Assembly (NCBI GenBank): GCA_963753125.1
Contig: CAVWAU010000003.1
Location: 12,128 to 76,127 of the forward strand
Origin: an uncultured Chloroflexia bacterium
Lineage (GTDB): Bacteria > Chloroflexota > Limnocylindria > QHBO01
DNA length: 64,000 nt
Reading direction: 5' to 3'
A program made the position numbers and the translations under genes. Shown here one piece after another: positions 1-64,000 of this stretch. The number at the start of each line of letters is the position of its first letter. Positions within the stretch are counted from its first letter, which is position 1. A model generated the notes under the pieces. That model had not been told where the DNA came from. It saw only the letters and a program-made list of their open reading frames with translations, and did no database searches.

Positions 1-1
1 C

Positions 2-1900
2 CTGCGCCAGATGCAGACCCGCTACCCGCCGTTCGTGACCACGCTGCGCGACGCGGACGTGACGACCCTGCAGACCGGCCTCCTCGGCCTGCTCAACGGC
101 TACTCGGCCGAGCGACGGACGGCCGAGGCGGTGCTCGTCACCGCGTCACTTGGTCCCGCCGCCGTGGCCACCGCCGCGGTGGCGCTCATTGCCCTGCTGA
201 TGGTCCACCGGCGGCGTCGCGCGGTCACGCTCGTCCGCGGCCGCGGCGCATCGGTCGGCCAGCTGCTTGGCTCGCACCTCCTCGAGGGGCTGCTCATCGC
301 GGTGCCTGCTTCGGCGATCGCGTACGTCGCCGCCACCACGCTGGTGGAGGGGCGAGCGTCGACCTGGAGCCCAGTACTCACCGCGATTGTTGCCGGTGGG
401 GCCGCGCTGGTGCTCATGCTCACGGTCCTGCGGCCGGCCACCGCTCCGCTGCGCGAGGGTGAGCGCGAGGTGTCGACGGCCGGCCGTCTGAGCCCTCGCC
501 GGCTCACCTTCGAGGCGTTCGTCATCCTGCTCGCCGGCGGGGGCGCTCTCCTGCTTCGCCAGCGCGGCATCGCCGGCGGCAGCGCTGCCGGGGAGCTGGC
601 CGGCGTCGACCCGCTGCTGGCGGCCGTGCCGGTGCTCATCGGTCTCGCGGTCGGTCTGCTGACCGTGCGCCTCTATCCGCTCCCGCTGCAGGCGGCAGGC
701 TGGTTCGCGGACGGCTGGCGCGGGATGGTGCCGGCCTTCGGGCTGAGGCGCGCGGCCCGGACGGGGGACGTTGGCAGCCTGCCGCTCATCGTGCTGCTGG
801 TGACCGTCGCCATCGGCGCGTTCAGCTCCACCATCTTCGTCACCGTCGAGCGCGGCCAGTCCGCGGCCGCCTGGCAGGAGGTCGGCGCCGACCTGGCCAT
901 CACGCCGGGAACGCGCCCGTTCCCGCCGGACTTCGACGCCACGACGCTGCCCGGCGTGGAGGCCGCGGCACGCACCCACGTCGAGACGGCGGTGCTCGGT
1001 GGCCGAGGCGGTGCGCGCGTCCAGATGAATGCGCTGGACACGCCGGCCTACGCGGAGGTGACGGCCGGCACCGAAGCGGACCCGGGACTGCCGCGTTCGA
1101 TGCGCGAGCCACCGATTCCCGACGAGCCGATCCCGGCGATCCTCTCCGCGAGCGTGGCGCGGGGCGGATCCCGGCCGATCCGCGTCAACGACGAGGTCGA
1201 GATGCTCGTCTCGGCTCGGACGGTCACGCTGCGGGTGGTCGCGATTCGCTCGAGCTTCCCGGGCATCGACTTCGGGGCTGCCTGGCTGGTGGTGCCGCTC
1301 GAGACGCTCCGGGCCGCCACCGGCGATCGCGTCTTCGCGGCCAGCGAGATGTTCCTGCGGGCTCCGGGGGCGACGGCTGCCTCGGTCCAGGCGGCGATGG
1401 ACGAGGTGCTGCCGGCCACCCAGGTCACGGGCCGGAGCGAGGTGCTCGAGGCTTTGCGCGCCGGTCCGCTGGTGCGGGGCGTGGGAACCGGTTTCGTGCT
1501 CGCGGTGGCGATCGCGATCGTCTATGCGGCGCTGGCGACGACGGCCGCGCTGGTCCTGCTCGCGGCGGTGAGGAGCCGAGAGACCGCGCACCTGCGCACC
1601 CTCGGAATGACGCCTCGTGGTCTGCTGGGGCTGTCAGTCGTCGAGCACGGGCCGGCCGTGGTCGTGGCGACGGCGATCGGCGTGGTGTTGGGCGTGGGCG
1701 TCGCATGGTTCGTGGCGCCCGGGCTGGACCTGGCGGGCCTCATCGGCTCGTCGATCGACGTCGCGCTCGTCGTCGACTGGGAGGTAGTTGGCCTGCTCCT
1801 GCTGGCACTGGTGATGGTGCTGGCGGTCGGGATCGCACTCTCAAGCTGGATCGGGCGCCGCGCCAGCCTGGCGGGCTCCACGCGACAGGGAATCGAATGA
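2..1900 (+). CDS. ABC transporter permease, FtsX/MacB-type, 5' end cut by window edge
   Basis: ORF 11..1900 stays open back to base 2. Hydrophobic helix clusters lie at both ends (AVATAAVALIALLMV, LLIAVPASAIAYVAATTLV; C-terminal GFVLAVAIAIVYAALATTAALVLLAAV, VVVATAIGVVLGVGVAWFV, LLLLALVMVLAVGIAL) around a soluble insert of about 250 aa, which is the FtsX-domain layout. Two ABC ATPase genes follow directly. Confidence 0.75.
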   Translation: MRQMQTRYPPFVTTLRDADVTTLQTGLLGLLNGYSAERRTAEAVLVTASLGPAAVATAAVALIALLMVHRRRRAVTLVRGRGASVGQLLGSHLLEGLLIAVPASAIAYVAATTLVEGRASTWSPVLTAIVAGGAALVLMLTVLRPATAPLREGEREVSTAGRLSPRRLTFEAFVILLAGGGALLLRQRGIAGGSAAGELAGVDPLLAAVPVLIGLAVGLLTVRLYPLPLQAAGWFADGWRGMVPAFGLRRAARTGDVGSLPLIVLLVTVAIGAFSSTIFVTVERGQSAAAWQEVGADLAITPGTRPFPPDFDATTLPGVEAAARTHVETAVLGGRGGARVQMNALDTPAYAEVTAGTEADPGLPRSMREPPIPDEPIPAILSASVARGGSRPIRVNDEVEMLVSARTVTLRVVAIRSSFPGIDFGAAWLVVPLETLRAATGDRVFAASEMFLRAPGATAASVQAAMDEVLPATQVTGRSEVLEALRAGPLVRGVGTGFVLAVAIAIVYAALATTAALVLLAAVRSRETAHLRTLGMTPRGLLGLSVVEHGPAVVVATAIGVVLGVGVAWFVAPGLDLAGLIGSSIDVALVVDWEVVGLLLLALVMVLAVGIALSSWIGRRASLAGSTRQGIE

Positions 1901-1918
1901 GTCTGCGAGGATGAGCAG

Positions 1919-2917
1919 GTGAGCGGACCGATGCGCGACCGAAACGCGGAGATCGTCGACCTGCCTGCCGGCGCGGCGCCCGTCGAGGCCGGGCCGGCCT
2001 TTGCGCCGCGCGGCCCGCGCCGCCGCCTGTTCGGCGAGGGCGCGCAGATCGCCTGCGACAACCTCGTCAAGATCTACAAGGTCGCGGACCTCGAGGTGGT
2101 GGCCCTCCAGGGGCTCGACCTGCTGGTCGATCCGGGGCGAGATGATCGCCATCGTCGGTGCCTCGGGCTCGGGGAAGTCGACGCTGCTGAGCATCCTCGG
2201 CGGCCTCGACGTGCCGTCGGCCGGGCGCGCCACGGTTGCCGGCCACGACCTCACCGCCATGGGTCGCCGCGAGCGGACAATCTACCGGCGTCGCGTGATC
2301 GGCTTCGTCTGGCAGCAGACCGCACGCAACCTGCTGCCGTATCTGTCGGCGGCCGAGAACGTGGAGCTGCCGATGATCCTGGACGGTGCGACGGGCTCGC
2401 TGCGCCGGCGCACCGCCCTCGAGCTGCTGGACACAGTCGGTCTCGCCGATCGGGCAGGGCATCGCCCGGAGCGGCTGAGTGGCGGCGAGCAGCAGCGCGT
2501 GGCAATCGCCGTCGCCCTGGCGAACGGGCCCGAGGTCCTGCTCGCGGACGAGCCGACCGGCGAGCTCGACACCGATACGAGCGCCGAGATCTTCGACCTG
2601 CTGCGGCGCATGAACCGCGAGCTCGGCACGACGATCGTGATCGTGACCCACGACCCGCTCGTCAGCGAGCAGGTGCAGCGCACGGTTGCCATCCGCGACG
2701 GGCGCACCTCGTCCGAGACCCTGCGCCGCTCCTCGCTCTCCGATGATGGCGACCACCAGGTGATCGCTGAGGAGTTCGCGGTCCTCGACCGGGCCGGTCG
2801 GCTGCAGCTGCCGCGAGCCCACGTCGAGGCGCTCGAGCTCGAGCGCCGCGTCCGGCTCCGGCTGGAGCCGGATCACATCGGCGTTTGGCCGGACGCCCAG
2901 GAGGAGAAGACCGATGA
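1919..2917 (+). CDS. ABC transporter ATP-binding protein (MacB/LolD-like), frameshifted as sequenced
   Basis: IACDNLVKIYKV..LQGLDLLVDPG in the ORF 1919 frame continues in the ORF 2001 frame as GEMIAIVGASGSGKSTLL (Walker A), LSGGEQQRVAIA (signature), LLADEPTGELD (Walker B) and IVTHD. The switch is at the GGGG run 2134-2137. The 3' end is unresolved: that frame has no stop before 3149, and the TGA at 2915-2917 overlapping the next ATG would need one more shift. Confidence 0.8.
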
Positions 2918-3642
2918 CCGAGCGCTTCGCCGCGGACCGTGGCGGCGCGATGGTCGTTGCCGAGGGCCTCACCCGCGACTACCCGTCCGGGGACGGCGTC
3001 GTCCACGCCCTGCGCGGCATCGACCTGCGCGTCGAGCGCGGACAGCTCGTCGCCGTTCGCGGGCGCTCCGGGTCCGGGAAGACGACCCTCCTGAACCTGC
3101 TCGGCGGGCTCGACCGCCCGACGACCGGGCGCGTGACGGTGGATGGTGATGAGGTCAGCGCGATGAGCGAGTCGCAGCTGGTCGCGTTCCGGCGGGGCAC
3201 GGTCGCGTTCATCTTCCAGGCGTTCGGGCTGCTCCCCATCCTGTCCGCGGCCGAGAACGTCGAGGTGCCGCTGCGCCTGGTGCGTGCCGATCCTCGTGCC
3301 CGTGACGCCCGGGTGGACGAGCTCCTGGAGCTCGTGGGACTTGGGCCGCGCGCGGGCCATCGGCCCTACGAGCTGTCGGGTGGCGAGCAGCAGCGGGTCG
3401 CGATCGCCCGCGCACTGGCGAACCGGCCGAAGCTGCTGCTTGCCGATGAGCCGACCGGGCAGCTCGACTCGCACACCGGGCACGCCATCATGGAGCTCCT
3501 GCGCACCGTCGTGCGCACCGAGGGAGTGACGGCCGTAGTCGCCACCCACGATCCCGCGCTCCTCGACCTCGCGGACAGGGTCGTCGAGATCCACGACGGG
3601 ATGCTCGTCGAAGGCGACGCTGATCGCGCGCTGAATCGCTGA
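2914..3642 (+). CDS. ABC transporter ATP-binding protein
   Basis: Intact 242-aa ORF with GGAGGAG 6-8 nt upstream. Motifs: Walker A GRSGSGKTTLL, signature LSGGEQQRVAIA, Walker B LLLADEPTGQLD, H-loop ATHD. Confidence 0.9.
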   Translation: MTERFAADRGGAMVVAEGLTRDYPSGDGVVHALRGIDLRVERGQLVAVRGRSGSGKTTLLNLLGGLDRPTTGRVTVDGDEVSAMSESQLVAFRRGTVAFIFQAFGLLPILSAAENVEVPLRLVRADPRARDARVDELLELVGLGPRAGHRPYELSGGEQQRVAIARALANRPKLLLADEPTGQLDSHTGHAIMELLRTVVRTEGVTAVVATHDPALLDLADRVVEIHDGMLVEGDADRALNR

Positions 3643-3773
3643 TATCATCCGACCAACGCCACCGAGCCCGCGGGCCTTGCCGTCTAGTGGCCACGGAATC
3701 GGTAGGCTATCGGCACTCGAGATCCTGTTGCGCAGACGCGTGCCCCGATCGGAACACGCACTCCAGGTGTCTC

Positions 3774-5002
3774 ATGCGAGTCCTGCTCATCGGCGTCGGC
3801 ACGGTGGGAGAGGCCATCGGCCGCCTCTCCTCGAAGGGCGACTGGTGCGAGGCCATGGTCCTCGCCGACTACGACGAATCTCGCGCCCGCACGTTGGCCG
3901 ATGCGCTCGGCGGCGCACCGCGCTTCACCGGTGTGCAGATCGACGCCCGCGACGCATCGGCCATCACGGAGCTGGCCCGCGCGCATCGGGCTGACCTCGT
4001 CATGAACGCGGTCGACCCGCAGTTCGTGATGCCCATCTTCCGCGGCGCGCTCGACGCCGACGCGAACTACATGGACATGGCCGTCAGCCTCTCGAAGCCG
4101 CATCCCGAGCGACCGTTCAGCGAGCCGGGCGTGAAGCTCGGCGACGAGCAGTTCGCGCTTGCCGCCGAGTGGGAGTCGCGCGGCCGGCTCGCCCTGGTGG
4201 GGATGGGGATGGATCCCGGCCTGACCGACGTCTTCGCCGCCCACGCCGCGAAGCACGACTTCGACGAGGTCCACGAGGTGCACATCCGCGACGGCGGCGA
4301 CCTCGAGATTCCCGGGTTCGCCTTCGCGCCGGTGTTCAGCATCTGGACCACGATCGAGGAATGCCTCAACCCGCCGATCGTCTGGGAGGACGGCGACTGG
4401 CACACCACCGAGCCGTTCAGCGCCCCCGAGTCATTTCCGTTCCCGGAGGGCATCGGTCCGGTCGAATGCGTCAACGTCGAGCACGAGGAGGTGCTGCTCA
4501 TCCCGCGCTGGCTGCCAGACGCGCAAGGCGACCTTCAAGTACGCGCTCGGCGCGGACTTCATCGACAAGCTCAAGACGATCCACGCGCTCGGCATGGACC
4601 GCACCGACAAGGTCAGCGTGAAGGGCGTCGACGTCGCTCCCCGCGACGTGTTGGCAGCCATCACGCCCGACCCCATCAGCCTCGGCGACAAGTTCCGTGG
4701 CCGGGCCGTCGTCGGCACCTGGGTGCTCGGCATCAAGGATGGGAAGCCGCGCGAGACGTTCGCCTACCAGATGGCCGACGCGGAGGAGACCTGGCGCCGA
4801 TACGGCCTCCAGGTCGTCGGCTGGCAGACCGGCTTCAACCCGGTGATGGCCATGGAGCTGCTGGCGGAGGGCGCCTGGACCGGCGCGGGGGTGCTGGGAC
4901 CCGAGGCGTTCGACCCCGATCCGTACCTCGTCGCTGCTCGACCGCCACGGCATCCACCACGCCAAGGTCGAGATGGAGCCCGGAGCGCACCGCCCGACCT
5001 GA
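3774..5002 (+). CDS. saccharopine dehydrogenase / homospermidine-synthase-like NAD(P) oxidoreductase, frameshifted as sequenced
   Basis: Rossmann-type start MRVLLIGVGTVGEAIG. The family call is from my recognition of the body (GMDPGLTDVF, VNVEHEEVLLIPRWL). It needs three frames: 3774 to ~4515, then ATFKYALGADFIDKLKTIHALGMDRTDKVSVKG... to ~4930, then LLDRHGIHHAKVEMEPGAHRPT with stop at 5000-5002. Confidence 0.7.
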
Positions 5003-5010
5003 GCGCCGGG

Positions 5011-5328
5011 TTACTCGACCGGCGCGATGCGCTCGATTGTCGCGTCGAGCCGGGCCCGGATCTCGAGAAGCTCGCGCAGGGCCTCGCTCGCCCATGCGGG
5101 GTCGTCGTCGGGCGGCGGCGAGATCGGCTGCTGGAGCGCCCGGAGCTGGAACGGGTAGTGGGTGAGGTGGCTCTCGATCTCCGCCCGCCAGGCCGCGATC
5201 TGCGAGCCCCAGTACGCCTGGGAATCGGGTGCGGTCATCTGGTCGGCGCGCAGGCGCCGTTCGAGATCGACTCCGGCACGCCGGAGTCCCGCGAGCTGGG
5301 CAGCGACCTCGCGATCGGGCACGCGCAC
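5011..5328 (-). CDS. hypothetical protein (105 aa)
   Basis: Intact ORF with non-shadow-like composition (YWGSQIAAWRAEIESHLTHYPFQLRALQQ). It is convergent with the upstream gene. No family recognised. Confidence 0.45.
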   Translation of the reverse strand: MRVPDREVAAQLAGLRRAGVDLERRLRADQMTAPDSQAYWGSQIAAWRAEIESHLTHYPFQLRALQQPISPPPDDDPAWASEALRELLEIRARLDATIERIAPVE

Positions 5329-5411
5329 ATCTTACTGATGAGCGCGCGTGGGCAACGCCCTGGAGCGCCGCGTATGCTGATCTGCCCACACGAACCGCAG
5401 GAGGCCGACCG

Positions 5412-5762
5412 ATGACCATCGAGACGCAGACGGAATTGAACAACGTGGCGAAGACCGCGTTGGACCAGACCCTCGACGCCATGGCGATCCGCCACGTCTT
5501 CGGTGAGCCGATCGATCGCGAAGGCGTGACCTACCTGCCCGCCGCCAAGGTGCGCGGCGGCGGGGGCGGGGGCGGCGACACCGAGGGCAACGGCGGGGCG
5601 GGATTCGGGGTCGCGTCGAAGCCGGCCGGCATGTTCGTCATCCGCGACGGCGACGCCGAGTGGCGGCCGGCCATCGACGTCAATCGCATCGTGATCGGCG
5701 GCCAGCTGGTCGCCATCGTCGCGCTCCTCGTCCTCCGCTCGGTGCTACGTCGGCGAGCCTGA
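5412..5762 (+). CDS. GerW/YtfJ-family protein (tentative)
   Basis: ATG at 5412 preceded by GGAGG. The layout is RHVFGEPIDREGVTYLPAAKV, then a Gly run GGGGGGGDTEGNGGAGFG, then PAGMFVIRDGDAEWRP and a C-terminal hydrophobic helix. I associate this layout with the YtfJ/GerW family. Confidence 0.55.
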   Translation: MTIETQTELNNVAKTALDQTLDAMAIRHVFGEPIDREGVTYLPAAKVRGGGGGGGDTEGNGGAGFGVASKPAGMFVIRDGDAEWRPAIDVNRIVIGGQLVAIVALLVLRSVLRRRA

Positions 5763-5805
5763 CGAAGTTTGACCGAACCTGGGGCCGGCACTACCATTGA
5801 GCGGT

Positions 5806-5880
<75 letters not shown>

Positions 5881-5896
5881 GCTACCGCACGCAATC

Positions 5897-5918
5897 GAGC
5901 CCCGCTTCGGCGGGGCTC
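5897..5918 (+). terminator. stem-loop after tRNA-Met
   Basis: GAGCCCCGC-TTCG-GCGGGGCTC is a perfect 9-bp GC stem with a TTCG loop, followed by TTGCGTTG (a weak U tract). Confidence 0.5.
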
Positions 5919-5995
5919 TTGCGTTGTCTGGCGTTGGGTACAATGCGGCGGCCTACTCCGCCCCGAGCGAGCCCTCAGGAGGGTGAACGCGCCCG

Positions 5996-7474
5996 ATGAC
6001 GGTGAATCCGAAGAAGCTGAAGCCGTACGACACGCCCCCGAAGCGCCGTCGCTCGCTCATCCCCGAGGCTCCCGACAGCGCGGCAACCGGCTTCTTCGTG
6101 GCAGCGGCGCTGTGGCTGGCGCTCGCCACCGCCCTCGGCGTGCTCGCCATCGGGATGCGCCTCGTCCCCGTGTCGTTCAGGTTCGGCCTGGGTCTCTTCG
6201 ATCTCGCCCTCTCCTTCGACGTGCGACGCGTCGACTACGCCTTCGTGAATGCCACCGTCTACGGCTGGCTCACGAACGCGGGGTTCGCGGCCGTGGCCTT
6301 CATGACCCCGCGCCTGCTCGGCCGCCGGCTCGCCATGGAGAAGGGTCTGAACGGTGCTCTCGTCATCTGGAACCTCTCGCTGGCCGGCGGAATCGCGGCG
6401 CTCTACGTGTTCGACCTCGGACCCCACGCGCCCCTGACCGCCATCCCGTGGCTCATGGGCGGCGGCCTGGCGCTCGGCGCGCTGATCGTGACCGGCGCCT
6501 TCTTGGCGACCGTGGCGACCTCGCTGCGCGGCAGCTACGTCGGCCTCTGGTTCGCCGGCGTGGCGCTCCTGTCGCTGCTCGGCCTCGTGGGCCTGAACGC
6601 GGGGCTCGGCCTGCTCGACGTCTTTCTCGACATCCCTGAGCTGTGGATCGCGCTTGCCTCGGTCTATATCGAGCGCGCCATCAGCGTCATGTGGCTGCTC
6701 GGCATGGCCTACGCGACGCTCTACTACGTCGTGCCGCGCGGCACCGGCCAGCCACTGGCCTCGGCCGGGATCGGCATGCTCAGCTTCGTGACGTGGCTGG
6801 TGCTGGCGCCCGTCGCCGGGCTGACCGCCGTGGTCGACGTGAGCATCCCGTACGCCATCACCAGCGTCGGGATCGTGGCGACCATGCTCCTGCTCGTGCC
6901 GGCCGCACTCACCGCGGTGAACCTCGTGCAGACCATGCAGGGCCGCTGGACGCTCGTCTTCGGGACGGGCACCGCCGCCTTCGCCATCGTCGCGGTGGCC
7001 TTCCTGTTCGCCGCCAGCCTGCTCGACGCGATCGGGGCGCTACGCGTCGTCGACCAGCTCGTTGCGGGGACCGGTTGGGAGCGCGGCGCATTCCTGTGGG
7101 CTGTCTACGGCACGTTCACGTTCGCCGCCTTCGCGCTCGCCGAGCACGCCCTGCCTCGCATGCTGCGCAGGGCATGGGGCGGCGGCATCCTATCCGGCGC
7201 CCAGCTGTGGCTGACGTTTGGCGGCGTGACCGTCGCCGGCCTGGCGCTGATGGGAGGCGGGTTGGCCGAGGGGTCGCTCCTGGCTGCAGGGGCCGCGCCG
7301 GATGCGGTCGATGAGGCGCTCATGATCTACCGCGCCATCGCATTCCTGGGCTTCGGCATGGTGGCCCTGGCGGGCCTTGCGTTCCTGGTGAACCTGTTCC
7401 TGATGTACACCAGCGGCGAGCGGATCGACTATGTCGTGCCCGGGCAGCCGGCCGCCGCGGCGGCAGGACACTGA
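5996..7474 (+). CDS. polytopic membrane protein, distant heme-copper oxidase subunit I (CcoN-like) lacking most His ligands
   Basis: Intact 492-aa ORF with about 12 hydrophobic helices. The segment MWLLGMAYATLYYVVPRGTGQPL resembles the CcoN 'GMMYYFVPK' helix. There are only 3 His in the whole protein (GPHAP, AEHALP, C-terminal GH). A cytochrome c gene follows 4 nt downstream. Confidence 0.5.
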   Translation: MTVNPKKLKPYDTPPKRRRSLIPEAPDSAATGFFVAAALWLALATALGVLAIGMRLVPVSFRFGLGLFDLALSFDVRRVDYAFVNATVYGWLTNAGFAAVAFMTPRLLGRRLAMEKGLNGALVIWNLSLAGGIAALYVFDLGPHAPLTAIPWLMGGGLALGALIVTGAFLATVATSLRGSYVGLWFAGVALLSLLGLVGLNAGLGLLDVFLDIPELWIALASVYIERAISVMWLLGMAYATLYYVVPRGTGQPLASAGIGMLSFVTWLVLAPVAGLTAVVDVSIPYAITSVGIVATMLLLVPAALTAVNLVQTMQGRWTLVFGTGTAAFAIVAVAFLFAASLLDAIGALRVVDQLVAGTGWERGAFLWAVYGTFTFAAFALAEHALPRMLRRAWGGGILSGAQLWLTFGGVTVAGLALMGGGLAEGSLLAAGAAPDAVDEALMIYRAIAFLGFGMVALAGLAFLVNLFLMYTSGERIDYVVPGQPAAAAAGH

Positions 7475-7478
7475 GCCG

Positions 7479-7959
7479 ATGACGGTCCACACGCCGATCG
7501 AAGCGCGCTCGGGGGGTCTGCCACCGTGGGCGATCGGGCTCACCGTCTTCGTCTTCCTGGTCGGCGGCGTCTACCTTGCCTCGAACCTGGTCGGCCAGAA
7601 TCCGGCGCTCGCCATCCCCGGCGCAAGCGCCCCGGTGGCCTCGGGTCGGTGGCGGGCCCGATCCGGCGGTCGGCGAGACGCTCATCGAGCAGGCCCAGCC
7701 ATCATGCGCCACCTGCCATGGTCCGGATCTGGCCGGACAGGCTGACTTCCCGAGCCTGCACGGCGTCGCCGATGGGCCGAAGAGCGAGAACCTCCAGGAT
7801 CTTGCCGCGGCACACCCGGACGATTGGATCCACCTCTGGATCGACGGCACCACGCCGGAGACCGAGGGCATCGACCGCGGCGGCATGCCGGCCTTCGGCG
7901 ATCAGTTCTCGCCCGAACAGATCGACTCCATCGTCGCCTACCTGAAGACGCTGCCCTAG
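7479..7959 (+). CDS. membrane-anchored class I c-type cytochrome, frameshifted as sequenced
   Basis: ATG 7479 gives MTVHTPIEARSGGLPPWAIGLTVFVFLVGGVYLASNLV (a TM anchor) in the ORF 7431 frame. After a shift near 7650 the ORF 7576 frame carries the heme motif CATCH and a distal Met in GGMPAFG, ending AYLKTLP. Confidence 0.75.
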
Positions 7960-7962
7960 CCG

Positions 7963-8874
7963 GTGACCGATCCGGCCGCGCGCGCGGAGCGCGGCGTTCC
8001 CGTGCTCATCGGCGCCGATGAGATGGCGCGCATCGACGAGGCGGCGCAGAAGCTGGGCCTCACCGAGGACGCGCTGATGGAATCCGCCGGCGCCGCCGTC
8101 GCCGAGGTGGCGCAGGCCGAGCTCGGCGCGGCTGGCCGAGGGCGTCCGCGGACCGGGCGGCCCGTTGGTGCGGCCACCGCTGGTGGTGGTGCTGTGCGGG
8201 CCGGGCAACAACGGTGGCGACGGCTTCGTGGTCGCTCGCCGGCTGGCGGCCGTCGGTCGGGCCGTGCTGGCCATCCTGGTCGCCGATGCCTCCAAGCTCG
8301 CCGGTCGCGCCGCGGCCACAACTGGACGGTGCTCCAGGCGATGGCCTCGGCCGGGTCGCTCGAGCTGTTCGTCGCCCCAACGCCCGAGCTCCTGTTGCGC
8401 CTGCGCGAGCGGATCGCTGAGGGCACGCTCATCGTCGACGCGCTGCTCGGCTCCGGCGCCTCCGGCCCCCTGCGCGAGCCGGTCTCGACCGCCGTCGACC
8501 TCGTCAACGCCACCCGCAGCCACGCGCTTGCGGCCGGCCGGCCGTGCGCGGTGCTGGCCGTCGACACCCCGACGCGGGTCGATCTCACCGGCGGGGCGCG
8601 ATCCACGCCGGTGGTGACCGCCGACGTCACGGTCACCTTCCACCGCGCGAAGGCCGGATTCGCGCTCGACCGCGAGGCGCGGCGACTTGCCGGCCGCTAC
8701 CTCGTGGCGCCGATCGGCATTCCGCTCGAGGCGGAGGAGGGGATCGTGCCACCCGACGGGGAGTTTCCGCCGGGCCGGATCACTGAGATCAACTGGCAGG
8801 AGCCGGTCGAGCGCGCCGACGCGGCGCATCGGCCCGGAGGGGGGATCGCCGCCGGACCCGGCCGCACGGACTGA
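7963..8874 (+). CDS. nnrE: NAD(P)H-hydrate epimerase (YjeF N-terminal domain), frameshifted as sequenced
   Basis: MARIDEAAQKLGLTEDALMESAGAAVAE, then the hallmark LVVVLCGPGNNGGDGFVVARRL in the ORF 8165 frame, returning to the first frame for IVDALLGSGASGPLREP. Shifts lie near 8150 and 8320. Confidence 0.7.
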   Translation: MTDPAARAERGVPVLIGADEMARIDEAAQKLGLTEDALMESAGAAVAEVAQAELGAAGRGRPRTGRPVGAATAGGGAVRAGQQRWRRLRGRSPAGGRRSGRAGHPGRRCLQARRSRRGHNWTVLQAMASAGSLELFVAPTPELLLRLRERIAEGTLIVDALLGSGASGPLREPVSTAVDLVNATRSHALAAGRPCAVLAVDTPTRVDLTGGARSTPVVTADVTVTFHRAKAGFALDREARRLAGRYLVAPIGIPLEAEEGIVPPDGEFPPGRITEINWQEPVERADAAHRPGGGIAAGPGRTD

Positions 8875-8903
8875 CGGCGCCGCCCGGATGGCGTGACGGA
8901 ACC

Positions 8904-8918
8904 GTTAGCCCCGCTAAC
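8904..8918. other. perfect palindrome GTTAGC-CCC-GCTAAC between nnrE and tldD
   Basis: Read directly from the sequence, 10 nt upstream of the tldD ATG, in a locally AT-richer patch. It could be a hairpin or a dimer-binding site. There is no recognisable RBS between it and the ATG. Confidence 0.25.
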
Positions 8919-8927
8919 ATTTGGCAG

Positions 8928-10368
8928 ATGTTCGACTACGCCGAGGCCGCGGTGGAGGCGGCGCTGGGGGCCGGCGCTCGCTACGCCGACGCGCGCGTCA
9001 TGGATCGTCATCACGAATCGATGGGCGCCCGCAACGGCGAGGTCGAGGAGCTCAGCCAGGAAGCGTCGGTGGGGATCGGCGTGCGCGCGCTCATCGGCTC
9101 CGGCTGGGGGTTCTTCTCGACCGCCGACCTGACGCCGACATCGGCCAGGCAGGCGGGTGAGCGGGCGGCGGCAATCGCGCGCGCGTCCGCATCGGTGTCC
9201 GGGCCCGACCTGGAGCTGGCACCGATCGAGGTGCGCCAGGACAGCTGGGCCAACGAGGTCCGCGAGGACCCGCTGGCGGTGCCGCTGGCGGAGAAGGGCG
9301 ATCTCCTCGCCGACGCCACCCGAACGATGAAGGAGCACGGCGCGGACGTGGCGCTCGCCGGCTACGACGTGTGGGACACGACGAAGTGGCTCGTCAGCAG
9401 CGAGGGCCACCGGATCGACCAGCACATCGTTGAGTGCGGCGCGCAGATGAGCGCGACCGCCAACGGCGAGACCGAGACGCAGCGGCGCAGCTATCCGGGC
9501 ATCCGCGGCCAGTACGGCACGCGAGGCTGGGAGCTGGTTCGCGAGATCGACCTGGCCGGGCAACGCCGCCCGGATCGCGGAGGAGGCCCGCGCGCTGCTG
9601 AGCGCGCCGGCATGCCCCAGCCACGACGCGATCGACCTGATCATCGGCTCCGAGCAGATGGCGCTCCAGATCCACGAGTCGGTCGGCCATGCCGTGGAGC
9701 TCGACCGGATCCTCGGCTGGGAGGCCGCCTTCGCCGGTACCTCCTGGCTGGACCTGGCGCAGATCGGCAGCCTCCGCTTCGGGTCCGACCTGATGAACAT
9801 CACCGCCGATGCGACCCTGCCCGGCGCCCTGGGAAGCTTCGGGTACGACGACGAGGGCACACCGGCACATCCGGTCCAGATCGTTCGCGACGGGACGTGG
9901 GTCGGCGTCCTCTCCGGGCGCGACTCCGCCGCCCTCGCCGGCCTGCCCTCGGGCGGCGCGGTCCGCGGCGACGGCTACAACCGGCTGCCGATGGTGCGCA
10001 TGACGAACGTCGGCCTGCTGCCCGGCACCAGCAGCCTCGAGGAGATGATCGCCGCCACTGACGACGGGCTGCTGGTCGACACCAACCGCTCGTGGTCGAT
10101 CGACGACAAGCGCCTGAACTTCCAGTTCGGCTGCGAGATCGGCTGGGAGATCAAGAACGGCAAGCGCGGCCGCATGCTGAAGAACCCGACCTACACGGGA
10201 ATCGGCCCGCGCTTCTGGGGCTCGCTCGACATGCTCGGCAACGAGTCCGAGTGGACGTTCTGGGGGACGCCGAACTGCGGAAAGGGTCAGCCCGGCCAGA
10301 TCGGCCACACCGGGCACCCCTCGGTTCCGTGCCGATTCCGCGGCGTGCGGGTCGGAGTGACCGGATGA
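8928..10368 (+). CDS. tldD: TldD-family metalloprotease, frameshifted as sequenced
   Basis: The N-terminal half is in ORF 8928 and the C-terminal half in ORF 9658, with the shift near 9555. It has the zinc motif HESVGHAVELD and the conserved tail GTPNCGKGQPGQ..GHTGHP. Confidence 0.85.
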
Positions 10369-11703
10369 GCGACGGGCTGCTCGACGTCTGCGAGCGCGTC
10401 CTTGCCCGCGTGGGTGCCGGCGCCGAGGCCGAGGTGACCGTTTCGGGCGGCACGGATGCGCTCACCCGGTTCGCCACCAGCTTCATTCACCAGAACGTCG
10501 CCGATGCGGCCCAGCGCGTCCACCTGCGCATCGCGCTCGACGGCCGTGTCGCGGAAGCCGTGGGCAACCAGACCGATGACGACGCCCTCGACCGCCTCGT
10601 GGGCTCCGCCACCGATGCCGCACGACTGCGGCCGGTCGACCCCGGTTGGCCGGGGCTTGCGCCTCCCGCGCCGGCGCCCGCGATCGAGCACTGGGACGAG
10701 GCCACGGCGCAGGCCGAGCCGGACGCGCGCGCGGCTCGCGTCGGCGCGTTCGTGAACGCGGCGGACGGCCTCGAGACGGCCGGATTCTGCTCAACCAACG
10801 GCGAGGTGGTCGCGTTCGCAAACTCGGCCGGCCAGCGGCTGTCGGGTCGCACGAGCGCCGCCATCATCGACGGCATCGCGCGCACCGCCACCTCCGACGG
10901 CAGCGGTCGCGCCGCCTCCGTCCGCGTCGCGGATCTCGATGGAGGGGTCGTCGGCGACGGAGGCCACCAGGCGCGCGCACGAGTCGGCGGATCCATCCGA
11001 CCTCGAGCCCGGTCGCTACGAGGTCGTCCTGGAGCCTGACTGCGTCGTGGACGTCCTCACCTTCCTGGCGCTCCACGGCTTCAACGGCAGGGCCGTCGAA
11101 GAGGGCCGGTCCTTCGCCAAGCTCGGCGAGGCGCAGTTCGACCCGTCCATCTCGCTGTCCGACGATGTCGAGCACCCGATGTCGATCGGCATTCCGTTCG
11201 ACGCCGAGGGCACGCCGAAGCGTCGCGTCGAGCTCGTGCGCGACGGAGTGACCACGAGCCTGATCCACGACCGGCGCACCGCGAAAGCACTCGGAGCCGA
11301 GTCGACCGGGAATGCCGTCGCCGGCGCGGGACCGTTCGGCGCGCTGCCGGCAAACGTGGTCCTGGAGCCCGGCTCAACCTCGCGCGACGAGATGATCGCC
11401 GCGGTCTCTCGAGGATTGCTGGTCACCGACTTCTGGTACACCCGCGTCCTCGACCCGCGCACCCAGGTGGTGACCGGGCTGACGCGTAATGGTGTCTGGC
11501 TGATCGAGGAAGGCCGCGTCGTCCGACCGGTGACCAACATGCGATTCACCCAGTCGTTCCTCGATGCGCTCTCGCCGGGTAACGTGCGGTCGGTCGGGTC
11601 CGAGCTCACGCTGGTGGGCGGCGCGGTCTTCGGGCTCGGCGCCTACGTCGTCCCTGCGCTGCACCTGGCCTCGTGGAACTTCACCGGCGGCGCCAAGGGC
11701 TGA
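10365..11703 (+). CDS. pmbA: PmbA/TldE-family protease partner, frameshifted as sequenced
   Basis: ATG 10365 overlaps the tldD TGA (ATGA). MSDGLLDVCERVLARV...FATSFIHQNV lies in the ORF 10092 frame, with a shift near 10960 into ORF 10939 (GRYEVVLEPDCVVDVL...LVTDFWYTRVLDPR...LASWNFTGGAKG). Confidence 0.8.
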
Positions 11704-11707
11704 CGGG

Positions 11708-12298
11708 CTAGCTGCTGCCCGGCTTACGGATGGGCACGCCCGCGTCGCATAGCTCGCAGGCACCGGCTTCCCAGGAAGGAACCTCGATCCGGCCCAGCGA
11801 GTGGAGCGTCACACCAAGATCGACCGGCTCGACGGACCGGTCGACCATGACCGCCGCGGCGACGGGCTCGACGCCGGCCGCCCGCACGGCCTCGACCGTC
11901 TCGACCAGGGAGGCGCCGGTGGTCAGGATGTCGTCGACGATCGCCACGCGCTCGTCCGCGGCGATCGGCCAGCCGCGGCGCAATGCCCGCCCGCCGGCAG
12001 CCACCGGCTCGGCGAAGGCCGCACGAACCGAGCCACCGAGCTGGCGAGCCGTCTCGAACGAGAGGAGGACGCCACCGGTGGTAGGCCCGACGACCAGCGT
12101 GGGAGCGTACGGCGCAAGCGCCTCGGCGAAGCGGCGGCACAGCTCCACGCCGTAGCGAGGGTGCTGCAGGACAAGGAACTTCTCGAGGTAGCGGCCGGCG
12201 TGGCGCCCCGACTTCAGGACGAAGTGGCCGTCCAGCAGGGCCCCGGCATCGGCGAAGAGGGACTCGACGGAGGCGTCGCGAAGGGACGCGTCCGTCAT
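11708..12298 (-). CDS. pyrE: orotate phosphoribosyltransferase
   Basis: Internal Met of ORF 11708..12358 (MTDASLRD...). It has the PRPP motif VAIVDDILTTGAS and GHFVLKSGRH. The start ATG overlaps the stop of the upstream gene by 4 nt. Confidence 0.85.
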   Translation of the reverse strand: MTDASLRDASVESLFADAGALLDGHFVLKSGRHAGRYLEKFLVLQHPRYGVELCRRFAEALAPYAPTLVVGPTTGGVLLSFETARQLGGSVRAAFAEPVAAGGRALRRGWPIAADERVAIVDDILTTGASLVETVEAVRAAGVEPVAAAVMVDRSVEPVDLGVTLHSLGRIEVPSWEAGACELCDAGVPIRKPGSS

Positions 12299-13122
12299 TC
12301 GTAGACGGCGGTGAAGTCGACCGCCGGATACCGCTCGGCGAGCGCCTCGGTGACCCAATGGAGCACGTCGGCTGGGTCGTAGAAGGCGGCGATCGTCTTG
12401 GCCTCGGTGACCATCAGCCCGGGACGGCGGGCCTCCGCAGTGCCGATCACGTCCTCCGGCCGATCGGACAGGTCGAGGCTCGTCTCGAAGCGCCCGTCCG
12501 CTCGAAGGATGAGCATGTCCTCCGGCTCGTCGAGCAGGGGAAGGTCGCCGGTGCGACGCAGAACCTCCTCGGCGTTCGAGGTGAACTCGCGAAGGAGCTG
12601 TGCCTGCGCCGTGCCCAGCTGCGTGCGGTAGGCATCGGCCAGCTGCCAGAGGCGCTGCGCGGCGAGGGTTTCCTGCTGCGAGGGAGGAAGCTCGGCCTGC
12701 CAGTCGTCGGACGCCGAGGCCTCGACCAGCTCCTCCTCATGCGCGAGCTCATCCGCGGCGATGAGATGGCCCGGGGGGTCGCGGGACGCCTCGATCAGCC
12801 AGGTGAAGATGTCGGCCGGGTTGTAGAGCTCGATGACCTCGCTGATCGTGTCGACCACCTGCTCCTGGTCGTACCACTCGCTATCGGCCGGATCCTGGTA
12901 GGTGAGCCGGGTGGTCCACGTCTCGTCGACCGGGTGGTAGAGCAGGTAGTCCTGCTCGTTGTCGACGAGCTTGATGGGGCCGATCTCGCGCAGCCGCTCC
13001 CGGTTCTGGTCCAGGAATCGGCGGAGCTGCTCCGTCGCCTCGTAGAGGAAGTCCTTCCGCTCGAGCTCCGCTTCGGCCGCGACCTCGCGGAGCGCAACGA
13101 AGCGTGGTGAGGACGCCTTCAC
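12295..13122 (-). CDS. hypothetical acidic protein with internal duplication (275 aa)
   Basis: Intact ORF, translationally coupled on both sides. Two related segments: VVDTISEVIELYNPADIFTWLIEASRD and AKTIAAFYDPADVLHWVTEALAERY. No family recognised. Confidence 0.6.
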   Translation of the reverse strand: MKASSPRFVALREVAAEAELERKDFLYEATEQLRRFLDQNRERLREIGPIKLVDNEQDYLLYHPVDETWTTRLTYQDPADSEWYDQEQVVDTISEVIELYNPADIFTWLIEASRDPPGHLIAADELAHEEELVEASASDDWQAELPPSQQETLAAQRLWQLADAYRTQLGTAQAQLLREFTSNAEEVLRRTGDLPLLDEPEDMLILRADGRFETSLDLSDRPEDVIGTAEARRPGLMVTEAKTIAAFYDPADVLHWVTEALAERYPAVDFTAVYE

Positions 13123-13445
13123 GGCTTGTACACGAAGTCCGGGCCCATACGCTCGCGCAGGAAGATCGTGTGCTTCGAGTCGAAGATCGACTCGGCCACC
13201 CGGTGGCCGAAGCCCTGCATGCCCGGATCGGCGTACAGCCTGTCGAGCACGGCGTAGTTGGGCAGGTCCAGGATGAGCACGTTGTTCCAGGTCGAGCCCT
13301 CGGTCACGTTGAACCAGCCGATGAAACGGACGCCGTACTTCTCCTCGGTCTCCCGGGCGCGCTTCGGGAAGAGGTGGCGCATCCCGCGCTTGAAGATGGC
13401 GTCGCGGCCCTTCCGGACGTTGAAGAAGGTGACCATCAGCGGCAT
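13119..13445 (-). CDS. hypothetical protein (108 aa)
   Basis: Intact ORF with realistic composition (FIGWFNVTEGSTWNNVLILDLPNYAVLDRLYADPGMQGFGHRV). It overlaps the next gene by 4 nt. No confident family. Confidence 0.6.
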   Translation of the reverse strand: MPLMVTFFNVRKGRDAIFKRGMRHLFPKRARETEEKYGVRFIGWFNVTEGSTWNNVLILDLPNYAVLDRLYADPGMQGFGHRVAESIFDSKHTIFLRERMGPDFVYKP

Positions 13446-13457
13446 CGGTGCTGGTCC

Positions 13458-13772
13458 CTATCCGTCATCGGGGTCCTCCTCGGTGCTGATCACACGGGTC
13501 TCGGGCTTGGCCACCCCAGTCTGCCGTCCTCGGCCGCCACGCCGATCGGCAAAGAAGACGCGGAGCAGGAAGACGCTGGTCATGCTCACGAAGAAGAGCA
13601 GGACGAAGTCGATGAAGAGGAGCGTCGCCAGCACCCAGACCGGCCAGTTGAAGGTGAAGAGGCCGATCGGGATGAGGAACAGGATGACGGCGAACAGGAT
13701 CGCCTGCGTGACGAAGCATCCGAAGCCGGGACCCTCGTTCGGGTCGAGCTCCTCGTTGTAGCGGACTGACAA
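13458..13772 (-). CDS. small integral membrane protein (104 aa)
   Basis: Intact ORF with two long hydrophobic helices (FVTQAILFAVILFLIPIGLFTF, WVLATLLFIDFVLLFFVSMTSVFLL). It is visibly less GC-rich than its surroundings. It sits directly downstream of pyrC, a position where mycobacterial pyr operons also carry a small membrane-protein gene. Confidence 0.6.
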   Translation of the reverse strand: MSVRYNEELDPNEGPGFGCFVTQAILFAVILFLIPIGLFTFNWPVWVLATLLFIDFVLLFFVSMTSVFLLRVFFADRRGGRGRQTGVAKPETRVISTEEDPDDG

Positions 13773-13839
13773 GCCATTCCTCGCCTGGGCTCAAAGGGAT
13801 GTGGCGAGCCGCATGGTCCCATATCCGGCACCCCGACGC

Positions 13840-15197
13840 TCACGCTCGATAGGTGATCCGGCCGTCCGCCACTGTCATCCGCACGACCCCCGGCAGCTCC
13901 ATCCCCAGCAGCGGCGTATTCGATGACGCCGAAGCCAACGCCGATGCCTCGACGCGCCAGCGCGCCTCGGGATCGAAGACCACCAGGTCGGCCGCCTGTC
14001 CCGGAGCCAGGCTACGTCGCTCGCCGATGATCTCGGCCGGGCGAATCGAGAGCGCCGCCACGAGCGTCGCCAGCTCCAGCCGGCCGGCCGCCACGGCCGC
14101 CAGGCCCAGCGAGAGGGCCGTCTCGAGGCCGATGAGCCCGGGGGCCGCATCGTCGAACGGCACGAGCTTGCGCTGGGGCGGATGGGGAGCGTGGTCGGTG
14201 GCGATGGCGTCGACGCTGCCGTCGGCGAGCCCGGCCAGCAGGGCCAGCGCATCCTCGCGAGACGCCAGCGGCGGATTGACCCGGCAGCGACCGTCGTAGG
14301 CGCGGTCGGGGTCGAGCGGCTCGCCATCCGCCGGCTCGTCCTCCCACGCGAATTGCCGCGATCCGGCGACCCAGGCGTCGGTCATCGCCAGGTGGTGCGG
14401 GGTGACGTCGCAGGTCACCGGCAGGCCGCGCGCCCGAGCGCGGCGGACCGCCTCGAGCGCCGCACCCGTCGACAGATGCGTGAGATGCAGGCGGGCACCC
14501 GTCTCCGCGGCAAGGGCAATGTCGCGCTCCACGATCGTCAGCTCCGCGCTCGGCGGCCAGCCGGCGAGCCCAAGTCGGCTCGCGGTGGGGCCGGCGCGCA
14601 TCACGCCGCCGCCCGCGAGCGACGCGTCCTCGGCATGCTCGATGAGCGGCAGTCCCAGCCCGCGGAGGTAGGTCATCGCCGTGCGAGCGAGACGCGGCGA
14701 GGGAACGGCAGCGCCATCGTCCGAAAAGGCGACCGCACCCGACTCGGCCATGGAGCCGAGCTCGGCGAGCGCCTCGCCGGCCCGCCCGACGCTGACGGCG
14801 CCGATCACCCGTACCCGGCACGCGGCATCCCGCGCCCGCTCGATAACCCAGCCGATCCGCGCCCGCTCGTCGAGCGGGGGCTCGGTGTTTGGCATCGCGC
14901 ACACGGTGGTGAACCCGCCGCGGGCCGCCGCCTGCGCGCCCGAGGAGATCGTCTCGGCCGCCTCGTCGCCGGGCTCACGGAGATGGGCGTGCAGGTCGCA
15001 GAAACCGGGGCCGGCGACCAGGCCGGTGGCATCGACCCGCTCCGCACCGGCGGGCAGGAGCGCCGGATCCCGGATGAATCCATCCACGATCGCCAGGTCC
15101 CGCACCGTGTCGGACCCGTCATTCGGGTCGATGAGCCGCACGCCCGCCAGGAGCAGGTTGGCCGGCGCATCGGTCAAGCGCCCGAACTGGCCGGGGG

Positions 15198-15201
<4 letters not shown>
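13840..15201 (-). CDS. pyrC: dihydroorotase
   Basis: Intact 453-aa ORF with the amidohydrolase metal motif DLHAHLREPG and later DHAPH. Position is pyrB-pyrC, with a 4-nt overlap with pyrB. Confidence 0.9.
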
Positions 15202-16714
<1,513 letters not shown>

Positions 16715-16749
16715 GCTCGGCGCAGAGTATACCGGTGCCGCCCGCTCGA

Positions 16750-18537
16750 CTAGGGCTCGAGCACCTCCGGCGTCTGGTCGAAGGCCGCCGGGCCGATCCA
16801 CCCTTCGTCGGCGGATCCCAGGACCCGGACCGTGTCCGCAACGTCGCCCGTGTTGCGCTCGATGAGCAGCAGCTCGGCGCGCGGGGTATCGAGATCGCCG
16901 GCGAGCGGCTCTCGAGCGGTGATGACGAGGTGCTTGCCGGTCGGGGAGACCTTGACGTCGACCACGATCAGGCCCGCCGCCACGTCGTCCTTATCGATGG
17001 CGTGGAGCTGGGTCAGGCCGCGGGGATCGGTGGCGTGTCCGAAGTACACGCGCGTCGGATCGGGATACAGCACGTCCGTTCCCTGGGACTCGCCGGCCCA
17101 CTCGGTGTCCCAGACGGCGTACGCGTCGCCGTCACTGCTCCACGTGATGGACGCCGAGGTGAACGCGGCCTGGTCGATGGTGAGGTCGCTGAAGAGCGGA
17201 CGCTCGCTGTCGAACCGGTACGTTCCACCGGCCGCATCGTGCTGGGCCAGCTGCGGCGCGCCGCCTTCGACGAAGTCCCAGCCCGAGCCCTCTTCGCGCT
17301 GCATCGCGCCCCGCCAGAAGATGGCGAAGGAGCCATTCGTATTGAGCAGCGGCTGGAAGATTCCCTCGGCGGTGGCGTGGGCCTCCGATGCCGGATCGAT
17401 CAGCTCCTCGTGCCCGGCGTCGCTCACTGGCTCGGTGAGGTAGCTGGTCGGCTGCGCATCCGCTGTGCTCACCCAGAGCAGCGGCTCAGCGTCCTCACGA
17501 GCCACCCAGCTGGCCGCGAACGCGTTGCCGACTTCGGTGAGCTGCCAGGACTCGGCATCATCGGTCTCGAAGATCCACACGTCCGTGGTCTCGTCGGGTG
17601 CCTCATCTGCGAGGGTGTAGGCCAGGTAACGGCCATCGGGCGACCAGGACAGCCGCTCCAGGAACGGCGTCCCCATCGTGGAGCTGCCCAGGACGACGGT
17701 GTCGCCGACCGCCATGGAGGAGTCGGGCGGCGCCGATGCGTCGGGGTCGGATGCCGCCGGCGCCTCCGCGACGCGGGTGGCACGGACCTCGCTCATGCCG
17801 CTCAGACCGACCTCGGTGATGTAGGCGAGCCACTGCCCATCGGGCGAGAGCTCGGCGGCGACGGGCGGGCCACTGGGCGTGTCGTCGACCTCGGCCGCCG
17901 GTGGCGGCGACTCCCCGACCGGAGCCGCCTCCGCTACCGTGAGGGCCGGGTCCTCGAGCGTGCCGGTGAATGCGAGGAAGACGTCCGGCTCGGGTGCCAC
18001 GGCCACCGGGTTGGGTGTCTGGCTCGGCGCTGCCGAAGGGGGAGGTGCAGACTCACCTGGAGGTGCGGGCGACGCCGACGTGGGAACCGGTGGCAGCGTC
18101 GGGGCGATGATCGCCGGAGTTGCCGTCGCCGTCGGCTCCGGCGCGAGGCTGAGGGTCGGCGTGGGGGTTGCCTGGCCGACCTGCGGCTCCTGCGGCGAGC
18201 CATTGAGCAGCACGATCGCCAGGAGCGCGCCGAACACGGCCGCGAGGCCTCCGCCGGCACCGGCGAAGATCACCGCCGGGCGTCGCCAAAAGGGCACCCG
18301 GGCGAACCGGCCGCGCTCGATCCCGGTCCGAACCCGCGGGCCGAGGTCGCGGGGTGGCGCGACGTGACGCAGGCCGCCCATGATCCGCCGCTGTTCGGCG
18401 AATGCGGCAAGCGTCGCGCGGCACTGGCTGCAGGAGTCGAGATGGGCATCGAGCCACTGACGCTCGGCGTCCGTCAGCTCCTCGGTGAGTGACGCGCTGA
18501 TCAGCTCCTCGAAGGCCTCGTGGCGATTCATCGTCAT
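16750..18537 (-). CDS. anti-sigma factor: zf-HC2 N-terminus, one TM, Pro-rich linker, TolB-like beta-propeller
   Basis: Intact 595-aa ORF. Elements: HLDSCSQCRATLAAF (H-x3-C-x2-C), a TM (AVIFAGAGGGLAAVFGALLAIVLL), a PTPTLSLAPEPTATATP... linker, and repeated LSPDGQWLAY / WSPDGRYLAY / VSPTGKHLV propeller signatures. Its start overlaps the sigma gene stop by 4 nt. Confidence 0.8.
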   Translation of the reverse strand: MTMNRHEAFEELISASLTEELTDAERQWLDAHLDSCSQCRATLAAFAEQRRIMGGLRHVAPPRDLGPRVRTGIERGRFARVPFWRRPAVIFAGAGGGLAAVFGALLAIVLLNGSPQEPQVGQATPTPTLSLAPEPTATATPAIIAPTLPPVPTSASPAPPGESAPPPSAAPSQTPNPVAVAPEPDVFLAFTGTLEDPALTVAEAAPVGESPPPAAEVDDTPSGPPVAAELSPDGQWLAYITEVGLSGMSEVRATRVAEAPAASDPDASAPPDSSMAVGDTVVLGSSTMGTPFLERLSWSPDGRYLAYTLADEAPDETTDVWIFETDDAESWQLTEVGNAFAASWVAREDAEPLLWVSTADAQPTSYLTEPVSDAGHEELIDPASEAHATAEGIFQPLLNTNGSFAIFWRGAMQREEGSGWDFVEGGAPQLAQHDAAGGTYRFDSERPLFSDLTIDQAAFTSASITWSSDGDAYAVWDTEWAGESQGTDVLYPDPTRVYFGHATDPRGLTQLHAIDKDDVAAGLIVVDVKVSPTGKHLVITAREPLAGDLDTPRAELLLIERNTGDVADTVRVLGSADEGWIGPAAFDQTPEVLEP

Positions 18538-19115
18538 CGCGCAAAGCCCTCCGCGGCCAGGAGGCGCCGCATCTCGCCACGGGCCCGGCAGAGCAGGGTG
18601 CGGACCGCGGCGTACGAGAGGCCCATCACCTCACCGATCTGCTGCGGGCTCATGTCCTCGAGGTCGCTGAGGAGCAGGCACTGCCGGTGATTGGGGCGAA
18701 GCCGCATGAGCGAACGCTGGACGCGCTCGTCGAGCGTCGACGCCATCACCTGCGCCTCGGGTCCCGGGCGGAGGTCGGGCCGGTTGGCGTAGCTCGGCGC
18801 ATCGTCGCCCATCGGGGTCACCATCCGACGCCGGCGCATGTCGTCGATCGCGGTGTTGGTGGCGATGCGGTACAGCCATGCCCGGGTCGAGGTGGCTTCG
18901 GTCACGGTGTCGAGCTTTCTGTATGCCTTGATGAACGTGTCCTGCGTGATGTCGGCCGCGCGGTCGGGATCGCCGACCATGCGCAGCACGTAGTTGTGGA
19001 TGGGCGCGGAGAACTCCTCGAAGAGTCGGGCGAACTCGGCATCGCTGGCGGAGACATGGCGCGTCACCGTGGGCTGATCCCAGGCGATCGGGACAGGAAC
19101 CGCCATCGAGCGCAC
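18534..19115 (-). CDS. ECF (group IV) sigma-70 factor
   Basis: Intact ORF. Region 2 is DITQDTFIKAYRKL...AWLYRIATNTAIDDMRRRR. Region 4 is CLLLSDLEDMSPQQIGEVMGLSYAAVRTLLCRARGEMR. Confidence 0.85.
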   Translation of the reverse strand: MRSMAVPVPIAWDQPTVTRHVSASDAEFARLFEEFSAPIHNYVLRMVGDPDRAADITQDTFIKAYRKLDTVTEATSTRAWLYRIATNTAIDDMRRRRMVTPMGDDAPSYANRPDLRPGPEAQVMASTLDERVQRSLMRLRPNHRQCLLLSDLEDMSPQQIGEVMGLSYAAVRTLLCRARGEMRRLLAAEGFAR

Positions 19116-19177
19116 CTCGTCCTCCGCACTAGCCGCCCCTCCCCGCTCCGACTGTGACGCATCGGTGTCGTCAACTG

Positions 19178-20160
19178 TTACCGATGCAGATGAGCTCGCA
19201 GCACCTCGGCAGCATATTCGGGCGCCACCGGGTTCACCGCCAGTGCCGTCGCGCGCTCGAGCCCGGCGATGACGCGCAGGCGCGGGTGAAGCTCCCAGTG
19301 CCAGTGGAACGTCTGATCGAGCCGTTCGCCCGCGGGCGACGTATGCAGGAAGAGGTTATACGGCGGGTCGCCGAGAGCGTCGAGCGTCTGGAGCGCGCGC
19401 TGGAGGGTCGCCGTGGTGGCGGCGATCGCCTCGTCGTCGATCGACGTGAAGTCGGCCGCATGCGCGCGCGGCACGACCATCATCTCGAACGCGGAGCGAC
19501 TGGCCGCCGGCGCGAAGACGATCGCGTGGTGGTCGGCGAACACGAGGCGCTCGCCGTTCTCCTCCTCCGCCTCGGCCAGCGCGCACCACACGCAGCGGCG
19601 CGTCTTGATCATCTGGCGCGCCCCACCGCCGATCTCCTCGGCCACCCAGTGCGGCACCTGCGGGATCGCGTACAGCTCCACGTTCAGGTGTGAGGTGCGC
19701 GCGCCGGCCTGGCGGCCATGGCTCTGGACGACCTGGATGTAGAGCGGCTCGGCCCGCCCTTCGGAGTCGGTCTCGCGTGGCGCGTCGCCGATCGCCCGCA
19801 TCGCGTCGCGCGCTGCCCGCAGCAGGCCGCCGGCGAGCTGGGGCGCGGCGTCCGTCATCCGCTCGTGATGCTCCCTCGGACCGACCAGGATCTCCCACGA
19901 GCCGGTGGCACGCTCCACCTCGCTCATCGAGAGCTGCGCGGCACGCTCCTTGGACGAATCGATGCGGTGGAACGCGTCCGAGCGGAGCGGCACGCGTCGA
20001 ACGTGGTGCGGCGGCTCGTCGGCTGAGGCGTCATCGCAGTGACGGCAATGGGTGCCTTCGACGGGCTGCGCCTCCACCTCGAAGGCTTCGCGGGAGAACG
20101 CCCGGTCGGCGACGATGGCGGACCACCAGCCCGTGACCGGGTCCCGTCGCAGCTCGAACA
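19178..20160 (-). CDS. GalT-family (hexose-1-phosphate nucleotidyltransferase-like) protein with degenerate first-half active site
   Basis: Single frame from GTG 20160 (FELRRDPVTGWWS). It has a zinc-knuckle-like CRHC and CVWC and the second-half motif FHWHWELHP. Where GalT has AGAS..HPHSQ, this protein reads AGARTSHLNVE. Confidence 0.7.
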
Positions 20161-20189
20161 CGGCCGCATCGTACCCGAACGCGCACGCG

Positions 20190-21283
20190 CTACCGAAGCG
20201 CCTCGATGAGGTCGTACGGGTCGGAGCCCACGATCGGCGTCCCGTACAGCTCCATGGCGCCGATGTCGGACGGGCGAAGGAACGGATCGCCCCGATCGAC
20301 GAGCCTGACCATCGGCGGGATGGCCTCCCAGCCCTCGGCGTCCGCCAGCGGCGGGCGCCACAGCGCGAGGTTGAAGGAGGTCGACGCCGACGCGGTCGCG
20401 GTAGCCGATCAGCGTCCGCGCCAGTGCGTCGGCGAAGGGCGGGTCCGTCTCCTCCCTGCCGGGCGTGCCGATGAGCAGCAGCTCGCGCTCCTTGCGCGGG
20501 GTGAGGTGCGCGACGAGAACCACGCCGCCGGGAAGGTCGATCGTCAGCCCGAGCGCTGCGGTGCACCGCGATCATCTCCTCGATCAGGTCCCCGTCGTAA
20601 GCCGGCGCGGCGTCTCGCGCGGAGTCGCTCAACCGCCGCGTAGTGCGACCCGGAGCCGAGCAGCGCCTGCGCGTGGCCGTGGATGATCGAGCTGCCGGCG
20701 CGCCAGAGGCAGTTCCAGATGAGCAGGTAGTTCACCGCGTCGGGATCGTCGCGGCGGGCGCGTTCGGCCCACTCCCGTCCGGTGCGCAGGAGGTCCACCA
20801 CCGTCTCCGTATCGAAGGCGAGCGGGTCGTGCACGTCGAAGACAAGCACGGCGTGGTGCGCATCGGCCATGGCCGCGTTGGCGCCGGTGATGACGCGCGT
20901 CCCGCGGACTCGTCCGAACGTGTCGGCAGGCGTGCCGGTCTCGGGATGGCAGAAGGGGTCTCCCTCGACGGTCGCCGGATCTCCGCTGGCGAGGTCTCGA
21001 CCATGCTCGGGTCCGTCGACCGGGCGGCGGCTGCGCAGCGGCGCGAAGAGCGTCGCCTCGCAGCGTCACGCGGATTCGTCACCTTCAGCACGGCCTGGTC
21101 GCGCACCGCCGCGACCGAGCCGAACGTGGCGGCGAGCCACGGCTCCAGCTCGGGCGGCGGCACGGTGCTGGCCGCTCACCAGCCGAACCTCGTAGAGGCG
21201 GTCCGCCCGCTCGCGCGCCGCGCCGGTCAACGCCTCCAGGCGGGCCGGGAGCTCGAGGACGCCCGTCAGTCGTACTCCCAACA
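20190..21283 (-). CDS. GalT/HIT-superfamily nucleotidyltransferase-like protein, multiply frameshifted as sequenced
   Basis: Pieced from at least 5 frame segments: MLGVRLTG...; PPELEPWLAATFGSVAAVRDQAVLKVTNP; HAVLVFDVHDPL...NYLLIWNCLWRAGSSIIHGHAQALLG (intact H-x-H-x-Q); DLIEEMIAVH; VVLVAHLTPRKERELLLIG; and FNLALWRPP...GSDPYDLIEALR with TAG at 20190-20192. The start is uncertain. Confidence 0.55.
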
Positions 21284-21856
21284 TAGGCCGATGCGGCAGG
21301 GCGGCCCACTCGTCGCGGAGCAGGCTCATGACGTGGACATCGATGTGCTCGCCACGCCCGAAATGCGCGCGACGCAGGGTCCCCTCGTGGCTGAACCCGG
21401 CCTTCTCGTACGAACGGCGAGCCCGATCGTTCCCGGCGTAGACGTACAGGCCGATCCGCTCGAGCCGCAGCTCGCCGAAGCCGAAGTCGCAGATGGCGCG
21501 CAGCGCATCGGTCCCGTGGCCCTTGTTCCACTCGCTTTTCTCGCCGATGGCGATGCCGAACTCGGCGTTGCCATTCTGGAAGTCGACGCCGTGCAGGCCG
21601 ATCGTCCCGATCGGTCGAGAGTCGTCCAGCAGGCAGATGACGAAGTGGTAGTCGGTGGTGCCCTGGGCGGCCAGCATGCGTTCGAACCACTGGGCCTCGG
21701 CAGCCTCGCTCATCGGTGCCCGCATGGCCAGGTTGCGCAGCACCTCCGCGTCGTTGAACCAGCGCACGAAGAGGCGCGATGTCGTCGCGTTCGGCTGGCG
21801 CGGAGGTAGACGTGGTCGCCGCGGATGATCGGCCGGCGTTCGGCTACGCTGCTCAT
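21265..21856 (-). CDS. GNAT N-acetyltransferase (RimJ/RimL-like), frameshifted as sequenced
   Basis: ATG 21856 gives MSSVAERRPIIRGDHVYLR, then a shift near 21795 into FVRWFNDAEVLRNLA...IGTIGLHGVDFQNGNAEFGIAIGEKSEWNKGHGTDA...NDRARRSYEKAGF. The in-frame stop is missing; a TGA at 21265-21267 is reached only after one more shift, so the 3' end is approximate. Confidence 0.7.
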
Positions 21857-21896
21857 CTGCGCCCGAGTCTAGCGTCCGCAAGGAGGACCGATACCG

Positions 21897-22349
21897 ATGG
21901 CCGCCACCCGCACCGCGACCGTCACCTGGAACGGCGACCTCGCCGACCGGCGCCGGGACCGTCACCGCCGGCTCGAGCGAGCTGTTCACCGATCTGCCCG
22001 TGTCGTGGTCCGCCCGCACCGAGGGGCCGCAGGGCCAGACGTCGCCGGAGGAGCTGCTCGCCGCGGCACATGCCTCGTGCTTCTCGATGGCGCTCTCCGG
22101 GGCGCTCGGCCGGGCCGGCACGCCACCTGACCACCTCCACGTCTCGGCCAGCGTGACCTTCGACAAGGTCGGGGATGGCTGGGCGGTGGCGAGCTCTCAG
22201 CTCGACGTGCTCGGCGTGGTGCCGGAATCGACGAAGACGCCTTCGACGCGGCGGCACAGGCCACCAAGGATGGCTGCCCGATCTCAAAGGCCCTGGCCGG
22301 CAACGTCGAGATGTCCGTCTCCGCGGCCCTCGAGGACGAGCACGAATAG
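21897..22349 (+). CDS. OsmC-family peroxiredoxin-like protein, frameshifted as sequenced
   Basis: MAATRTATVTWNGDL, then a shift near 21945 to GSSELFTDLPVSWSARTEGPQGQTSPEELLAAAHASCFSMAL (first Cys), then a shift near 22225 to FDAAAQATKDGCPISKAL (second Cys), with stop TAG at 22347-22349. Confidence 0.75.
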
Positions 22350-22639
22350 CGTCGGGCGCCGCACGCTCCGAAACCTTTTGGGTCCTCCTCGGCTCGGTCC
22401 GGATGAAGGCCGCATTCGCGGCAGCTGAAACAGAACCGATCGGGAAGTCACACGGCGTCGAAGCTGGCCATGCCCTTCCATCCGAGGCCTCGTCCTCGCC
22501 GTGGGCGGCCTCCTGGTCCTGGCCGGAGTCGCCCTGGCGACCGGCGGCGACGGAGCCAATGACGGCGTCCGCGTCGTCGCCCTCGATCTCCCCCTCGCCG
22601 TCCGCCTTCTCGAGACCGCCGGCGGGCGCGTCTGGCCGT

Positions 22640-22854
22640 CGCGTCGGAAGTGCGTAGCGAGCTCCGAGGCGCCGTCGGCGCACTTCCCGAGCCGTACCGC
22701 GAGGTGGTCGCGCTTCGCTTCTTCGCCGAGCTGTCCCTGGCCGAGGTCGCCGAAGCGACCGGGCGTCCCATCGAACACCGTGAAGACGCATCTCCGCCGC
22801 GGGCTCGAGCGGGTTGCGGCCGCTGATCGACGGCGGAGGTGGGGTCACCGATGA
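22640..22854 (+). pseudogene. ECF sigma factor fragment (region 4 only recognisable)
   Basis: SELRGAVGALPEPYREVVALRFFAELSLAEVAEATGRPI, then a shift near 22775 to TVKTHLRRGLER. The TGA at 22852-22854 overlaps the next ATG. The ~290 nt upstream (22350-22640) does not translate to sigma region 2 in any frame I tried. Confidence 0.45.
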
Positions 22855-23423
22855 CGCGACATCCATTCGACTCGGGCGAGCTCGGACGAGACGACCCGGA
22901 AGTGGACCGCCTTGGGCGAGAGCCTCGAGCAGTACGCCACCGACGCGGCAGGGGAGCCATCGCCTGACCTCTCGTCGCGCATCATGGCGGCGATCGACGA
23001 CGAGCCGGTCCCATCCCGGGGCTGGTGGCGGGGCTCGCTGCTCGCCGCGTTCGCCTCCCTGGCATGGTCCGGCACGATTCGGCCCTTGGCGCGGCCGTCG
23101 TGGCGGTGGCCGTGATCGGCGCCCTCGCGCTGGGAGACCTGGCCGATTCGGGCCCGAAACAACACCGGCGCGACGCCGTCGCCGACCGAGGTCTTCAGTC
23201 CGTCGCCGAGCCCCCGTCGGCGAGCCCGACGCCTTCGCCGAGCCCATCGGCGACCCCTTCGCCGACGCCGAGCGCCACTCCGCACCCCGACGTCCGTGCC
23301 GGCGACGCCGATGCCGACTGCAACAGACGACGACCACGGCGGCGATCTGGATACGCCGAGCCCGAGCGAGTCGGACAACAGCGGACCCGGCGGTGGCAAC
23401 AGCGGACCGGCGGCGGGGGCTAG
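22851..23423 (+). CDS. putative anti-sigma / membrane protein with Pro-Ser-Thr-rich tail, frameshifted as sequenced
   Basis: ATG 22851 follows GGAGGTGGGG. Segments: MTRHPFDSGELGRDDPEVDRLG; ESLEQYATDAAGEPSPDLSSRIMAAIDDEP; a TM (LGAAVVAVAVIGALALG); then SPTPSPSPSATPSPTPSATP low complexity. At least 3 frame switches. The end is approximate. Confidence 0.45.
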
Positions 23424-24007
23424 GAGCGGGAGCCTGCCTCGAACATCGGCGGATAGACGACGCTTCCCGGGTCCACGACACGCCCGGCGATCGGGCGCAC
23501 CTGGTAGGCGGCGCCGGCGCCGTCGTACGGAGAGCGCACCCCGGCCTCCTCCGCGGGGCCGAAGCCGAACCGCCGATAGAAGCTCGGCGGTCCGAGGACG
23601 GCGATGAGGGCCTCGTCGCGCCGGTCGGCAACCGCGAGGGCCTCATGCATGAGGGCCGAACCGATCCCGCGTCCCGCGTGCGGCGGCAGCACCGCGAGCG
23701 GTGCGAGAGCCAGGGCATCGCGCCGCGGACTGCCGGCTGGATCCGGCTCGAAACCGACGCGGCTGACCAGGACATGCCCAAGCACGCTCCCGTCGCTCGC
23801 GACCGCGACCAGCGAGAGCTCCGGGAGGAAGTCCGCGCCGGCTCGGATCGCATCGACGAGCTCTGCCTCGGTGGGTCCGCGAAACGCCTCGCGATGCAGC
23901 TCGTGGATCTGATCGAGGTCGACCGGTAGCTCTGGCCTGATCGACCAGGACGGCGCGTCGATCAGGTCAGCGGGGTGCACGAGGGTCATCGCCCGCTGAT
24001 GCTGCAT
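23420..24007 (-). CDS. GNAT N-acetyltransferase
   Basis: Intact ORF with acetyl-CoA motif LAVLPPHAGRGIGSALMHEAL and FYRRFGF. The true start may be the MTLVHP Met at 23989. Confidence 0.8.
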   Translation of the reverse strand: MQHQRAMTLVHPADLIDAPSWSIRPELPVDLDQIHELHREAFRGPTEAELVDAIRAGADFLPELSLVAVASDGSVLGHVLVSRVGFEPDPAGSPRRDALALAPLAVLPPHAGRGIGSALMHEALAVADRRDEALIAVLGPPSFYRRFGFGPAEEAGVRSPYDGAGAAYQVRPIAGRVVDPGSVVYPPMFEAGSRS

Positions 24008-24025
24008 GTGGCGGGCCAGATCGGC

Positions 24026-25128
24026 TCAAACGCCACGCAGAATCCAGAGGTCGTCGAGGGCGCCGCCCTCGTCGCGTCCGCCGAAGAGGAGCGCTCGGCC
24101 TCGGGCCGCATCGACGATGAGCTCGGCGCCGGCCCTCGGCGGCGGAGGATCCCCCGCGGGTTCGAGCACCTGCGCGTCGACGGCATCGTCCGCCAGCAGC
24201 CACAGGTCGTCCAGGTACCCGCCATCGAGCGCAAGGCCGCCGAAGATGATGGTCCCGCCACCCTGGCGGGCTCGGGAGTAGAGGTTGCGTCCCGGCGGCA
24301 GTGTTCCCTCGACCTGGGACCATGCGCCGTCGCGGAGGGTCCACCTGTCATCCAGGGCCACGGTGCCGGTCGTCTGCCCGGCGTAGAGCGCCAGCTCACC
24401 GGCATCGGTCCACCAGCATCCGTGGAGGCATCGCTCGACCGGTCGCCCGCCGGTGGGAGTCTCGTCGGTCCAGCGGCCGGTCGCGAAATCGTAGGCCCGC
24501 GTATCCGAGAAACGGGTTTGCTCCTCGGTGAATCCGTGGCTGATCCAGAGGCGACCGTCCGGCCCGATCGCGGCGCAGGTGCCGTAGCGCGGGACCGGCA
24601 CCGCTCCAGATGCGGGCAGCTGCGTCCACGCCCCTGCGCCGGGATCGTAGGCCCAGAGGTCGTTGAAGAATGTCTGCGGATCGGCCTGGCCGGCGAAGAC
24701 GACGAGACCCACACCGTCGACCCACGCTGCCTCGTGCCCGAACCGAGCCGGTGGGGCCGCCGGCGGCGCAAGCTGCGTCCAGGTGTCGTCCTCGAGCCGG
24801 TACGCCCAGGTATCGCCGAAGACGGTCGCGCCGTCGCGACCACCGAAGAGGTAGGCAACCTCTCCGGCATCGTCGACAGTCCAGGTGTGGTCCTCGCGCG
24901 CCGCCGGGCCATCGACCTCAAGGGCATTCCAGGCGAGCGGCTCGGGAGTCGGCGCCGGCTCGGTCTCGGACGTCGATGGAGAGGGTGCCGAGGCCGTCGG
25001 AGTCGGACCGCGGACTCGGCGACGGAGGGCGGAGACTGCGTCGCACCCGGGCCGGCGGAGCATCCGCCGATCAGGATCGCGACGACGGCGGTGCTCGTGA
25101 GGCGGGATCGCGGCATCCAGCCGAGCAT
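24026..25128 (-). CDS. Kelch-repeat lipoprotein, frameshifted as sequenced
   Basis: Signal peptide plus lipobox MPRSRLTSTAVVAILIGGCSAG in the ORF 23986..25128 frame, with a shift near 25010 into ORF 24026..25063. That frame carries 5-6 Kelch-like blades (YLFGGRDG..DTWAY, VVFAGQ..NDLWAY, ALYAGQT, IIFGGL..DDLWLL, LLFGGRD..DDLWIL). Confidence 0.75.
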
Positions 25129-25175
25129 ACGCCCGGAGCGCGTTCAGCCGTTCTGGCGGCCTCGGCCATGCGCGA

Positions 25176-25251
<76 letters not shown>

Positions 25252-25350
25252 GTCAGGGGCCGATGATACCGGGTCGGAGGCGGTCCACGCAACGCCACGA
25301 CGCCGGGAGGCAGCCTCCCGGCGTCGGGTCGCACGGCGGCCGGATCGGAA

Positions 25351-25633
25351 TCAGCGGATGAGCGTGACGCTGCCGCCGTTGCCTGCTCTCGGCGGCGCAG
25401 CCTCGGCCGGCTGGTTGGCGGCCGCCGTGGCGGCGATGGCGAAGGTGAGCGCGGCTGCCGCGGCCGTGGCGGCCAGGCGGCGCGAGGTGATCCGGCGCTG
25501 CACCGCGCGATCGACGTCGATGGCATCGGTCTGGCGATCCTGTGCGATCCGGTGAAGCGCGCGAGGCGTGGCTCTGGCGCTCGTGATGGATGCTGTCGGC
25601 CAGTTGGTAGGTGCTCGTGTTGGGTGCGAACAT
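25351..25633 (-). CDS. small hypothetical protein with C-terminal hydrophobic helix, frameshifted as sequenced
   Basis: ATG 25633 follows GGAGGAGG. MFAPNTSTYQLADSIHHE, then a shift near 25560 to ALHRIAQDRQTDAIDVDRAVQRRITSRRLAATAAAAALTFAIAATAAANQPAE... Confidence 0.4.
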
Positions 25634-25890
25634 CGGGTGAACCTCCTCCGTCGTCGCCGTGCGGTGGTTGCGACGTTTGTGAGGTAGATGCTGGCCCCGA
25701 GGCGCGGTGACCGCCATCGGCGCGGCGACGTCCCACGCGTCATCCTGCGGATAGCCGGCGAGTCGTCCCCGGGTCCCCGATGCTGTCGCCCACGCGACAC
25801 TTTCGGCCCTTGACGGATGGACCGCGGCGGGGGGAGAGTGCGCGCGAACGCGGCCCCCGAGTGACCGCGACGGGAGGATATCCTCAACTC

Positions 25891-26588
25891 GTGACCGATC
25901 ACGCCCTGGCGGTCAATGGCCTCCGCCGATGCGCGCTCTTCGCCCACGTTCGCGATGACGGCCTCGAGGCGCTTGCCGCGCTCATGCGCCCGCGGCGCTA
26001 TCCGGCGCAACGAGGTGATCTTCCACCAGGACGACGTGGGCGACTCGCTGCACATCGTGGGCAAGGGCGCCGTGAAGATCGTGCTCCCATCGCAGGAGGG
26101 CGAGGAGGCGATCATCGCCACCCTCAAGCCCGGCGAGTTCTTCGGCGAGCTGGCGCTGCTCGACGGCTCGCCGCGCTCGACGACCGCGACCGCGCTCGAG
26201 CAGACCGAGACGCTCGCGCTGCCGCGCGACCAGTTCCAGCGGATGCTGGCCGATGACCCGACGTCTCGTCACCGCCCTCCTGCGCGCGCTCGCCAGCGAG
26301 CTGCGGCGGCTGACGGGCCACGTCGAGGAGCTCCACTTCCTCGACCTCGCAGGGCGGCTCTCGATGCGCCTGGTCCGCCTGGCGCGGGCGTACGATGCGA
26401 ACGCCCGCGGTCGGATCGAGCTGAACTGGCCCTACACACAGAGCGATCTAGCCGCCATGATCGGCGGCACGCGTCAGAGCGTGAACAAGCTGCTGAGCGG
26501 CCTCGTGGATGAGGGGCTCCTGCAGATCGATCGCGAGACGCTGGTGATCAACGATCTCGACGCTCTCGAGGCACGCAGCGCCCGATGA
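25891..26588 (+). CDS. Crp/Fnr-family transcriptional regulator, frameshifted as sequenced
   Basis: GTG 25891 lies 12 nt after GGGAGGA. The cNMP-binding-type effector domain reads VIFHQDDVGDSLHIVGKGAVKIV...GEFFGELALLDGSPRSTTATA, and the C-terminal HTH reads TQSDLAAMIGGTRQSVNKLLSGL. Frames switch near 26005 and 26260. Confidence 0.8.
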
Positions 26589-26591
26589 CCG

Positions 26592-26607
26592 TGTCGCCTA
26601 GCCGACA
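26592..26607. promoter_or_regulatory. candidate Crp/Fnr-type operator TGTCG-N6-CGACA
   Basis: TGTCGCCTAGCCGACA has 5-bp inverted arms at the 16-bp spacing of TGTGA-N6-TCACA sites. It lies 4 nt after the crp-like stop and ~100-200 nt upstream of the repeat-peptide start candidates. Its left arm is part of the first of three GTGTCG(C/G)(C/G) direct repeats (26591, 26615, 26637). Confidence 0.25.
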
Positions 26608-26703
26608 GCACCGCGTGTCGCCGAAACGCTTCGTCCGTGTCGGGCGCGTGCCTAGGATTCAGTCTATTCGCGGCCTCCCGCCGCCTCAAGGAGGGTAGAT
26701 GAC

Positions 26704-27144
26704 ATGGACGACTTCCGGCGGCGGCCGCAGGCGGAGGGCTTCTCGCGTCCGGGGTCGCTCGGCGGTGAGGCATTTGACGACGACGATAGCAGAGGGACAC
26801 ATGATGGACGAGCGTGACGATCTGGCCAGGGGTGTGGCCAAATATCCAAAGATCGATGAGGACGACGTCGAGGGCCACGGCCCGAAGGCGCCGCGGGCGA
26901 TCCGATGAGGACGACGTCGAGGGCCACGGCCCGAAGGCGCCGCGGGCGCACCGACGAGGACGACATCGAGGGCCACGGCCCGAAGGCGCCGCGGGCGACC
27001 GACGAGGACGACGTCGAGGGCCACGGCCCGAAGGCGCCGCGGGCGACCGACGAGGACGACGTCGAGGGCCACGGCCCGACACCGGCGCCGCGGGCGACCG
27101 ACGAGGACGACGTCGAGGGCCACGTCCTGAACCTCAGGCGCTAG
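26704..27144 (+). CDS. tandem-repeat acidic/His-rich small protein (5.5 x TDEDDVEGHGPKAPRA), frameshifted as sequenced
   Basis: AAGGAGGG at 26688-26695. Start candidates are ATG 26699, 26704 (MDDFRRRPQAEGFSRPGSLGGEAFDDDDSRGTH...) and 26801 (MMDERDDLARGVAKYPKI after GAGGGA). The repeats then read in three successive frames because two junctions are 4 nt instead of 3. The stop is TAG 27142-27144. No Cys, no signal peptide. Not recognised as a named family. Confidence 0.55.
26855..27123 (+). repeat. 48-nt tandem repeat, 5.5 copies
   Basis: Copies at 26855-26903 (49 nt), 26904-26952 (49), 26953-27000 (48), 27001-27048 (48), 27049-27099 (51), and a partial copy from 27100. The consensus is GACGAGGACGACGTCGAGGGCCACGGCCCGAAGGCGCCGCGGGCGACC. 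Copies differ at only 1-4 positions plus junction indels. Confidence 0.92.
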
Positions 27145-27155
27145 GCCGCGACGCG

Positions 27156-27942
27156 GTGGTCGACCACCAGAACGATGCCGCGCTAGCCGCGCTCGCCGCG
27201 GCGGCGCGGCGTTCTGCTGTCGCGCGTCGCCTCGCCGGCGACGTTGAGACGCGCCTGCTTCAGAGCATCGTCGACGCGACGGTGCGGCTCTTCGACGCCG
27301 AGGCCGCATCGATCGCGCTCTTCGAGCAGGATCCTGATCGGCTGGAGTTCCGCGTCGCCGCCGGCGAGCATGGCGCCGGCGCGGTCGGGCTGACGGTGCC
27401 GCCCACCCAGGGCATCGCCGGGTTCGTGTACTCGACCGGCCAGGCCCTCGCGCTCTCCGACGTCGCCAACGACCCGCGCTTCGACCGGGACGCGGCCGAG
27501 CAGACCGGCTACGTCCCGCGATCCATCGCGGCCGCGCCGCTCCTGGACGAGCACGGCACGCGTCGGCGTCCTCCAGGTCCTCGACAAGCGAGGCTCGCCC
27601 ACCTTCTCGCTGCGGACATGGAGCTGCTGGCGGTCTTCGCCGGCCAGGCCACCGTCGCCATCGCGGCCGCCCGGGTCCAGCGCGACACGCGATCGGCCTG
27701 CTGCGCAGCGTGCTGTCGCAGATCGAGCCCGACCTCGAGGCCGGAGCAGGTCGAGGCGCTGGTCGGCGCCGCCACCGAGGGCCTCGATGTCGACGACGAG
27801 GCGCCCTTCTGGAGGCTGGTCGAGCAGGTGGCTCGGCTGCGCTCTCTGACCGATCGCGAGACGGCGCTGCTGGCCGACATCCTCGACGTCGTCGCGGCGC
27901 ACGCCGAGGGCAGCCACGCGCGCTGGGGCGGCCCGGCGGTGA
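27156..27942 (+). CDS. GAF-domain protein, frameshifted as sequenced
   Basis: GTG 27156. GAF-like core: LLQSIVDATVRLFDAEAASIALFEQDPDRLEFRVAAGEHG...GIAGFVYSTGQALALSDVANDPRF...IAAAPLLDEHGT, then (shift) IGVLQVLDKRGSPTFSLR, then (shift) DMELLAVFAGQATVAIAAARV. There are compensating shift pairs near 27557/27614 and 27690/27745. A frame-1 TGA at 27940-27942 overlaps the next GTG. Confidence 0.7.
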
Positions 27943-28788
27943 CCGAGAGCTCCGGCCTGGTCGGAGCCGTTCGCGGACCCGCGGCGCGGGCTGCGCCGCA
28001 GCCTGCGCGTCCGCGGCATCACGCGCGACTGGGCATGGGGTGGCTCGACCGGGGCGGGCGTTCGGGTCGGGATCATCGACTCGGGAATGGAGAACGATCA
28101 CCCGGTGCTCCACGGCCGGGTGGTCGAGAACATGACCGTCGAGCTCGGCGGCGAGGAGGCCGCGAGTGGTCCCCGACGAGGCGCAGTCGACATGTTCGGC
28201 CACGGGACGGCCTGCGGTGGCATCATCGTCGGGCCTGGCGCCGGAGGTCGAGATCGTCTCGATCCGCGTCCTCGGGGCCGACCTGCGCGGCAAGGGGACG
28301 GCGTTTGCCGCCGGCCTCGAGTGGGCCATCGAGCAAGGGCTGCAGGTCTGCAACCTGAGCCTCTCGTCGAAGAGCGAGTCGCTCTATCCCGATCTTCCAC
28401 GATCTCGCCGACCGGGCGTACTTCCGCGGCATGGCACTCGTCAGCGCGGCGAACAACGTGCCGGCGCCGAGCTATCCGTCCCTGTTCTCATCGGTCTTCT
28501 CGGTGGCAGCGCACGGCGGAGCCGGATCCCTGGCGGATCTACTACAACCCGGCGCCGCCGGTCGAGTTCGGGGCCTGGGGGGTCGACGTACCGATCGCCT
28601 GGAAGGACGGCGGCGCGACGGTGGCCACCGGCAACAGCTTCGCCGCGCCCCACGTCGCCGGCCTGGCGGCCTTGATCCTGTCGAAGCACCCGGGCCTGAG
28701 CCCGTTCGAGGTGAAGGGAATCCTGGCGAGCGTGGCTGACAACCCCGGCCGCCGCCGCCCTCGCCCACCGCCGGCTCCGAGTCCGTGA
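27939..28788 (+). CDS. S8 (subtilisin-family) serine peptidase without signal peptide, frameshifted as sequenced
   Basis: Catalytic motifs are VRVGIIDSG (Asp), DMFGHGTACGGIIVG (His) and GNSFAAPHVAGLAALILSKHP (Ser). At least 4 frame switches (near 27965, 28215, 28385, 28520). The stop TGA 28786-28788 overlaps the next GTG. Confidence 0.8.
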
Positions 28789-30421
28789 GCCTGGCGCGGA
28801 CCTACCTCGAGCTCTTCCGACGCAACCCGGCCCTCGCGCGGCTCCTGGTCGGCGAGTTCATCTCGGGCATCGGCGACTGGCTCTACCTGGTCGCCGATCC
28901 TGGTCGTCGTCTACGCGGAGAGCGACTCGGCGGTGCTGCTCGGGCATCGTGGGAGCGGCCCGCATCCTGCCGTACGTCCTGCTGTCGGTGCCCGCCGGGA
29001 TCGTCGCCGACCGATTCGACCGGCGCATGGTCCTGCTGGTCACCGATGTCGCGCGCGGCATCATCATGCTGGTCCTCGTCGGCGGCGGTGATCGTCGGTG
29101 CCCCGACGCTCGTGATCGTCGGCGCTCGCGATCCTGGCCGCCTGCTTCTCGACCTTCTTCGGCCCCGCCATCGCCGCCCTGCTGCCAATGCTGGTCGACG
29201 AGAGCGACCTGGGCCCGGCCAACAGCGCGTGGGCCACGCTCGACAACCTCGCCTTCATCCTCGGGCCGGCCCTCGCCGGCCTCCTGCTGGCCGGAGGCTC
29301 GCTGGAGGTCGCCTTCCTGCTCAACGCGGTCTCGTTCGCGCGTCGTCGCCGTCGTGCTGTGGCGCCTCCCAGTCTCCCGCGCGGCGGCCCCGATCTCAGC
29401 CGAGGACGAGGACGCCGGCACCGAGGCGGCGCCGGCGCAGGCTGGATGGCGGCAGCTCGCCGGCCCGCTGGCGGGACCGTTCGTGCTGGACGCGACCACC
29501 AGCCTGGTCGGCGGCGGGCTGGCGGTGCTGACCGTGGTCATCGCGCAGTCGACGTCCTCGGCGCCGGCGAAGCCGGCACCGGTTACCTGAACGCCGCCAT
29601 CGGCGTCGGTGGCGTGATCGCCGGCGTGGCCGGGGGCGCGCTCTTCGCGCGGCGCCTCGGGCTTCCGCTCGCGATCGGCGGGGCCGCCGGCGCCATCGGC
29701 CTTGGCTGGCTGGCCTTCGCGGGCAACCTGGTCGTGGCCATGCTGGCGATGGGCATCGCCGTGGCCGGCCTGCTGCTGCTCGACGTGGTGAACACCACGC
29801 TGATCCAGCGCATCGTGCCCGACGCGATCCGCGGCCGCGCGGTCGGCGTGCTCCAGACCACCTCGACCGCCATCTACGCTGGGCTCGCTCGCGCTGCCGA
29901 TCCTCGCCGACGTCGCCGGCGTGGGTCCGGTGCTCGTCGGCTGCGCCGCGCTGACGGCGGTCGGTGTCGCCGGCACGCTTGTCCTCACCGAGGGTCGCGC
30001 GCGGCCACGCCCGCTCGACGCTGCCGCGGCGCGCCTGCTGGAGCACCCGATCTTCGCCGGATTGCCGGCGCCGCGCCTCGAGGCCGCCGCCTCGCGCCTC
30101 GTCGCAGGTCCCGGTCAGCCCCGGCGATGTCGTGGTGCGCGAGGGCGATCCGGCCGACCGCTTCTACCTCATCGCCGATGGCTCTCTGCGCGTCACCCAG
30201 GGTGCCGACGCGCGTGCAGAGCTGCGCATCTCGGGCCTGGCGACGTGTTCGGCGAGATCGGCCTTCTGCGCGGATCGGCCGCGGACGGCGACGGTCACCG
30301 CGCTGATGCCCGAGGCGTGCTCCTGGCGCTCGAAACCGACGCCTTCGGCGAGCTCGTCGGGTCCGGCCCGGGCCTGAGCTCGCGGCTTCTGACCTGTACC
30401 GCGGCTCGCCTGTCCCGCTAG
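28785..30421 (+). CDS. MFS transporter (EntS/MFS_3-like) fused to C-terminal cyclic-nucleotide-binding domain, heavily frameshifted as sequenced
   Basis: FRRNPALARLLVGEFISGIGDWLYLVA, RILPYVLLSVPAGIVADRFDRR, NLAFILGPALAGLLLA, LIQRIVPDAIRGRAVGV and further TM segments are spread over all three frames (at least 9 switches). The C-terminus is LLEHPIFAGLPAPRLEAAASRL...PGDVVVREGDPADRFYLIADGSLRV...GDVFGEIGLLRGS..RTATVTA. Confidence 0.75.
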
Positions 30422-31109
30422 CCGGTCGCCTGCGTCGGCCAGCCCGGCGAGCGTCGGTTGCAGTCGTCGCGCCACGGCGGGTAGTGGCGAGAGCGCGATG
30501 GTCTCGACGTCGAGCGCCGCCAGCCGCTCGACCGACGCCCGCGCGCCGGCATGGTCGTGGCTGAAGAAGGCGCTGGCGTAGGTGAGCCGGCCGCGGACGC
30601 ACCTGGAGCACGTCGCCGGTGAAGAGGAGCCGATGCCGCTCGGCGTAGAGGCAGATGCTGCCCGGCGTATGCCCCGGCGTGTGGACCACCCGCAGGCCGC
30701 CGAGCAGCGGGAGCACCTCGCCGTCGACGATCGGGCGTCGGGTCGGTCGGGCGTGCGGGTCAGGTACTGGATGAGGCGGCCGCGCCGGACGGCGCGGTCG
30801 TCGGTCGCGCGCGAGCGCCTCCCGCAGCGGCAGTCGCAGGCCGGCGAGGTCGTCGGGATGGATCAGGACGGCGACGTCGTCGCGGTCGCGGACGAGCTCG
30901 CTCACGCCGCCGATGTGGTCGGGATGGCCGTGCGTGCAGATGATCCGCTCCAGCTCGTCCATGCCGCGGCCGATGCGACGCAGGTATCGCTCGAGCATGA
31001 GGCGCGAGCCGACCATGCCGGCGTCGATCAGGGTCAGCCGCTCCTCGGCGATCAGGAACGCGTCGGCCCCGAGCATCCGGACCTGGTGCACGCCCGGCGC
31101 GATCTCCAT
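30418..31109 (-). CDS. MBL-fold metallo-hydrolase, frameshifted as sequenced
   Basis: MEIAPGVHQVRMLGADAFLI...LIDAG, metal motif CTHGHPDHIGG, later VVHTPGHTPGSICLY and FTGDVL. At least 3 frame switches in the middle and 3' part. The 3' end is inferred from a minus-strand TAG at 30418-30420. Confidence 0.75.
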
Positions 31110-31132
31110 GGTGCGCGCGATTGTACGGCCGG

Positions 31133-32071
31133 CTACCCGGCCTCGCCAGGTCGCCGGTCAGCATGCGCCGATACGAGTCGTACCGATCCTCGCGAGATCG
31201 CGCCTGCCTCGACCGCCGCCCGCAGCCCGCAGCGCGGCTCGTGAAGGTGAGTGCAGTCGTTGAAGGCGCAGCGCGCCGAGGTGCGGCCGGAACTCCGGGA
31301 AGCAGCGAGGCCAGCTCGGTGGGCGGGATCTGCCACAGGCCGAGCTCGCGGATGCCGGGCGTGTCGGCCACGAAGCCGCCGCTCGGCCCCGTCGAGCGGA
31401 TGCAGCTCCGCGTGGGTCGTGGTGTGGCTTGCCCTTGCTCAGCGCCTCGCTGACACCTCGCCGGTCGCCAGCTGGAGGCCCGGCTGGAGCGCGTTCAGCA
31501 GCGTCGACTTGCCGACGCCGGACGGGCCGGTGACGATCGAGAGGCGGCCGGCGAGCCGCTCCCGCAGCTCCTCGAGGCCGGTGCCGGTCTCGGCGCTGGT
31601 GTAGACCACGTCGTAGCCGATGCGCTCGTACGGCGCGAAGCGCTCCGCGGCCGCATCGGCACCCGACGAGGTCCACCTTGTTGCGCGACCAGCGCGACGG
31701 GGACCTCGTTGTACTCGGCCACGACCAGGAAGCGGTCGATCAGCCGCGGGTTCGGGGTCGGGCGATCGCACGAGAAGACGACGACGACCAGGTCGGGGTT
31801 GGCCACCATCACGTCCTCGCGCCACGACCCGCGCGGCCCCGGCTGGCGACGGCTGAAGCGACGCTCGCGCGGCTCGACGGAGACGATCGCGCCGGTGCCG
31901 TCGGGCAGCCGCTCGACGCGTCACCCGGTCGCCGATGACCGCCAGGTCGGAGGCCTGGCGCTCCTTCTTCACCCGGCCGCGCAGCCGCGCCTCGACCAGG
32001 TCCCCCTCCGCGGTGGCGACGGTGTAGAAGCCGGAGCGCGCCCGCAGCACGAGGCCGGTCGTAGTGGTCAC
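31133..32071 (-). CDS. rsgA: ribosome small-subunit-dependent GTPase A, heavily frameshifted as sequenced
   Basis: OB-fold start GLVLRARSGFYTVATAEGDLVEARLRGRVKK; ANPDLVVVVFSCDRPTPNPRLIDRFLVVAE; G1 motif IVTGPSGVGKSTLLNAL; ADTPGIRELGLW; zinc knuckle CAFNDCTHLHEPRC. At least 6 frame switches. GTG 32071 overlaps the upstream stop. Confidence 0.75.
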
Positions 32072-32922
32072 CCGAGCGCGCCCACCGCGCTGCGCGTAGA
32101 TCGTGTCCTCGCGGCGCGGCACGTCCGGCCCGCGCGCCATGCGGCCGCCCCACTCCTCGAGCGTCGGCGCCCAGCCTCGCCGAGCCGGTCGGCGCCGGCG
32201 CGGTTGCCCGGCGGCAGGTTGAGCGCAGCGCTCGGCTCGACGGCAGCCGGTCGAAGCGCCTCGCCGACGAGGCGCGCGGCGATCTCGGGCGTATCGGCGA
32301 CCAGCGGGCCGACGCGCTCGGCCGTCGGGCCGGACCCAGCCCAGCCGACGAGCGCTGCCGTCGCGCCGGGCGACGACGAGCGGCCGATCGGCATCGGCCA
32401 GCATCGGTCCCAGCAGCGGCGCGCCGATCGCCGCCGAAGCGCGGCGCGTCGTAGGCGACCAGCTCGTCGAGGCGCGGGTCCGCCGTCGGCAAGCTCGAGC
32501 GTGCCGTCGGCCGCCACGCGTCGAGGCGCGCGGCACGCGGGACCACGGCCGCTCGGACCCGATCGAGCTCGAAGCCGTGGCGCGCGTAGAGCGGCCGGCC
32601 CGGTCCGGGGTCGCGGACAGCTCGAGGCGGTCCGACGCCACGCTCGTGCAAGGAAGTCGACCACCGACTCCAGGATCGCCGAGCCGATGCCCCGTCGCCG
32701 GATGCTCGGCGTCGACGATCATGTTGCCGACGACGCCGAGGCGCCCGTAGCTGATCCCGCTGCCGACGCCGACGACGCGGCCACGCCCGTCCACGGCGAC
32801 CAGGCAGCGCGCGTGCGGCGGCTCGAGGACCGCGCGGAGCGCCCAGTCATGCGACGGCCCAGCCGACCGACTCGCGCAGCTCGGCGATGCGCGGCAGGTC
32901 GGCCAGGTCGGCGGTGGCGCAT
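32068..32922 (-). CDS. GNAT-family acetyltransferase with extra C-terminal domain, heavily frameshifted as sequenced
   Basis: ATG 32922 gives MRHATADLADLPRIAELRESVGW. Further segments: CLVAVDGRGRVVGVGSGISYGRLGVVGNMIVDAEH, GRPLYARHGFEL, and a C-terminal part with DELVAYDAPRFGGDR. The segments lie in all three frames. Confidence 0.6.
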
Positions 32923-32974
32923 GCTGAGTCGATCGGGGAGCGGCATCGAGAGCGAGTCTAGCCGCGCGTCTAGC

Positions 32975-33432
32975 ATGGCGAGATGGACGACCTCCGAGGA
33001 CCGATACGCCCTGACTGGTTGCGGCCTTCGGGCGTTGGGCAGCGGACCGGTCGCCGGCCTGAATCGGCTCACCACCGATGCGGCCGCGCTGGCCGCCGCG
33101 GCCGAGTCGAGCTGGCTGCGCGTCCAGGCCCGCTCGCTCGCGGAAGCGGCTCGTGCCGGCCGGCCATGACGCCGAACTCGAGATCATCGTCGACGCCTCC
33201 GTTCCACCGATCGACGAGACGGCGGTCGCCCGCCTCGAGGACCTGCTGCCGGCGGGGCGCATCGCTCGCCGGAGCGGCTCGCGGCCGACGAGGCGGCGAC
33301 GCGGCTGCCCCGCGCGCGCTGCAGCCGTGGCCGATCGGCTGCTCTGACCTGCTGCGCCACCGCTCCTCCGAGGATCTCGACCTCCCCGCCGACCATCGGC
33401 TCTTGCTGCGAGTCGACGAGGCGGGCGGCTGA
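32975..33432 (+). CDS. hypothetical protein, frameshifted as sequenced; weak call
   Basis: ATG 32975 (MARWTTSEDRYALTG...) or ATG 32983. The most protein-like pieces are HDAELEIIVDASVPPIDETAVARLEDLLPAG and LQPWPIGCSDLLRHRSSEDLDLPADHRLLLRVDEAGG, ending at 33432. No family recognised. Confidence 0.3.
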
Positions 33433-34039
33433 TCGCTGGTCAGTGAGGCTCGAATCGAGCTCGCAGTCGGCACGACTGGTCCTCAACGCGAGGGTGGCAT
33501 GGACGCCTGACGGCCTGGTCGCGCTGCCATCGCGCGCGTACGGCCTATCCGGGCCGCCACCTCGCGCCGCCTCATGCGGCCGGCACCGCCGAGCTCGAGC
33601 CCGTCGCCGATCACGACCGGTCGAGCGCGGCTCGCGAGCCGATCGGCCGCGAGGTTCTCCTCGCTGACCACGAGCTGGCCCGCGAGCTCGAGCGGATCGG
33701 CCGAGCCGCCGGCGTCGACTGGCACGGCCGCACGCATGCTTCGCAGTCGGCCCGAGCCCTTCGAGGACCTCGCGCCCGCCTACGCGAGCCGCCGCAGTCG
33801 CCAGACCGTGTCGACGCGCGACGACGCCTCCTGGCCCTGGGCACCGATCCCCGGGCGGTCGATGCGCTGGTCGGCCGCATGGCGCGATCCGTTGGCGCGA
33901 GCCGGAGCCGTCGCCACGCGCGGCCGGCCCGCCGCTCGTGCGCCGCTGGCTCGCGACGGTGGGTCAGACCACCGGGCTCCAGCTGCTCCTGTGCGGAGCG
34001 CGCTCGTACGCCGACCGATGCTCCGCGCAGAGATCGGCG

Positions 34040-35231
34040 ATGGCCCGCGGCTGAGCGCGAGTCCGTCGACGTCCTCCTCGTCGGCGGTGGCGTCGCCTCC
34101 GCGCGCTGCGCCCGCACGCTGCGGCGCCACGGGTTCGCCGGATCGATCCTGATCGTCGGCGAGGAGGACCGGGCGCCCTACAACCGGCCGCCGCTCAGCA
34201 AGGAGCTCCTGCGCGACGACCTGCCCGACGAGCTGCTCGCCGCGGAGCCGCCGCGCTGGTACGCGCGGCGATCGATCGAGCTGCTGACCGGCGTGACGGT
34301 CGACCGGCATCGACCCGTTCGCCGGCCGCGCGCGCCACGCTGACCGGCGGCGGCCGATCCGGTTCGACCGTGCTCTGCTGGCGACCGGCGCGGAGGTTCG
34401 GCGGCTCCCGATCCCCGGCGCGGAGCACGCACTCACGCTGCGGACTGCCGCCGATGCCCGCCGCTGCGGCCGCGGCGTCGCCGCTGGCCGCCGGGCTGCA
34501 GCCGGTCGTCGTCATCGGCGGCGGGTTCATCGGCCTCGAGGTCGCATCCGGCGCTGGCCGCCCTGGGCCTGCGACCGACGGTGGTCGAGATCGGCGCCGG
34601 CGCTGTGGGACGGCACGCTCGGCGATCGACCTCGCCGGCATGGGCCGGCGAACGCCTGGCCGAGGTCGGCGTCGAGCTCCGGCTCGGGGCCGACGTCGTC
34701 GCGGCTCGACGACGGGGCCGCGTGGTGGTCGGCGACGAGCGGCTCGCCGCGGCGTTCGTGGTCGTCGGCGATCGGTGTGCGGCCGCGCGACGACCTCGCG
34801 GCAGACGGCCGGCATCGCGGCTCGACGACGGCATCGTCGTCGACGCCGGCCAGCGCGACGAGCACCCGGCCGTCTGGGCGGCCGGCGACGTTGCGCGCGT
34901 GGACGGCCGTCGCGGGTCGAGCATTGGCACGCCGCGCGCGAGGCGGGCGAGCGGGCCGCCCTCTCGATGCTCGGGCGGCCGGTGCCCGCATGCTGCCGGC
35001 GCCGTGGGTCTTCTCCGAGATCGCGGGGACGATCGGTCGACGTCGTCGGCGCCGTCGACGGCTGGGACGAGGAGCGCTGGCTCGAGGCCCGGACGCCTGA
35101 GGGTACCTCGTGTACTCCGGGGCGGCATCGTGGTCGGGCTGGCCGGCGTCGACGGAGCCCTGGACGTGCCGCGACGGCCCGGCGGCTGGTCGGCGCGCGG
35201 CGCCACGATCGGCGAGGTCGACGGGCCGTGA
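34040..35231 (+). CDS. FAD-dependent pyridine-nucleotide oxidoreductase, ferredoxin-reductase type, heavily frameshifted as sequenced
   Basis: FAD fold VDVLLVGGGVASARCARTLRRHGFAGSILIVGEEDRAPYNRPPLSKELL; LLATGAEVRRLPIPGAEHALTLRT; a second Rossmann fold around VVIGGGFIGLEV; VEHWHAAREAG. Many frame switches. The start is approximate, and the end is taken from ORF 34581..35231. Confidence 0.7.
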
Positions 35232-35342
35232 CCTGATCACGCCGAACAGCCGGCCGTGACGCATGTGCGTCATCGGCCGCCGGGTCTCTCGCGCCCTCTG
35301 CTAGCCTCGGTACCTGCCCGTCCCCGCATCGGAGGAACTCTG

Positions 35343-37103
35343 ATGCCGAGCTCCCGGCGCCCGCATCGTGCGCCTGGCGATGGCGCTCGCCTGGTCGCTC
35401 TCCACCCCGTTGGCCCGCAGTCGCGTCGCGGCCGCCACCGACCGGCTCCCGGACCTGCGCATGGCGACCCTGTCCGAGCTTCCGCACCGAGAACTCGGGC
35501 GGCGAGCGGCGGCTGCGCTTCACGACGATCATGACGAACGAGGGCGCTCGGGCCGCTCGAGGTGCGCGGCGTGCCGCGCGAGCCTCAGCGAGCCGCACCT
35601 CCGGACCACGCAGGCGATCTACGACACCGACGGCGGCGTGCGCCTCGTCGACAGCCGCGCGCTGATGGAGTACGCCGAGGACGGGCACGACCACTGGCAC
35701 ATCCAGGGCGTGATGCTCTACCAGATGTGGTCGGACAACGGCGTCGTGCGGCGCGGCACCAAGGTCGGGTTCTGCTTCCTCGACAGCCGGCCCTGGATCC
35801 TCGCGCTGCCAGAGCGCCGCAGCGGCGTGGTCTACGGCGGAGCGACGTGCGGCGACCGCGGCGACCTCACGCAACCGGATGGGCCTGTCGGTCGGATGGG
35901 GCGACGAGTACCCGGCGAACTTCGCGTTCCAGTGGATCGACATCACCGACGCTGGCGCCCGGCGACTACACGGTCCAGGCGCGCGCCGACGAGCAGAACT
36001 GGTACGTCGAGTCGAACGAGACAAACAACTGCGCGTGGGCGCGCGTGCGCATCACGCGCACCGAACGGGCCGGTCGAGCGTGCTCGCCCAGGGCCGCGAC
36101 TGCGTCTGCCCCCGCCGGCCACGACCGCGCGGGTCGAGCGCCAGTACGGCAGCGAACCGATACGAGACGGCGGCCGCGGCCTCCGAGGATGCGTTCGCGC
36201 CGGGCGTGCCGGTCGCGTACGTCGCGACCGGCCGCCAACTTCCCGGACGCGCTCGCGGCCGGCGCCGCAGCCGGATTCCAGCGGCGGCCCGATCATCCTG
36301 GTCGACGCGAACTGCTGCCGGCCCTGGCCACCACCGAGCTCGAGCGCCTCAACCCCAGCCGGATCGTGATCTGGGCGGCGAGCGGCGTCGTGTCGGACTA
36401 CGTCGCCGCGCTCGTCGGCCGGTTACCAGACCGGCGGCGGCACTGACCCGCATCGCCGGCGCCGACCGCTACGCGACCGCGGCGGCCATCTCGGCCGCCA
36501 CGTTCGCGCCCGGCGTCGCGACCGCCTACGTCACGAGCGGCGAGAACTGGCCGGACGCGCTGGCGGCCGTGCCGCACGCGGCCCGCGCCGGCGGGCCCGC
36601 TGCTGCTGACGCGCCGAACGGTCCTGCCAGACGCTCGTCGCGGCCGAGCTCCAGCGGCTCGATCCGGGGCGCATCATCGTGGTCGGCGGATGCGCGCGTG
36701 GTCTCCGACGCCGTCGTCGCCGCGCTCGACGCGTACGACACGGAGGCGGCGTGCATCCGCATCGCGCGGCGCGGACCGCTACGCCACGGCGGCGAGGCTA
36801 TCTCGGCGTTCCACATCCGTCCGGCGCGCCGCTGGCGTACGTCGCGACCGGCGAGAACTTCCCCGACGCGCTCGGCGCCGGCCCCGCGGCGGCGGTCCGC
36901 GGCGCGCCGACGATCCTGCGTGCAAGTGGACGTCGATCCCGCCCGCACAGCCGCAGCGGAGCTCGATCGGCTCAACCCGGCCGGATCATCCTCCTCGGCG
37001 GGCCCTCGGTCATCTCGAGCCCGTCCAGGAGGCGCTCGGGCTTCGGTGCGAGGCTCACGCGTGCTGGACGTGCGGCGAAGGTCCTCGCCTCTGGGTCGGT
37101 TGA
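35343..37103 (+). CDS. secreted lysyl-oxidase-like enzyme with three C-terminal cell-wall-binding (CWB2-type) repeats, heavily frameshifted as sequenced
   Basis: ATG 35343 follows GGAGGA, with signal-like RLAMALAWSLSTPLA. LOX-like blocks: LPDLRM, EDGHDHWHIQGVMLYQMW, GTKVGFCFLDS, GLSVGWGDEYPANFAFQWIDITD (QWIDITD is identical to animal LOX), SNETNNCAWARV. Then three repeats of the type RYETAAAAS..VAYVATG.NFPDALAAGAAA..GPIILV / IAGADRYATAAAIS. At least 12 frame switches. The end is approximate. Confidence 0.65.
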
Positions 37104-37128
37104 CCGCCAGCGGCCCCTGCGGGACAAT
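37100..37128 (+). promoter_or_regulatory. candidate sigma-70-type promoter of the suf unit
   Basis: TTGACC (37100-37105), a 17-nt spacer, then GACAAT (37123-37128), about 55 nt upstream of the sufB start. Confidence 0.4.
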
Positions 37129-37140
37129 GCTCGCGTAACA

Positions 37141-37157
37141 CCGACCAAAACAGTCGG
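37141..37157. promoter_or_regulatory. inverted repeat CCGAC-N7-GTCGG just downstream of the candidate -10
   Basis: CCGACCAAAACAGTCGG, read directly. Its position, 13 nt after GACAAT, suits an operator. An Rrf2 regulator is encoded inside the operon. Confidence 0.3.
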
Positions 37158-37183
37158 GATTCGCCGAGCGAGGCGGACCCGGC

Positions 37184-38619
<1,436 letters not shown>

Positions 38620-38623
38620 GCCG

Positions 38624-39918
38624 ATGACCCTCACGCAGACCGCATCGGCGCTCGACGCCGATGCGATCGGGCGCATCAGCGACCGACTCGACGAGCCCGA
38701 CTGGCTGCGCGCCCTCCGCGCGCGGCTGGTGGGAGCGCGCTTCGGCCACCCCGCCGCCGACCGGCCAGGAGGAGGAGTGGCGCCGCACCTCGCTCGACGC
38801 GCTCCCGCGCGATGTCGAGCTGCTGCTCGACGTGCCCTCAGCTCGAGACGCATCTGCCACCCGATGCGGCCGAGGCCGGCGTCATCCTGACCGACCTGCG
38901 CACCGCGGTGCGCGAGCATCCGGAGCTCGTCGCGCGCTTCCTCGGGCAGCCGGATGGGCCCGGCTCACACGCCCACTTCTGGGCGCTGGCGCAGGCCGCC
39001 TGGACCGGTGGCCTGTTCTGCTACGTCCCGGCCGGCGTGGCCGTCGACGGGACCCTGGTCGCGCGCCAGGCGCTGCCGCGAGCCGACGTCGCCTTCCATC
39101 CGGTCAGCGCTGGTCGTGGCCGAGGAGGGGAGCTCAGCGTGACGCTGCTCGAGGAGATCGTCTCGCCCGACGGCGACGCCGGCTGGTACGGCGGGATCGC
39201 CGAGGTCCGCGCCGCGCAGTCGTCGCGCGTGCGGTACGCCAACCTCCAGCAGCTCGGCGACGGCGCCTGGCACGTCGGCGCCGACGCGCGTGGTCGTCGA
39301 GCAGGACGCCGTGGTCACGACGCTCAACGCCGAGGTCGGCTCGCGGGTCGACGAAGCTCGGGCTCGACGTGCTGATGAGCGGCAAGGGCGGCACCTCGAA
39401 GGTCCTCGGGCTGCTGGCCGCCGGGGACGACCAGCAGATCGACATCAACACCGTCCAGGACCTCGCCGCCGATCACACCACCAGCGACCTGCTCTACCTC
39501 TCGGCCCTCTACGATCGCGCCCACGCCTCGTTCTACGGCGTGACCAACGTGCGGCGCGGGACGAGGCAGACGAGCAGCTACCAGGAATGCCGCAACCTGC
39601 TGCTCAGCCCCGAGGCCGGCGCGGAGCCGATCCCGGTGCTCGAGATCGAGGCGAACGACATCCTGCGCTGCGGCCACGGCGCGACCGCCGGCGCGATCGA
39701 TCCGACGACCCTCTTCTACGCCCAGACGCGCGGCCTCGACGCCGGCGACCGCCGAGCGCATGATCGTGCGCGGCTTCTTCGAGCAGGTCGTGGCCAAGAT
39801 CGACGACGAGACGATCCGCGAGCGGGTGCTCGCCGCGCTGGCGCGGCGCATCGGCGCAGACACGCGCCGAGGAGGTGGCGGCATGACCGCCATCGAGCAC
39901 GGCCAGCCGGCTTCGTGA
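38624..39918 (+). CDS. sufD: Fe-S cluster assembly protein SufD, heavily frameshifted as sequenced
   Basis: Position is after sufB. Segments: EPDWLRALR, QEEEWRRTSLDAL, AGVILTDLRTAVREHPELVARFLGQ, WTGGLFCYVPAGVAVDG, and a clean C-terminal half TKLGLDVLMSGKGGTSKVLGLL...YQECRNLLLSPEAGAEPIPVLEIEANDILRCGHGATAGAIDP. The TGA at 39916-39918 overlaps the next GTG. Confidence 0.8.
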
Positions 39919-40214
39919 CGGTCGCGCGCGCCGGCGACGTCGAGCCGGGCACCGTCCGCGTGGTGGAGGTCGACGGCCGCTCGCTGTGCATCGGCCTGAC
40001 CGAGGACGGCGAGTGGGGCGCGATCGACAACGTCTGCACCCACGACGGCGGCACGCTCGGCGAGGGCGAGCTCGACGACTCGGCGGTCGAGTGCCCGCGC
40101 CACGGCGGCCGGTTCGACCTGTTCAGCGGCCGCGTGCTGGCGCTGCCCCCGGTTCGGCCGGTGAACGCCTACGAGACGGTGCTCGACGGCGACGAGGTCC
40201 GGGTGAGGCTGTGA
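39915..40214 (+). CDS. Rieske-type [2Fe-2S] ferredoxin
   Basis: GTG 39915 in a GTGA overlap. Intact to 40214. Rieske ligand boxes are CTHDGG and CPRHGGRF. Confidence 0.8.
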   Translation: MTVARAGDVEPGTVRVVEVDGRSLCIGLTEDGEWGAIDNVCTHDGGTLGEGELDDSAVECPRHGGRFDLFSGRVLALPPVRPVNAYETVLDGDEVRVRL

Positions 40215-40218
40215 GCCG

Positions 40219-40723
40219 ATGAAGATCAGCACGCGCACCGAGTACGGCATCCGGGTCCTCGTCACGCTGGCGCGGCTCGGCGAGGACGACCCATGCCTGT
40301 CGCCTGACCGCAGATCGCGAAGCGCGAGCAGCTGCCCGCACGCCTACCTCGAGCAGCTCGTCGGCGACCTGCGGCGCGCCGGCCTCGTCACCGCCACGCG
40401 CGGCCAGTCGGGTGGCTATCGACTCGCGCGCCCGGCGGCCGAGATCGCCATGACCGATGCCGTCCGCGCGCTCGAGGGGCCGCTGCTCGAGATGCCGTGC
40501 GCCGGCGTCGACGACCTCGAGCACTGCGATCGGCCGCAGCCGTGCAGCGTCCACGAGGTCTTCCAGCGCGTCTACGAGTCGCTGTCCGCCACGCCTCGGC
40601 GCCACGAACCTCGCCGAGGTGGTCGCGACCGCCGGTGGGCCGCCCTATCCGCCGGAGGTGCGCCGCAGGCGCATCGCGCTGCATTCAGCCATGACGATCA
40701 CGCAGGAAACAAGGAACGCATGA
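40219..40723 (+). CDS. Rrf2-family transcriptional regulator, frameshifted as sequenced
   Basis: MKISTRTEYGIRVLVTLARLGEDDP, then (shift) SLTQIAKREQLP, then (shift) HAYLEQLVGDLRRAGLVTATRGQSGGYRLARP. Cys cluster: MPCAGVDDLEHCDRPQPCSVHEVF. The tail is in a third frame and ends at TGA 40721-40723, overlapping the sufC ATG. Confidence 0.75.
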
Positions 40724-41583
40724 CCGACGAACTCGTCATCTCCGGGCTCGAGGTGAGCATCGGGAGCAAGAAGATCCTCAAGGGGCTCGACCTGACCGTG
40801 AAGCCAGGGCGAGGTCCATGCGCTGATGGGCCCGAACGGCTCGGGCAAGACCAGCCTGGCCTATGCGCTGATGGGCCATCCCGACTACCTCGTCGACGCC
40901 GGCACCATCACCTGGGCGCGGGCAGGACCTGCTCGACGGGCCGACCGCGCTGGGCATGTCGCCCGACAAGCGCGCGCGCCTGGGCCTCTTCCTGGCGTTC
41001 CAGTACCCGAGCGCCATCCCGGGCGTGACCGTCGCCAGCTTCCTGCGCAACATCTACAACGCCATCCACCATCCGAAGCCGGCGGACGAGACCGGCGAGA
41101 CCTCGATCAAGTACACCGGCATCCCGCTGGCCAAGTTCCGCAAGCTGATGGAGGAGAAGATGGCGCTCCTCCACATGGATCCGGCCTTCGCCACGCGCTA
41201 CGTGAACGAGGGCTTCTCCGGCGGCGAGAAGAAGCGCCTCGAGATGCTCCAGATGGCCGATCGTCAGCCCGGCGATGGCGATCCTCGACGAGACCGACTC
41301 AGGCCTCGACATCGACGCGCTCAAGAGCGTCGCCGAGGGCATCAACGCGACCCTGTCGCCGGAGATGGGGGTGCTGATGATCACCCACTACCAGCGGATG
41401 CTGAACTACGTGAAGCCGCAGTTCGTGCACGTCCTGCTCGACGGCCGCGTCGTGATGTCGGGCGGCGAGGAGCTGAGCCACCAGCTCGAGGCCAACGGCT
41501 ACGACTGGGTGCGCGAGCAGGTCGGCCTGCCGGCCGGCGTCGGCGACGAGGCCGCCGCGCCCGAGCCGGTCGCCCAGCACTAG
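40720..41583 (+). CDS. sufC: Fe-S cluster assembly ATPase SufC, frameshifted as sequenced
   Basis: [12 protein letters not shown], then (shift) [21 protein letters not shown] (Walker A), [31 protein letters not shown] (signature), [12 protein letters not shown] (Walker B), MITHYQRML. About 4 frame switches. Confidence 0.9.
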
Positions 41584-41596
41584 GCGGGACGGACCG

Positions 41597-42858
41597 ATGG
41601 CGATCGAGCAGCTCCGCGCGGACGTCTTCGACGGCGCCGCCCTGCGCGCCGACTTCCCCGTCTTCGATCGGCCGCATCGGTCCGGCATGCCGCTCGCCTT
41701 CCTCGACTCGGCCGCGTCGTCGCAGAAGCCGCGCGCCGTGATCGAGGCGGTCGCCGACGCCTACGCGCATCACTACGCCAACGTCCATCGCGGCATCTAC
41801 GAGCTGAGCGAGGATGCGACGGCGCGCTTCGAGGGCGCGCGGAGCGCGCTCGCCCGGTTCATCGGCGCTCCGAGCGCGCGCGAGATCGTCTTCGTCCGCA
41901 ACGCGACCGAGGCGATCAACCTCGTTGCCTACAGCTGGGGACGCGCCAACGTCGGAGCCGGCGACCTGATCCTGTCGACCGAGATGGAGCACCACGCCAA
42001 CCTGGTGCCGTGGCAGCAGCTCGCGAACGAGACCGGCGCCACGCTCGAGTACGTCGGGATCACCGATGACGGCCGGCTCGACCTCGACGACCTGCGCACC
42101 CGCCTGGCGAGCGGACCGAAGCTGGTCGCCATCAACCACGTCAGCAACGCGCTCGGCACCATCAACCCGGTCGCCGAGATCAGCCGCCTCGCGCACGAGG
42201 CCGGCGCGCTCGTCCTGCTCGATGCCGCGCAGAGCGTCCCGCACATGCCGGTCGACGTGACCGAGCTCGGCGTCGACTTCCTCGCCCTCTCCGGGCACAA
42301 GATGCTGGGACCGTCGGGGATCGGCGCGCTGTGGGGTCGTCGCGAGCTGCTCGAGGCGATGCCGCCCTTCCTGACCGGCGGCAGCATGATCAGCAAGGTG
42401 ACCCTGACCGGAACGACCTGGGCCGAGGTGCCGCTCAAGTTCGAGGCCGGCACGCCGGCGATCGCGGAGGCCGCCGGCCTGGCTGCGGCCATCGGCTACC
42501 TCGAGGGGATCGGCATGGCGAACGTGCGGGCGCACGAGCGCTTCCTGTTCGAGCGAGCCTGGGCCACCCTCGGCGCAATCGACGGGCGTCCGGCGGCTCG
42601 GTCCGGACGTCGGCGGACGAGCACGCCGGCGTCATCAGCTTCGTCATCGAGGGCGTGCATCCGCACGACGTGGCGACCATCCTCGACCACCACGCCGTCG
42701 CCGTGCGCGCCGGCCACCACTGCGCGCAGCCGGTCATGGCTCGCTACGACCTGCCGGCCACGACCCGCGCCAGCTTCTACGTCTACAACGACCTGGACGA
42801 CGTCGAGCGCCTCGCCGAGGCCATCCACGCCACCCAGCGTCTCTTCCGAACCAGCTGA
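41597..42858 (+). CDS. sufS: cysteine desulfurase SufS, frameshifted as sequenced
   Basis: FLDSAASSQKP, HANLVPWQ, the PLP lysine in ALSGHKMLGPSGIG, FEAGTP. A shift near 42590 leads to VISFVIEGVHPHDVATILD...VRAGHHCAQP (catalytic Cys). Confidence 0.9.
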
Positions 42859-42866
42859 GAAGACCG

Positions 42867-43291
42867 ATGGACAACCTCTACCGCGATTTCATCCTCGAGC
42901 ACTACCGCGAGCCGCACAACAAGGGCGTGCTCGACCCGCACGACCTCCACTTCGCCGATTCGAATCCGACCTGCGGCGACGAGATGAGCATGACGCTGCT
43001 GCTCGACGACGCGAAGGAGCGGGTGCTCGACGTCGCCTTCGACGGGCGGGGCTGCGCCATCAGCCAGGCGTCGGCCTCGATCCTGACCGACGAGCTGCGC
43101 GGCATGACGCGTGGACGAGCTCCGCGCGATCGATCCCAAGGCAGGTCATCGAGAACCTCGGCGTGCCGATCGGCCCCGCCCGCGTCAAGTGCGCGCTGCT
43201 CAGCTACAAGGTGCTGCAGGGCGCCGTCAGCGGCGCCGAGGCACGCTGGCCGGACGAGGCCGAGGTCCTCGCCGGCGGATCAGCTCCCTGA
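42867..43291 (+). CDS. sufU: SufU/IscU-type Fe-S scaffold / sulfur acceptor, frameshifted as sequenced
   Basis: LYRDFILEHYREPHNKG, NPTCGDEM, GRGCAISQASASILTD, then (two shifts near 43110-43140) IGPARVKCALLSYKVL. Confidence 0.85.
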
Positions 43292-44471
43292 TGGCCGACT
43301 CACCACAGCAAGGAAACCAGTTCACCATGACCAACGACCAGACCCGGCCATTTCGCGAGGTGACTGCCGCCGAGGCGGTCGCCCTGGCGCGCGAGGGCTA
43401 CCGCGTCATCGACGTGCGCGAGCAGAGCGAGTGGGACTCGGGCCACGTCGCGGGCGCGACGCTCCTGCCGCTCGGCGACGTGCCGCACGCGCATCGCCGA
43501 GGTCGCGCCCGACAAGGATTCGCCGCTGCTGCTGCACTGCGCGGTCGGCGGCCGTTCCGCGCGCGCCGCCGGGCGGCTGACCGAGATGGGCTACACGAAC
43601 GTGGTCAGCATGAAGGCGCCGATCGGCCAGTGGAAGGAGCAGGGCGGTGAATGGGAGGAGCCCCGACAGCTCCTGACGCCGTCGCAGCAGCGCCGCTACT
43701 CGCGCCAGACGCTGATTCCGGAGGTCGGCCAGGAGGGCCAGCGCAAGCTGCTCGACGCGAAGGTCCTGCTGATCGGCGCCGGCGCCCTCGGCTCGCCCTC
43801 CGCGCTCTACCTGTCGGCGTCGGGGGTCGGCACCATCGGCTTCGTCGACGACGACCTGGTCGAGGAGTCCAACCTCCAGCGCCAGGTGCTCCACGGCGCC
43901 GAGCGGATCGGGATGCTCAAGGTCGACTCGGGTGAGCTCACGATCCGCGGGCTCAACCCCGAGACGATCGTGGTCAAGCACGCCGAGCGGCTCGACGCCG
44001 AGCAACGTGGAGCGGCTCATCGCCGGCTACGACGTCATCGTCGACGGGACGGACAACTTCGACACCCGCTACGTCCTCAACGACGCGGCCGTGCAAGCTG
44101 CGCAAGCCGGTCGTCCATGGGTCGATCTACCGCTGGGATGGGCAGATCACCACCTTCGTGCCGTTCGAGGGCCCGTGCTATCGCTGCATGTACCCGACCC
44201 AGCCCCCGGACGAGCTGGCTCCGGCCTGCAGCGTCGCCGGCGTGCTCGGCGTCCTGCCGGGCGATCATCGGCATGCTGCAGGCCAACGAGGTCTTCAAGC
44301 TCATGCTCGGCGTGGGCGAGACGCTCTCGGGGCGGCTGCTGATGTTCGACGCCATGGGCTCCGACCTTCGACGAGGTCCGGATCTGGCGCGACCCGGCCT
44401 GCCCCGCCTGCGGCGAGGGCTCGCCGTACGCCTCGGTCAGCCGCGAGCCGGCGACCGCGGCGGCGCCAGCG

Positions 44472-44475
<4 letters not shown>
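43291..44475 (+). CDS. rhodanese (N-terminal) fused to MoeB/ThiF-type adenylyltransferase, frameshifted as sequenced
   Basis: ATG 43291 overlaps the sufU stop (an alternative is ATG 43327). Rhodanese: VIDVREQSEWDSGHVAGA...LLLHCAVGGRSARAA. This runs on without a stop into RYSRQTLIPEVGQEGQRKLLDAKVLLIGAGALGSPSALYL, DDDLVEESNLQRQVLH, CYRCMYP, ACPACG. About 7 frame switches. The 3' end is assumed at the TGA 44473-44475 that overlaps the cysO ATG. Confidence 0.75.
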
Positions 44476-45702
<1,227 letters not shown>

Positions 45703-45732
45703 CCGACGGCGTCGCTGACGATTCCCGCCGCG

Positions 45733-46128
45733 GTGGCCGAGCAGCTGCTCGCGCACGCACGCGTCGGAGCTGCCGAACGAGGCCTGCGGCCTGCTCGCCG
45801 GCGACCTCGCGCGGGCCAGCGCCACGGCCTTCCATCCGGCGCGCAACGCCGAAGCCAGCCCGCTGCGCTACAACGTCCATCCCGACGACCTGGTGCGCAT
45901 CGTCTTCGGGATCGAGGACGCCGGGCGAGGACCTGGTCGGCCATCTTCCACTCGCACACCCGCACGCCGGCCGTTCCCTCGGCCACCGATCGGCGCACGG
46001 CGCAGTACCCGGACGCCTTCTACGTGCTCGCCACGCTGGCCGATCCCGACGCCGGCCCGGCCGACGCGCTGCGCGCGTGGCGCATCCGTCGACGGCGAGA
46101 GCGCGAGGTGCCGCTGCGGATCGGCTGA
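45733..46128 (+). CDS. mec: JAMM/MPN+ metalloprotease (Mec-like), frameshifted as sequenced
   Basis: EACGLLAG (after a shift near 45765) and the JAMM motif HSHTRTPAVPSATD. About 3 frame switches. The true start may lie up to ~30 nt upstream (LTIPAAV). Confidence 0.75.
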   Translation: MAEQLLAHARVGAAERGLRPARRRPRAGQRHGLPSGAQRRSQPAALQRPSRRPGAHRLRDRGRRARTWSAIFHSHTRTPAVPSATDRRTAQYPDAFYVLATLADPDAGPADALRAWRIRRRREREVPLRIG

Positions 46129-46131
46129 CCG

Positions 46132-46824
46132 TCAGCAGGCTCGACGGAGCTCGCTCCGCGACGATCGCCGGCGCGACGGCATCGAGCGTGACGTCCACGC
46201 CGCACGAGCCCTCCTCGCCACCGGAGCGGTAGCTGAGCGACGAACTGCCCGTCGTCGGGCGGCGGCAGCCACGTGACGCTGGTCAGCGACAGGCCGTCGA
46301 GGATGCGCCCGGGCCGTCAGCACGAGCGCGCGAGCTCGTCCAGGCGGCCGACCAGCTCGGTCGGTAGCGACGCGCAGTCCGCCTCGGCGGCCGCACCGTC
46401 CCGGTCGCCGGCGCGACCTCGAAGACCCAGAGGTCGTCCCCTGAGGCGCCGCCGCCGGCGCCGGCGAGCTCGAGCGTGCAGTGCTCGCGGCCCGCACGAG
46501 CCACTCGCCGCGACGTCGTCCACGGCCTGCCGTCGAAGGTCCAGATGGCCTCGGCCAGCGGCGGTCGCGATCGCATCGGTCTCGAGCTGGTCCGGGACGC
46601 CGCCCGGTCGCCGCGAGTCGCGCATGGCGGTCAGCAGCGTCGCGGCGTCGAAGGGCCGCCCGGGCTCGGGCAGCGCGACCCCCGCGGCTCGGCGCGGCGC
46701 TCGACGGCGGCCTGGCGTGCGGCGTGCACGGTCGGTCGGGCGGCGGCGACGCGGGCGACTCGCTGGCGAGGCCGGCGAGCAAGACGGCCAGCGTCGACCA
46801 AGCGGCGACGCCGCGCCGGCTCAT
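46132..46824 (-). CDS. hypothetical secreted/lipoprotein-like protein, heavily frameshifted; weak call
   Basis: ATG 46824 overlaps the upstream stop. It has a signal-like MSRRGVAAWSTLAVLLAGLASES and protein-like pieces AEAIWTFDGRPWTT and HCTLELAGAGGGASGDDLWVFEV. The path through the frames is not resolved. Confidence 0.35.
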   Translation of the reverse strand: MSRRGVAAWSTLAVLLAGLASESPASPPPDRPCTPHARPPSSAAPSRGGRAARARAALRRRDAADRHARLAATGRRPGPARDRCDRDRRWPRPSGPSTAGRGRRRGEWLVRAASTARSSSPAPAAAPQGTTSGSSRSRRRPGRCGRRGGLRVATDRAGRPPGRARALVLTARAHPRRPVADQRHVAAAARRRAVRRSATAPVARRARAAWTSRSMPSRRRSSRSELRRAC

Positions 46825-49800
46825 GGCTTACCGAGCAGCGCGTTGATCTGACTGACGACCGCGTTGCCGATGACGGCCGTGCCGCCGATCAGGTAGCAGC
46901 GCGGCGGCAAGAGGCGTATCAGCTCGTCGCGTCACCACGGTCGGGACCGTGGAAGGCCTGACCAGCAGGAGCGGGGCGCCGGCGCGGCCGGCAGCCGGGA
47001 CGGCGGCGAGGGCATCGGGGAAGTTGATGCCCGGTGGCAGGATAGACGGCGGCGGGCGGCTGAAGAACGTCGTCGACACTGCCGCCGCGGTCGCGAACCG
47101 ATCCGTCCCGGCCAACCGCGTCGACCGGCTGTGACGCTGTATGCCTGGAGCGCCTGCCGACGCCCTCGCTCACGACGCCACACCGCCGACGACGTAGATC
47201 CGTTGCGGCTGCAGGCGCGTCAGCTCGTCGCGCACCGCCTGCGGCAGCGCGCCACGGTCGGTCAGCAGCACCGGGCCGCGGTTGCGGATCGCGGCCGGTC
47301 CGGCTGCCAGCGCGTCGGGGAAGCTCGCGCCGGTCGCGACGAATGCGGCCGGCGACGCCAGGACGGGAAGACGGCGCGGCTGACCGCGGCGGCCGTCGCG
47401 TAGCGATCCGCGCCCGCGATGCGCGTGACGCTGCCGGTCGTGTATGCGTCGAGCGCGGTGGCGACGAGTCTCGACACGGCGCTCGGCCCGCCGACCACCA
47501 CGATGCGCTGGGGCCGGAGCCGCGTCAGCTCGTCGCGGATCGCCTGCGGCAGCTCGGCGGCTCGGTGAGCAGGACCGGCCCGCCCTGGATGCCGGCGGCC
47601 GGCCCGCGGCCAGCGCGTCCGGGAAGTTCGCGCCGGTCGCGACGTAGGCGACCGGCACGTTCGGCGCAAACGTCGCGCGGCTCACCGCGGCCGCGGTCGC
47701 GTAGCGATCTGCTGCCGGCGATGCGCGCCGGGGTCCCGAGGTTCCACTTGGCCCAGGCCAGGCCGTAGCGCTCGCGAGGTGGCCTCGAACCGAGCCTGCC
47801 GGATCTCGATCCGCAGCGGTGCCGGTGCGGCCGGCCGTGAACTCGACCCACTCGTAGTTGTTGTCGAACGTGAACGAGCCGACGACCGCTCCGTCGGGCT
47901 GGACGACGCGCAGGTCGAGATCGGCCGTCAGGCGATCGGTCCGCTTCGCGATGCTCGTCCCCGACGTGCGGCTGTTCCAGGCCAGCGACGACCTTCACCG
48001 TCTGGCCGGCCACGACCGCGATGTCCTGGACGACCGTCTGGCCGGGCGTCATCGCTCCCCATCCGGTGGCCGCCGATCGCGCTGTCGCCCGCGGTCGAGC
48101 AGCCGGTTCGCCCACAGCGCCGACGCGGTGCCCGTCCCCTCGTGGTCGGCGTTCTTCGAGCCGTCCGGCATCGGGGTGCGATGGATGGCGCCGGCCATGA
48201 TCATCGCCCGCGTCGCCTCGGGCCGCAGCGCCAGCGCCGGGCAGGCGCGCGATGACCTGGGCCGCGATGCCGGCCACGATCGGGCTGGCGACGCTCGTCC
48301 CGCTGGCGCCGAGCCCGTTCGCCGTGATCGACCGACGCCGCCGGCGCCGAGACGTTCGGCTTGTTGAAGTCGCCGTGCGCGTTCCAGGCCGTGCCGGTCC
48401 GGTCGCGGTAGTTGCTGCCGTTCGATCCGGGGGCGTACCAGATCCGGTCGTCGCTGCGGCCGGCCGGTTCCGCGGTCGTCGATCGCCGCCGACGGTCAGC
48501 ACGTTGTAGGCGGTGCCCGGCGAGACGATGTCCCAGTGGCCGAACGTCGTGAAGTTGCCGGCCGCGGCGACGGCCAGGCGGCCGTCCTCGTTGACCGATC
48601 GCGTCGAAGTAGCGCCGCGCCTCCTCCGAGCCGGTGGCCGTGTCCTGGCCGATGCTGGCGTTGACGACGTCGGCGTCGCCGCCGGCGGCGCTGGCGGCCC
48701 AGTCGGCCGCGGCGATGATCGGCGCGATCCGCGCGCCAGCGAGGCGCGGCCGCCGCCGGTCGACGAGCTGACGATGACGCGCTCCGGGCGCGACGCCGGG
48801 TACGTGCCCCGGCCGGCGATGGCGCCGGCGACCCAGGTCGGGTGGTCCAGGCCGCCGGCGGTGAAGGCCAGCGACGCCGCTCGTGCTGTGGCGAGGCGAC
48901 CACTCGCCCGGCCAGGTCGCCGGTGTTGCGGACGTTGTGGTACTCGACGACCGCCACCCGCGACGCCGGCGCCCTGATCCTCGCTGCCGCTTGTCCAATT
49001 CGGCCTGCACGGCCGGTCCCGCGCTCGACATCGTCGTCGCCCAGGTCCGCTCCAGCCCGAGGCTCGACACGCCCGGCAGCGCGGCCAGCGTCATCGACGC
49101 GATCCGCCGGGAGATCGACGTAGACCAGCGGAGCGTCGTCGAGGTGTAGCCGACGCTGCCGCCGAGCGCCTCGGCATCGGCCCGAAGCTGCTCGAGCGCC
49201 GGCGGCGCGTGCCTCGGCGCGGGCCTGCGGCAAGCTCGGCGCGAATGGCCCGCGCCGTCGCCAGGTCGTCGACGAGCGGGCGGCCGCCGTCCCAGACGAG
49301 CTCGGGGTGGCGATCGATCGACCGCCTGCTCGGCCGCGGTCGATGTCGACCTCGAGCCACACGCCGACTGGAGACCGGCATGCACCGTCGCCGGCTGCCG
49401 TCTGTCGCGCGACCGCGCCGAGCAGCTCGGCGTCGCCCTTGCGCTCGCAGCGGCGAGAGCGCCGGCCGCCGCCGCGCTCGACGCGCTCGGTGCATGGAGC
49501 TGTCGCCGCCGGCACGGCGCCGGCCGCCGCATCGCGGTAGACCGCGTGGATCTCGCCCGGTCCGGTGGTCGACGAGCTTCGCCGCCCACATGGTGGCCGG
49601 CGCTGTGCTCGACGTCGGCGGTGCGCTCGTAGAGCGAGCTCGAAGTCGTCGGGTCGCCGCCGAGGGTCTCGGCGAGGTGCTGCTCGACGCCGCGACGCCA
49701 GCCGGGCTCAGCGGCCGCGTCGCGCGCGGGGACGCGATGGCGCCCGAGCCACCAGGACCACGGCGAGGGCCAGCGGCTGACGCTCGCGACGCGGACTCAT
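46821..49800 (-). CDS. secreted S8 serine peptidase with three C-terminal cell-wall-binding (CWB2-type) repeats, heavily frameshifted as sequenced
   Basis: ATG 49800 gives MSPRRERQPLALAVVLVA. A propeptide-like LEQLRADAEALGGSVGYTSTTL, then RVAVVEYHNV, IAPIIAAADWAASAAGGDADVVNASIG, AAGNFTTFGHWDIVSPGTAYNVLTVGG, and the catalytic Ser in GASGTSVASPIVAGIAAQVIA. Then three repeats of ADRYATAAAVS...VAYVATGANFPDALAAGPAA...GPVLLT, ending NALLGKP with TGA at 46821-46823. On the order of 25 frame switches. Confidence 0.7.
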
Positions 49801-49960
49801 GCGGCGACGGTCCGGCGTCGCGTTCGACGTGCACGGCCAGCCTTGCGCATCGCGTCTCCACGGTCGTATGACGGCGTATGACAGTGTCGCACGCTCGACC
49901 GGCGCCAGCGTCGCCGCGCGTGTGCGACCCGCAATGGGCTCATCGGTGTAGGCTTCGAGC

Positions 49961-51104
49961 ATGACCACCGCCGCGCCACCGTGTCGCGATTCGCCGCTCC
50001 GTCCACCGCGACCGCATCACGCGTGCCGCCGCCGAGGCCGCCGAGCGGGGCGTCGACGCGCTGCTGATCACGCCGTCCCCCGACTACGCCTACCTGCTCG
50101 GCTATCAGGCCCCGGCGCTCGAGCGGCTGACCTGCCTCATCGTTCCGGCCGACGGCGAGCCGGCGCTGCTGCTGCCTCGCCTCGAGGAGCCGCTTGCCCG
50201 CCATCAGCTCGGCGAGCTGGCCGACGAGATGACCATCGTGCCGTGGGACGAGACCGACGACCCGATCCGGCTGGTGCAGGCGATCGTCGCCGGGTCGCTG
50301 CGGGTTGCGCGTGCAGGACCAGATGTGGGCGCGCTTCGCGCTGCGCCTGCGGGCGGCGCTCGACCCGACGCGAGCTGGTCGAGGCCGGTCCCGACGATGA
50401 GCGCGCTGCGGCGGGTCAAGAATCCCGAGGAGGTCGAACGGCTGCGGGCGGCCGCCGTCGCCGCCGACGCCGCCATGGGAGCGGTCGCTGGGTGAGCGGC
50501 TCGTCCGGCCGGACGGAGGCCGAGGTCAGCCGCCACATCCGCGAGCTCCTGATCGAGGCCGGCCACGACGACGGCCGGCTTCGCGATCGTCGCGTCCGGG
50601 CCGAACTCGGCGAGCCCGCATCACGAGGCCGGCGATCGGGTGATCGAGCGCGGGCGACGCGATCGTGCTCGACATCGGCGGCAGCGCTCGGCGGCTACTG
50701 CTCGCGACACGTCCCGCACCGCGTTCGTCGGCGAGCCGGAGCCCGGAGTTCGCGGCGCTGCATGCCGTCCTTCGCGAGGCGCAAGCCGCCGCCTGCGAGG
50801 CGGTCCAGCCGGGCGTGCCGTGCAGCGAGATCGACGCCGTGGCGCGCGAATCATCGACGAGGCGGGCTACGGGGAGGCGTTCATCCATCGAACCGGCCAC
50901 GGCATCGGCATGGAGACGCACGAGGAGCCCTACATCGTCGCCTCGAACCCGGAGCCGCTCCAGGAAGGGCACGCCTTCAGCGTCGAGCCCGGGATCTACC
51001 TCAGGGACCGATGGGGTGCGCGGATCGAGGACATCGTGGTCTGCACCGATGCGGGCGGCGAGCGCCTCAACACGACCTCGACCGAGCTCTACGTCGTCGA
51101 CTGA
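49961..51104 (+). CDS. M24-family Xaa-Pro peptidase, frameshifted as sequenced
   Basis: N-terminal creatinase-like domain (GVDALLITPSPDYAYLLGY, LIVPADGEPALLLPRLE) and pita-bread domain (RRVKNPEEVERLRAAA, GDAIVLDIGG, clean C-terminus HRTGHGIGMETHEEPYIV...GHAFSVEPGIY...GARIEDIVV). About 8 frame switches in the first two thirds. Confidence 0.8.
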
Positions 51105-51119
51105 GCCGCTCAGCGGCTC
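51103..51119. terminator. palindromic hairpin between convergent genes
   Basis: GAGCCGCTCAGCGGCTC: GAGCCG and CGGCTC pair around CTCAG. It spans both stop codons (TGA 51102-51104 on plus, TCA 51110-51112 on minus). There is no U tract. Confidence 0.35.
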
Positions 51120-51821
51120 GGCACCCTCGCGGTGCGAGCTGACGAGGGCGACCAGTACCTGGTCGATCGCCGCGTTGGCCTCGTGGAATGCCGCCGTGAC
51201 GTCGGCGACGTCGGCGGATCGGCGGCGCAGGTGGCCGACGATCGCGTCGAGGACCGGCGAGCGGAAGAAGAGGAACGCCTCGACCGTCTCGGCCAGGATG
51301 AGGCCGGCGCGCGGACGCCTCGCCGCCGTAGAGGCCGCCCATCTTCTCTGCCTCCTCGAGCAGGAGCTGGCGCTCGGCCTTCTTCGTACGCGGCCACGTA
51401 CTCGATCACCAGCTGGAAGGTGCGCTGGCCCCAGCGGCGGAACTCGTCGCGCTGCTCAGCCGAGAGGCGCGCCTGCCACGGCTGGCCGGAGTAGCCCGTG
51501 CGCTGCCATGCGCCGATGCAGCTCCCCGGCCATCGTCTGGGTCGAGTCGGACAGGCGCTCCATGCCGTATCGGTGCCGCCGCGGCGCGTTGATCATGGCC
51601 TCGAGGCTCGAGCGCAGGAAGCGTCGATGGCCGCCCGGGCGTCTGGTAGCTCTGCACCTTGCCCGTGTCGGCCCAGCGGCGCAGCGTGTCCGGTCCGACC
51701 CCGACCAGGCGCGAGGCGGCGCCGAGCGGCAGCCAGGGATCGTCGGCGTCGTTGGGCGGCGTCTGGCGGGCCTCGGCGAGGCAGCCGTCACTCGCCGCCG
51801 CGAAGGTCGGACGCCGCTCAT
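51110..51821 (-). CDS. MerR/excisionase-type HTH transcriptional regulator, frameshifted as sequenced
   Basis: HTH: WLPLGAASRLVGVGPDTLRRWADTGKVQSYQTPGGHRRF. Then MERLSDSTQTMAGELHRRMAAHG, FQLVIEYVAAYEEG, LLLEEAEKMGGLYGGEA, FLFFRSPVLDAIVGHL. At least 4 frame switches. Both ends are approximate. Confidence 0.6.
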
Positions 51822-51826
51822 CGCGC

Positions 51827-53224
51827 TCAGCTCGCCCCACAGGTGGACGAGCGAGACCATGCCGTCGCGAATGTTGCGCAGGCTCATCCACTCGTTCGGC
51901 GCGTGGAAGTTGCCGGTCGGGTTGGCGAAGCCGACCATCAGCGTCTTCAGGCCGAGGTGCGCGTCGAGCGCGGCGACGACCGGCACCGAGCCGCCGGAGC
52001 GTTGGAAGAGCGGCGGCCTTGCCGAACCCGGCCTCGAGGGCGCGTGACGCCGGCTCGATGCCCGGGGTGGTCGAGCGGCGTGATGGCCGGCGCGCCGCCG
52101 TGGATGACCTTGACCTCGACCCGCAGGTCGGCGGTGCCATCGACTCGAGGTGCTCGCTTCACGGAGGCCTCGATCTCGCGGTAGTCCTGGTCGGGCACCA
52201 GGCGGGTGCTGATCTTGGCGGCGGCCCAGGCGGGGATGATCGTCTTGGCGCCCTCGCCGGTGTAGCCGCCCCAGATCCCGTTGACGTCGAAGGTCGGTCG
52301 CGCAGAGAGGCGCTCGAGCAGCGTATGGCCGCGCTCGCCGTCCATCGGCGCCGGGACGCCGGTCTCGTCGCGCCACGCGCCTTCGTCGAAGGGCAGGGCG
52401 GCGTACGCCGCGTGCTCCTCATCGGTCAGGTCGCGCACCTGGTCGTAGAAGCCGGGCACGGTGAAGCGGCCGTCGGCATCGGTCAGGGAGGCGAGCATCC
52501 GCACGAGCACGTTGGCCGGGTTGTCGACTCCGCCGCCGTACTGGCCGGAGTGCACGTCGTGGCGCGGGCCGTGGACGCGGACCTCCCAGTAGGCGATCCC
52601 GCGCAGGCCGTAGCCGATGGCGGGCGTGCCGTCATCGTCGAAGGTGTCGCCGTCGCTGACCACGCACACATCGGCACGCAGCAGGTCGGCATGCTCGTGC
52701 GATGAACGCTCGACGGGCTCGGAGCCGACCTCCTCGTCGCCCTCGAAGAAGAAGCGAAGGTTGACGGGCAGCCGACCGGCGGTGCGCATCCACGCCTCGA
52801 CTGCCTTGAGATGCATGAAGAGCTGTCCCTTGTCGTCGCCGGCGCCGCGGGCGTAGACGCGATCGTCCTCGTGGCGCGGCTCGAACGGCGGTCGGACCCA
52901 CTCGTCGAGCGGGTCCGGCGGCTGGACGTCGTAGTGGCAGTAGACGAGCACGGTGGGCGCTTCCGCGCCCGCGTTCATCCACTCGGCCGTCACGATCGGG
53001 TGGTGCGTCGTCTCGTGGATCGTCGCCCGCTCGACGCCGATTCGCGTCAGCTCATCCGCGATCCACTGCGCGGTTCGGCGCACCTCGTCGGCGCGTGCCG
53101 GGATCGGCCGAGACGCTCTCGATGCGCAGGAACTCGTCCAGCTGCGCGAAATGCTCGGTCTCGTGCTCGCGGAGGTGGGCGACGGCGGCATCGGTGTCGG
53201 CGTGATGTCGGTCTGGCTCGTCAT
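51827..53224 (-). CDS. M20-family metallopeptidase (dipeptidase/deacylase type), frameshifted as sequenced
   Basis: VLVYCHYDVQPPDPLDEW, RVYARGAGDDKGQLFMHL, FFFEGDEEVGS, and a dimerisation-domain middle. The C-terminus FQRSGGSVPVVAAL...GFANPTGNFHAPNEWMSL is in the ORF 51456 frame. There are two N-terminal shifts and one near 52050. The stop position is approximate. Confidence 0.8.
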
Positions 53225-53289
53225 GGACGGATGATAGGGCCATGAGCCCGATGCAACCCAAGGGAACGCCGGCGCGTCTCAGCGGGCAC

Positions 53290-53863
53290 ATGAAGCTGCT
53301 CCTCGCCGCCCTCTTCGCGATCGGCATTGCCAGCGTGCCGCTGGAGCAGGTTGCCGCCTGCAGCTGCGCGCAGTCGACGCCCGAGCAGGCCGCGGAGTTC
53401 GCCGATGCCGTCTTCGCCGGAACGGTGATCAACTCGCAGCCCATCGGCGCCGACACCGGCCCGGTGGGTGCCATGGCGGCGACCGTCCCCGCGCCGGCGC
53501 TCCCTGGCCAGACGATCTACACGTTCGAGGTCGACGGCGTTGCCAAGGGCCCGATCGGTGCCAGGTCGACGTCCTGGCGGAGGCGACGGCGCGTCGTGCG
53601 GCATGAGCTTCGGCCTGAACGAGCGCTGGCTCGTCTTCACGACCTGGGACGGTGCGATGCACAGCACCGGGCTCTGCTCGGGCAATCTCACCCTCGAGAA
53701 GGGGGCAGAGGCGCCATTCCCGCTGACGGCGCCCACGGCGAGAAGCCCCGAGCCGGAAGGGTCTGGCATTCCGAACGTGATCCTCGGCCTCATCGGCATC
53801 GTCGGCGTCGTTGCGGCCGTCTCATGGCTGGCCTTCCGTCGCGGGTCGACGGGCTCGGCCTAG
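53290..53863 (+). CDS. secreted, C-terminally anchored protein with N-TIMP/NTR-like domain, frameshifted as sequenced
   Basis: Signal peptide MKLLLAALFAIGIASVPLEQVAA, then CSCAQSTPEQAAEFADAVFAGTVI. One shift near 53560 leads to GASCGMSFGLNERWLVFTTWDGAMHSTGLCSGNL, then a C-terminal TM (VILGLIGIVGVVAAVSWLAF). Compare human TIMP-2: [24 protein letters not shown] and ...CGVSLDV...YLIAGK..DGKMHITLC. Confidence 0.5.
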
Positions 53864-54132
53864 CTGAACGCGCCGGAGAGGAACGCGCCGAAGAGCGCCA
53901 GCGCCGCCGCGGGCACGACGCTGGCGAGCCGCATGACGGTCGGCCAGCCCGGTCCGCCCGCAAGGGCATAGGCTGGGATCGAGATCGGGAAGATGAGCAC
54001 GGCGGCCGACCACCCGATGCGGGCTCCTCTCCCAAGGTCGGGACGCTCCTGCACGTCGAGCCAGTACGCGGCGATCATGAGAAAGGCGCCGACGGTGAGC
54101 ACGACGAAGGTTGCCCAGATGACGGGGAGCAT
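53860..54132 (-). CDS. small membrane protein (PLDc_N-like motif, tentative)
   Basis: Intact 90-aa ORF with three hydrophobic helices and a YWLDVQERPDLGRGARIGW loop. Confidence 0.55.
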   Translation of the reverse strand: MLPVIWATFVVLTVGAFLMIAAYWLDVQERPDLGRGARIGWSAAVLIFPISIPAYALAGGPGWPTVMRLASVVPAAALALFGAFLSGAFS

Positions 54133-54166
54133 GCAGGGCCGATCCTAGCGCGACGGGTGTGCGGCT

Positions 54167-55813
54167 TCAGGGAACCGGTTCGTCGCTTCGAATCGCCCGA
54201 TCGGCGGCAAGGCGATCCTCGGCCGTGGCGACCGCCGTGGCGGTCGCGATCCGGCTGCTTCCGAGGGCCGCCAGGAACTCGTCTCGGAGGAGCGAGTACG
54301 TTCGCAGTGCCCGACGGCCGTGACGGTGGCGGTCCTCGGGATGTCGCGGAGCAACGCGATCTCGCCGAACCCATCGCCCACCCCGAGTGTCGAGCGCTCG
54401 ACGCCACCCACCGATACGGCGGCGGCACCGTCCGCGATGAGGTGGAACCGGTCGCCGGCCTCGCCCTCGGCCATCACCACCTCCCCGGGCGCGAACGAGT
54501 TCGAGGACAGCTCCGAAGCAAGCAGCTCCACCGTCGCAAGCGGCAGCGGCGCGAAGATCGGGTTGCGGTGCAGGAGCCCGGCCTCGGGTCCCGGGACCGG
54601 AAGGTCCGCATCCAACCGGATGAAGCGAACGGCGTAGAGGGCCGCCAGGCCCGCCAGTCCGCCGCCCAGCGCCCCGAGCGCAGCTCGGACCCCCAGGAGG
54701 TCGACGAGCACCGGTGCCGCCACCGATCCCAGGCCGATGCCGGCGAAGACGGTGAGCTCCAGTGCGCCGAGCGCACGCCCGACAAAGCGCGGGCGGAAGG
54801 CGCGAGGCATGAGCGTGAAGAGGCTCACGTCCTCCACCGCGTTTCCGACTCCCACCACGGCCAGCGCGACGTACGCCGTGAGCGGGGTCGGGACAGCCGC
54901 CAGTGCGGCGAGCGGGATCCCCCACAGGAGCAGGCCCAGCCACGAACCCACGCGCAAGGCTCTTGACCGACAGCACCGCCCCCGCCACGGCTCCTCCGAT
55001 CAGCCCGCCGACGCCCACCGCGGCAGTCAGCCAGCCCACCGCCGCCTCGCCGAGCATGAGCACATCGAGCGCCAGCACGACCAACAGCACCGTAAGCGCC
55101 CCTCTCACGAAGGTCTGGGCGAACACGAGGATGGTGACCCCCGCCGGCGGAGCCAGCCTCGCGAGGTCCGCCGCGCCGGCCGCCATTGCGCCGATCCGGC
55201 CCGGCCCAGCCTCGCCACCGGCGTCTCCACCCTGGGCGGGGACGGTGAGTCGCCAGAGCACGGCGCTGCCGGCGGCGACCAGCGATGCGGATAGCGCGAT
55301 GGCAGCCGGGACGCCGAACAACGCGAGCGACGCGCCGGCCAGCACCGGGCCCAACAGCGTTGCGGCGTTCTCGCCCAGCGACGCAACGACATTGGCGGCC
55401 GTCAGCTCGCCCGGCGTGCGGGCCAGCCAGGGCAGCACGCTGGCCTGGATGGGTCGGTAAGCCCCGGCCATCCATGAACCGATCGCTCCGGCACCGATCA
55501 CCAGGAACGAGGGAGCGCCGACGAATGCGCCGATCGCGGCGACCGCCAGCAGAACCGCACGGGAGCCGACCGTGATGCGCAGGACTCGATCCGGACCGAA
55601 CCGATCGCTGCTGCTCACGAGGCCCGGCGTGATCAGCATCGCTGGCAGGGTGCGCGCTACGCCGTACGCCGCCACCAGGGCGGCGCCGCCCTCGTTGTAG
55701 GCGTACACGAGCAGCGCGATCGAGCCCGCGAGCTCGCCGGCCAGCGACGCGAACCAACCGGCCTCGATGCGACGGCAGTCGGGGACGCGGAGGACGTCCC
55801 GAATGGCTCCCAT
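54167..55813 (-). CDS. MFS transporter fused to C-terminal cyclic-nucleotide-binding domain (paralog of 28785..30421), frameshifted as sequenced
   Basis: The ORF 54167..55813 frame gives the N-terminal ~290 aa of the TM domain. The ORF 54145..54957 frame gives the rest of the MFS and LLHRNPIFAPLPLATVELLASEL...PGEVVMAEGEAGDRFHLIADGAAAV...GDGFGEIALLRDIPRTATVTAV. It returns to the first frame near 54300 for LRTYSLLRDEFLAALGSS... Confidence 0.75.
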   Translation of the reverse strand: MGAIRDVLRVPDCRRIEAGWFASLAGELAGSIALLVYAYNEGGAALVAAYGVARTLPAMLITPGLVSSSDRFGPDRVLRITVGSRAVLLAVAAIGAFVGAPSFLVIGAGAIGSWMAGAYRPIQASVLPWLARTPGELTAANVVASLGENAATLLGPVLAGASLALFGVPAAIALSASLVAAGSAVLWRLTVPAQGGDAGGEAGPGRIGAMAAGAADLARLAPPAGVTILVFAQTFVRGALTVLLVVLALDVLMLGEAAVGWLTAAVGVGGLIGGAVAGAVLSVKSLARGFVAGPAPVGDPARRTGGCPDPAHGVRRAGRGGSRKRGGGREPLHAHASRLPPALCRACARRTGAHRLRRHRPGIGGGTGARRPPGGPSCARGAGRRTGGPGGPLRRSLHPVGCGPSGPGTRGRAPAPQPDLRAAAACDGGAACFGAVLELVRARGGGDGRGRGRRPVPPHRGRCRRRIGGWRRALDTRGGRWVRRDRVAPRHPEDRHRHGRRALRTYSLLRDEFLAALGSSRIATATAVATAEDRLAADRAIRSDEPVP

Positions 55814-55822
55814 CTCGGGAGG

Positions 55823-56572
55823 TTACGTCCGTCCGGTGGTTCTGCGGCGCTCGATGTCAGCGGCGCCGTTGAGCAGGTTGGTCAGGAGCGCCAGGGGACG
55901 GCGCCGCGGCAGGCGCGGTTCCCGGTCCGGCAGGAGCACGCTCACCCCCTGTCGGATGCGGGCATCGAGCTCGGTTCGCGCCTCCCGACCGCGGATACCG
56001 GTGGTCTCGATCGGCACGCCGAAGTGAACGTGGATGCGCTTGCGGAACCAGAGGTCGGTGCTGCCGACGATCGCGCACGGGACGACCGGCACGCCGGACG
56101 AGACGGCGAACGCTGCCGCTCCATCCTCGAACTCGAGCAGCTCGGTCTCACGGAAGCCGATGCGCCCCTCGGCGAAGATGCCGAGCACGCCGTCGGCATC
56201 GAAGACACGACGCACGGCACGCACCGCGCTGGTCAGGGTCGTCTTGTCCGGGTTATACGGGATCACCCCGCCGAAGAAGGCCATCACCCGGTTCTTGAAG
56301 CCGCGGCTGAAGTCCGCCTCCTTCGGGCCGAACCAGGTGATCCGCGGCGCGAGGGGCGCGGCCGCGGTCACCAGCATCGGGTCGAAGCCGTTGTGGTGGT
56401 TGGCAACCAGCTGGAACGGCGCCCGCGGCAAATGCTCGAGGCCGCTGACCCGCAGTTCGAACAGCAGCCGGACGATGGCCCGGTTGAGCAACCACATGAT
56501 CCGATAGCGCGGCGTGACGGCGACATGCAGCTCGCGCGGCTGCTGGCGCCCGCTGGCATCCGCCGCACTCAC
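55823..56572 (-). CDS. plsC: 1-acyl-sn-glycerol-3-phosphate acyltransferase family (PlsC-like)
   Basis: In frame within ORF 55823..56893. GTG 56572 overlaps the upstream stop (GTGA). Acyltransferase motifs: NHHNGFDP (H-x4-D), FAEG and VPVVPCAIVG. Confidence 0.85.
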   Translation of the reverse strand: MSAADASGRQQPRELHVAVTPRYRIMWLLNRAIVRLLFELRVSGLEHLPRAPFQLVANHHNGFDPMLVTAAAPLAPRITWFGPKEADFSRGFKNRVMAFFGGVIPYNPDKTTLTSAVRAVRRVFDADGVLGIFAEGRIGFRETELLEFEDGAAAFAVSSGVPVVPCAIVGSTDLWFRKRIHVHFGVPIETTGIRGREARTELDARIRQGVSVLLPDREPRLPRRRPLALLTNLLNGAADIERRRTTGRT

Positions 56573-57870
56573 GCCGCGACCATCGACGCCGTCGCCGGCA
56601 TGTCCTCGTCCTCGCGGCGGCGCGGGTCCACGCGAGTCAGCGCAAGGGCCGAGAGAGCGACGAACAGGGCGGCGACGCCCATCGCCACACGTGGACCGGC
56701 CGCGTCGCCGAAGCTGGCCGAGACCAGGTCCTGGATGGGGCCTGCCACGATGATGAAGACGGGGCCGGCCATGGCCGTCCCGGCGTTCAGGATGCCCATG
56801 TACCTGCCCGCGGTCTGCTTCGGAATCACGTCGGACATCAGGGCCCAGTCCGCCGAGAGGAAGGTGCCCATCCCGATCCCGAACGGCACCCACGAGGCGA
56901 TCGCCAGCTCAGGCGTGGGCGCCACGGCGACGCCGAGCAGCCCGGTCCCAGCGATCAGCGCGGCGGCCCAGATCACCGGTCGCCGGCCGAAGCGATCGGA
57001 GAGCCGGCCTCCCGGGATGGCGGCGGCCGCCGTGGTGACGCCCACGATCGCCGTCGCCAGGAACACGGTCGCATCCGCGTCATCGGCGCTCAATCCATGC
57101 GAGCGTCGGAAGTAGCCGATGGCGATCAGCGTCGCGTTGTAGGCGCCGAGGAACAGCAGCCGGACCAGCAGCAGCCAGAGGACGTCGCGCTGCTGGAGGA
57201 TGTCGCGCCCCCACGCCGAGAGAGCGATCTCGCGCCAGGGTCGGGTCCGCTTCGGTGCCGCCCGCCCCTCGTCGACGGTCGCGACCAGCACGACCATCGT
57301 CGCGACCTCCACGACTCCCAGCGCCAGGGTCGCCGCCGGCACGTTGTCCAGGATGCCGCCCAGGGTGGCGATGCCGACGCCGGCGATGGTCCCCAGCGTG
57401 AGCATCAGCCCCATCAGCCCGCTGGCCGTGCCCACCTGCTTCGCCGGCACGAGGTCCGGCACGTAGCCCTGGAACGGCCCCTGTGCGAAGTTCGAGCTGA
57501 CCTGCAGCAGGAAGTAGAAGGCGACCATCGCCACGAAGTCGTTGTTGAATGCGAGGCCGGCAAGGAAGACGACGTCGAGCAGGGAGCCGACCACGATGTA
57601 GGGCTTGCGGCGACCCCAACGAGTCACTGTGTAATCGCTGATCACGCCGACCGTGGGCTGGATGATGATCGGGGCGATCGCGCCGGCCAGCATGATGATC
57701 GCGAGCAGGGTGCCCTGGGTGTCGCGGCTCAGGTCGTCCAGCCGGCCCGGGATGATGGTGATGTTGAGGCCGCCCCAGATCGTCTGGATCCCGAACCAGT
57801 AGATCGACAGCGTGACCAGCTGTGAGAAGGGCAGCCTCTCTCGCCGTTGCTCGGGACCCGTCTCGGTCAT
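56569..57870 (-). CDS. MFS transporter (GPH-like signature)
   Basis: Intact 433-aa ORF with about 12 helices and the loop motif SDYTVTRWGRRKPYIVVG, typical of GPH/MFS carriers. Confidence 0.8.
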   Translation of the reverse strand: MTETGPEQRRERLPFSQLVTLSIYWFGIQTIWGGLNITIIPGRLDDLSRDTQGTLLAIIMLAGAIAPIIIQPTVGVISDYTVTRWGRRKPYIVVGSLLDVVFLAGLAFNNDFVAMVAFYFLLQVSSNFAQGPFQGYVPDLVPAKQVGTASGLMGLMLTLGTIAGVGIATLGGILDNVPAATLALGVVEVATMVVLVATVDEGRAAPKRTRPWREIALSAWGRDILQQRDVLWLLLVRLLFLGAYNATLIAIGYFRRSHGLSADDADATVFLATAIVGVTTAAAAIPGGRLSDRFGRRPVIWAAALIAGTGLLGVAVAPTPELAIASWVPFGIGMGTFLSADWALMSDVIPKQTAGRYMGILNAGTAMAGPVFIIVAGPIQDLVSASFGDAAGPRVAMGVAALFVALSALALTRVDPRRREDEDMPATASMVAA

Positions 57871-57996
57871 CGGTCCATCCTGCTCCGCGTTGGCCGAACC
57901 CTAAGCCGTTTCGGGGTTCGCTGGCTCCAGATTGCAGCAGGCCTACTGCGGCCGGAATGCGGAAGCCGTGACCGGCCGCTAGGCTCAACGGCGCCC

Positions 57997-59244
57997 ATGT
58001 CGACAAACCCGACCGATGGCCGGCTCAGTGCACTGCGCCACCCGGACCTGCGCCGCTACCTGTCGGCGCGGTTCATCGTGTCGATCGCGACGCAGATCCA
58101 GACGGTCGCGGTCGGCTGGCAGGTCTTCAGCGTCAGCGGCGACCCGTTCGATCTCGGCCTCGTGGCGCTCTCCCAGTTCCTGCCGTTCATCGTCCTGATC
58201 CTGCCGGCCGGCCACGTCGCGGACCGATACGACCGGCGGCGCATCCAGCTGCTGACCTACGTGCTGCTCGGCGTCTGCTCCGCGACGCTGCTGGCGCTCT
58301 CGCTGGCCGGGATCACCGACATCGCGCCGGTGCTGTGGGTCATGGTCGTCTTCGGCATCGCGCGCGCATTCAATCAACCGACCGGCCAGGCGCTGCTGCC
58401 GAACATCGCGCCGCCCGGCACGTTTCCTCGCGCGGTTGCGCTGAACTCCTCCCTGGGCCAGATCGCGACGATCGCCGGGCCGGCGCTGGGCGGCGCGCTC
58501 GTCCTGCTCGGGGTCGGCGTCGCCTACGCGCTGGCGGTCATCCTGATCGTTGCCGGAGTGGTGCTCGTCGCCGGACTGCGCGGCGGCGGTCGCGAGGAGC
58601 GTGCCTCCGAGCCCGTCACCATGGAGACGCTGCTCTCCGGGATCACGTTCGTCCGATCGAAGCCGGTCGTCCTGGGGTCGATCTCGCTCGACCTGTTCGC
58701 GGTGCTGTTCGGGGGCGCGGAGGCGCTGCTCCCCATCTACGCGGGCGAGATCCTCGACGTCGGGCCCGTGGGACTGGGCGTCATGCGCGCTGCTCCGGCC
58801 GTCGGCGCGGCGCTGCTGGCGGCGGTCGTGACGGTTCGACCGATCCATCGCCACGTCGGACGATGGATGTTCGGCGGCGTCGTCGCATTCGGGGTCGCGA
58901 CCATCGTCTTCGGGCTCTCGACCAGCCTCCCGCTCAGCCTGGCCGCGCTGGTCGTGATGGGAGCCGGCGACATGGTGAGTGTCTACATCCGGCACCTGCT
59001 GGTGCAGCTCGAGACGCCGGACGCGATCCGCGGGCGGGTCAGCGCAGTCAATTCGGTCTTCATCGGCGCATCGAACGAGCTCGGCGAGTTCGAGTCCGGC
59101 CTGACCGCCGCGTGGTGGGGGGTCGTGCCGGCCGTGGTGATCGGCGGCGCCGCGACGCTGGGGGTCGCGGGGCTGTGGGCGGCGCTGTTCCCGGTCCTGC
59201 GGCGGCTCGATCGGTTCCCTGAGCCGCATGACGTTCCGCGCTAG
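57997..59244 (+). CDS. MFS transporter (EntS/MFS_3-like)
   Basis: ATG 57997 in the ORF 57847 frame, intact. LRHPDLRRYLSARFIVSIATQIQTVAVGWQV, LPAGHVADRYDRRRI, DAIRGRVSAV. It has the same architecture as the TM parts of the two cNMP-fused MFS genes but no sensor domain. Confidence 0.8.
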   Translation: MSTNPTDGRLSALRHPDLRRYLSARFIVSIATQIQTVAVGWQVFSVSGDPFDLGLVALSQFLPFIVLILPAGHVADRYDRRRIQLLTYVLLGVCSATLLALSLAGITDIAPVLWVMVVFGIARAFNQPTGQALLPNIAPPGTFPRAVALNSSLGQIATIAGPALGGALVLLGVGVAYALAVILIVAGVVLVAGLRGGGREERASEPVTMETLLSGITFVRSKPVVLGSISLDLFAVLFGGAEALLPIYAGEILDVGPVGLGVMRAAPAVGAALLAAVVTVRPIHRHVGRWMFGGVVAFGVATIVFGLSTSLPLSLAALVVMGAGDMVSVYIRHLLVQLETPDAIRGRVSAVNSVFIGASNELGEFESGLTAAWWGVVPAVVIGGAATLGVAGLWAALFPVLRRLDRFPEPHDVPR

Positions 59245-59253
59245 AATCCCCCG

Positions 59254-60160
59254 GTGATCGACCCCGTCGCCCTTGAGATCGGCCCGTTCCAGCTGCACTG
59301 GTACGGGATCATCATCGCCGCGGCGGTGCTCATCGCCGGGCTGCTGGGCGCTCGGGTGGCCACCTGGCTGGGCGAGAACCCCGAGGACGGCTGGTCGATG
59401 CTCCTGCCGGTCGTGATCGCCGGAGTGATCGGCGCCCGGATCTACCACGTCATCCACCTCTGGGACTACTACAGCGCGAATCCGGCCGTCATTCCGCAGA
59501 TCTGGAATGGCGGCATCGGCATTCCGGGCGCGATTGCCGGCGGGGCGGTTGGCATCCTGCTCTTCACCCGCTCGAGGGGCATCAACACGGCCCGCTGGTT
59601 CGATATCTTCGCGCCGGCCCTGCTGCTCGGCCAGGTCATCGGCCGGCTCGGCAACTTCGTGAACCAGGAGCTGTACGGCCCGCCGACCACCCTGTGCGGC
59701 ACCGACGGCATTCCGCCCTGCCTGCCGTTCGGAATCCCGATCGATGCGGCGCACCGCGCGGGGACGCCATGGGATGCCGCGACGCTATCCGGTCGAGACG
59801 ACGAGCTTCGTTCCGCTGTTCGCCTACGAGATGGTCCTCAATCTCATCGGCATGTTCGTGCTGCTCTGGATCATTCGCCGATTCGCCCCGCGGCTCTTCG
59901 CCGGGGATGCCGCCCTGATCTACATCATGTGGTACGGCGCGGTCCGCACGTTGCTGGAGCCGTATCGGACCGGCAACTGGACGATCATCGGGCTTCCCAC
60001 CGCGATGTGGGTCGGCATACTCGGCTTCGTGCTCGCCGGAGCGTGGCTCTTCTACCGCCACCGCCGAGGATGGGGCTCGCCGATGATCAAACCGGCCGAG
60101 GATCCGGGGCCCGACGCTCCGGTGGCGTCACAGCCGCAACCGGAGGCCACCGCTGGCTGA
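59254..60160 (+). CDS. lgt: prolipoprotein diacylglyceryl transferase, frameshifted as sequenced
   Basis: IGPFQLHWYGIIIA, GARIYHV, IWNGGIGIPGAIAGG, GRLGNFVNQELYG. A shift near 59790 leads into ORF 59744 (FVPLFAYEMVLNLIG...YIMWYGAVRTLLEPYR). Confidence 0.85.
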
Positions 60161-60185
60161 GCGTCCGACCGGGATCCTGCCCGAT

Positions 60186-61211
60186 GTGACCGCCGCGGTC
60201 GGCCGAACGCCGCTGGTGGCGCTCGATCGGCTCGCGGCCGGCCTCCGACCACGGATCGTCGGCAAGCTCGAGCACATGAACCCCGGCGGATCGGTCAAGG
60301 ATCGGATCGCGCTCCCCATGATCGAGGCGGCCGAGCGAGCTGGCCTCCTCAAGCCGGGCGGCGTCATCGTCGAGCCGACGAGCGGCAACACCGGCGTTGG
60401 ACTGGCACAGGCCGCGGCCGTCAAGGGATATCGGTGCATCTTCGTGATGGCGGACAAGCAGTCCGAGGAGAAGCGCGCGCTGCTGCGCGCGTACGGCGCG
60501 GAGGTCGTCATCTGCCCCACGGACGTCAGCCCCGATGACGAGCGGTCGTACTACCGCGTCTCCGACCGGCTGGCGCGCGAGACGCCCGGCGCCTGGAAGC
60601 CGGACCAGTACCACAACGCCATGAATCCCGAGGCGCACTCCTCCACCACCGGGCCGGAGATCTGGGAGGCCACCGAGGGCCGCATCACGCACTTCGTGGT
60701 CGCCCTCGGAACCGGCGGGACGGTGACCGGCGCCGGCCGATACCTCAAGGAGCGCAATCCGGAGGTCGTCGTGGTGGGAGCCGACCCGGAGGGCTCGGTC
60801 TACTCCGGCGAACCGCCCGCCGCCTACCTGACGGAGGGGATCGGCGAGGACTTCTGGCCGTCGACCTACGAGCCCGAGGTCTGCGACGTCGTCGTCCGGG
60901 TCAGCGATCGGGACTCGATGCTCACCGCGCGCACGGCAACCACCAGCGAGGGCATCCTGATGGGCGAGTCGTGCGGCACCGCGCTGTGGGCCGCGCTTCA
61001 GCTGGCTCGCGCGGTCGACGATCCGAACGCGCTGTTCGTCGTCCTCCTGCCCGACTCGGGACGGAACTACCTCGGCAAGCTGTATTCCGACGCCTGGCTA
61101 CGGGAGCACGGGTTGCTCGGGGCGGATGAGCAGGTCGCCGACTACGACTGGCGCCGGACGACGGCGGACACCGTGCTCCGCGGCGCCGAGATTCCTCGCC
61201 CAGCGCCGTGA
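60186..61211 (+). CDS. PLP-dependent cysteine synthase / cystathionine beta-synthase-like enzyme (no CBS pair)
   Basis: Intact 341-aa ORF with the PLP lysine in NPGGSVKDRIA, TSGNTGVGLA and ALGTGGTVTGAG. The length and tail exclude a CBS-domain pair. Confidence 0.85.
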   Translation: MTAAVGRTPLVALDRLAAGLRPRIVGKLEHMNPGGSVKDRIALPMIEAAERAGLLKPGGVIVEPTSGNTGVGLAQAAAVKGYRCIFVMADKQSEEKRALLRAYGAEVVICPTDVSPDDERSYYRVSDRLARETPGAWKPDQYHNAMNPEAHSSTTGPEIWEATEGRITHFVVALGTGGTVTGAGRYLKERNPEVVVVGADPEGSVYSGEPPAAYLTEGIGEDFWPSTYEPEVCDVVVRVSDRDSMLTARTATTSEGILMGESCGTALWAALQLARAVDDPNALFVVLLPDSGRNYLGKLYSDAWLREHGLLGADEQVADYDWRRTTADTVLRGAEIPRPAP

Positions 61212-61215
61212 CGGC

Positions 61216-61392
61216 TCAGGACGGCGGTCCCTCCTGCGGCTCCCAGCGCGCGCTCTCCCCGCCATCCGCCTCGTCGCGGTAGACGCAGCCGGCGTGGGCG
61301 CGAATGCGGGCACCCTCGCGATCTGCCTCCATCCACGCCTGCCCGACGTCGATCTCGTCGCCGCACAGCGCGCAGGGCGTCGAATCGTTCAT
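61216..61392 (-). CDS. small putative zinc-ribbon protein (58 aa)
   Basis: This is the last 58 codons of ORF 61216..62313: MNDSTPCALCGDEIDVGQAWMEADREGARIRAHAGCVY, with C-x2-C ... H-x2-C. It sits in the gap between convergent/divergent neighbours. Confidence 0.4.
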   Translation of the reverse strand: MNDSTPCALCGDEIDVGQAWMEADREGARIRAHAGCVYRDEADGGESARWEPQEGPPS

Positions 61393-61506
61393 GTGCCGAC
61401 GATACGCCCCCGTCGCGGCGCCGGTCCAGACCGCGGACGGTCGTCCGGCTGACGCATCGGTCGGTCGGGAGTATCGTTGGGCTCCCATCAGGTACCGAGG
61501 AGCGTC

Positions 61507-63051
<1,545 letters not shown>

Positions 63052-63073
63052 CGGCGTTGCGAGAGCGCGGGTC

Positions 63074-63779
63074 CTAGGCCGGGGTCTGGCTCGCCGACCG
63101 CGCAAGCTCGAAGACGCGGCCGCTGATCGCGCCCGCATCGGCGAACGTCTCCGAGTGGCCGACGCCCTCCGACGGATCCAATCCAAGGAGCTCGAGGGCG
63201 GCGTCGGTGAGCAGCGCATAGCCGCGCAGGCCCGGTCTCCTCCGTCACGCGGTTCTTCAGCAGCCGATGCGCCAGGATCACGGCCGGACCCGCCACGTGC
63301 GTCCGCGTCGACAGCTCCTGCGCGACGAAGGTTCCGGCGTGAACGATGAACTTGAGCTCGAGCGAGCCGATCAGAACGCACGCCTCGCAGTCGTGATCCT
63401 GCATCCGCTGCTGCTCTTCGATGCGGGCGTGATATGCGGCATACGTCGACCCGATCGTGCCGAGCACGTCGCGGCCGCGGTTCGTCACGCCGTCGGCTTC
63501 GGCCACCGCGAACACTGCGTCGCCCTCGGTCTGGACCGGCCTGAAGGTCGGCTGCACCTCATCGGCAACGAGGTCGAGCAGGGTGACCATGAAGTCGTAC
63601 GCCGGGGGGACCGGCGCCAGGCCGGACGCGAGGTCGGGATGCGCTTCGGTTACGCGACCGAGGAACGCGGTGTAGCCGCTGATATCGGCCAGCATCAGGA
63701 GGCCGCTCGCGAAGCGGGGTTCGGCGCGCTCGGGCATCTCGACGATCATCGCACGCGCCGCAATCCGTCGGGGCGTCAA
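63074..63779 (-). CDS. DUF2652-type (nucleotidyl-cyclase-fold-like) protein, tentative; frameshifted as sequenced
   Basis: LMLADISGYTAFLGRV..., FRPVQTEGDAVFAV and LELKFIVHAGTFV fit my memory of that family. The C-terminal ~50 aa are in another frame (LRGYALLTDAALELLGLDPSEG...) with TAG at 63074-63076. The start may be the MIVEM Met at 63749. Confidence 0.4.
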
Positions 63780-63792
63780 TAATGGACGGCGT

Positions 63793-64000
63793 ATGACAGA
63801 TCGATTCGAGACGCTGGCGGTTCACGCCGGCGCGGAGCCCGACGCCCAGACCGGGGCCGTGGTGCCCGCCATCCAGATGAGCGCCACGTTCAAGCAGGAT
63901 GGGGTCGGAGGGCTGCGCGGGGGCTTCGAATACGGACGCAGCGGCAACCCGACCCGCCTGGCGCTCGAGCAGGCGATCGCCACGCTCGAAGGTGCGACTC
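63793..64000 (+). CDS. Cys/Met-metabolism PLP enzyme (cystathionine gamma-lyase/synthase family), 3' end cut by window edge
   Basis: ATG 63793 gives MTDRFETLAVHAGAEPDAQTGAVVPAIQMSATFKQDG...FEYGRSGNPTRLALEQAIATLEGA, the canonical N-terminus of this family. It is open to the end of the window. Confidence 0.8.
   Translation, partial: MTDRFETLAVHAGAEPDAQTGAVVPAIQMSATFKQDGVGGLRGGFEYGRSGNPTRLALEQAIATLEGAT

What the first reader, a model, noticed from the sequence alone, without database searches (positions are those of the whole stretch)
26855..27123. Near-perfect 48-nt coding tandem repeat whose junction lengths (49, 49, 48, 48, 51) break the frame twice
Read directly from the sequence. There are five full copies plus a half copy of GACGAGGACGACGTCGAGGGCCACGGCCCGAAGGCGCCGCGGGCGACC.
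- Copies 1-2 start GATGAG and copies 3-6 start GACGAG, so there are two sub-families.
- Copy 3 has V->I. Copy 5 has a 3-nt insertion (GPKAPRA -> GPTPAPRA).
- The junctions after copies 1 and 2 are ATCC and CACC instead of ACC. The repeats are therefore read successively in frames 2, 0 and 1, and the first frame hits TGA at 26903-26905.

Such high nucleotide identity implies recent expansion or gene conversion. Repeat number is likely to vary between strains, and the assembly may have collapsed or mis-called it. The unit is strongly acidic with one His and a basic K-A-P-R tail.
Basis: seen in the sequence. Interest (0 to 1): 0.6.

Follow-up and report, generated by a model that had tools for sequence, protein, structure and literature searches.

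The report
Repeat-peptide gene broken by assembly errors
The 48-base tandem repeat is real and encodes a small acidic repeat protein of uncultured soil Chloroflexota, but its frame breaks are most likely single-base insertion errors that pepper about 35 kb of this assembly.

Summary
Six copies start at 26855, 26904, 26953, 27001, 27049 and 27100, with lengths 49, 49, 48, 48 and 51 plus a final partial copy.

The array is the core of one gene, 26704-27144. It encodes a small protein built from D-D-D-[V/T]-E-G-H units. This family has no Pfam or NCBIfam model and is found in 'Candidatus Limnocylindria' (Chloroflexota). The gene almost always sits between a Crp-type regulator and a GAF protein, a bare subtilisin (S8) and an MFS exporter fused to a cNMP-binding domain.

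The frame breaks are not specific to the repeat:
- There is a third +1 shift near 26788.
- Ten neighbouring genes need 41 frame corrections in 7.2 kb, with no in-frame stop.
- Short-read contigs from three independent soil metagenomes, 95-99% identical, lack the window's extra bases across about 20.3-55 kb. They align without gaps on both flanks.
- In relatives the repeat period is a multiple of 3 in 45 of 45 short-read assemblies. Broken frames occur only in Nanopore assemblies.

No public run covers the repeat itself, so copy number and the two junctions remain unverified.

Verdict: a real gene and an interesting family, but the flagged anomaly is an assembly artefact.

The parts
26691..26696 (+). 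Shine-Dalgarno-like GGAGGG, 8 nt upstream of the start codon
   Evidence: Read from the sequence.
26704..27144 (+). Whole DDxEGH-repeat protein gene (about 146 codons once three extra bases are skipped). It cannot be read as one ORF as assembled.
   Evidence: Frameshift-aware alignment to four relatives gives three +1 shifts and no stops. tblastn hit to the L001 repeat protein.
26704..26787 (+). Conserved N-terminal block MDDFRRRPQAEGFSRPGSLGGEAFDDDD (frame p mod 3 = 1)
   Evidence: Matches the MDNYRRRPPMEGFSRPGSLGGEA.DDD block of P0008, P0015, P0057, L037 and L041.
26788..26791 (+). First frame break (+1), inside the first D-D-D-x-E-G-H motif.
   Evidence: The position is approximate, between 26785 and 26791.
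26855..26903 (+). Repeat copy 1 (49 nt, frame p mod 3 = 2). The extra base lies in ATCC at 26900-26903.
26904..26952 (+). Repeat copy 2 (49 nt, frame p mod 3 = 0). The extra base lies in CACC at 26949-26952.
26953..27000 (+). Repeat copy 3 (48 nt, V>I)
27001..27048 (+). Repeat copy 4 (48 nt, the consensus copy)
27049..27099 (+). Repeat copy 5 (51 nt, K>TP through an in-frame 3-nt gain)
27100..27144 (+). Last, partial copy DEDDVEGH, then the tail VLNLRR and the stop TAG
   Evidence: The tail matches ...TEGHVLNLR of P0015 and ...TEGHVMNLR of L021, L024 and L026.
25891..26588 (+). Crp/Fnr-type regulator (cNMP_binding + HTH_Crp_2), split by +1 shifts near 26002 and 26261
   Evidence: A relative's short-read contig lacks the base at 26261.
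27156..27942 (+). GAF-domain protein; 4 frame corrections needed
27943..28788 (+). Bare subtilisin-like S8 peptidase with the Asp, His and Ser motifs DSG, HGT and GNSFAAP; 5 frame corrections needed
28785..30421 (+). MFS_3-type exporter fused to a C-terminal cNMP-binding domain; 13 frame corrections needed
20300..55000 (.). Tract of the assembly with dense single-base indels. The repeat gene lies inside it, and both flanks are clean.
   Evidence: Composition HMM. Short-read contigs from three metagenomes. Truncated Pfam domains in the SUF genes and RsgA.

Best explanation
The array is the repetitive core of a single protein-coding gene, 26704-27144.

What the gene encodes:
- The product is a small, very acidic protein with no signal peptide, probably disordered. 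It has a conserved N-terminal block and seven D-D-D-[V/T/A]-E-G-H motifs separated by short basic linkers (GPKAPRAT here).
- It belongs to an unnamed family of uncultured soil Chloroflexota (class 'Candidatus Limnocylindria').
- Family members sit in a conserved module: Crp-type regulator, repeat protein, GAF protein, bare subtilisin-like S8 peptidase, and MFS exporter fused to a cNMP-binding domain.
- The near identity of the copies reflects unequal crossing-over or gene conversion within the gene. This is usual for the family: linkers are uniform within a gene and differ between species.

Why the frame breaks:
- The three breaks (about 26788, 26901 and 26949, each one extra base) are most likely consensus insertion errors.
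- They lie in a poorly resolved tract of about 35 kb (roughly 20.3-55 kb) of a long-read metagenome assembly. In the organism the gene is most likely one open frame.

Likely function (inferred, about 35-40% likely):
- The protein is a multi-unit precursor or substrate that the adjacent cytoplasmic subtilisin cuts at or next to the invariant motif.
- The MFS transporter exports the pieces.
- Cyclic nucleotide controls three levels: transcription through Crp, the GAF protein, and the transporter's cNMP-binding domain.
For: Coding and family:
- GC3 is 0.94-0.98 in the DEDDVEGH frame.
- 144 homologues share the motif. 102 representative clusters out of 1.84 billion proteins match.
- The N-terminal block and the C-terminal tail match relatives.

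Module:
- All 9 loci found through the repeat protein carry the Crp, GAF, S8 and MFS::cNMP module genes; in two error-ridden Nanopore loci (L007, L009) some of these are split or were not called. Gene order varies.
- Among 80 species-representative loci found through the GAF protein, S8 follows GAF in 80 of 80.
- A DDxEGH repeat gene precedes GAF in 75 of the 76 loci that have upstream sequence.

Artefact:
- 41 frame corrections in 7237 nt of ten neighbouring genes. 32 are one extra base, and there are no in-frame stops. Identity to the relative rises to 59-88% after correction.
- The same method gives three +1 shifts in the repeat gene. This matches the local rate: 2.5 expected, P = 0.46.
- Logan contigs of three unrelated soil metagenomes align at 97-99% with no gaps on 16.0-20.2 kb and 55.1-59.5 kb.
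- Inside the tract those contigs omit single bases. On 20.4-23.7 kb they omit 20972, 20978, 20985, 21061, 21072, 21776, 21796, 21945, 22773, 22811, 23080 and 23147. On 52.0-54.9 kb they omit or add single bases.
- Several of those places coincide with shifts inferred from proteins (22773, 22813, 23078, 23148).
- Over 25.8-28.8 kb, contigs from relatives omit 26261, 27561, 28159, 28233, 28391 and 28515, and add a base at 27614. These are the protein-inferred sites.
- A composition HMM finds about 100 frameshift-like switches, concentrated between 20 and 56 kb. Pfam domains are truncated in the SUF genes and RsgA.
- In relatives the repeat period is 3n in 45 of 45 short-read assemblies and in 17 of 20 Nanopore MAGs.
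- All homologues with out-of-frame repeats (P0034, P0057, P0064, P0097; L010, L029, L053, L054, L059) come from Nanopore/Flye assemblies. That pipeline is Nanopore-only with one Medaka round (PMC12313526).

Function:
- The S8 is a bare subtilisin catalytic domain with an intact triad.
- The GAF domain is closest to cNMP-binding GAFs.
- The MFS resembles EntS and peptide exporters.
Against: - No public run holds the repeat itself. The ATCC and CACC junctions, the shift at 26788 and the copy number are therefore not checked directly.
- Over 25.8-28.8 kb the best short-read contigs are only 88-90% alike. There they restate the homology argument rather than test the same strain.
- Two Nanopore relatives (L001/L010 and L008) have intact neighbours but a shifted repeat gene. 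So tandem repeats may attract shifts for their own reasons. Consensus trouble in repeats is likelier, but real slippage is not excluded.
- The source and read technology of the window's own assembly are not disclosed to me.
- The extra bases are not in obvious homopolymers.
- The functional model rests only on gene neighbourhood and domain content.
Confidence: 0.85

Rival explanations
1. Real decay. The strain carries a genuinely pseudogenised repeat gene, and pseudogenised neighbours, with true single-base insertions in its DNA.
For: - The shifts are in the deposited sequence.
Against: - There are 41 indels and no nonsense substitution in about 2400 codons, with GC3 and identity to relatives preserved. 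Natural decay gives many more substitutions than indels (general knowledge).
- The tract includes the SUF Fe-S assembly genes, which are normally indispensable.
- Contigs 97-99% identical from three other soils lack the extra bases.
- The tract has sharp ends with clean flanks.
Confidence: 0.07
2. Programmed or switchable frame use. The +1 junctions are real and are read through by ribosomal +1 frameshifting. Alternatively they act as an on/off switch that alternates acidic DEDDVEGH units with the Arg-rich alternative frames (TRTTSRATARRRRGR and RGRRRGPRPEGAAGD).
For: - Junction 1 puts CGA-TGA in frame, a stop right after the shift site.
- The off-frames are open and strongly basic.
- Four database homologues also mix frames.
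Against: - All the frame-mixing homologues come from Nanopore assemblies, two of them with broken neighbours as well.
- All 45 short-read assemblies with a detectable repeat have a 3n period, and none of the intact short-read genes mixes frames.
- There is no shared slippery motif at the three sites.
- A 48-nt unit cannot change the frame by copy-number slippage.
- The same kind of shift hits every neighbouring gene.
Confidence: 0.02
3. Separate small genes. ORF 26699-26908 (69 aa, the one a gene caller picked) and ORF 26905-27144 (79 aa) are two real, translationally coupled genes that share ATGA.
For: - The ATGA stop/start overlap at 26905-26908.
- The collection's gene caller called the 69-aa ORF (P0013).
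Against: - Both ORFs begin with out-of-frame readings of sequence that is conserved in another frame in relatives (MTWTTSGGGRRRR... and MRTTSRATARRRRGR).
- Relatives have one gene.
Confidence: 0.03
4. This reading is additional, not exclusive. The copy number in the assembly is itself wrong, either collapsed or expanded, because the copies are nearly identical.
For: - Copies 3, 4 and 6 are 98-100% identical over 48 nt.
- The surrounding consensus is poor.
- A Nanopore relative (L029) shows 10 copies with frame breaks.
Against: - Long reads normally span a 290-nt array.
- Each copy carries its own markers (GAT/GAC, V>I, K>TP), which argues against a simple collapse.
Confidence: 0.25

Closest known systems
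Unnamed DDxEGH-repeat small proteins of 'Candidatus Limnocylindria' (public entries all 'hypothetical protein', e.g. the genes in MAGs MFD09212.bin.2.38 and MFD02360.bin.2.267)
   Same: - Same N-terminal block, the same invariant D-rich-[T/V]-E-G-H motif with basic linkers, and the same short tail.
- Same place between Crp and GAF-S8-MFS::cNMP.
   Different: - The linker sequence (GPKAPRAT) is its own.
- As assembled, the gene is broken by three extra bases.
Cyanobactin-type multi-core precursors (PatE) with subtilisin-like PatA/PatG proteases
   Same: - A small precursor-like protein with repeated units. Conserved short motifs flank variable stretches.
- It lies next to an S8 protease and a transporter.
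   Different: - The S8 scores 15 bits against the PatA/PatG model, whose cut-off is 421.
- No YcaO heterocyclase, no macrocyclase domain and no DUF domains are in the cluster.
- Three cyclic-nucleotide sensor domains are present instead.
- Processing has not been shown.
Poly-peptide pheromone or hormone precursors cut by subtilisin-like (kexin) proteases, e.g. yeast alpha-factor precursor (comparison from general knowledge)
   Same: Tandem near-identical units, basic residues shortly before each acidic block (K/R 32-34% at positions -9 and -8), and a subtilase partner.
   Different: - Bacterial and cytoplasmic: neither the precursor nor the protease has a signal peptide.
- The cleavage site is unknown.
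Residual indel errors in Nanopore-only metagenome assemblies (Flye plus one Medaka round; PMC12313526)
   Same: - Single-base indels that break otherwise conserved genes.
- These indels are absent from short-read contigs of the same species and are concentrated in one tract.
   Different: - The window's own sequencing technology is not known to me.
- The errors are mostly insertions and are not at obvious homopolymers.

Membership tests
DDxEGH-repeat small protein family (unnamed) | Two or more D-rich-[T/V/A]-E-G-H motifs separated by short, mostly basic linkers | tested here: met
   Seven motifs in the window gene. Motif profile from 233 units in 64 proteins: D 50-83% at positions -5 to -2, T/V 91%, E 97%, G 95%; the final H was required by the search pattern.
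DDxEGH-repeat small protein family (unnamed) | N-terminal block M-D-x-[YF]-R-R-x-P-x-x-E-G-F-S-R-P-G-x-L-G-G-E-A (close subfamily) | tested here: met
   Window 26704-26787 reads MDDFRRRPQAEGFSRPGSLGGEAFDDDD.
DDxEGH-repeat small protein family (unnamed) | Lies in the module Crp / repeat gene / GAF / S8 / MFS::cNMP | tested here: met
   Same order in the window, 25891-30421. 75 of 76 GAF-anchored loci have the repeat gene and 80 of 80 have S8.
DDxEGH-repeat small protein family (unnamed) | One uninterrupted reading frame, with a repeat period that is a multiple of 3 | tested here: not met
   As assembled there are three +1 shifts. Relatives: 45 of 45 short-read assemblies have a 3n period. The failure is attributed to assembly error, not to the gene.
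Assembly indel artefact | The extra or missing single bases are absent from independent accurate-read data of the same species | tested here: met
   Met for genes in the same tract at 20.4-23.7 kb and 52.0-54.9 kb with contigs about 93-99% alike, and both flanks are gap-free. For the repeat itself this is not testable, because no run holds it.
Phase-variable contingency repeat | A change in copy number shifts the reading frame (unit length not a multiple of 3) | tested here: not met
   The unit is 48 nt, i.e. 16 codons. Periods in relatives are 3n.
Programmed +1 ribosomal frameshift site | A shift site that is conserved in relatives and has a defined slippery or stall motif | tested here: not met
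   Relatives are in a single frame. The three sites share no motif.
Cyanobactin pathway | PatA/PatG-type protease (TIGR03895) and a YcaO heterocyclase in the cluster | tested here: not met
   15.2 bits against a cut-off of 421. No YcaO among the called neighbours in 9 loci.
QhpE / mycosin S8 equivalogs | Score above the NCBIfam curated cut-off | tested here: not met
   QhpE scores 110.9 against a cut-off of 165. Mycosin scores 110.2 against 278.75.

The most novel reading that the evidence does not exclude
The repeat gene is the substrate of a previously undescribed bacterial module that turns an intracellular cyclic-nucleotide signal into exported peptides.
- A Crp-type regulator switches on a multi-unit precursor.
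- A bare cytoplasmic subtilisin, partnered with a cNMP-type GAF protein, cuts the precursor at the invariant DDxEGH motif.
- An MFS exporter gated by its own cNMP-binding domain releases the small acidic, His-bearing peptides, which could act as signals or bind metal.

The module is confined mainly to soil Limnocylindria, and no member has been studied.
Probability: 0.35. Interest if true: 0.7.

Novelty: new variant of a known kind. Interest (0 to 1): 0.3.

Why it matters
For this finding the main value is a caution.
- A striking coding repeat that breaks its own frame turns out to be ordinary consensus error.
- A 35-kb tract of this contig (about 20.3-55 kb) should not be used for calling pseudogenes, frameshifts or small ORFs without re-polishing.
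- Tandem-repeat genes in Nanopore MAGs of this clade are frame-broken in 5 of 20 cases, against none of about 50 short-read cases.

The gene underneath is worth attention in its own right.
- It belongs to a compact family that has no name and no paper. 102 representative clusters match out of 1.84 billion proteins.
- It is almost invariably linked to a protease, an exporter and three cyclic-nucleotide sensor domains, in an abundant and uncultured class of soil bacteria.
- That makes the idea of a second-messenger-controlled peptide output testable by expressing the genes in another host.

Tried and rejected
Tools and look-ups that gave nothing:
The window's whole genome could not be searched for paralogues or genome-wide frameshift density.
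- The window's own 69-aa ORF (P0013) is not on record for a contig look-up.
- Runs found for the repeat stretch (X1, X2, share 0.04) hold nothing useful there. X3-X10 hold the species, but over the repeat they give only 20-35-nt pieces. Direct verification of the junctions failed.

Analyses that were discarded or corrected:
- A first crude GC3 frame plot was too noisy. I replaced it with frameshift-aware protein alignment and a Viterbi composition model, which agree with each other.
- My first regex for out-of-frame repeat signatures missed cases, and its replacement gave one false positive (P0012, where the linker holds TLRAT). Both were corrected by reading the sequences.

Database and literature searches with no hit:
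- Pfam and NCBIfam give nothing for the repeat protein.
- Literature searches for the motif and for the module found nothing relevant.

Ideas considered and rejected:
- Non-coding repeat: rejected on GC3 and protein homology.
- CRISPR-like array: rejected because there are no spacers.
- Contingency locus: rejected because the unit is 3n.
- Homopolymer-type error as the cause: the contexts do not show it.

Full report
**1. Observation**

The sequence at 26855-27123 is as described.
- There are six head-to-tail copies of a 48-nt unit, with lengths 49, 49, 48, 48 and 51 and a last copy that runs into a short tail and a TAG stop at 27142-27144.
- Tandem Repeats Finder (TRF) scores the array 476, with 94% matches and 5.7 copies. 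The next best array in the window scores 96.
- In the frame that reads D-E-D-D-V-E-G-H-G-P-K-A-P-R-A-T, G+C at third codon positions (GC3) is 0.94-0.98 in a 71.7% G+C window. That is the coding frame.
- The sub-family markers (GAT/GAC, V>I, K>TP) and the four-letter junctions ATCC and CACC are all present.
- Two corrections apply. The stop that ends the first frame is TGA at 26906-26908, and there is a third frame break upstream (section 3).

**2. What the gene is**

A conceptual read-through found 144 homologues. All are small 'hypothetical proteins' built from the same D-D-[V/T]-E-G-H motif.

The closest homologues share an N-terminal block, MDNYRRRPPMEGFSRPGSLGGEA.DDD.VEGH.
- This block is encoded in the window from ATG 26704, eight bases after GGAGGG.
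- It lies in a different frame from repeat copy 1.
- The tail ...EGHVLNLR also matches relatives.
- The gene is therefore 26704-27144 and carries seven motifs.

Neither Pfam nor NCBIfam has a model for the protein. No paper contains the motif in a bacterial context. An exhaustive phmmer search of 1.84 billion representative proteins finds 102 clusters with E <= 0.001, nearly all 55-240 aa long.

**3. Gene neighbourhood**

All nine loci reached through the repeat protein carry the same partner genes; in two error-ridden Nanopore loci (L007, L009) some of them are split or were not called:
- a Crp-type regulator (cNMP_binding + HTH_Crp_2);
- a GAF protein of about 259 aa;
- an S8 peptidase of about 280 aa;
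- an MFS_3 transporter with a C-terminal cNMP-binding domain.

The gene order can differ between loci.

I then searched from the other direction. A GAF alignment was scanned over one genome per GTDB species.
- It gave 398 relatives. The best 80 are almost all labelled Chloroflexota, mostly 'Candidatus Limnocylindria'; a handful carry other labels.
- S8 follows GAF in 80 of 80 loci.
- A DDxEGH repeat gene precedes GAF in 72 of 80 by a strict pattern.
- Inspection of the misses raises this to 75 of the 76 loci that have upstream sequence.

Domain details:
- The S8 is a bare subtilisin catalytic domain. Its best solved relatives are mature subtilisin BPN', residues 20-250. The DSG, HGT and GNSFAAP motifs are present and there is no signal peptide.
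- The GAF domain is closest to the cNMP-binding GAFs of PDE2, PDE5, PDE10 and CyaB.
- The transporter resembles EntS-type and peptide exporters.

**4. The frame breaks**

The window's neighbours are broken too.
- The Crp gene is split between two frames and the S8 between at least two.
- I aligned the proteins of a relative (L001, all intact) to the window with a frameshift-aware dynamic programme.
- Ten genes between 22.6 and 31.1 kb need 41 frame corrections in 7237 nt. 32 of them are one extra base.
- There is not a single in-frame stop, and identity after correction is 59-88%.
- The same programme gives three +1 shifts in the repeat gene, near 26788, 26901 and 26949.
- At the neighbours' rate 2.5 shifts are expected in 441 nt, so P(>=3) = 0.46. 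The repeat is not special.

A composition-based Viterbi model reproduces the homology-inferred positions. Across the window it finds about 100 frameshift-like switches, at 6-15 per 4 kb between 20 and 56 kb and 0-4 per 4 kb outside that range. Pfam domains in the SUF genes, ThiF and RsgA are truncated inside over-long ORFs.

**5. Independent read evidence**

The species is common in soils. 22 runs from at least ten studies hold 26-49% of the sampled words from 12-20 kb.

Logan contigs of three unrelated runs were laid on the window.
- On 16.0-20.2 kb and 55.1-59.5 kb they align at 97-99% with no gaps. One example is a 2135-nt contig with 68 substitutions and no gap.
- On 20.4-23.7 kb the contigs leave out single bases of the window. 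On 52.0-54.9 kb they leave out or add single bases.
- Examples are 20972, 20978, 20985, 21061, 21072, 21776, 21796, 21945, 22773, 22811, 23080 and 23147, seen in all three runs.
- The last four coincide with shifts I had inferred from proteins (22773, 22813, 23078, 23148).

Over 25.8-28.8 kb only contigs 88-90% alike are available.
- They too omit 26261, 27561, 28159, 28233, 28391 and 28515, and add a base at 27614. These are again the inferred sites.
- At >=96% likeness nothing longer than about 70 nt lies there.
- No run holds the repeat.

So the artefact is shown for the tract and inferred for the repeat.

**6. Relatives as a control**

- TRF finds a tandem repeat upstream of GAF in 65 loci.
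- The period is a multiple of 3 in 45 of 45 short-read assemblies and in 17 of 20 Nanopore (Microflora Danica) MAGs. The three exceptions (periods 106, 107 and 115) are genes with visible frame breaks.
- Every homologue that mixes frames comes from a Nanopore/Flye assembly. These are P0034, P0057, P0064, P0097, L010, L029, L053, L054 and L059.
- That pipeline is Nanopore-only with one round of Medaka (PMC12313526).
- Two of these relatives have intact neighbours. Near-identical tandem copies therefore seem especially prone to consensus slips.

**7. Repeat dynamics**

- Period 48 is the commonest in the family (12 loci), followed by 45 (9 loci).
- Copy number ranges from about 2 to 10.
- Within-gene identity has a median of 91% and reaches 100%.
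- Linkers differ freely between species.

**8. Mechanism**

Shown:
- The array is a coding repeat and a member of the family.
- It is tightly linked to the protease, exporter and sensor module.
- The local assembly noise is real.

Inferred:
- The protein is cut by the adjacent subtilisin and the products are exported under cyclic-nucleotide control.
- The invariant acidic-His motif could be the recognition element or the functional part of the product.
- K/R is enriched 8-9 residues upstream of the motif's Glu and Ala 7 residues upstream. This resembles processing sites, but no cleavage has been shown.

**9. Rivals**

- Real pseudogenisation is unlikely. There is no nonsense change in about 2400 codons, the tract includes housekeeping SUF genes, the tract has sharp ends, and near-identical strains lack the bases.
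- Programmed frameshifting or phase variation fails on conservation and on the 3n unit length.
- The reading as two coupled small ORFs sharing ATGA at 26905-26908 is a by-product of the inserted bases.
- The copy number itself may be mis-assembled and could not be checked.

**10. Earlier notes of this scan**

- A note on another genome (e1-933432) describes the same family and module and reaches the same functional guess. I re-derived the linkage independently.
- A first-reader note on this locus (e1-2804383) lists the five genes.
- A note on another piece of this genome (e1-3192792) reports about ten frame hops in one gene. That fits patchy assembly noise.

**11. Limits**

- The origin and read type of the window's assembly are unknown to me.

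Noticed in passing
window 20300-55000: A tract of about 35 kb is dense in single-base indels, mostly extra bases, and both flanks are clean. Short-read contigs from three soils show no gaps on 16.0-20.2 kb and 55.1-59.5 kb but 2-12 one-base gaps per 400-600 nt inside. Any pseudogene, frameshift or small-ORF call inside this tract is suspect.
   Followed up: yes
window 37501-44914 and 31439-33259: The SUF genes, ThiF and RsgA sit in over-long ORFs that match only part of their Pfam profiles (SUFBD_core 209-232 of 232; Aminotran_5 2-301 of 371; ThiF 1-103 of 238; RsgA_GTPase 74-140 of 174). The same indel noise produces fused or truncated reading frames here.
   Followed up: partly
window 12000-20000: The organism, or very close strains, is widespread. 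22 soil and rhizosphere metagenome runs from at least ten studies hold 26-49% of the sampled 31-mers of this stretch.
   Followed up: partly
window 25800-28800: In the runs that carry 97-99% identical contigs for the flanking regions, the Crp / repeat / GAF / S8 region is matched only at 88-90%. Many of the differences are spaced by multiples of 3. The module may therefore diverge faster between strains than its surroundings, or the tract may come from a rarer strain.
   Followed up: no
L001/L010 6001-6970 (MAG MFD02360.bin.2.267); L008 2119-2685: These relatives have fully intact neighbours but still have frame-shifted repeat genes. In L001 three more DDTEGH units continue in the +1 frame after the called stop. 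Tandem repeats look like hot spots for consensus slips in Nanopore MAGs (5 of 20 loci, against none of about 50 short-read loci).
   Followed up: partly
L079 700-960: This is the only GAF-anchored locus with upstream sequence where GAF follows Crp directly and no repeat gene is present.
   Followed up: no
P0003, P0004, P0009, P0034, P0037, P0042, P0086, P0105: A second subfamily of DDxEGH proteins lacks the MDNYRRRPP block. It ends instead in a conserved helix-like tail, (N/S)P.L...LARAREQDIQR.L......A..RPHKK. It has the same module partners in a different gene order (L005, L008).
   Followed up: partly
window 26103-26203: The word depth of laid contigs spikes to 170-325 here, against about 5-40 around it. 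This is a highly conserved stretch of the cNMP-binding domain shared by many soil organisms, not a copy-number signal.
   Followed up: no
window 22548-23430: The sigma-70 family gene and the following gene (the anti-sigma position) are also shifted, by 2 and 6 corrections. The first ~117 residues of the relative's sigma factor gave no clear alignment (only a weak, stop-containing match from residue 87).
   Followed up: no
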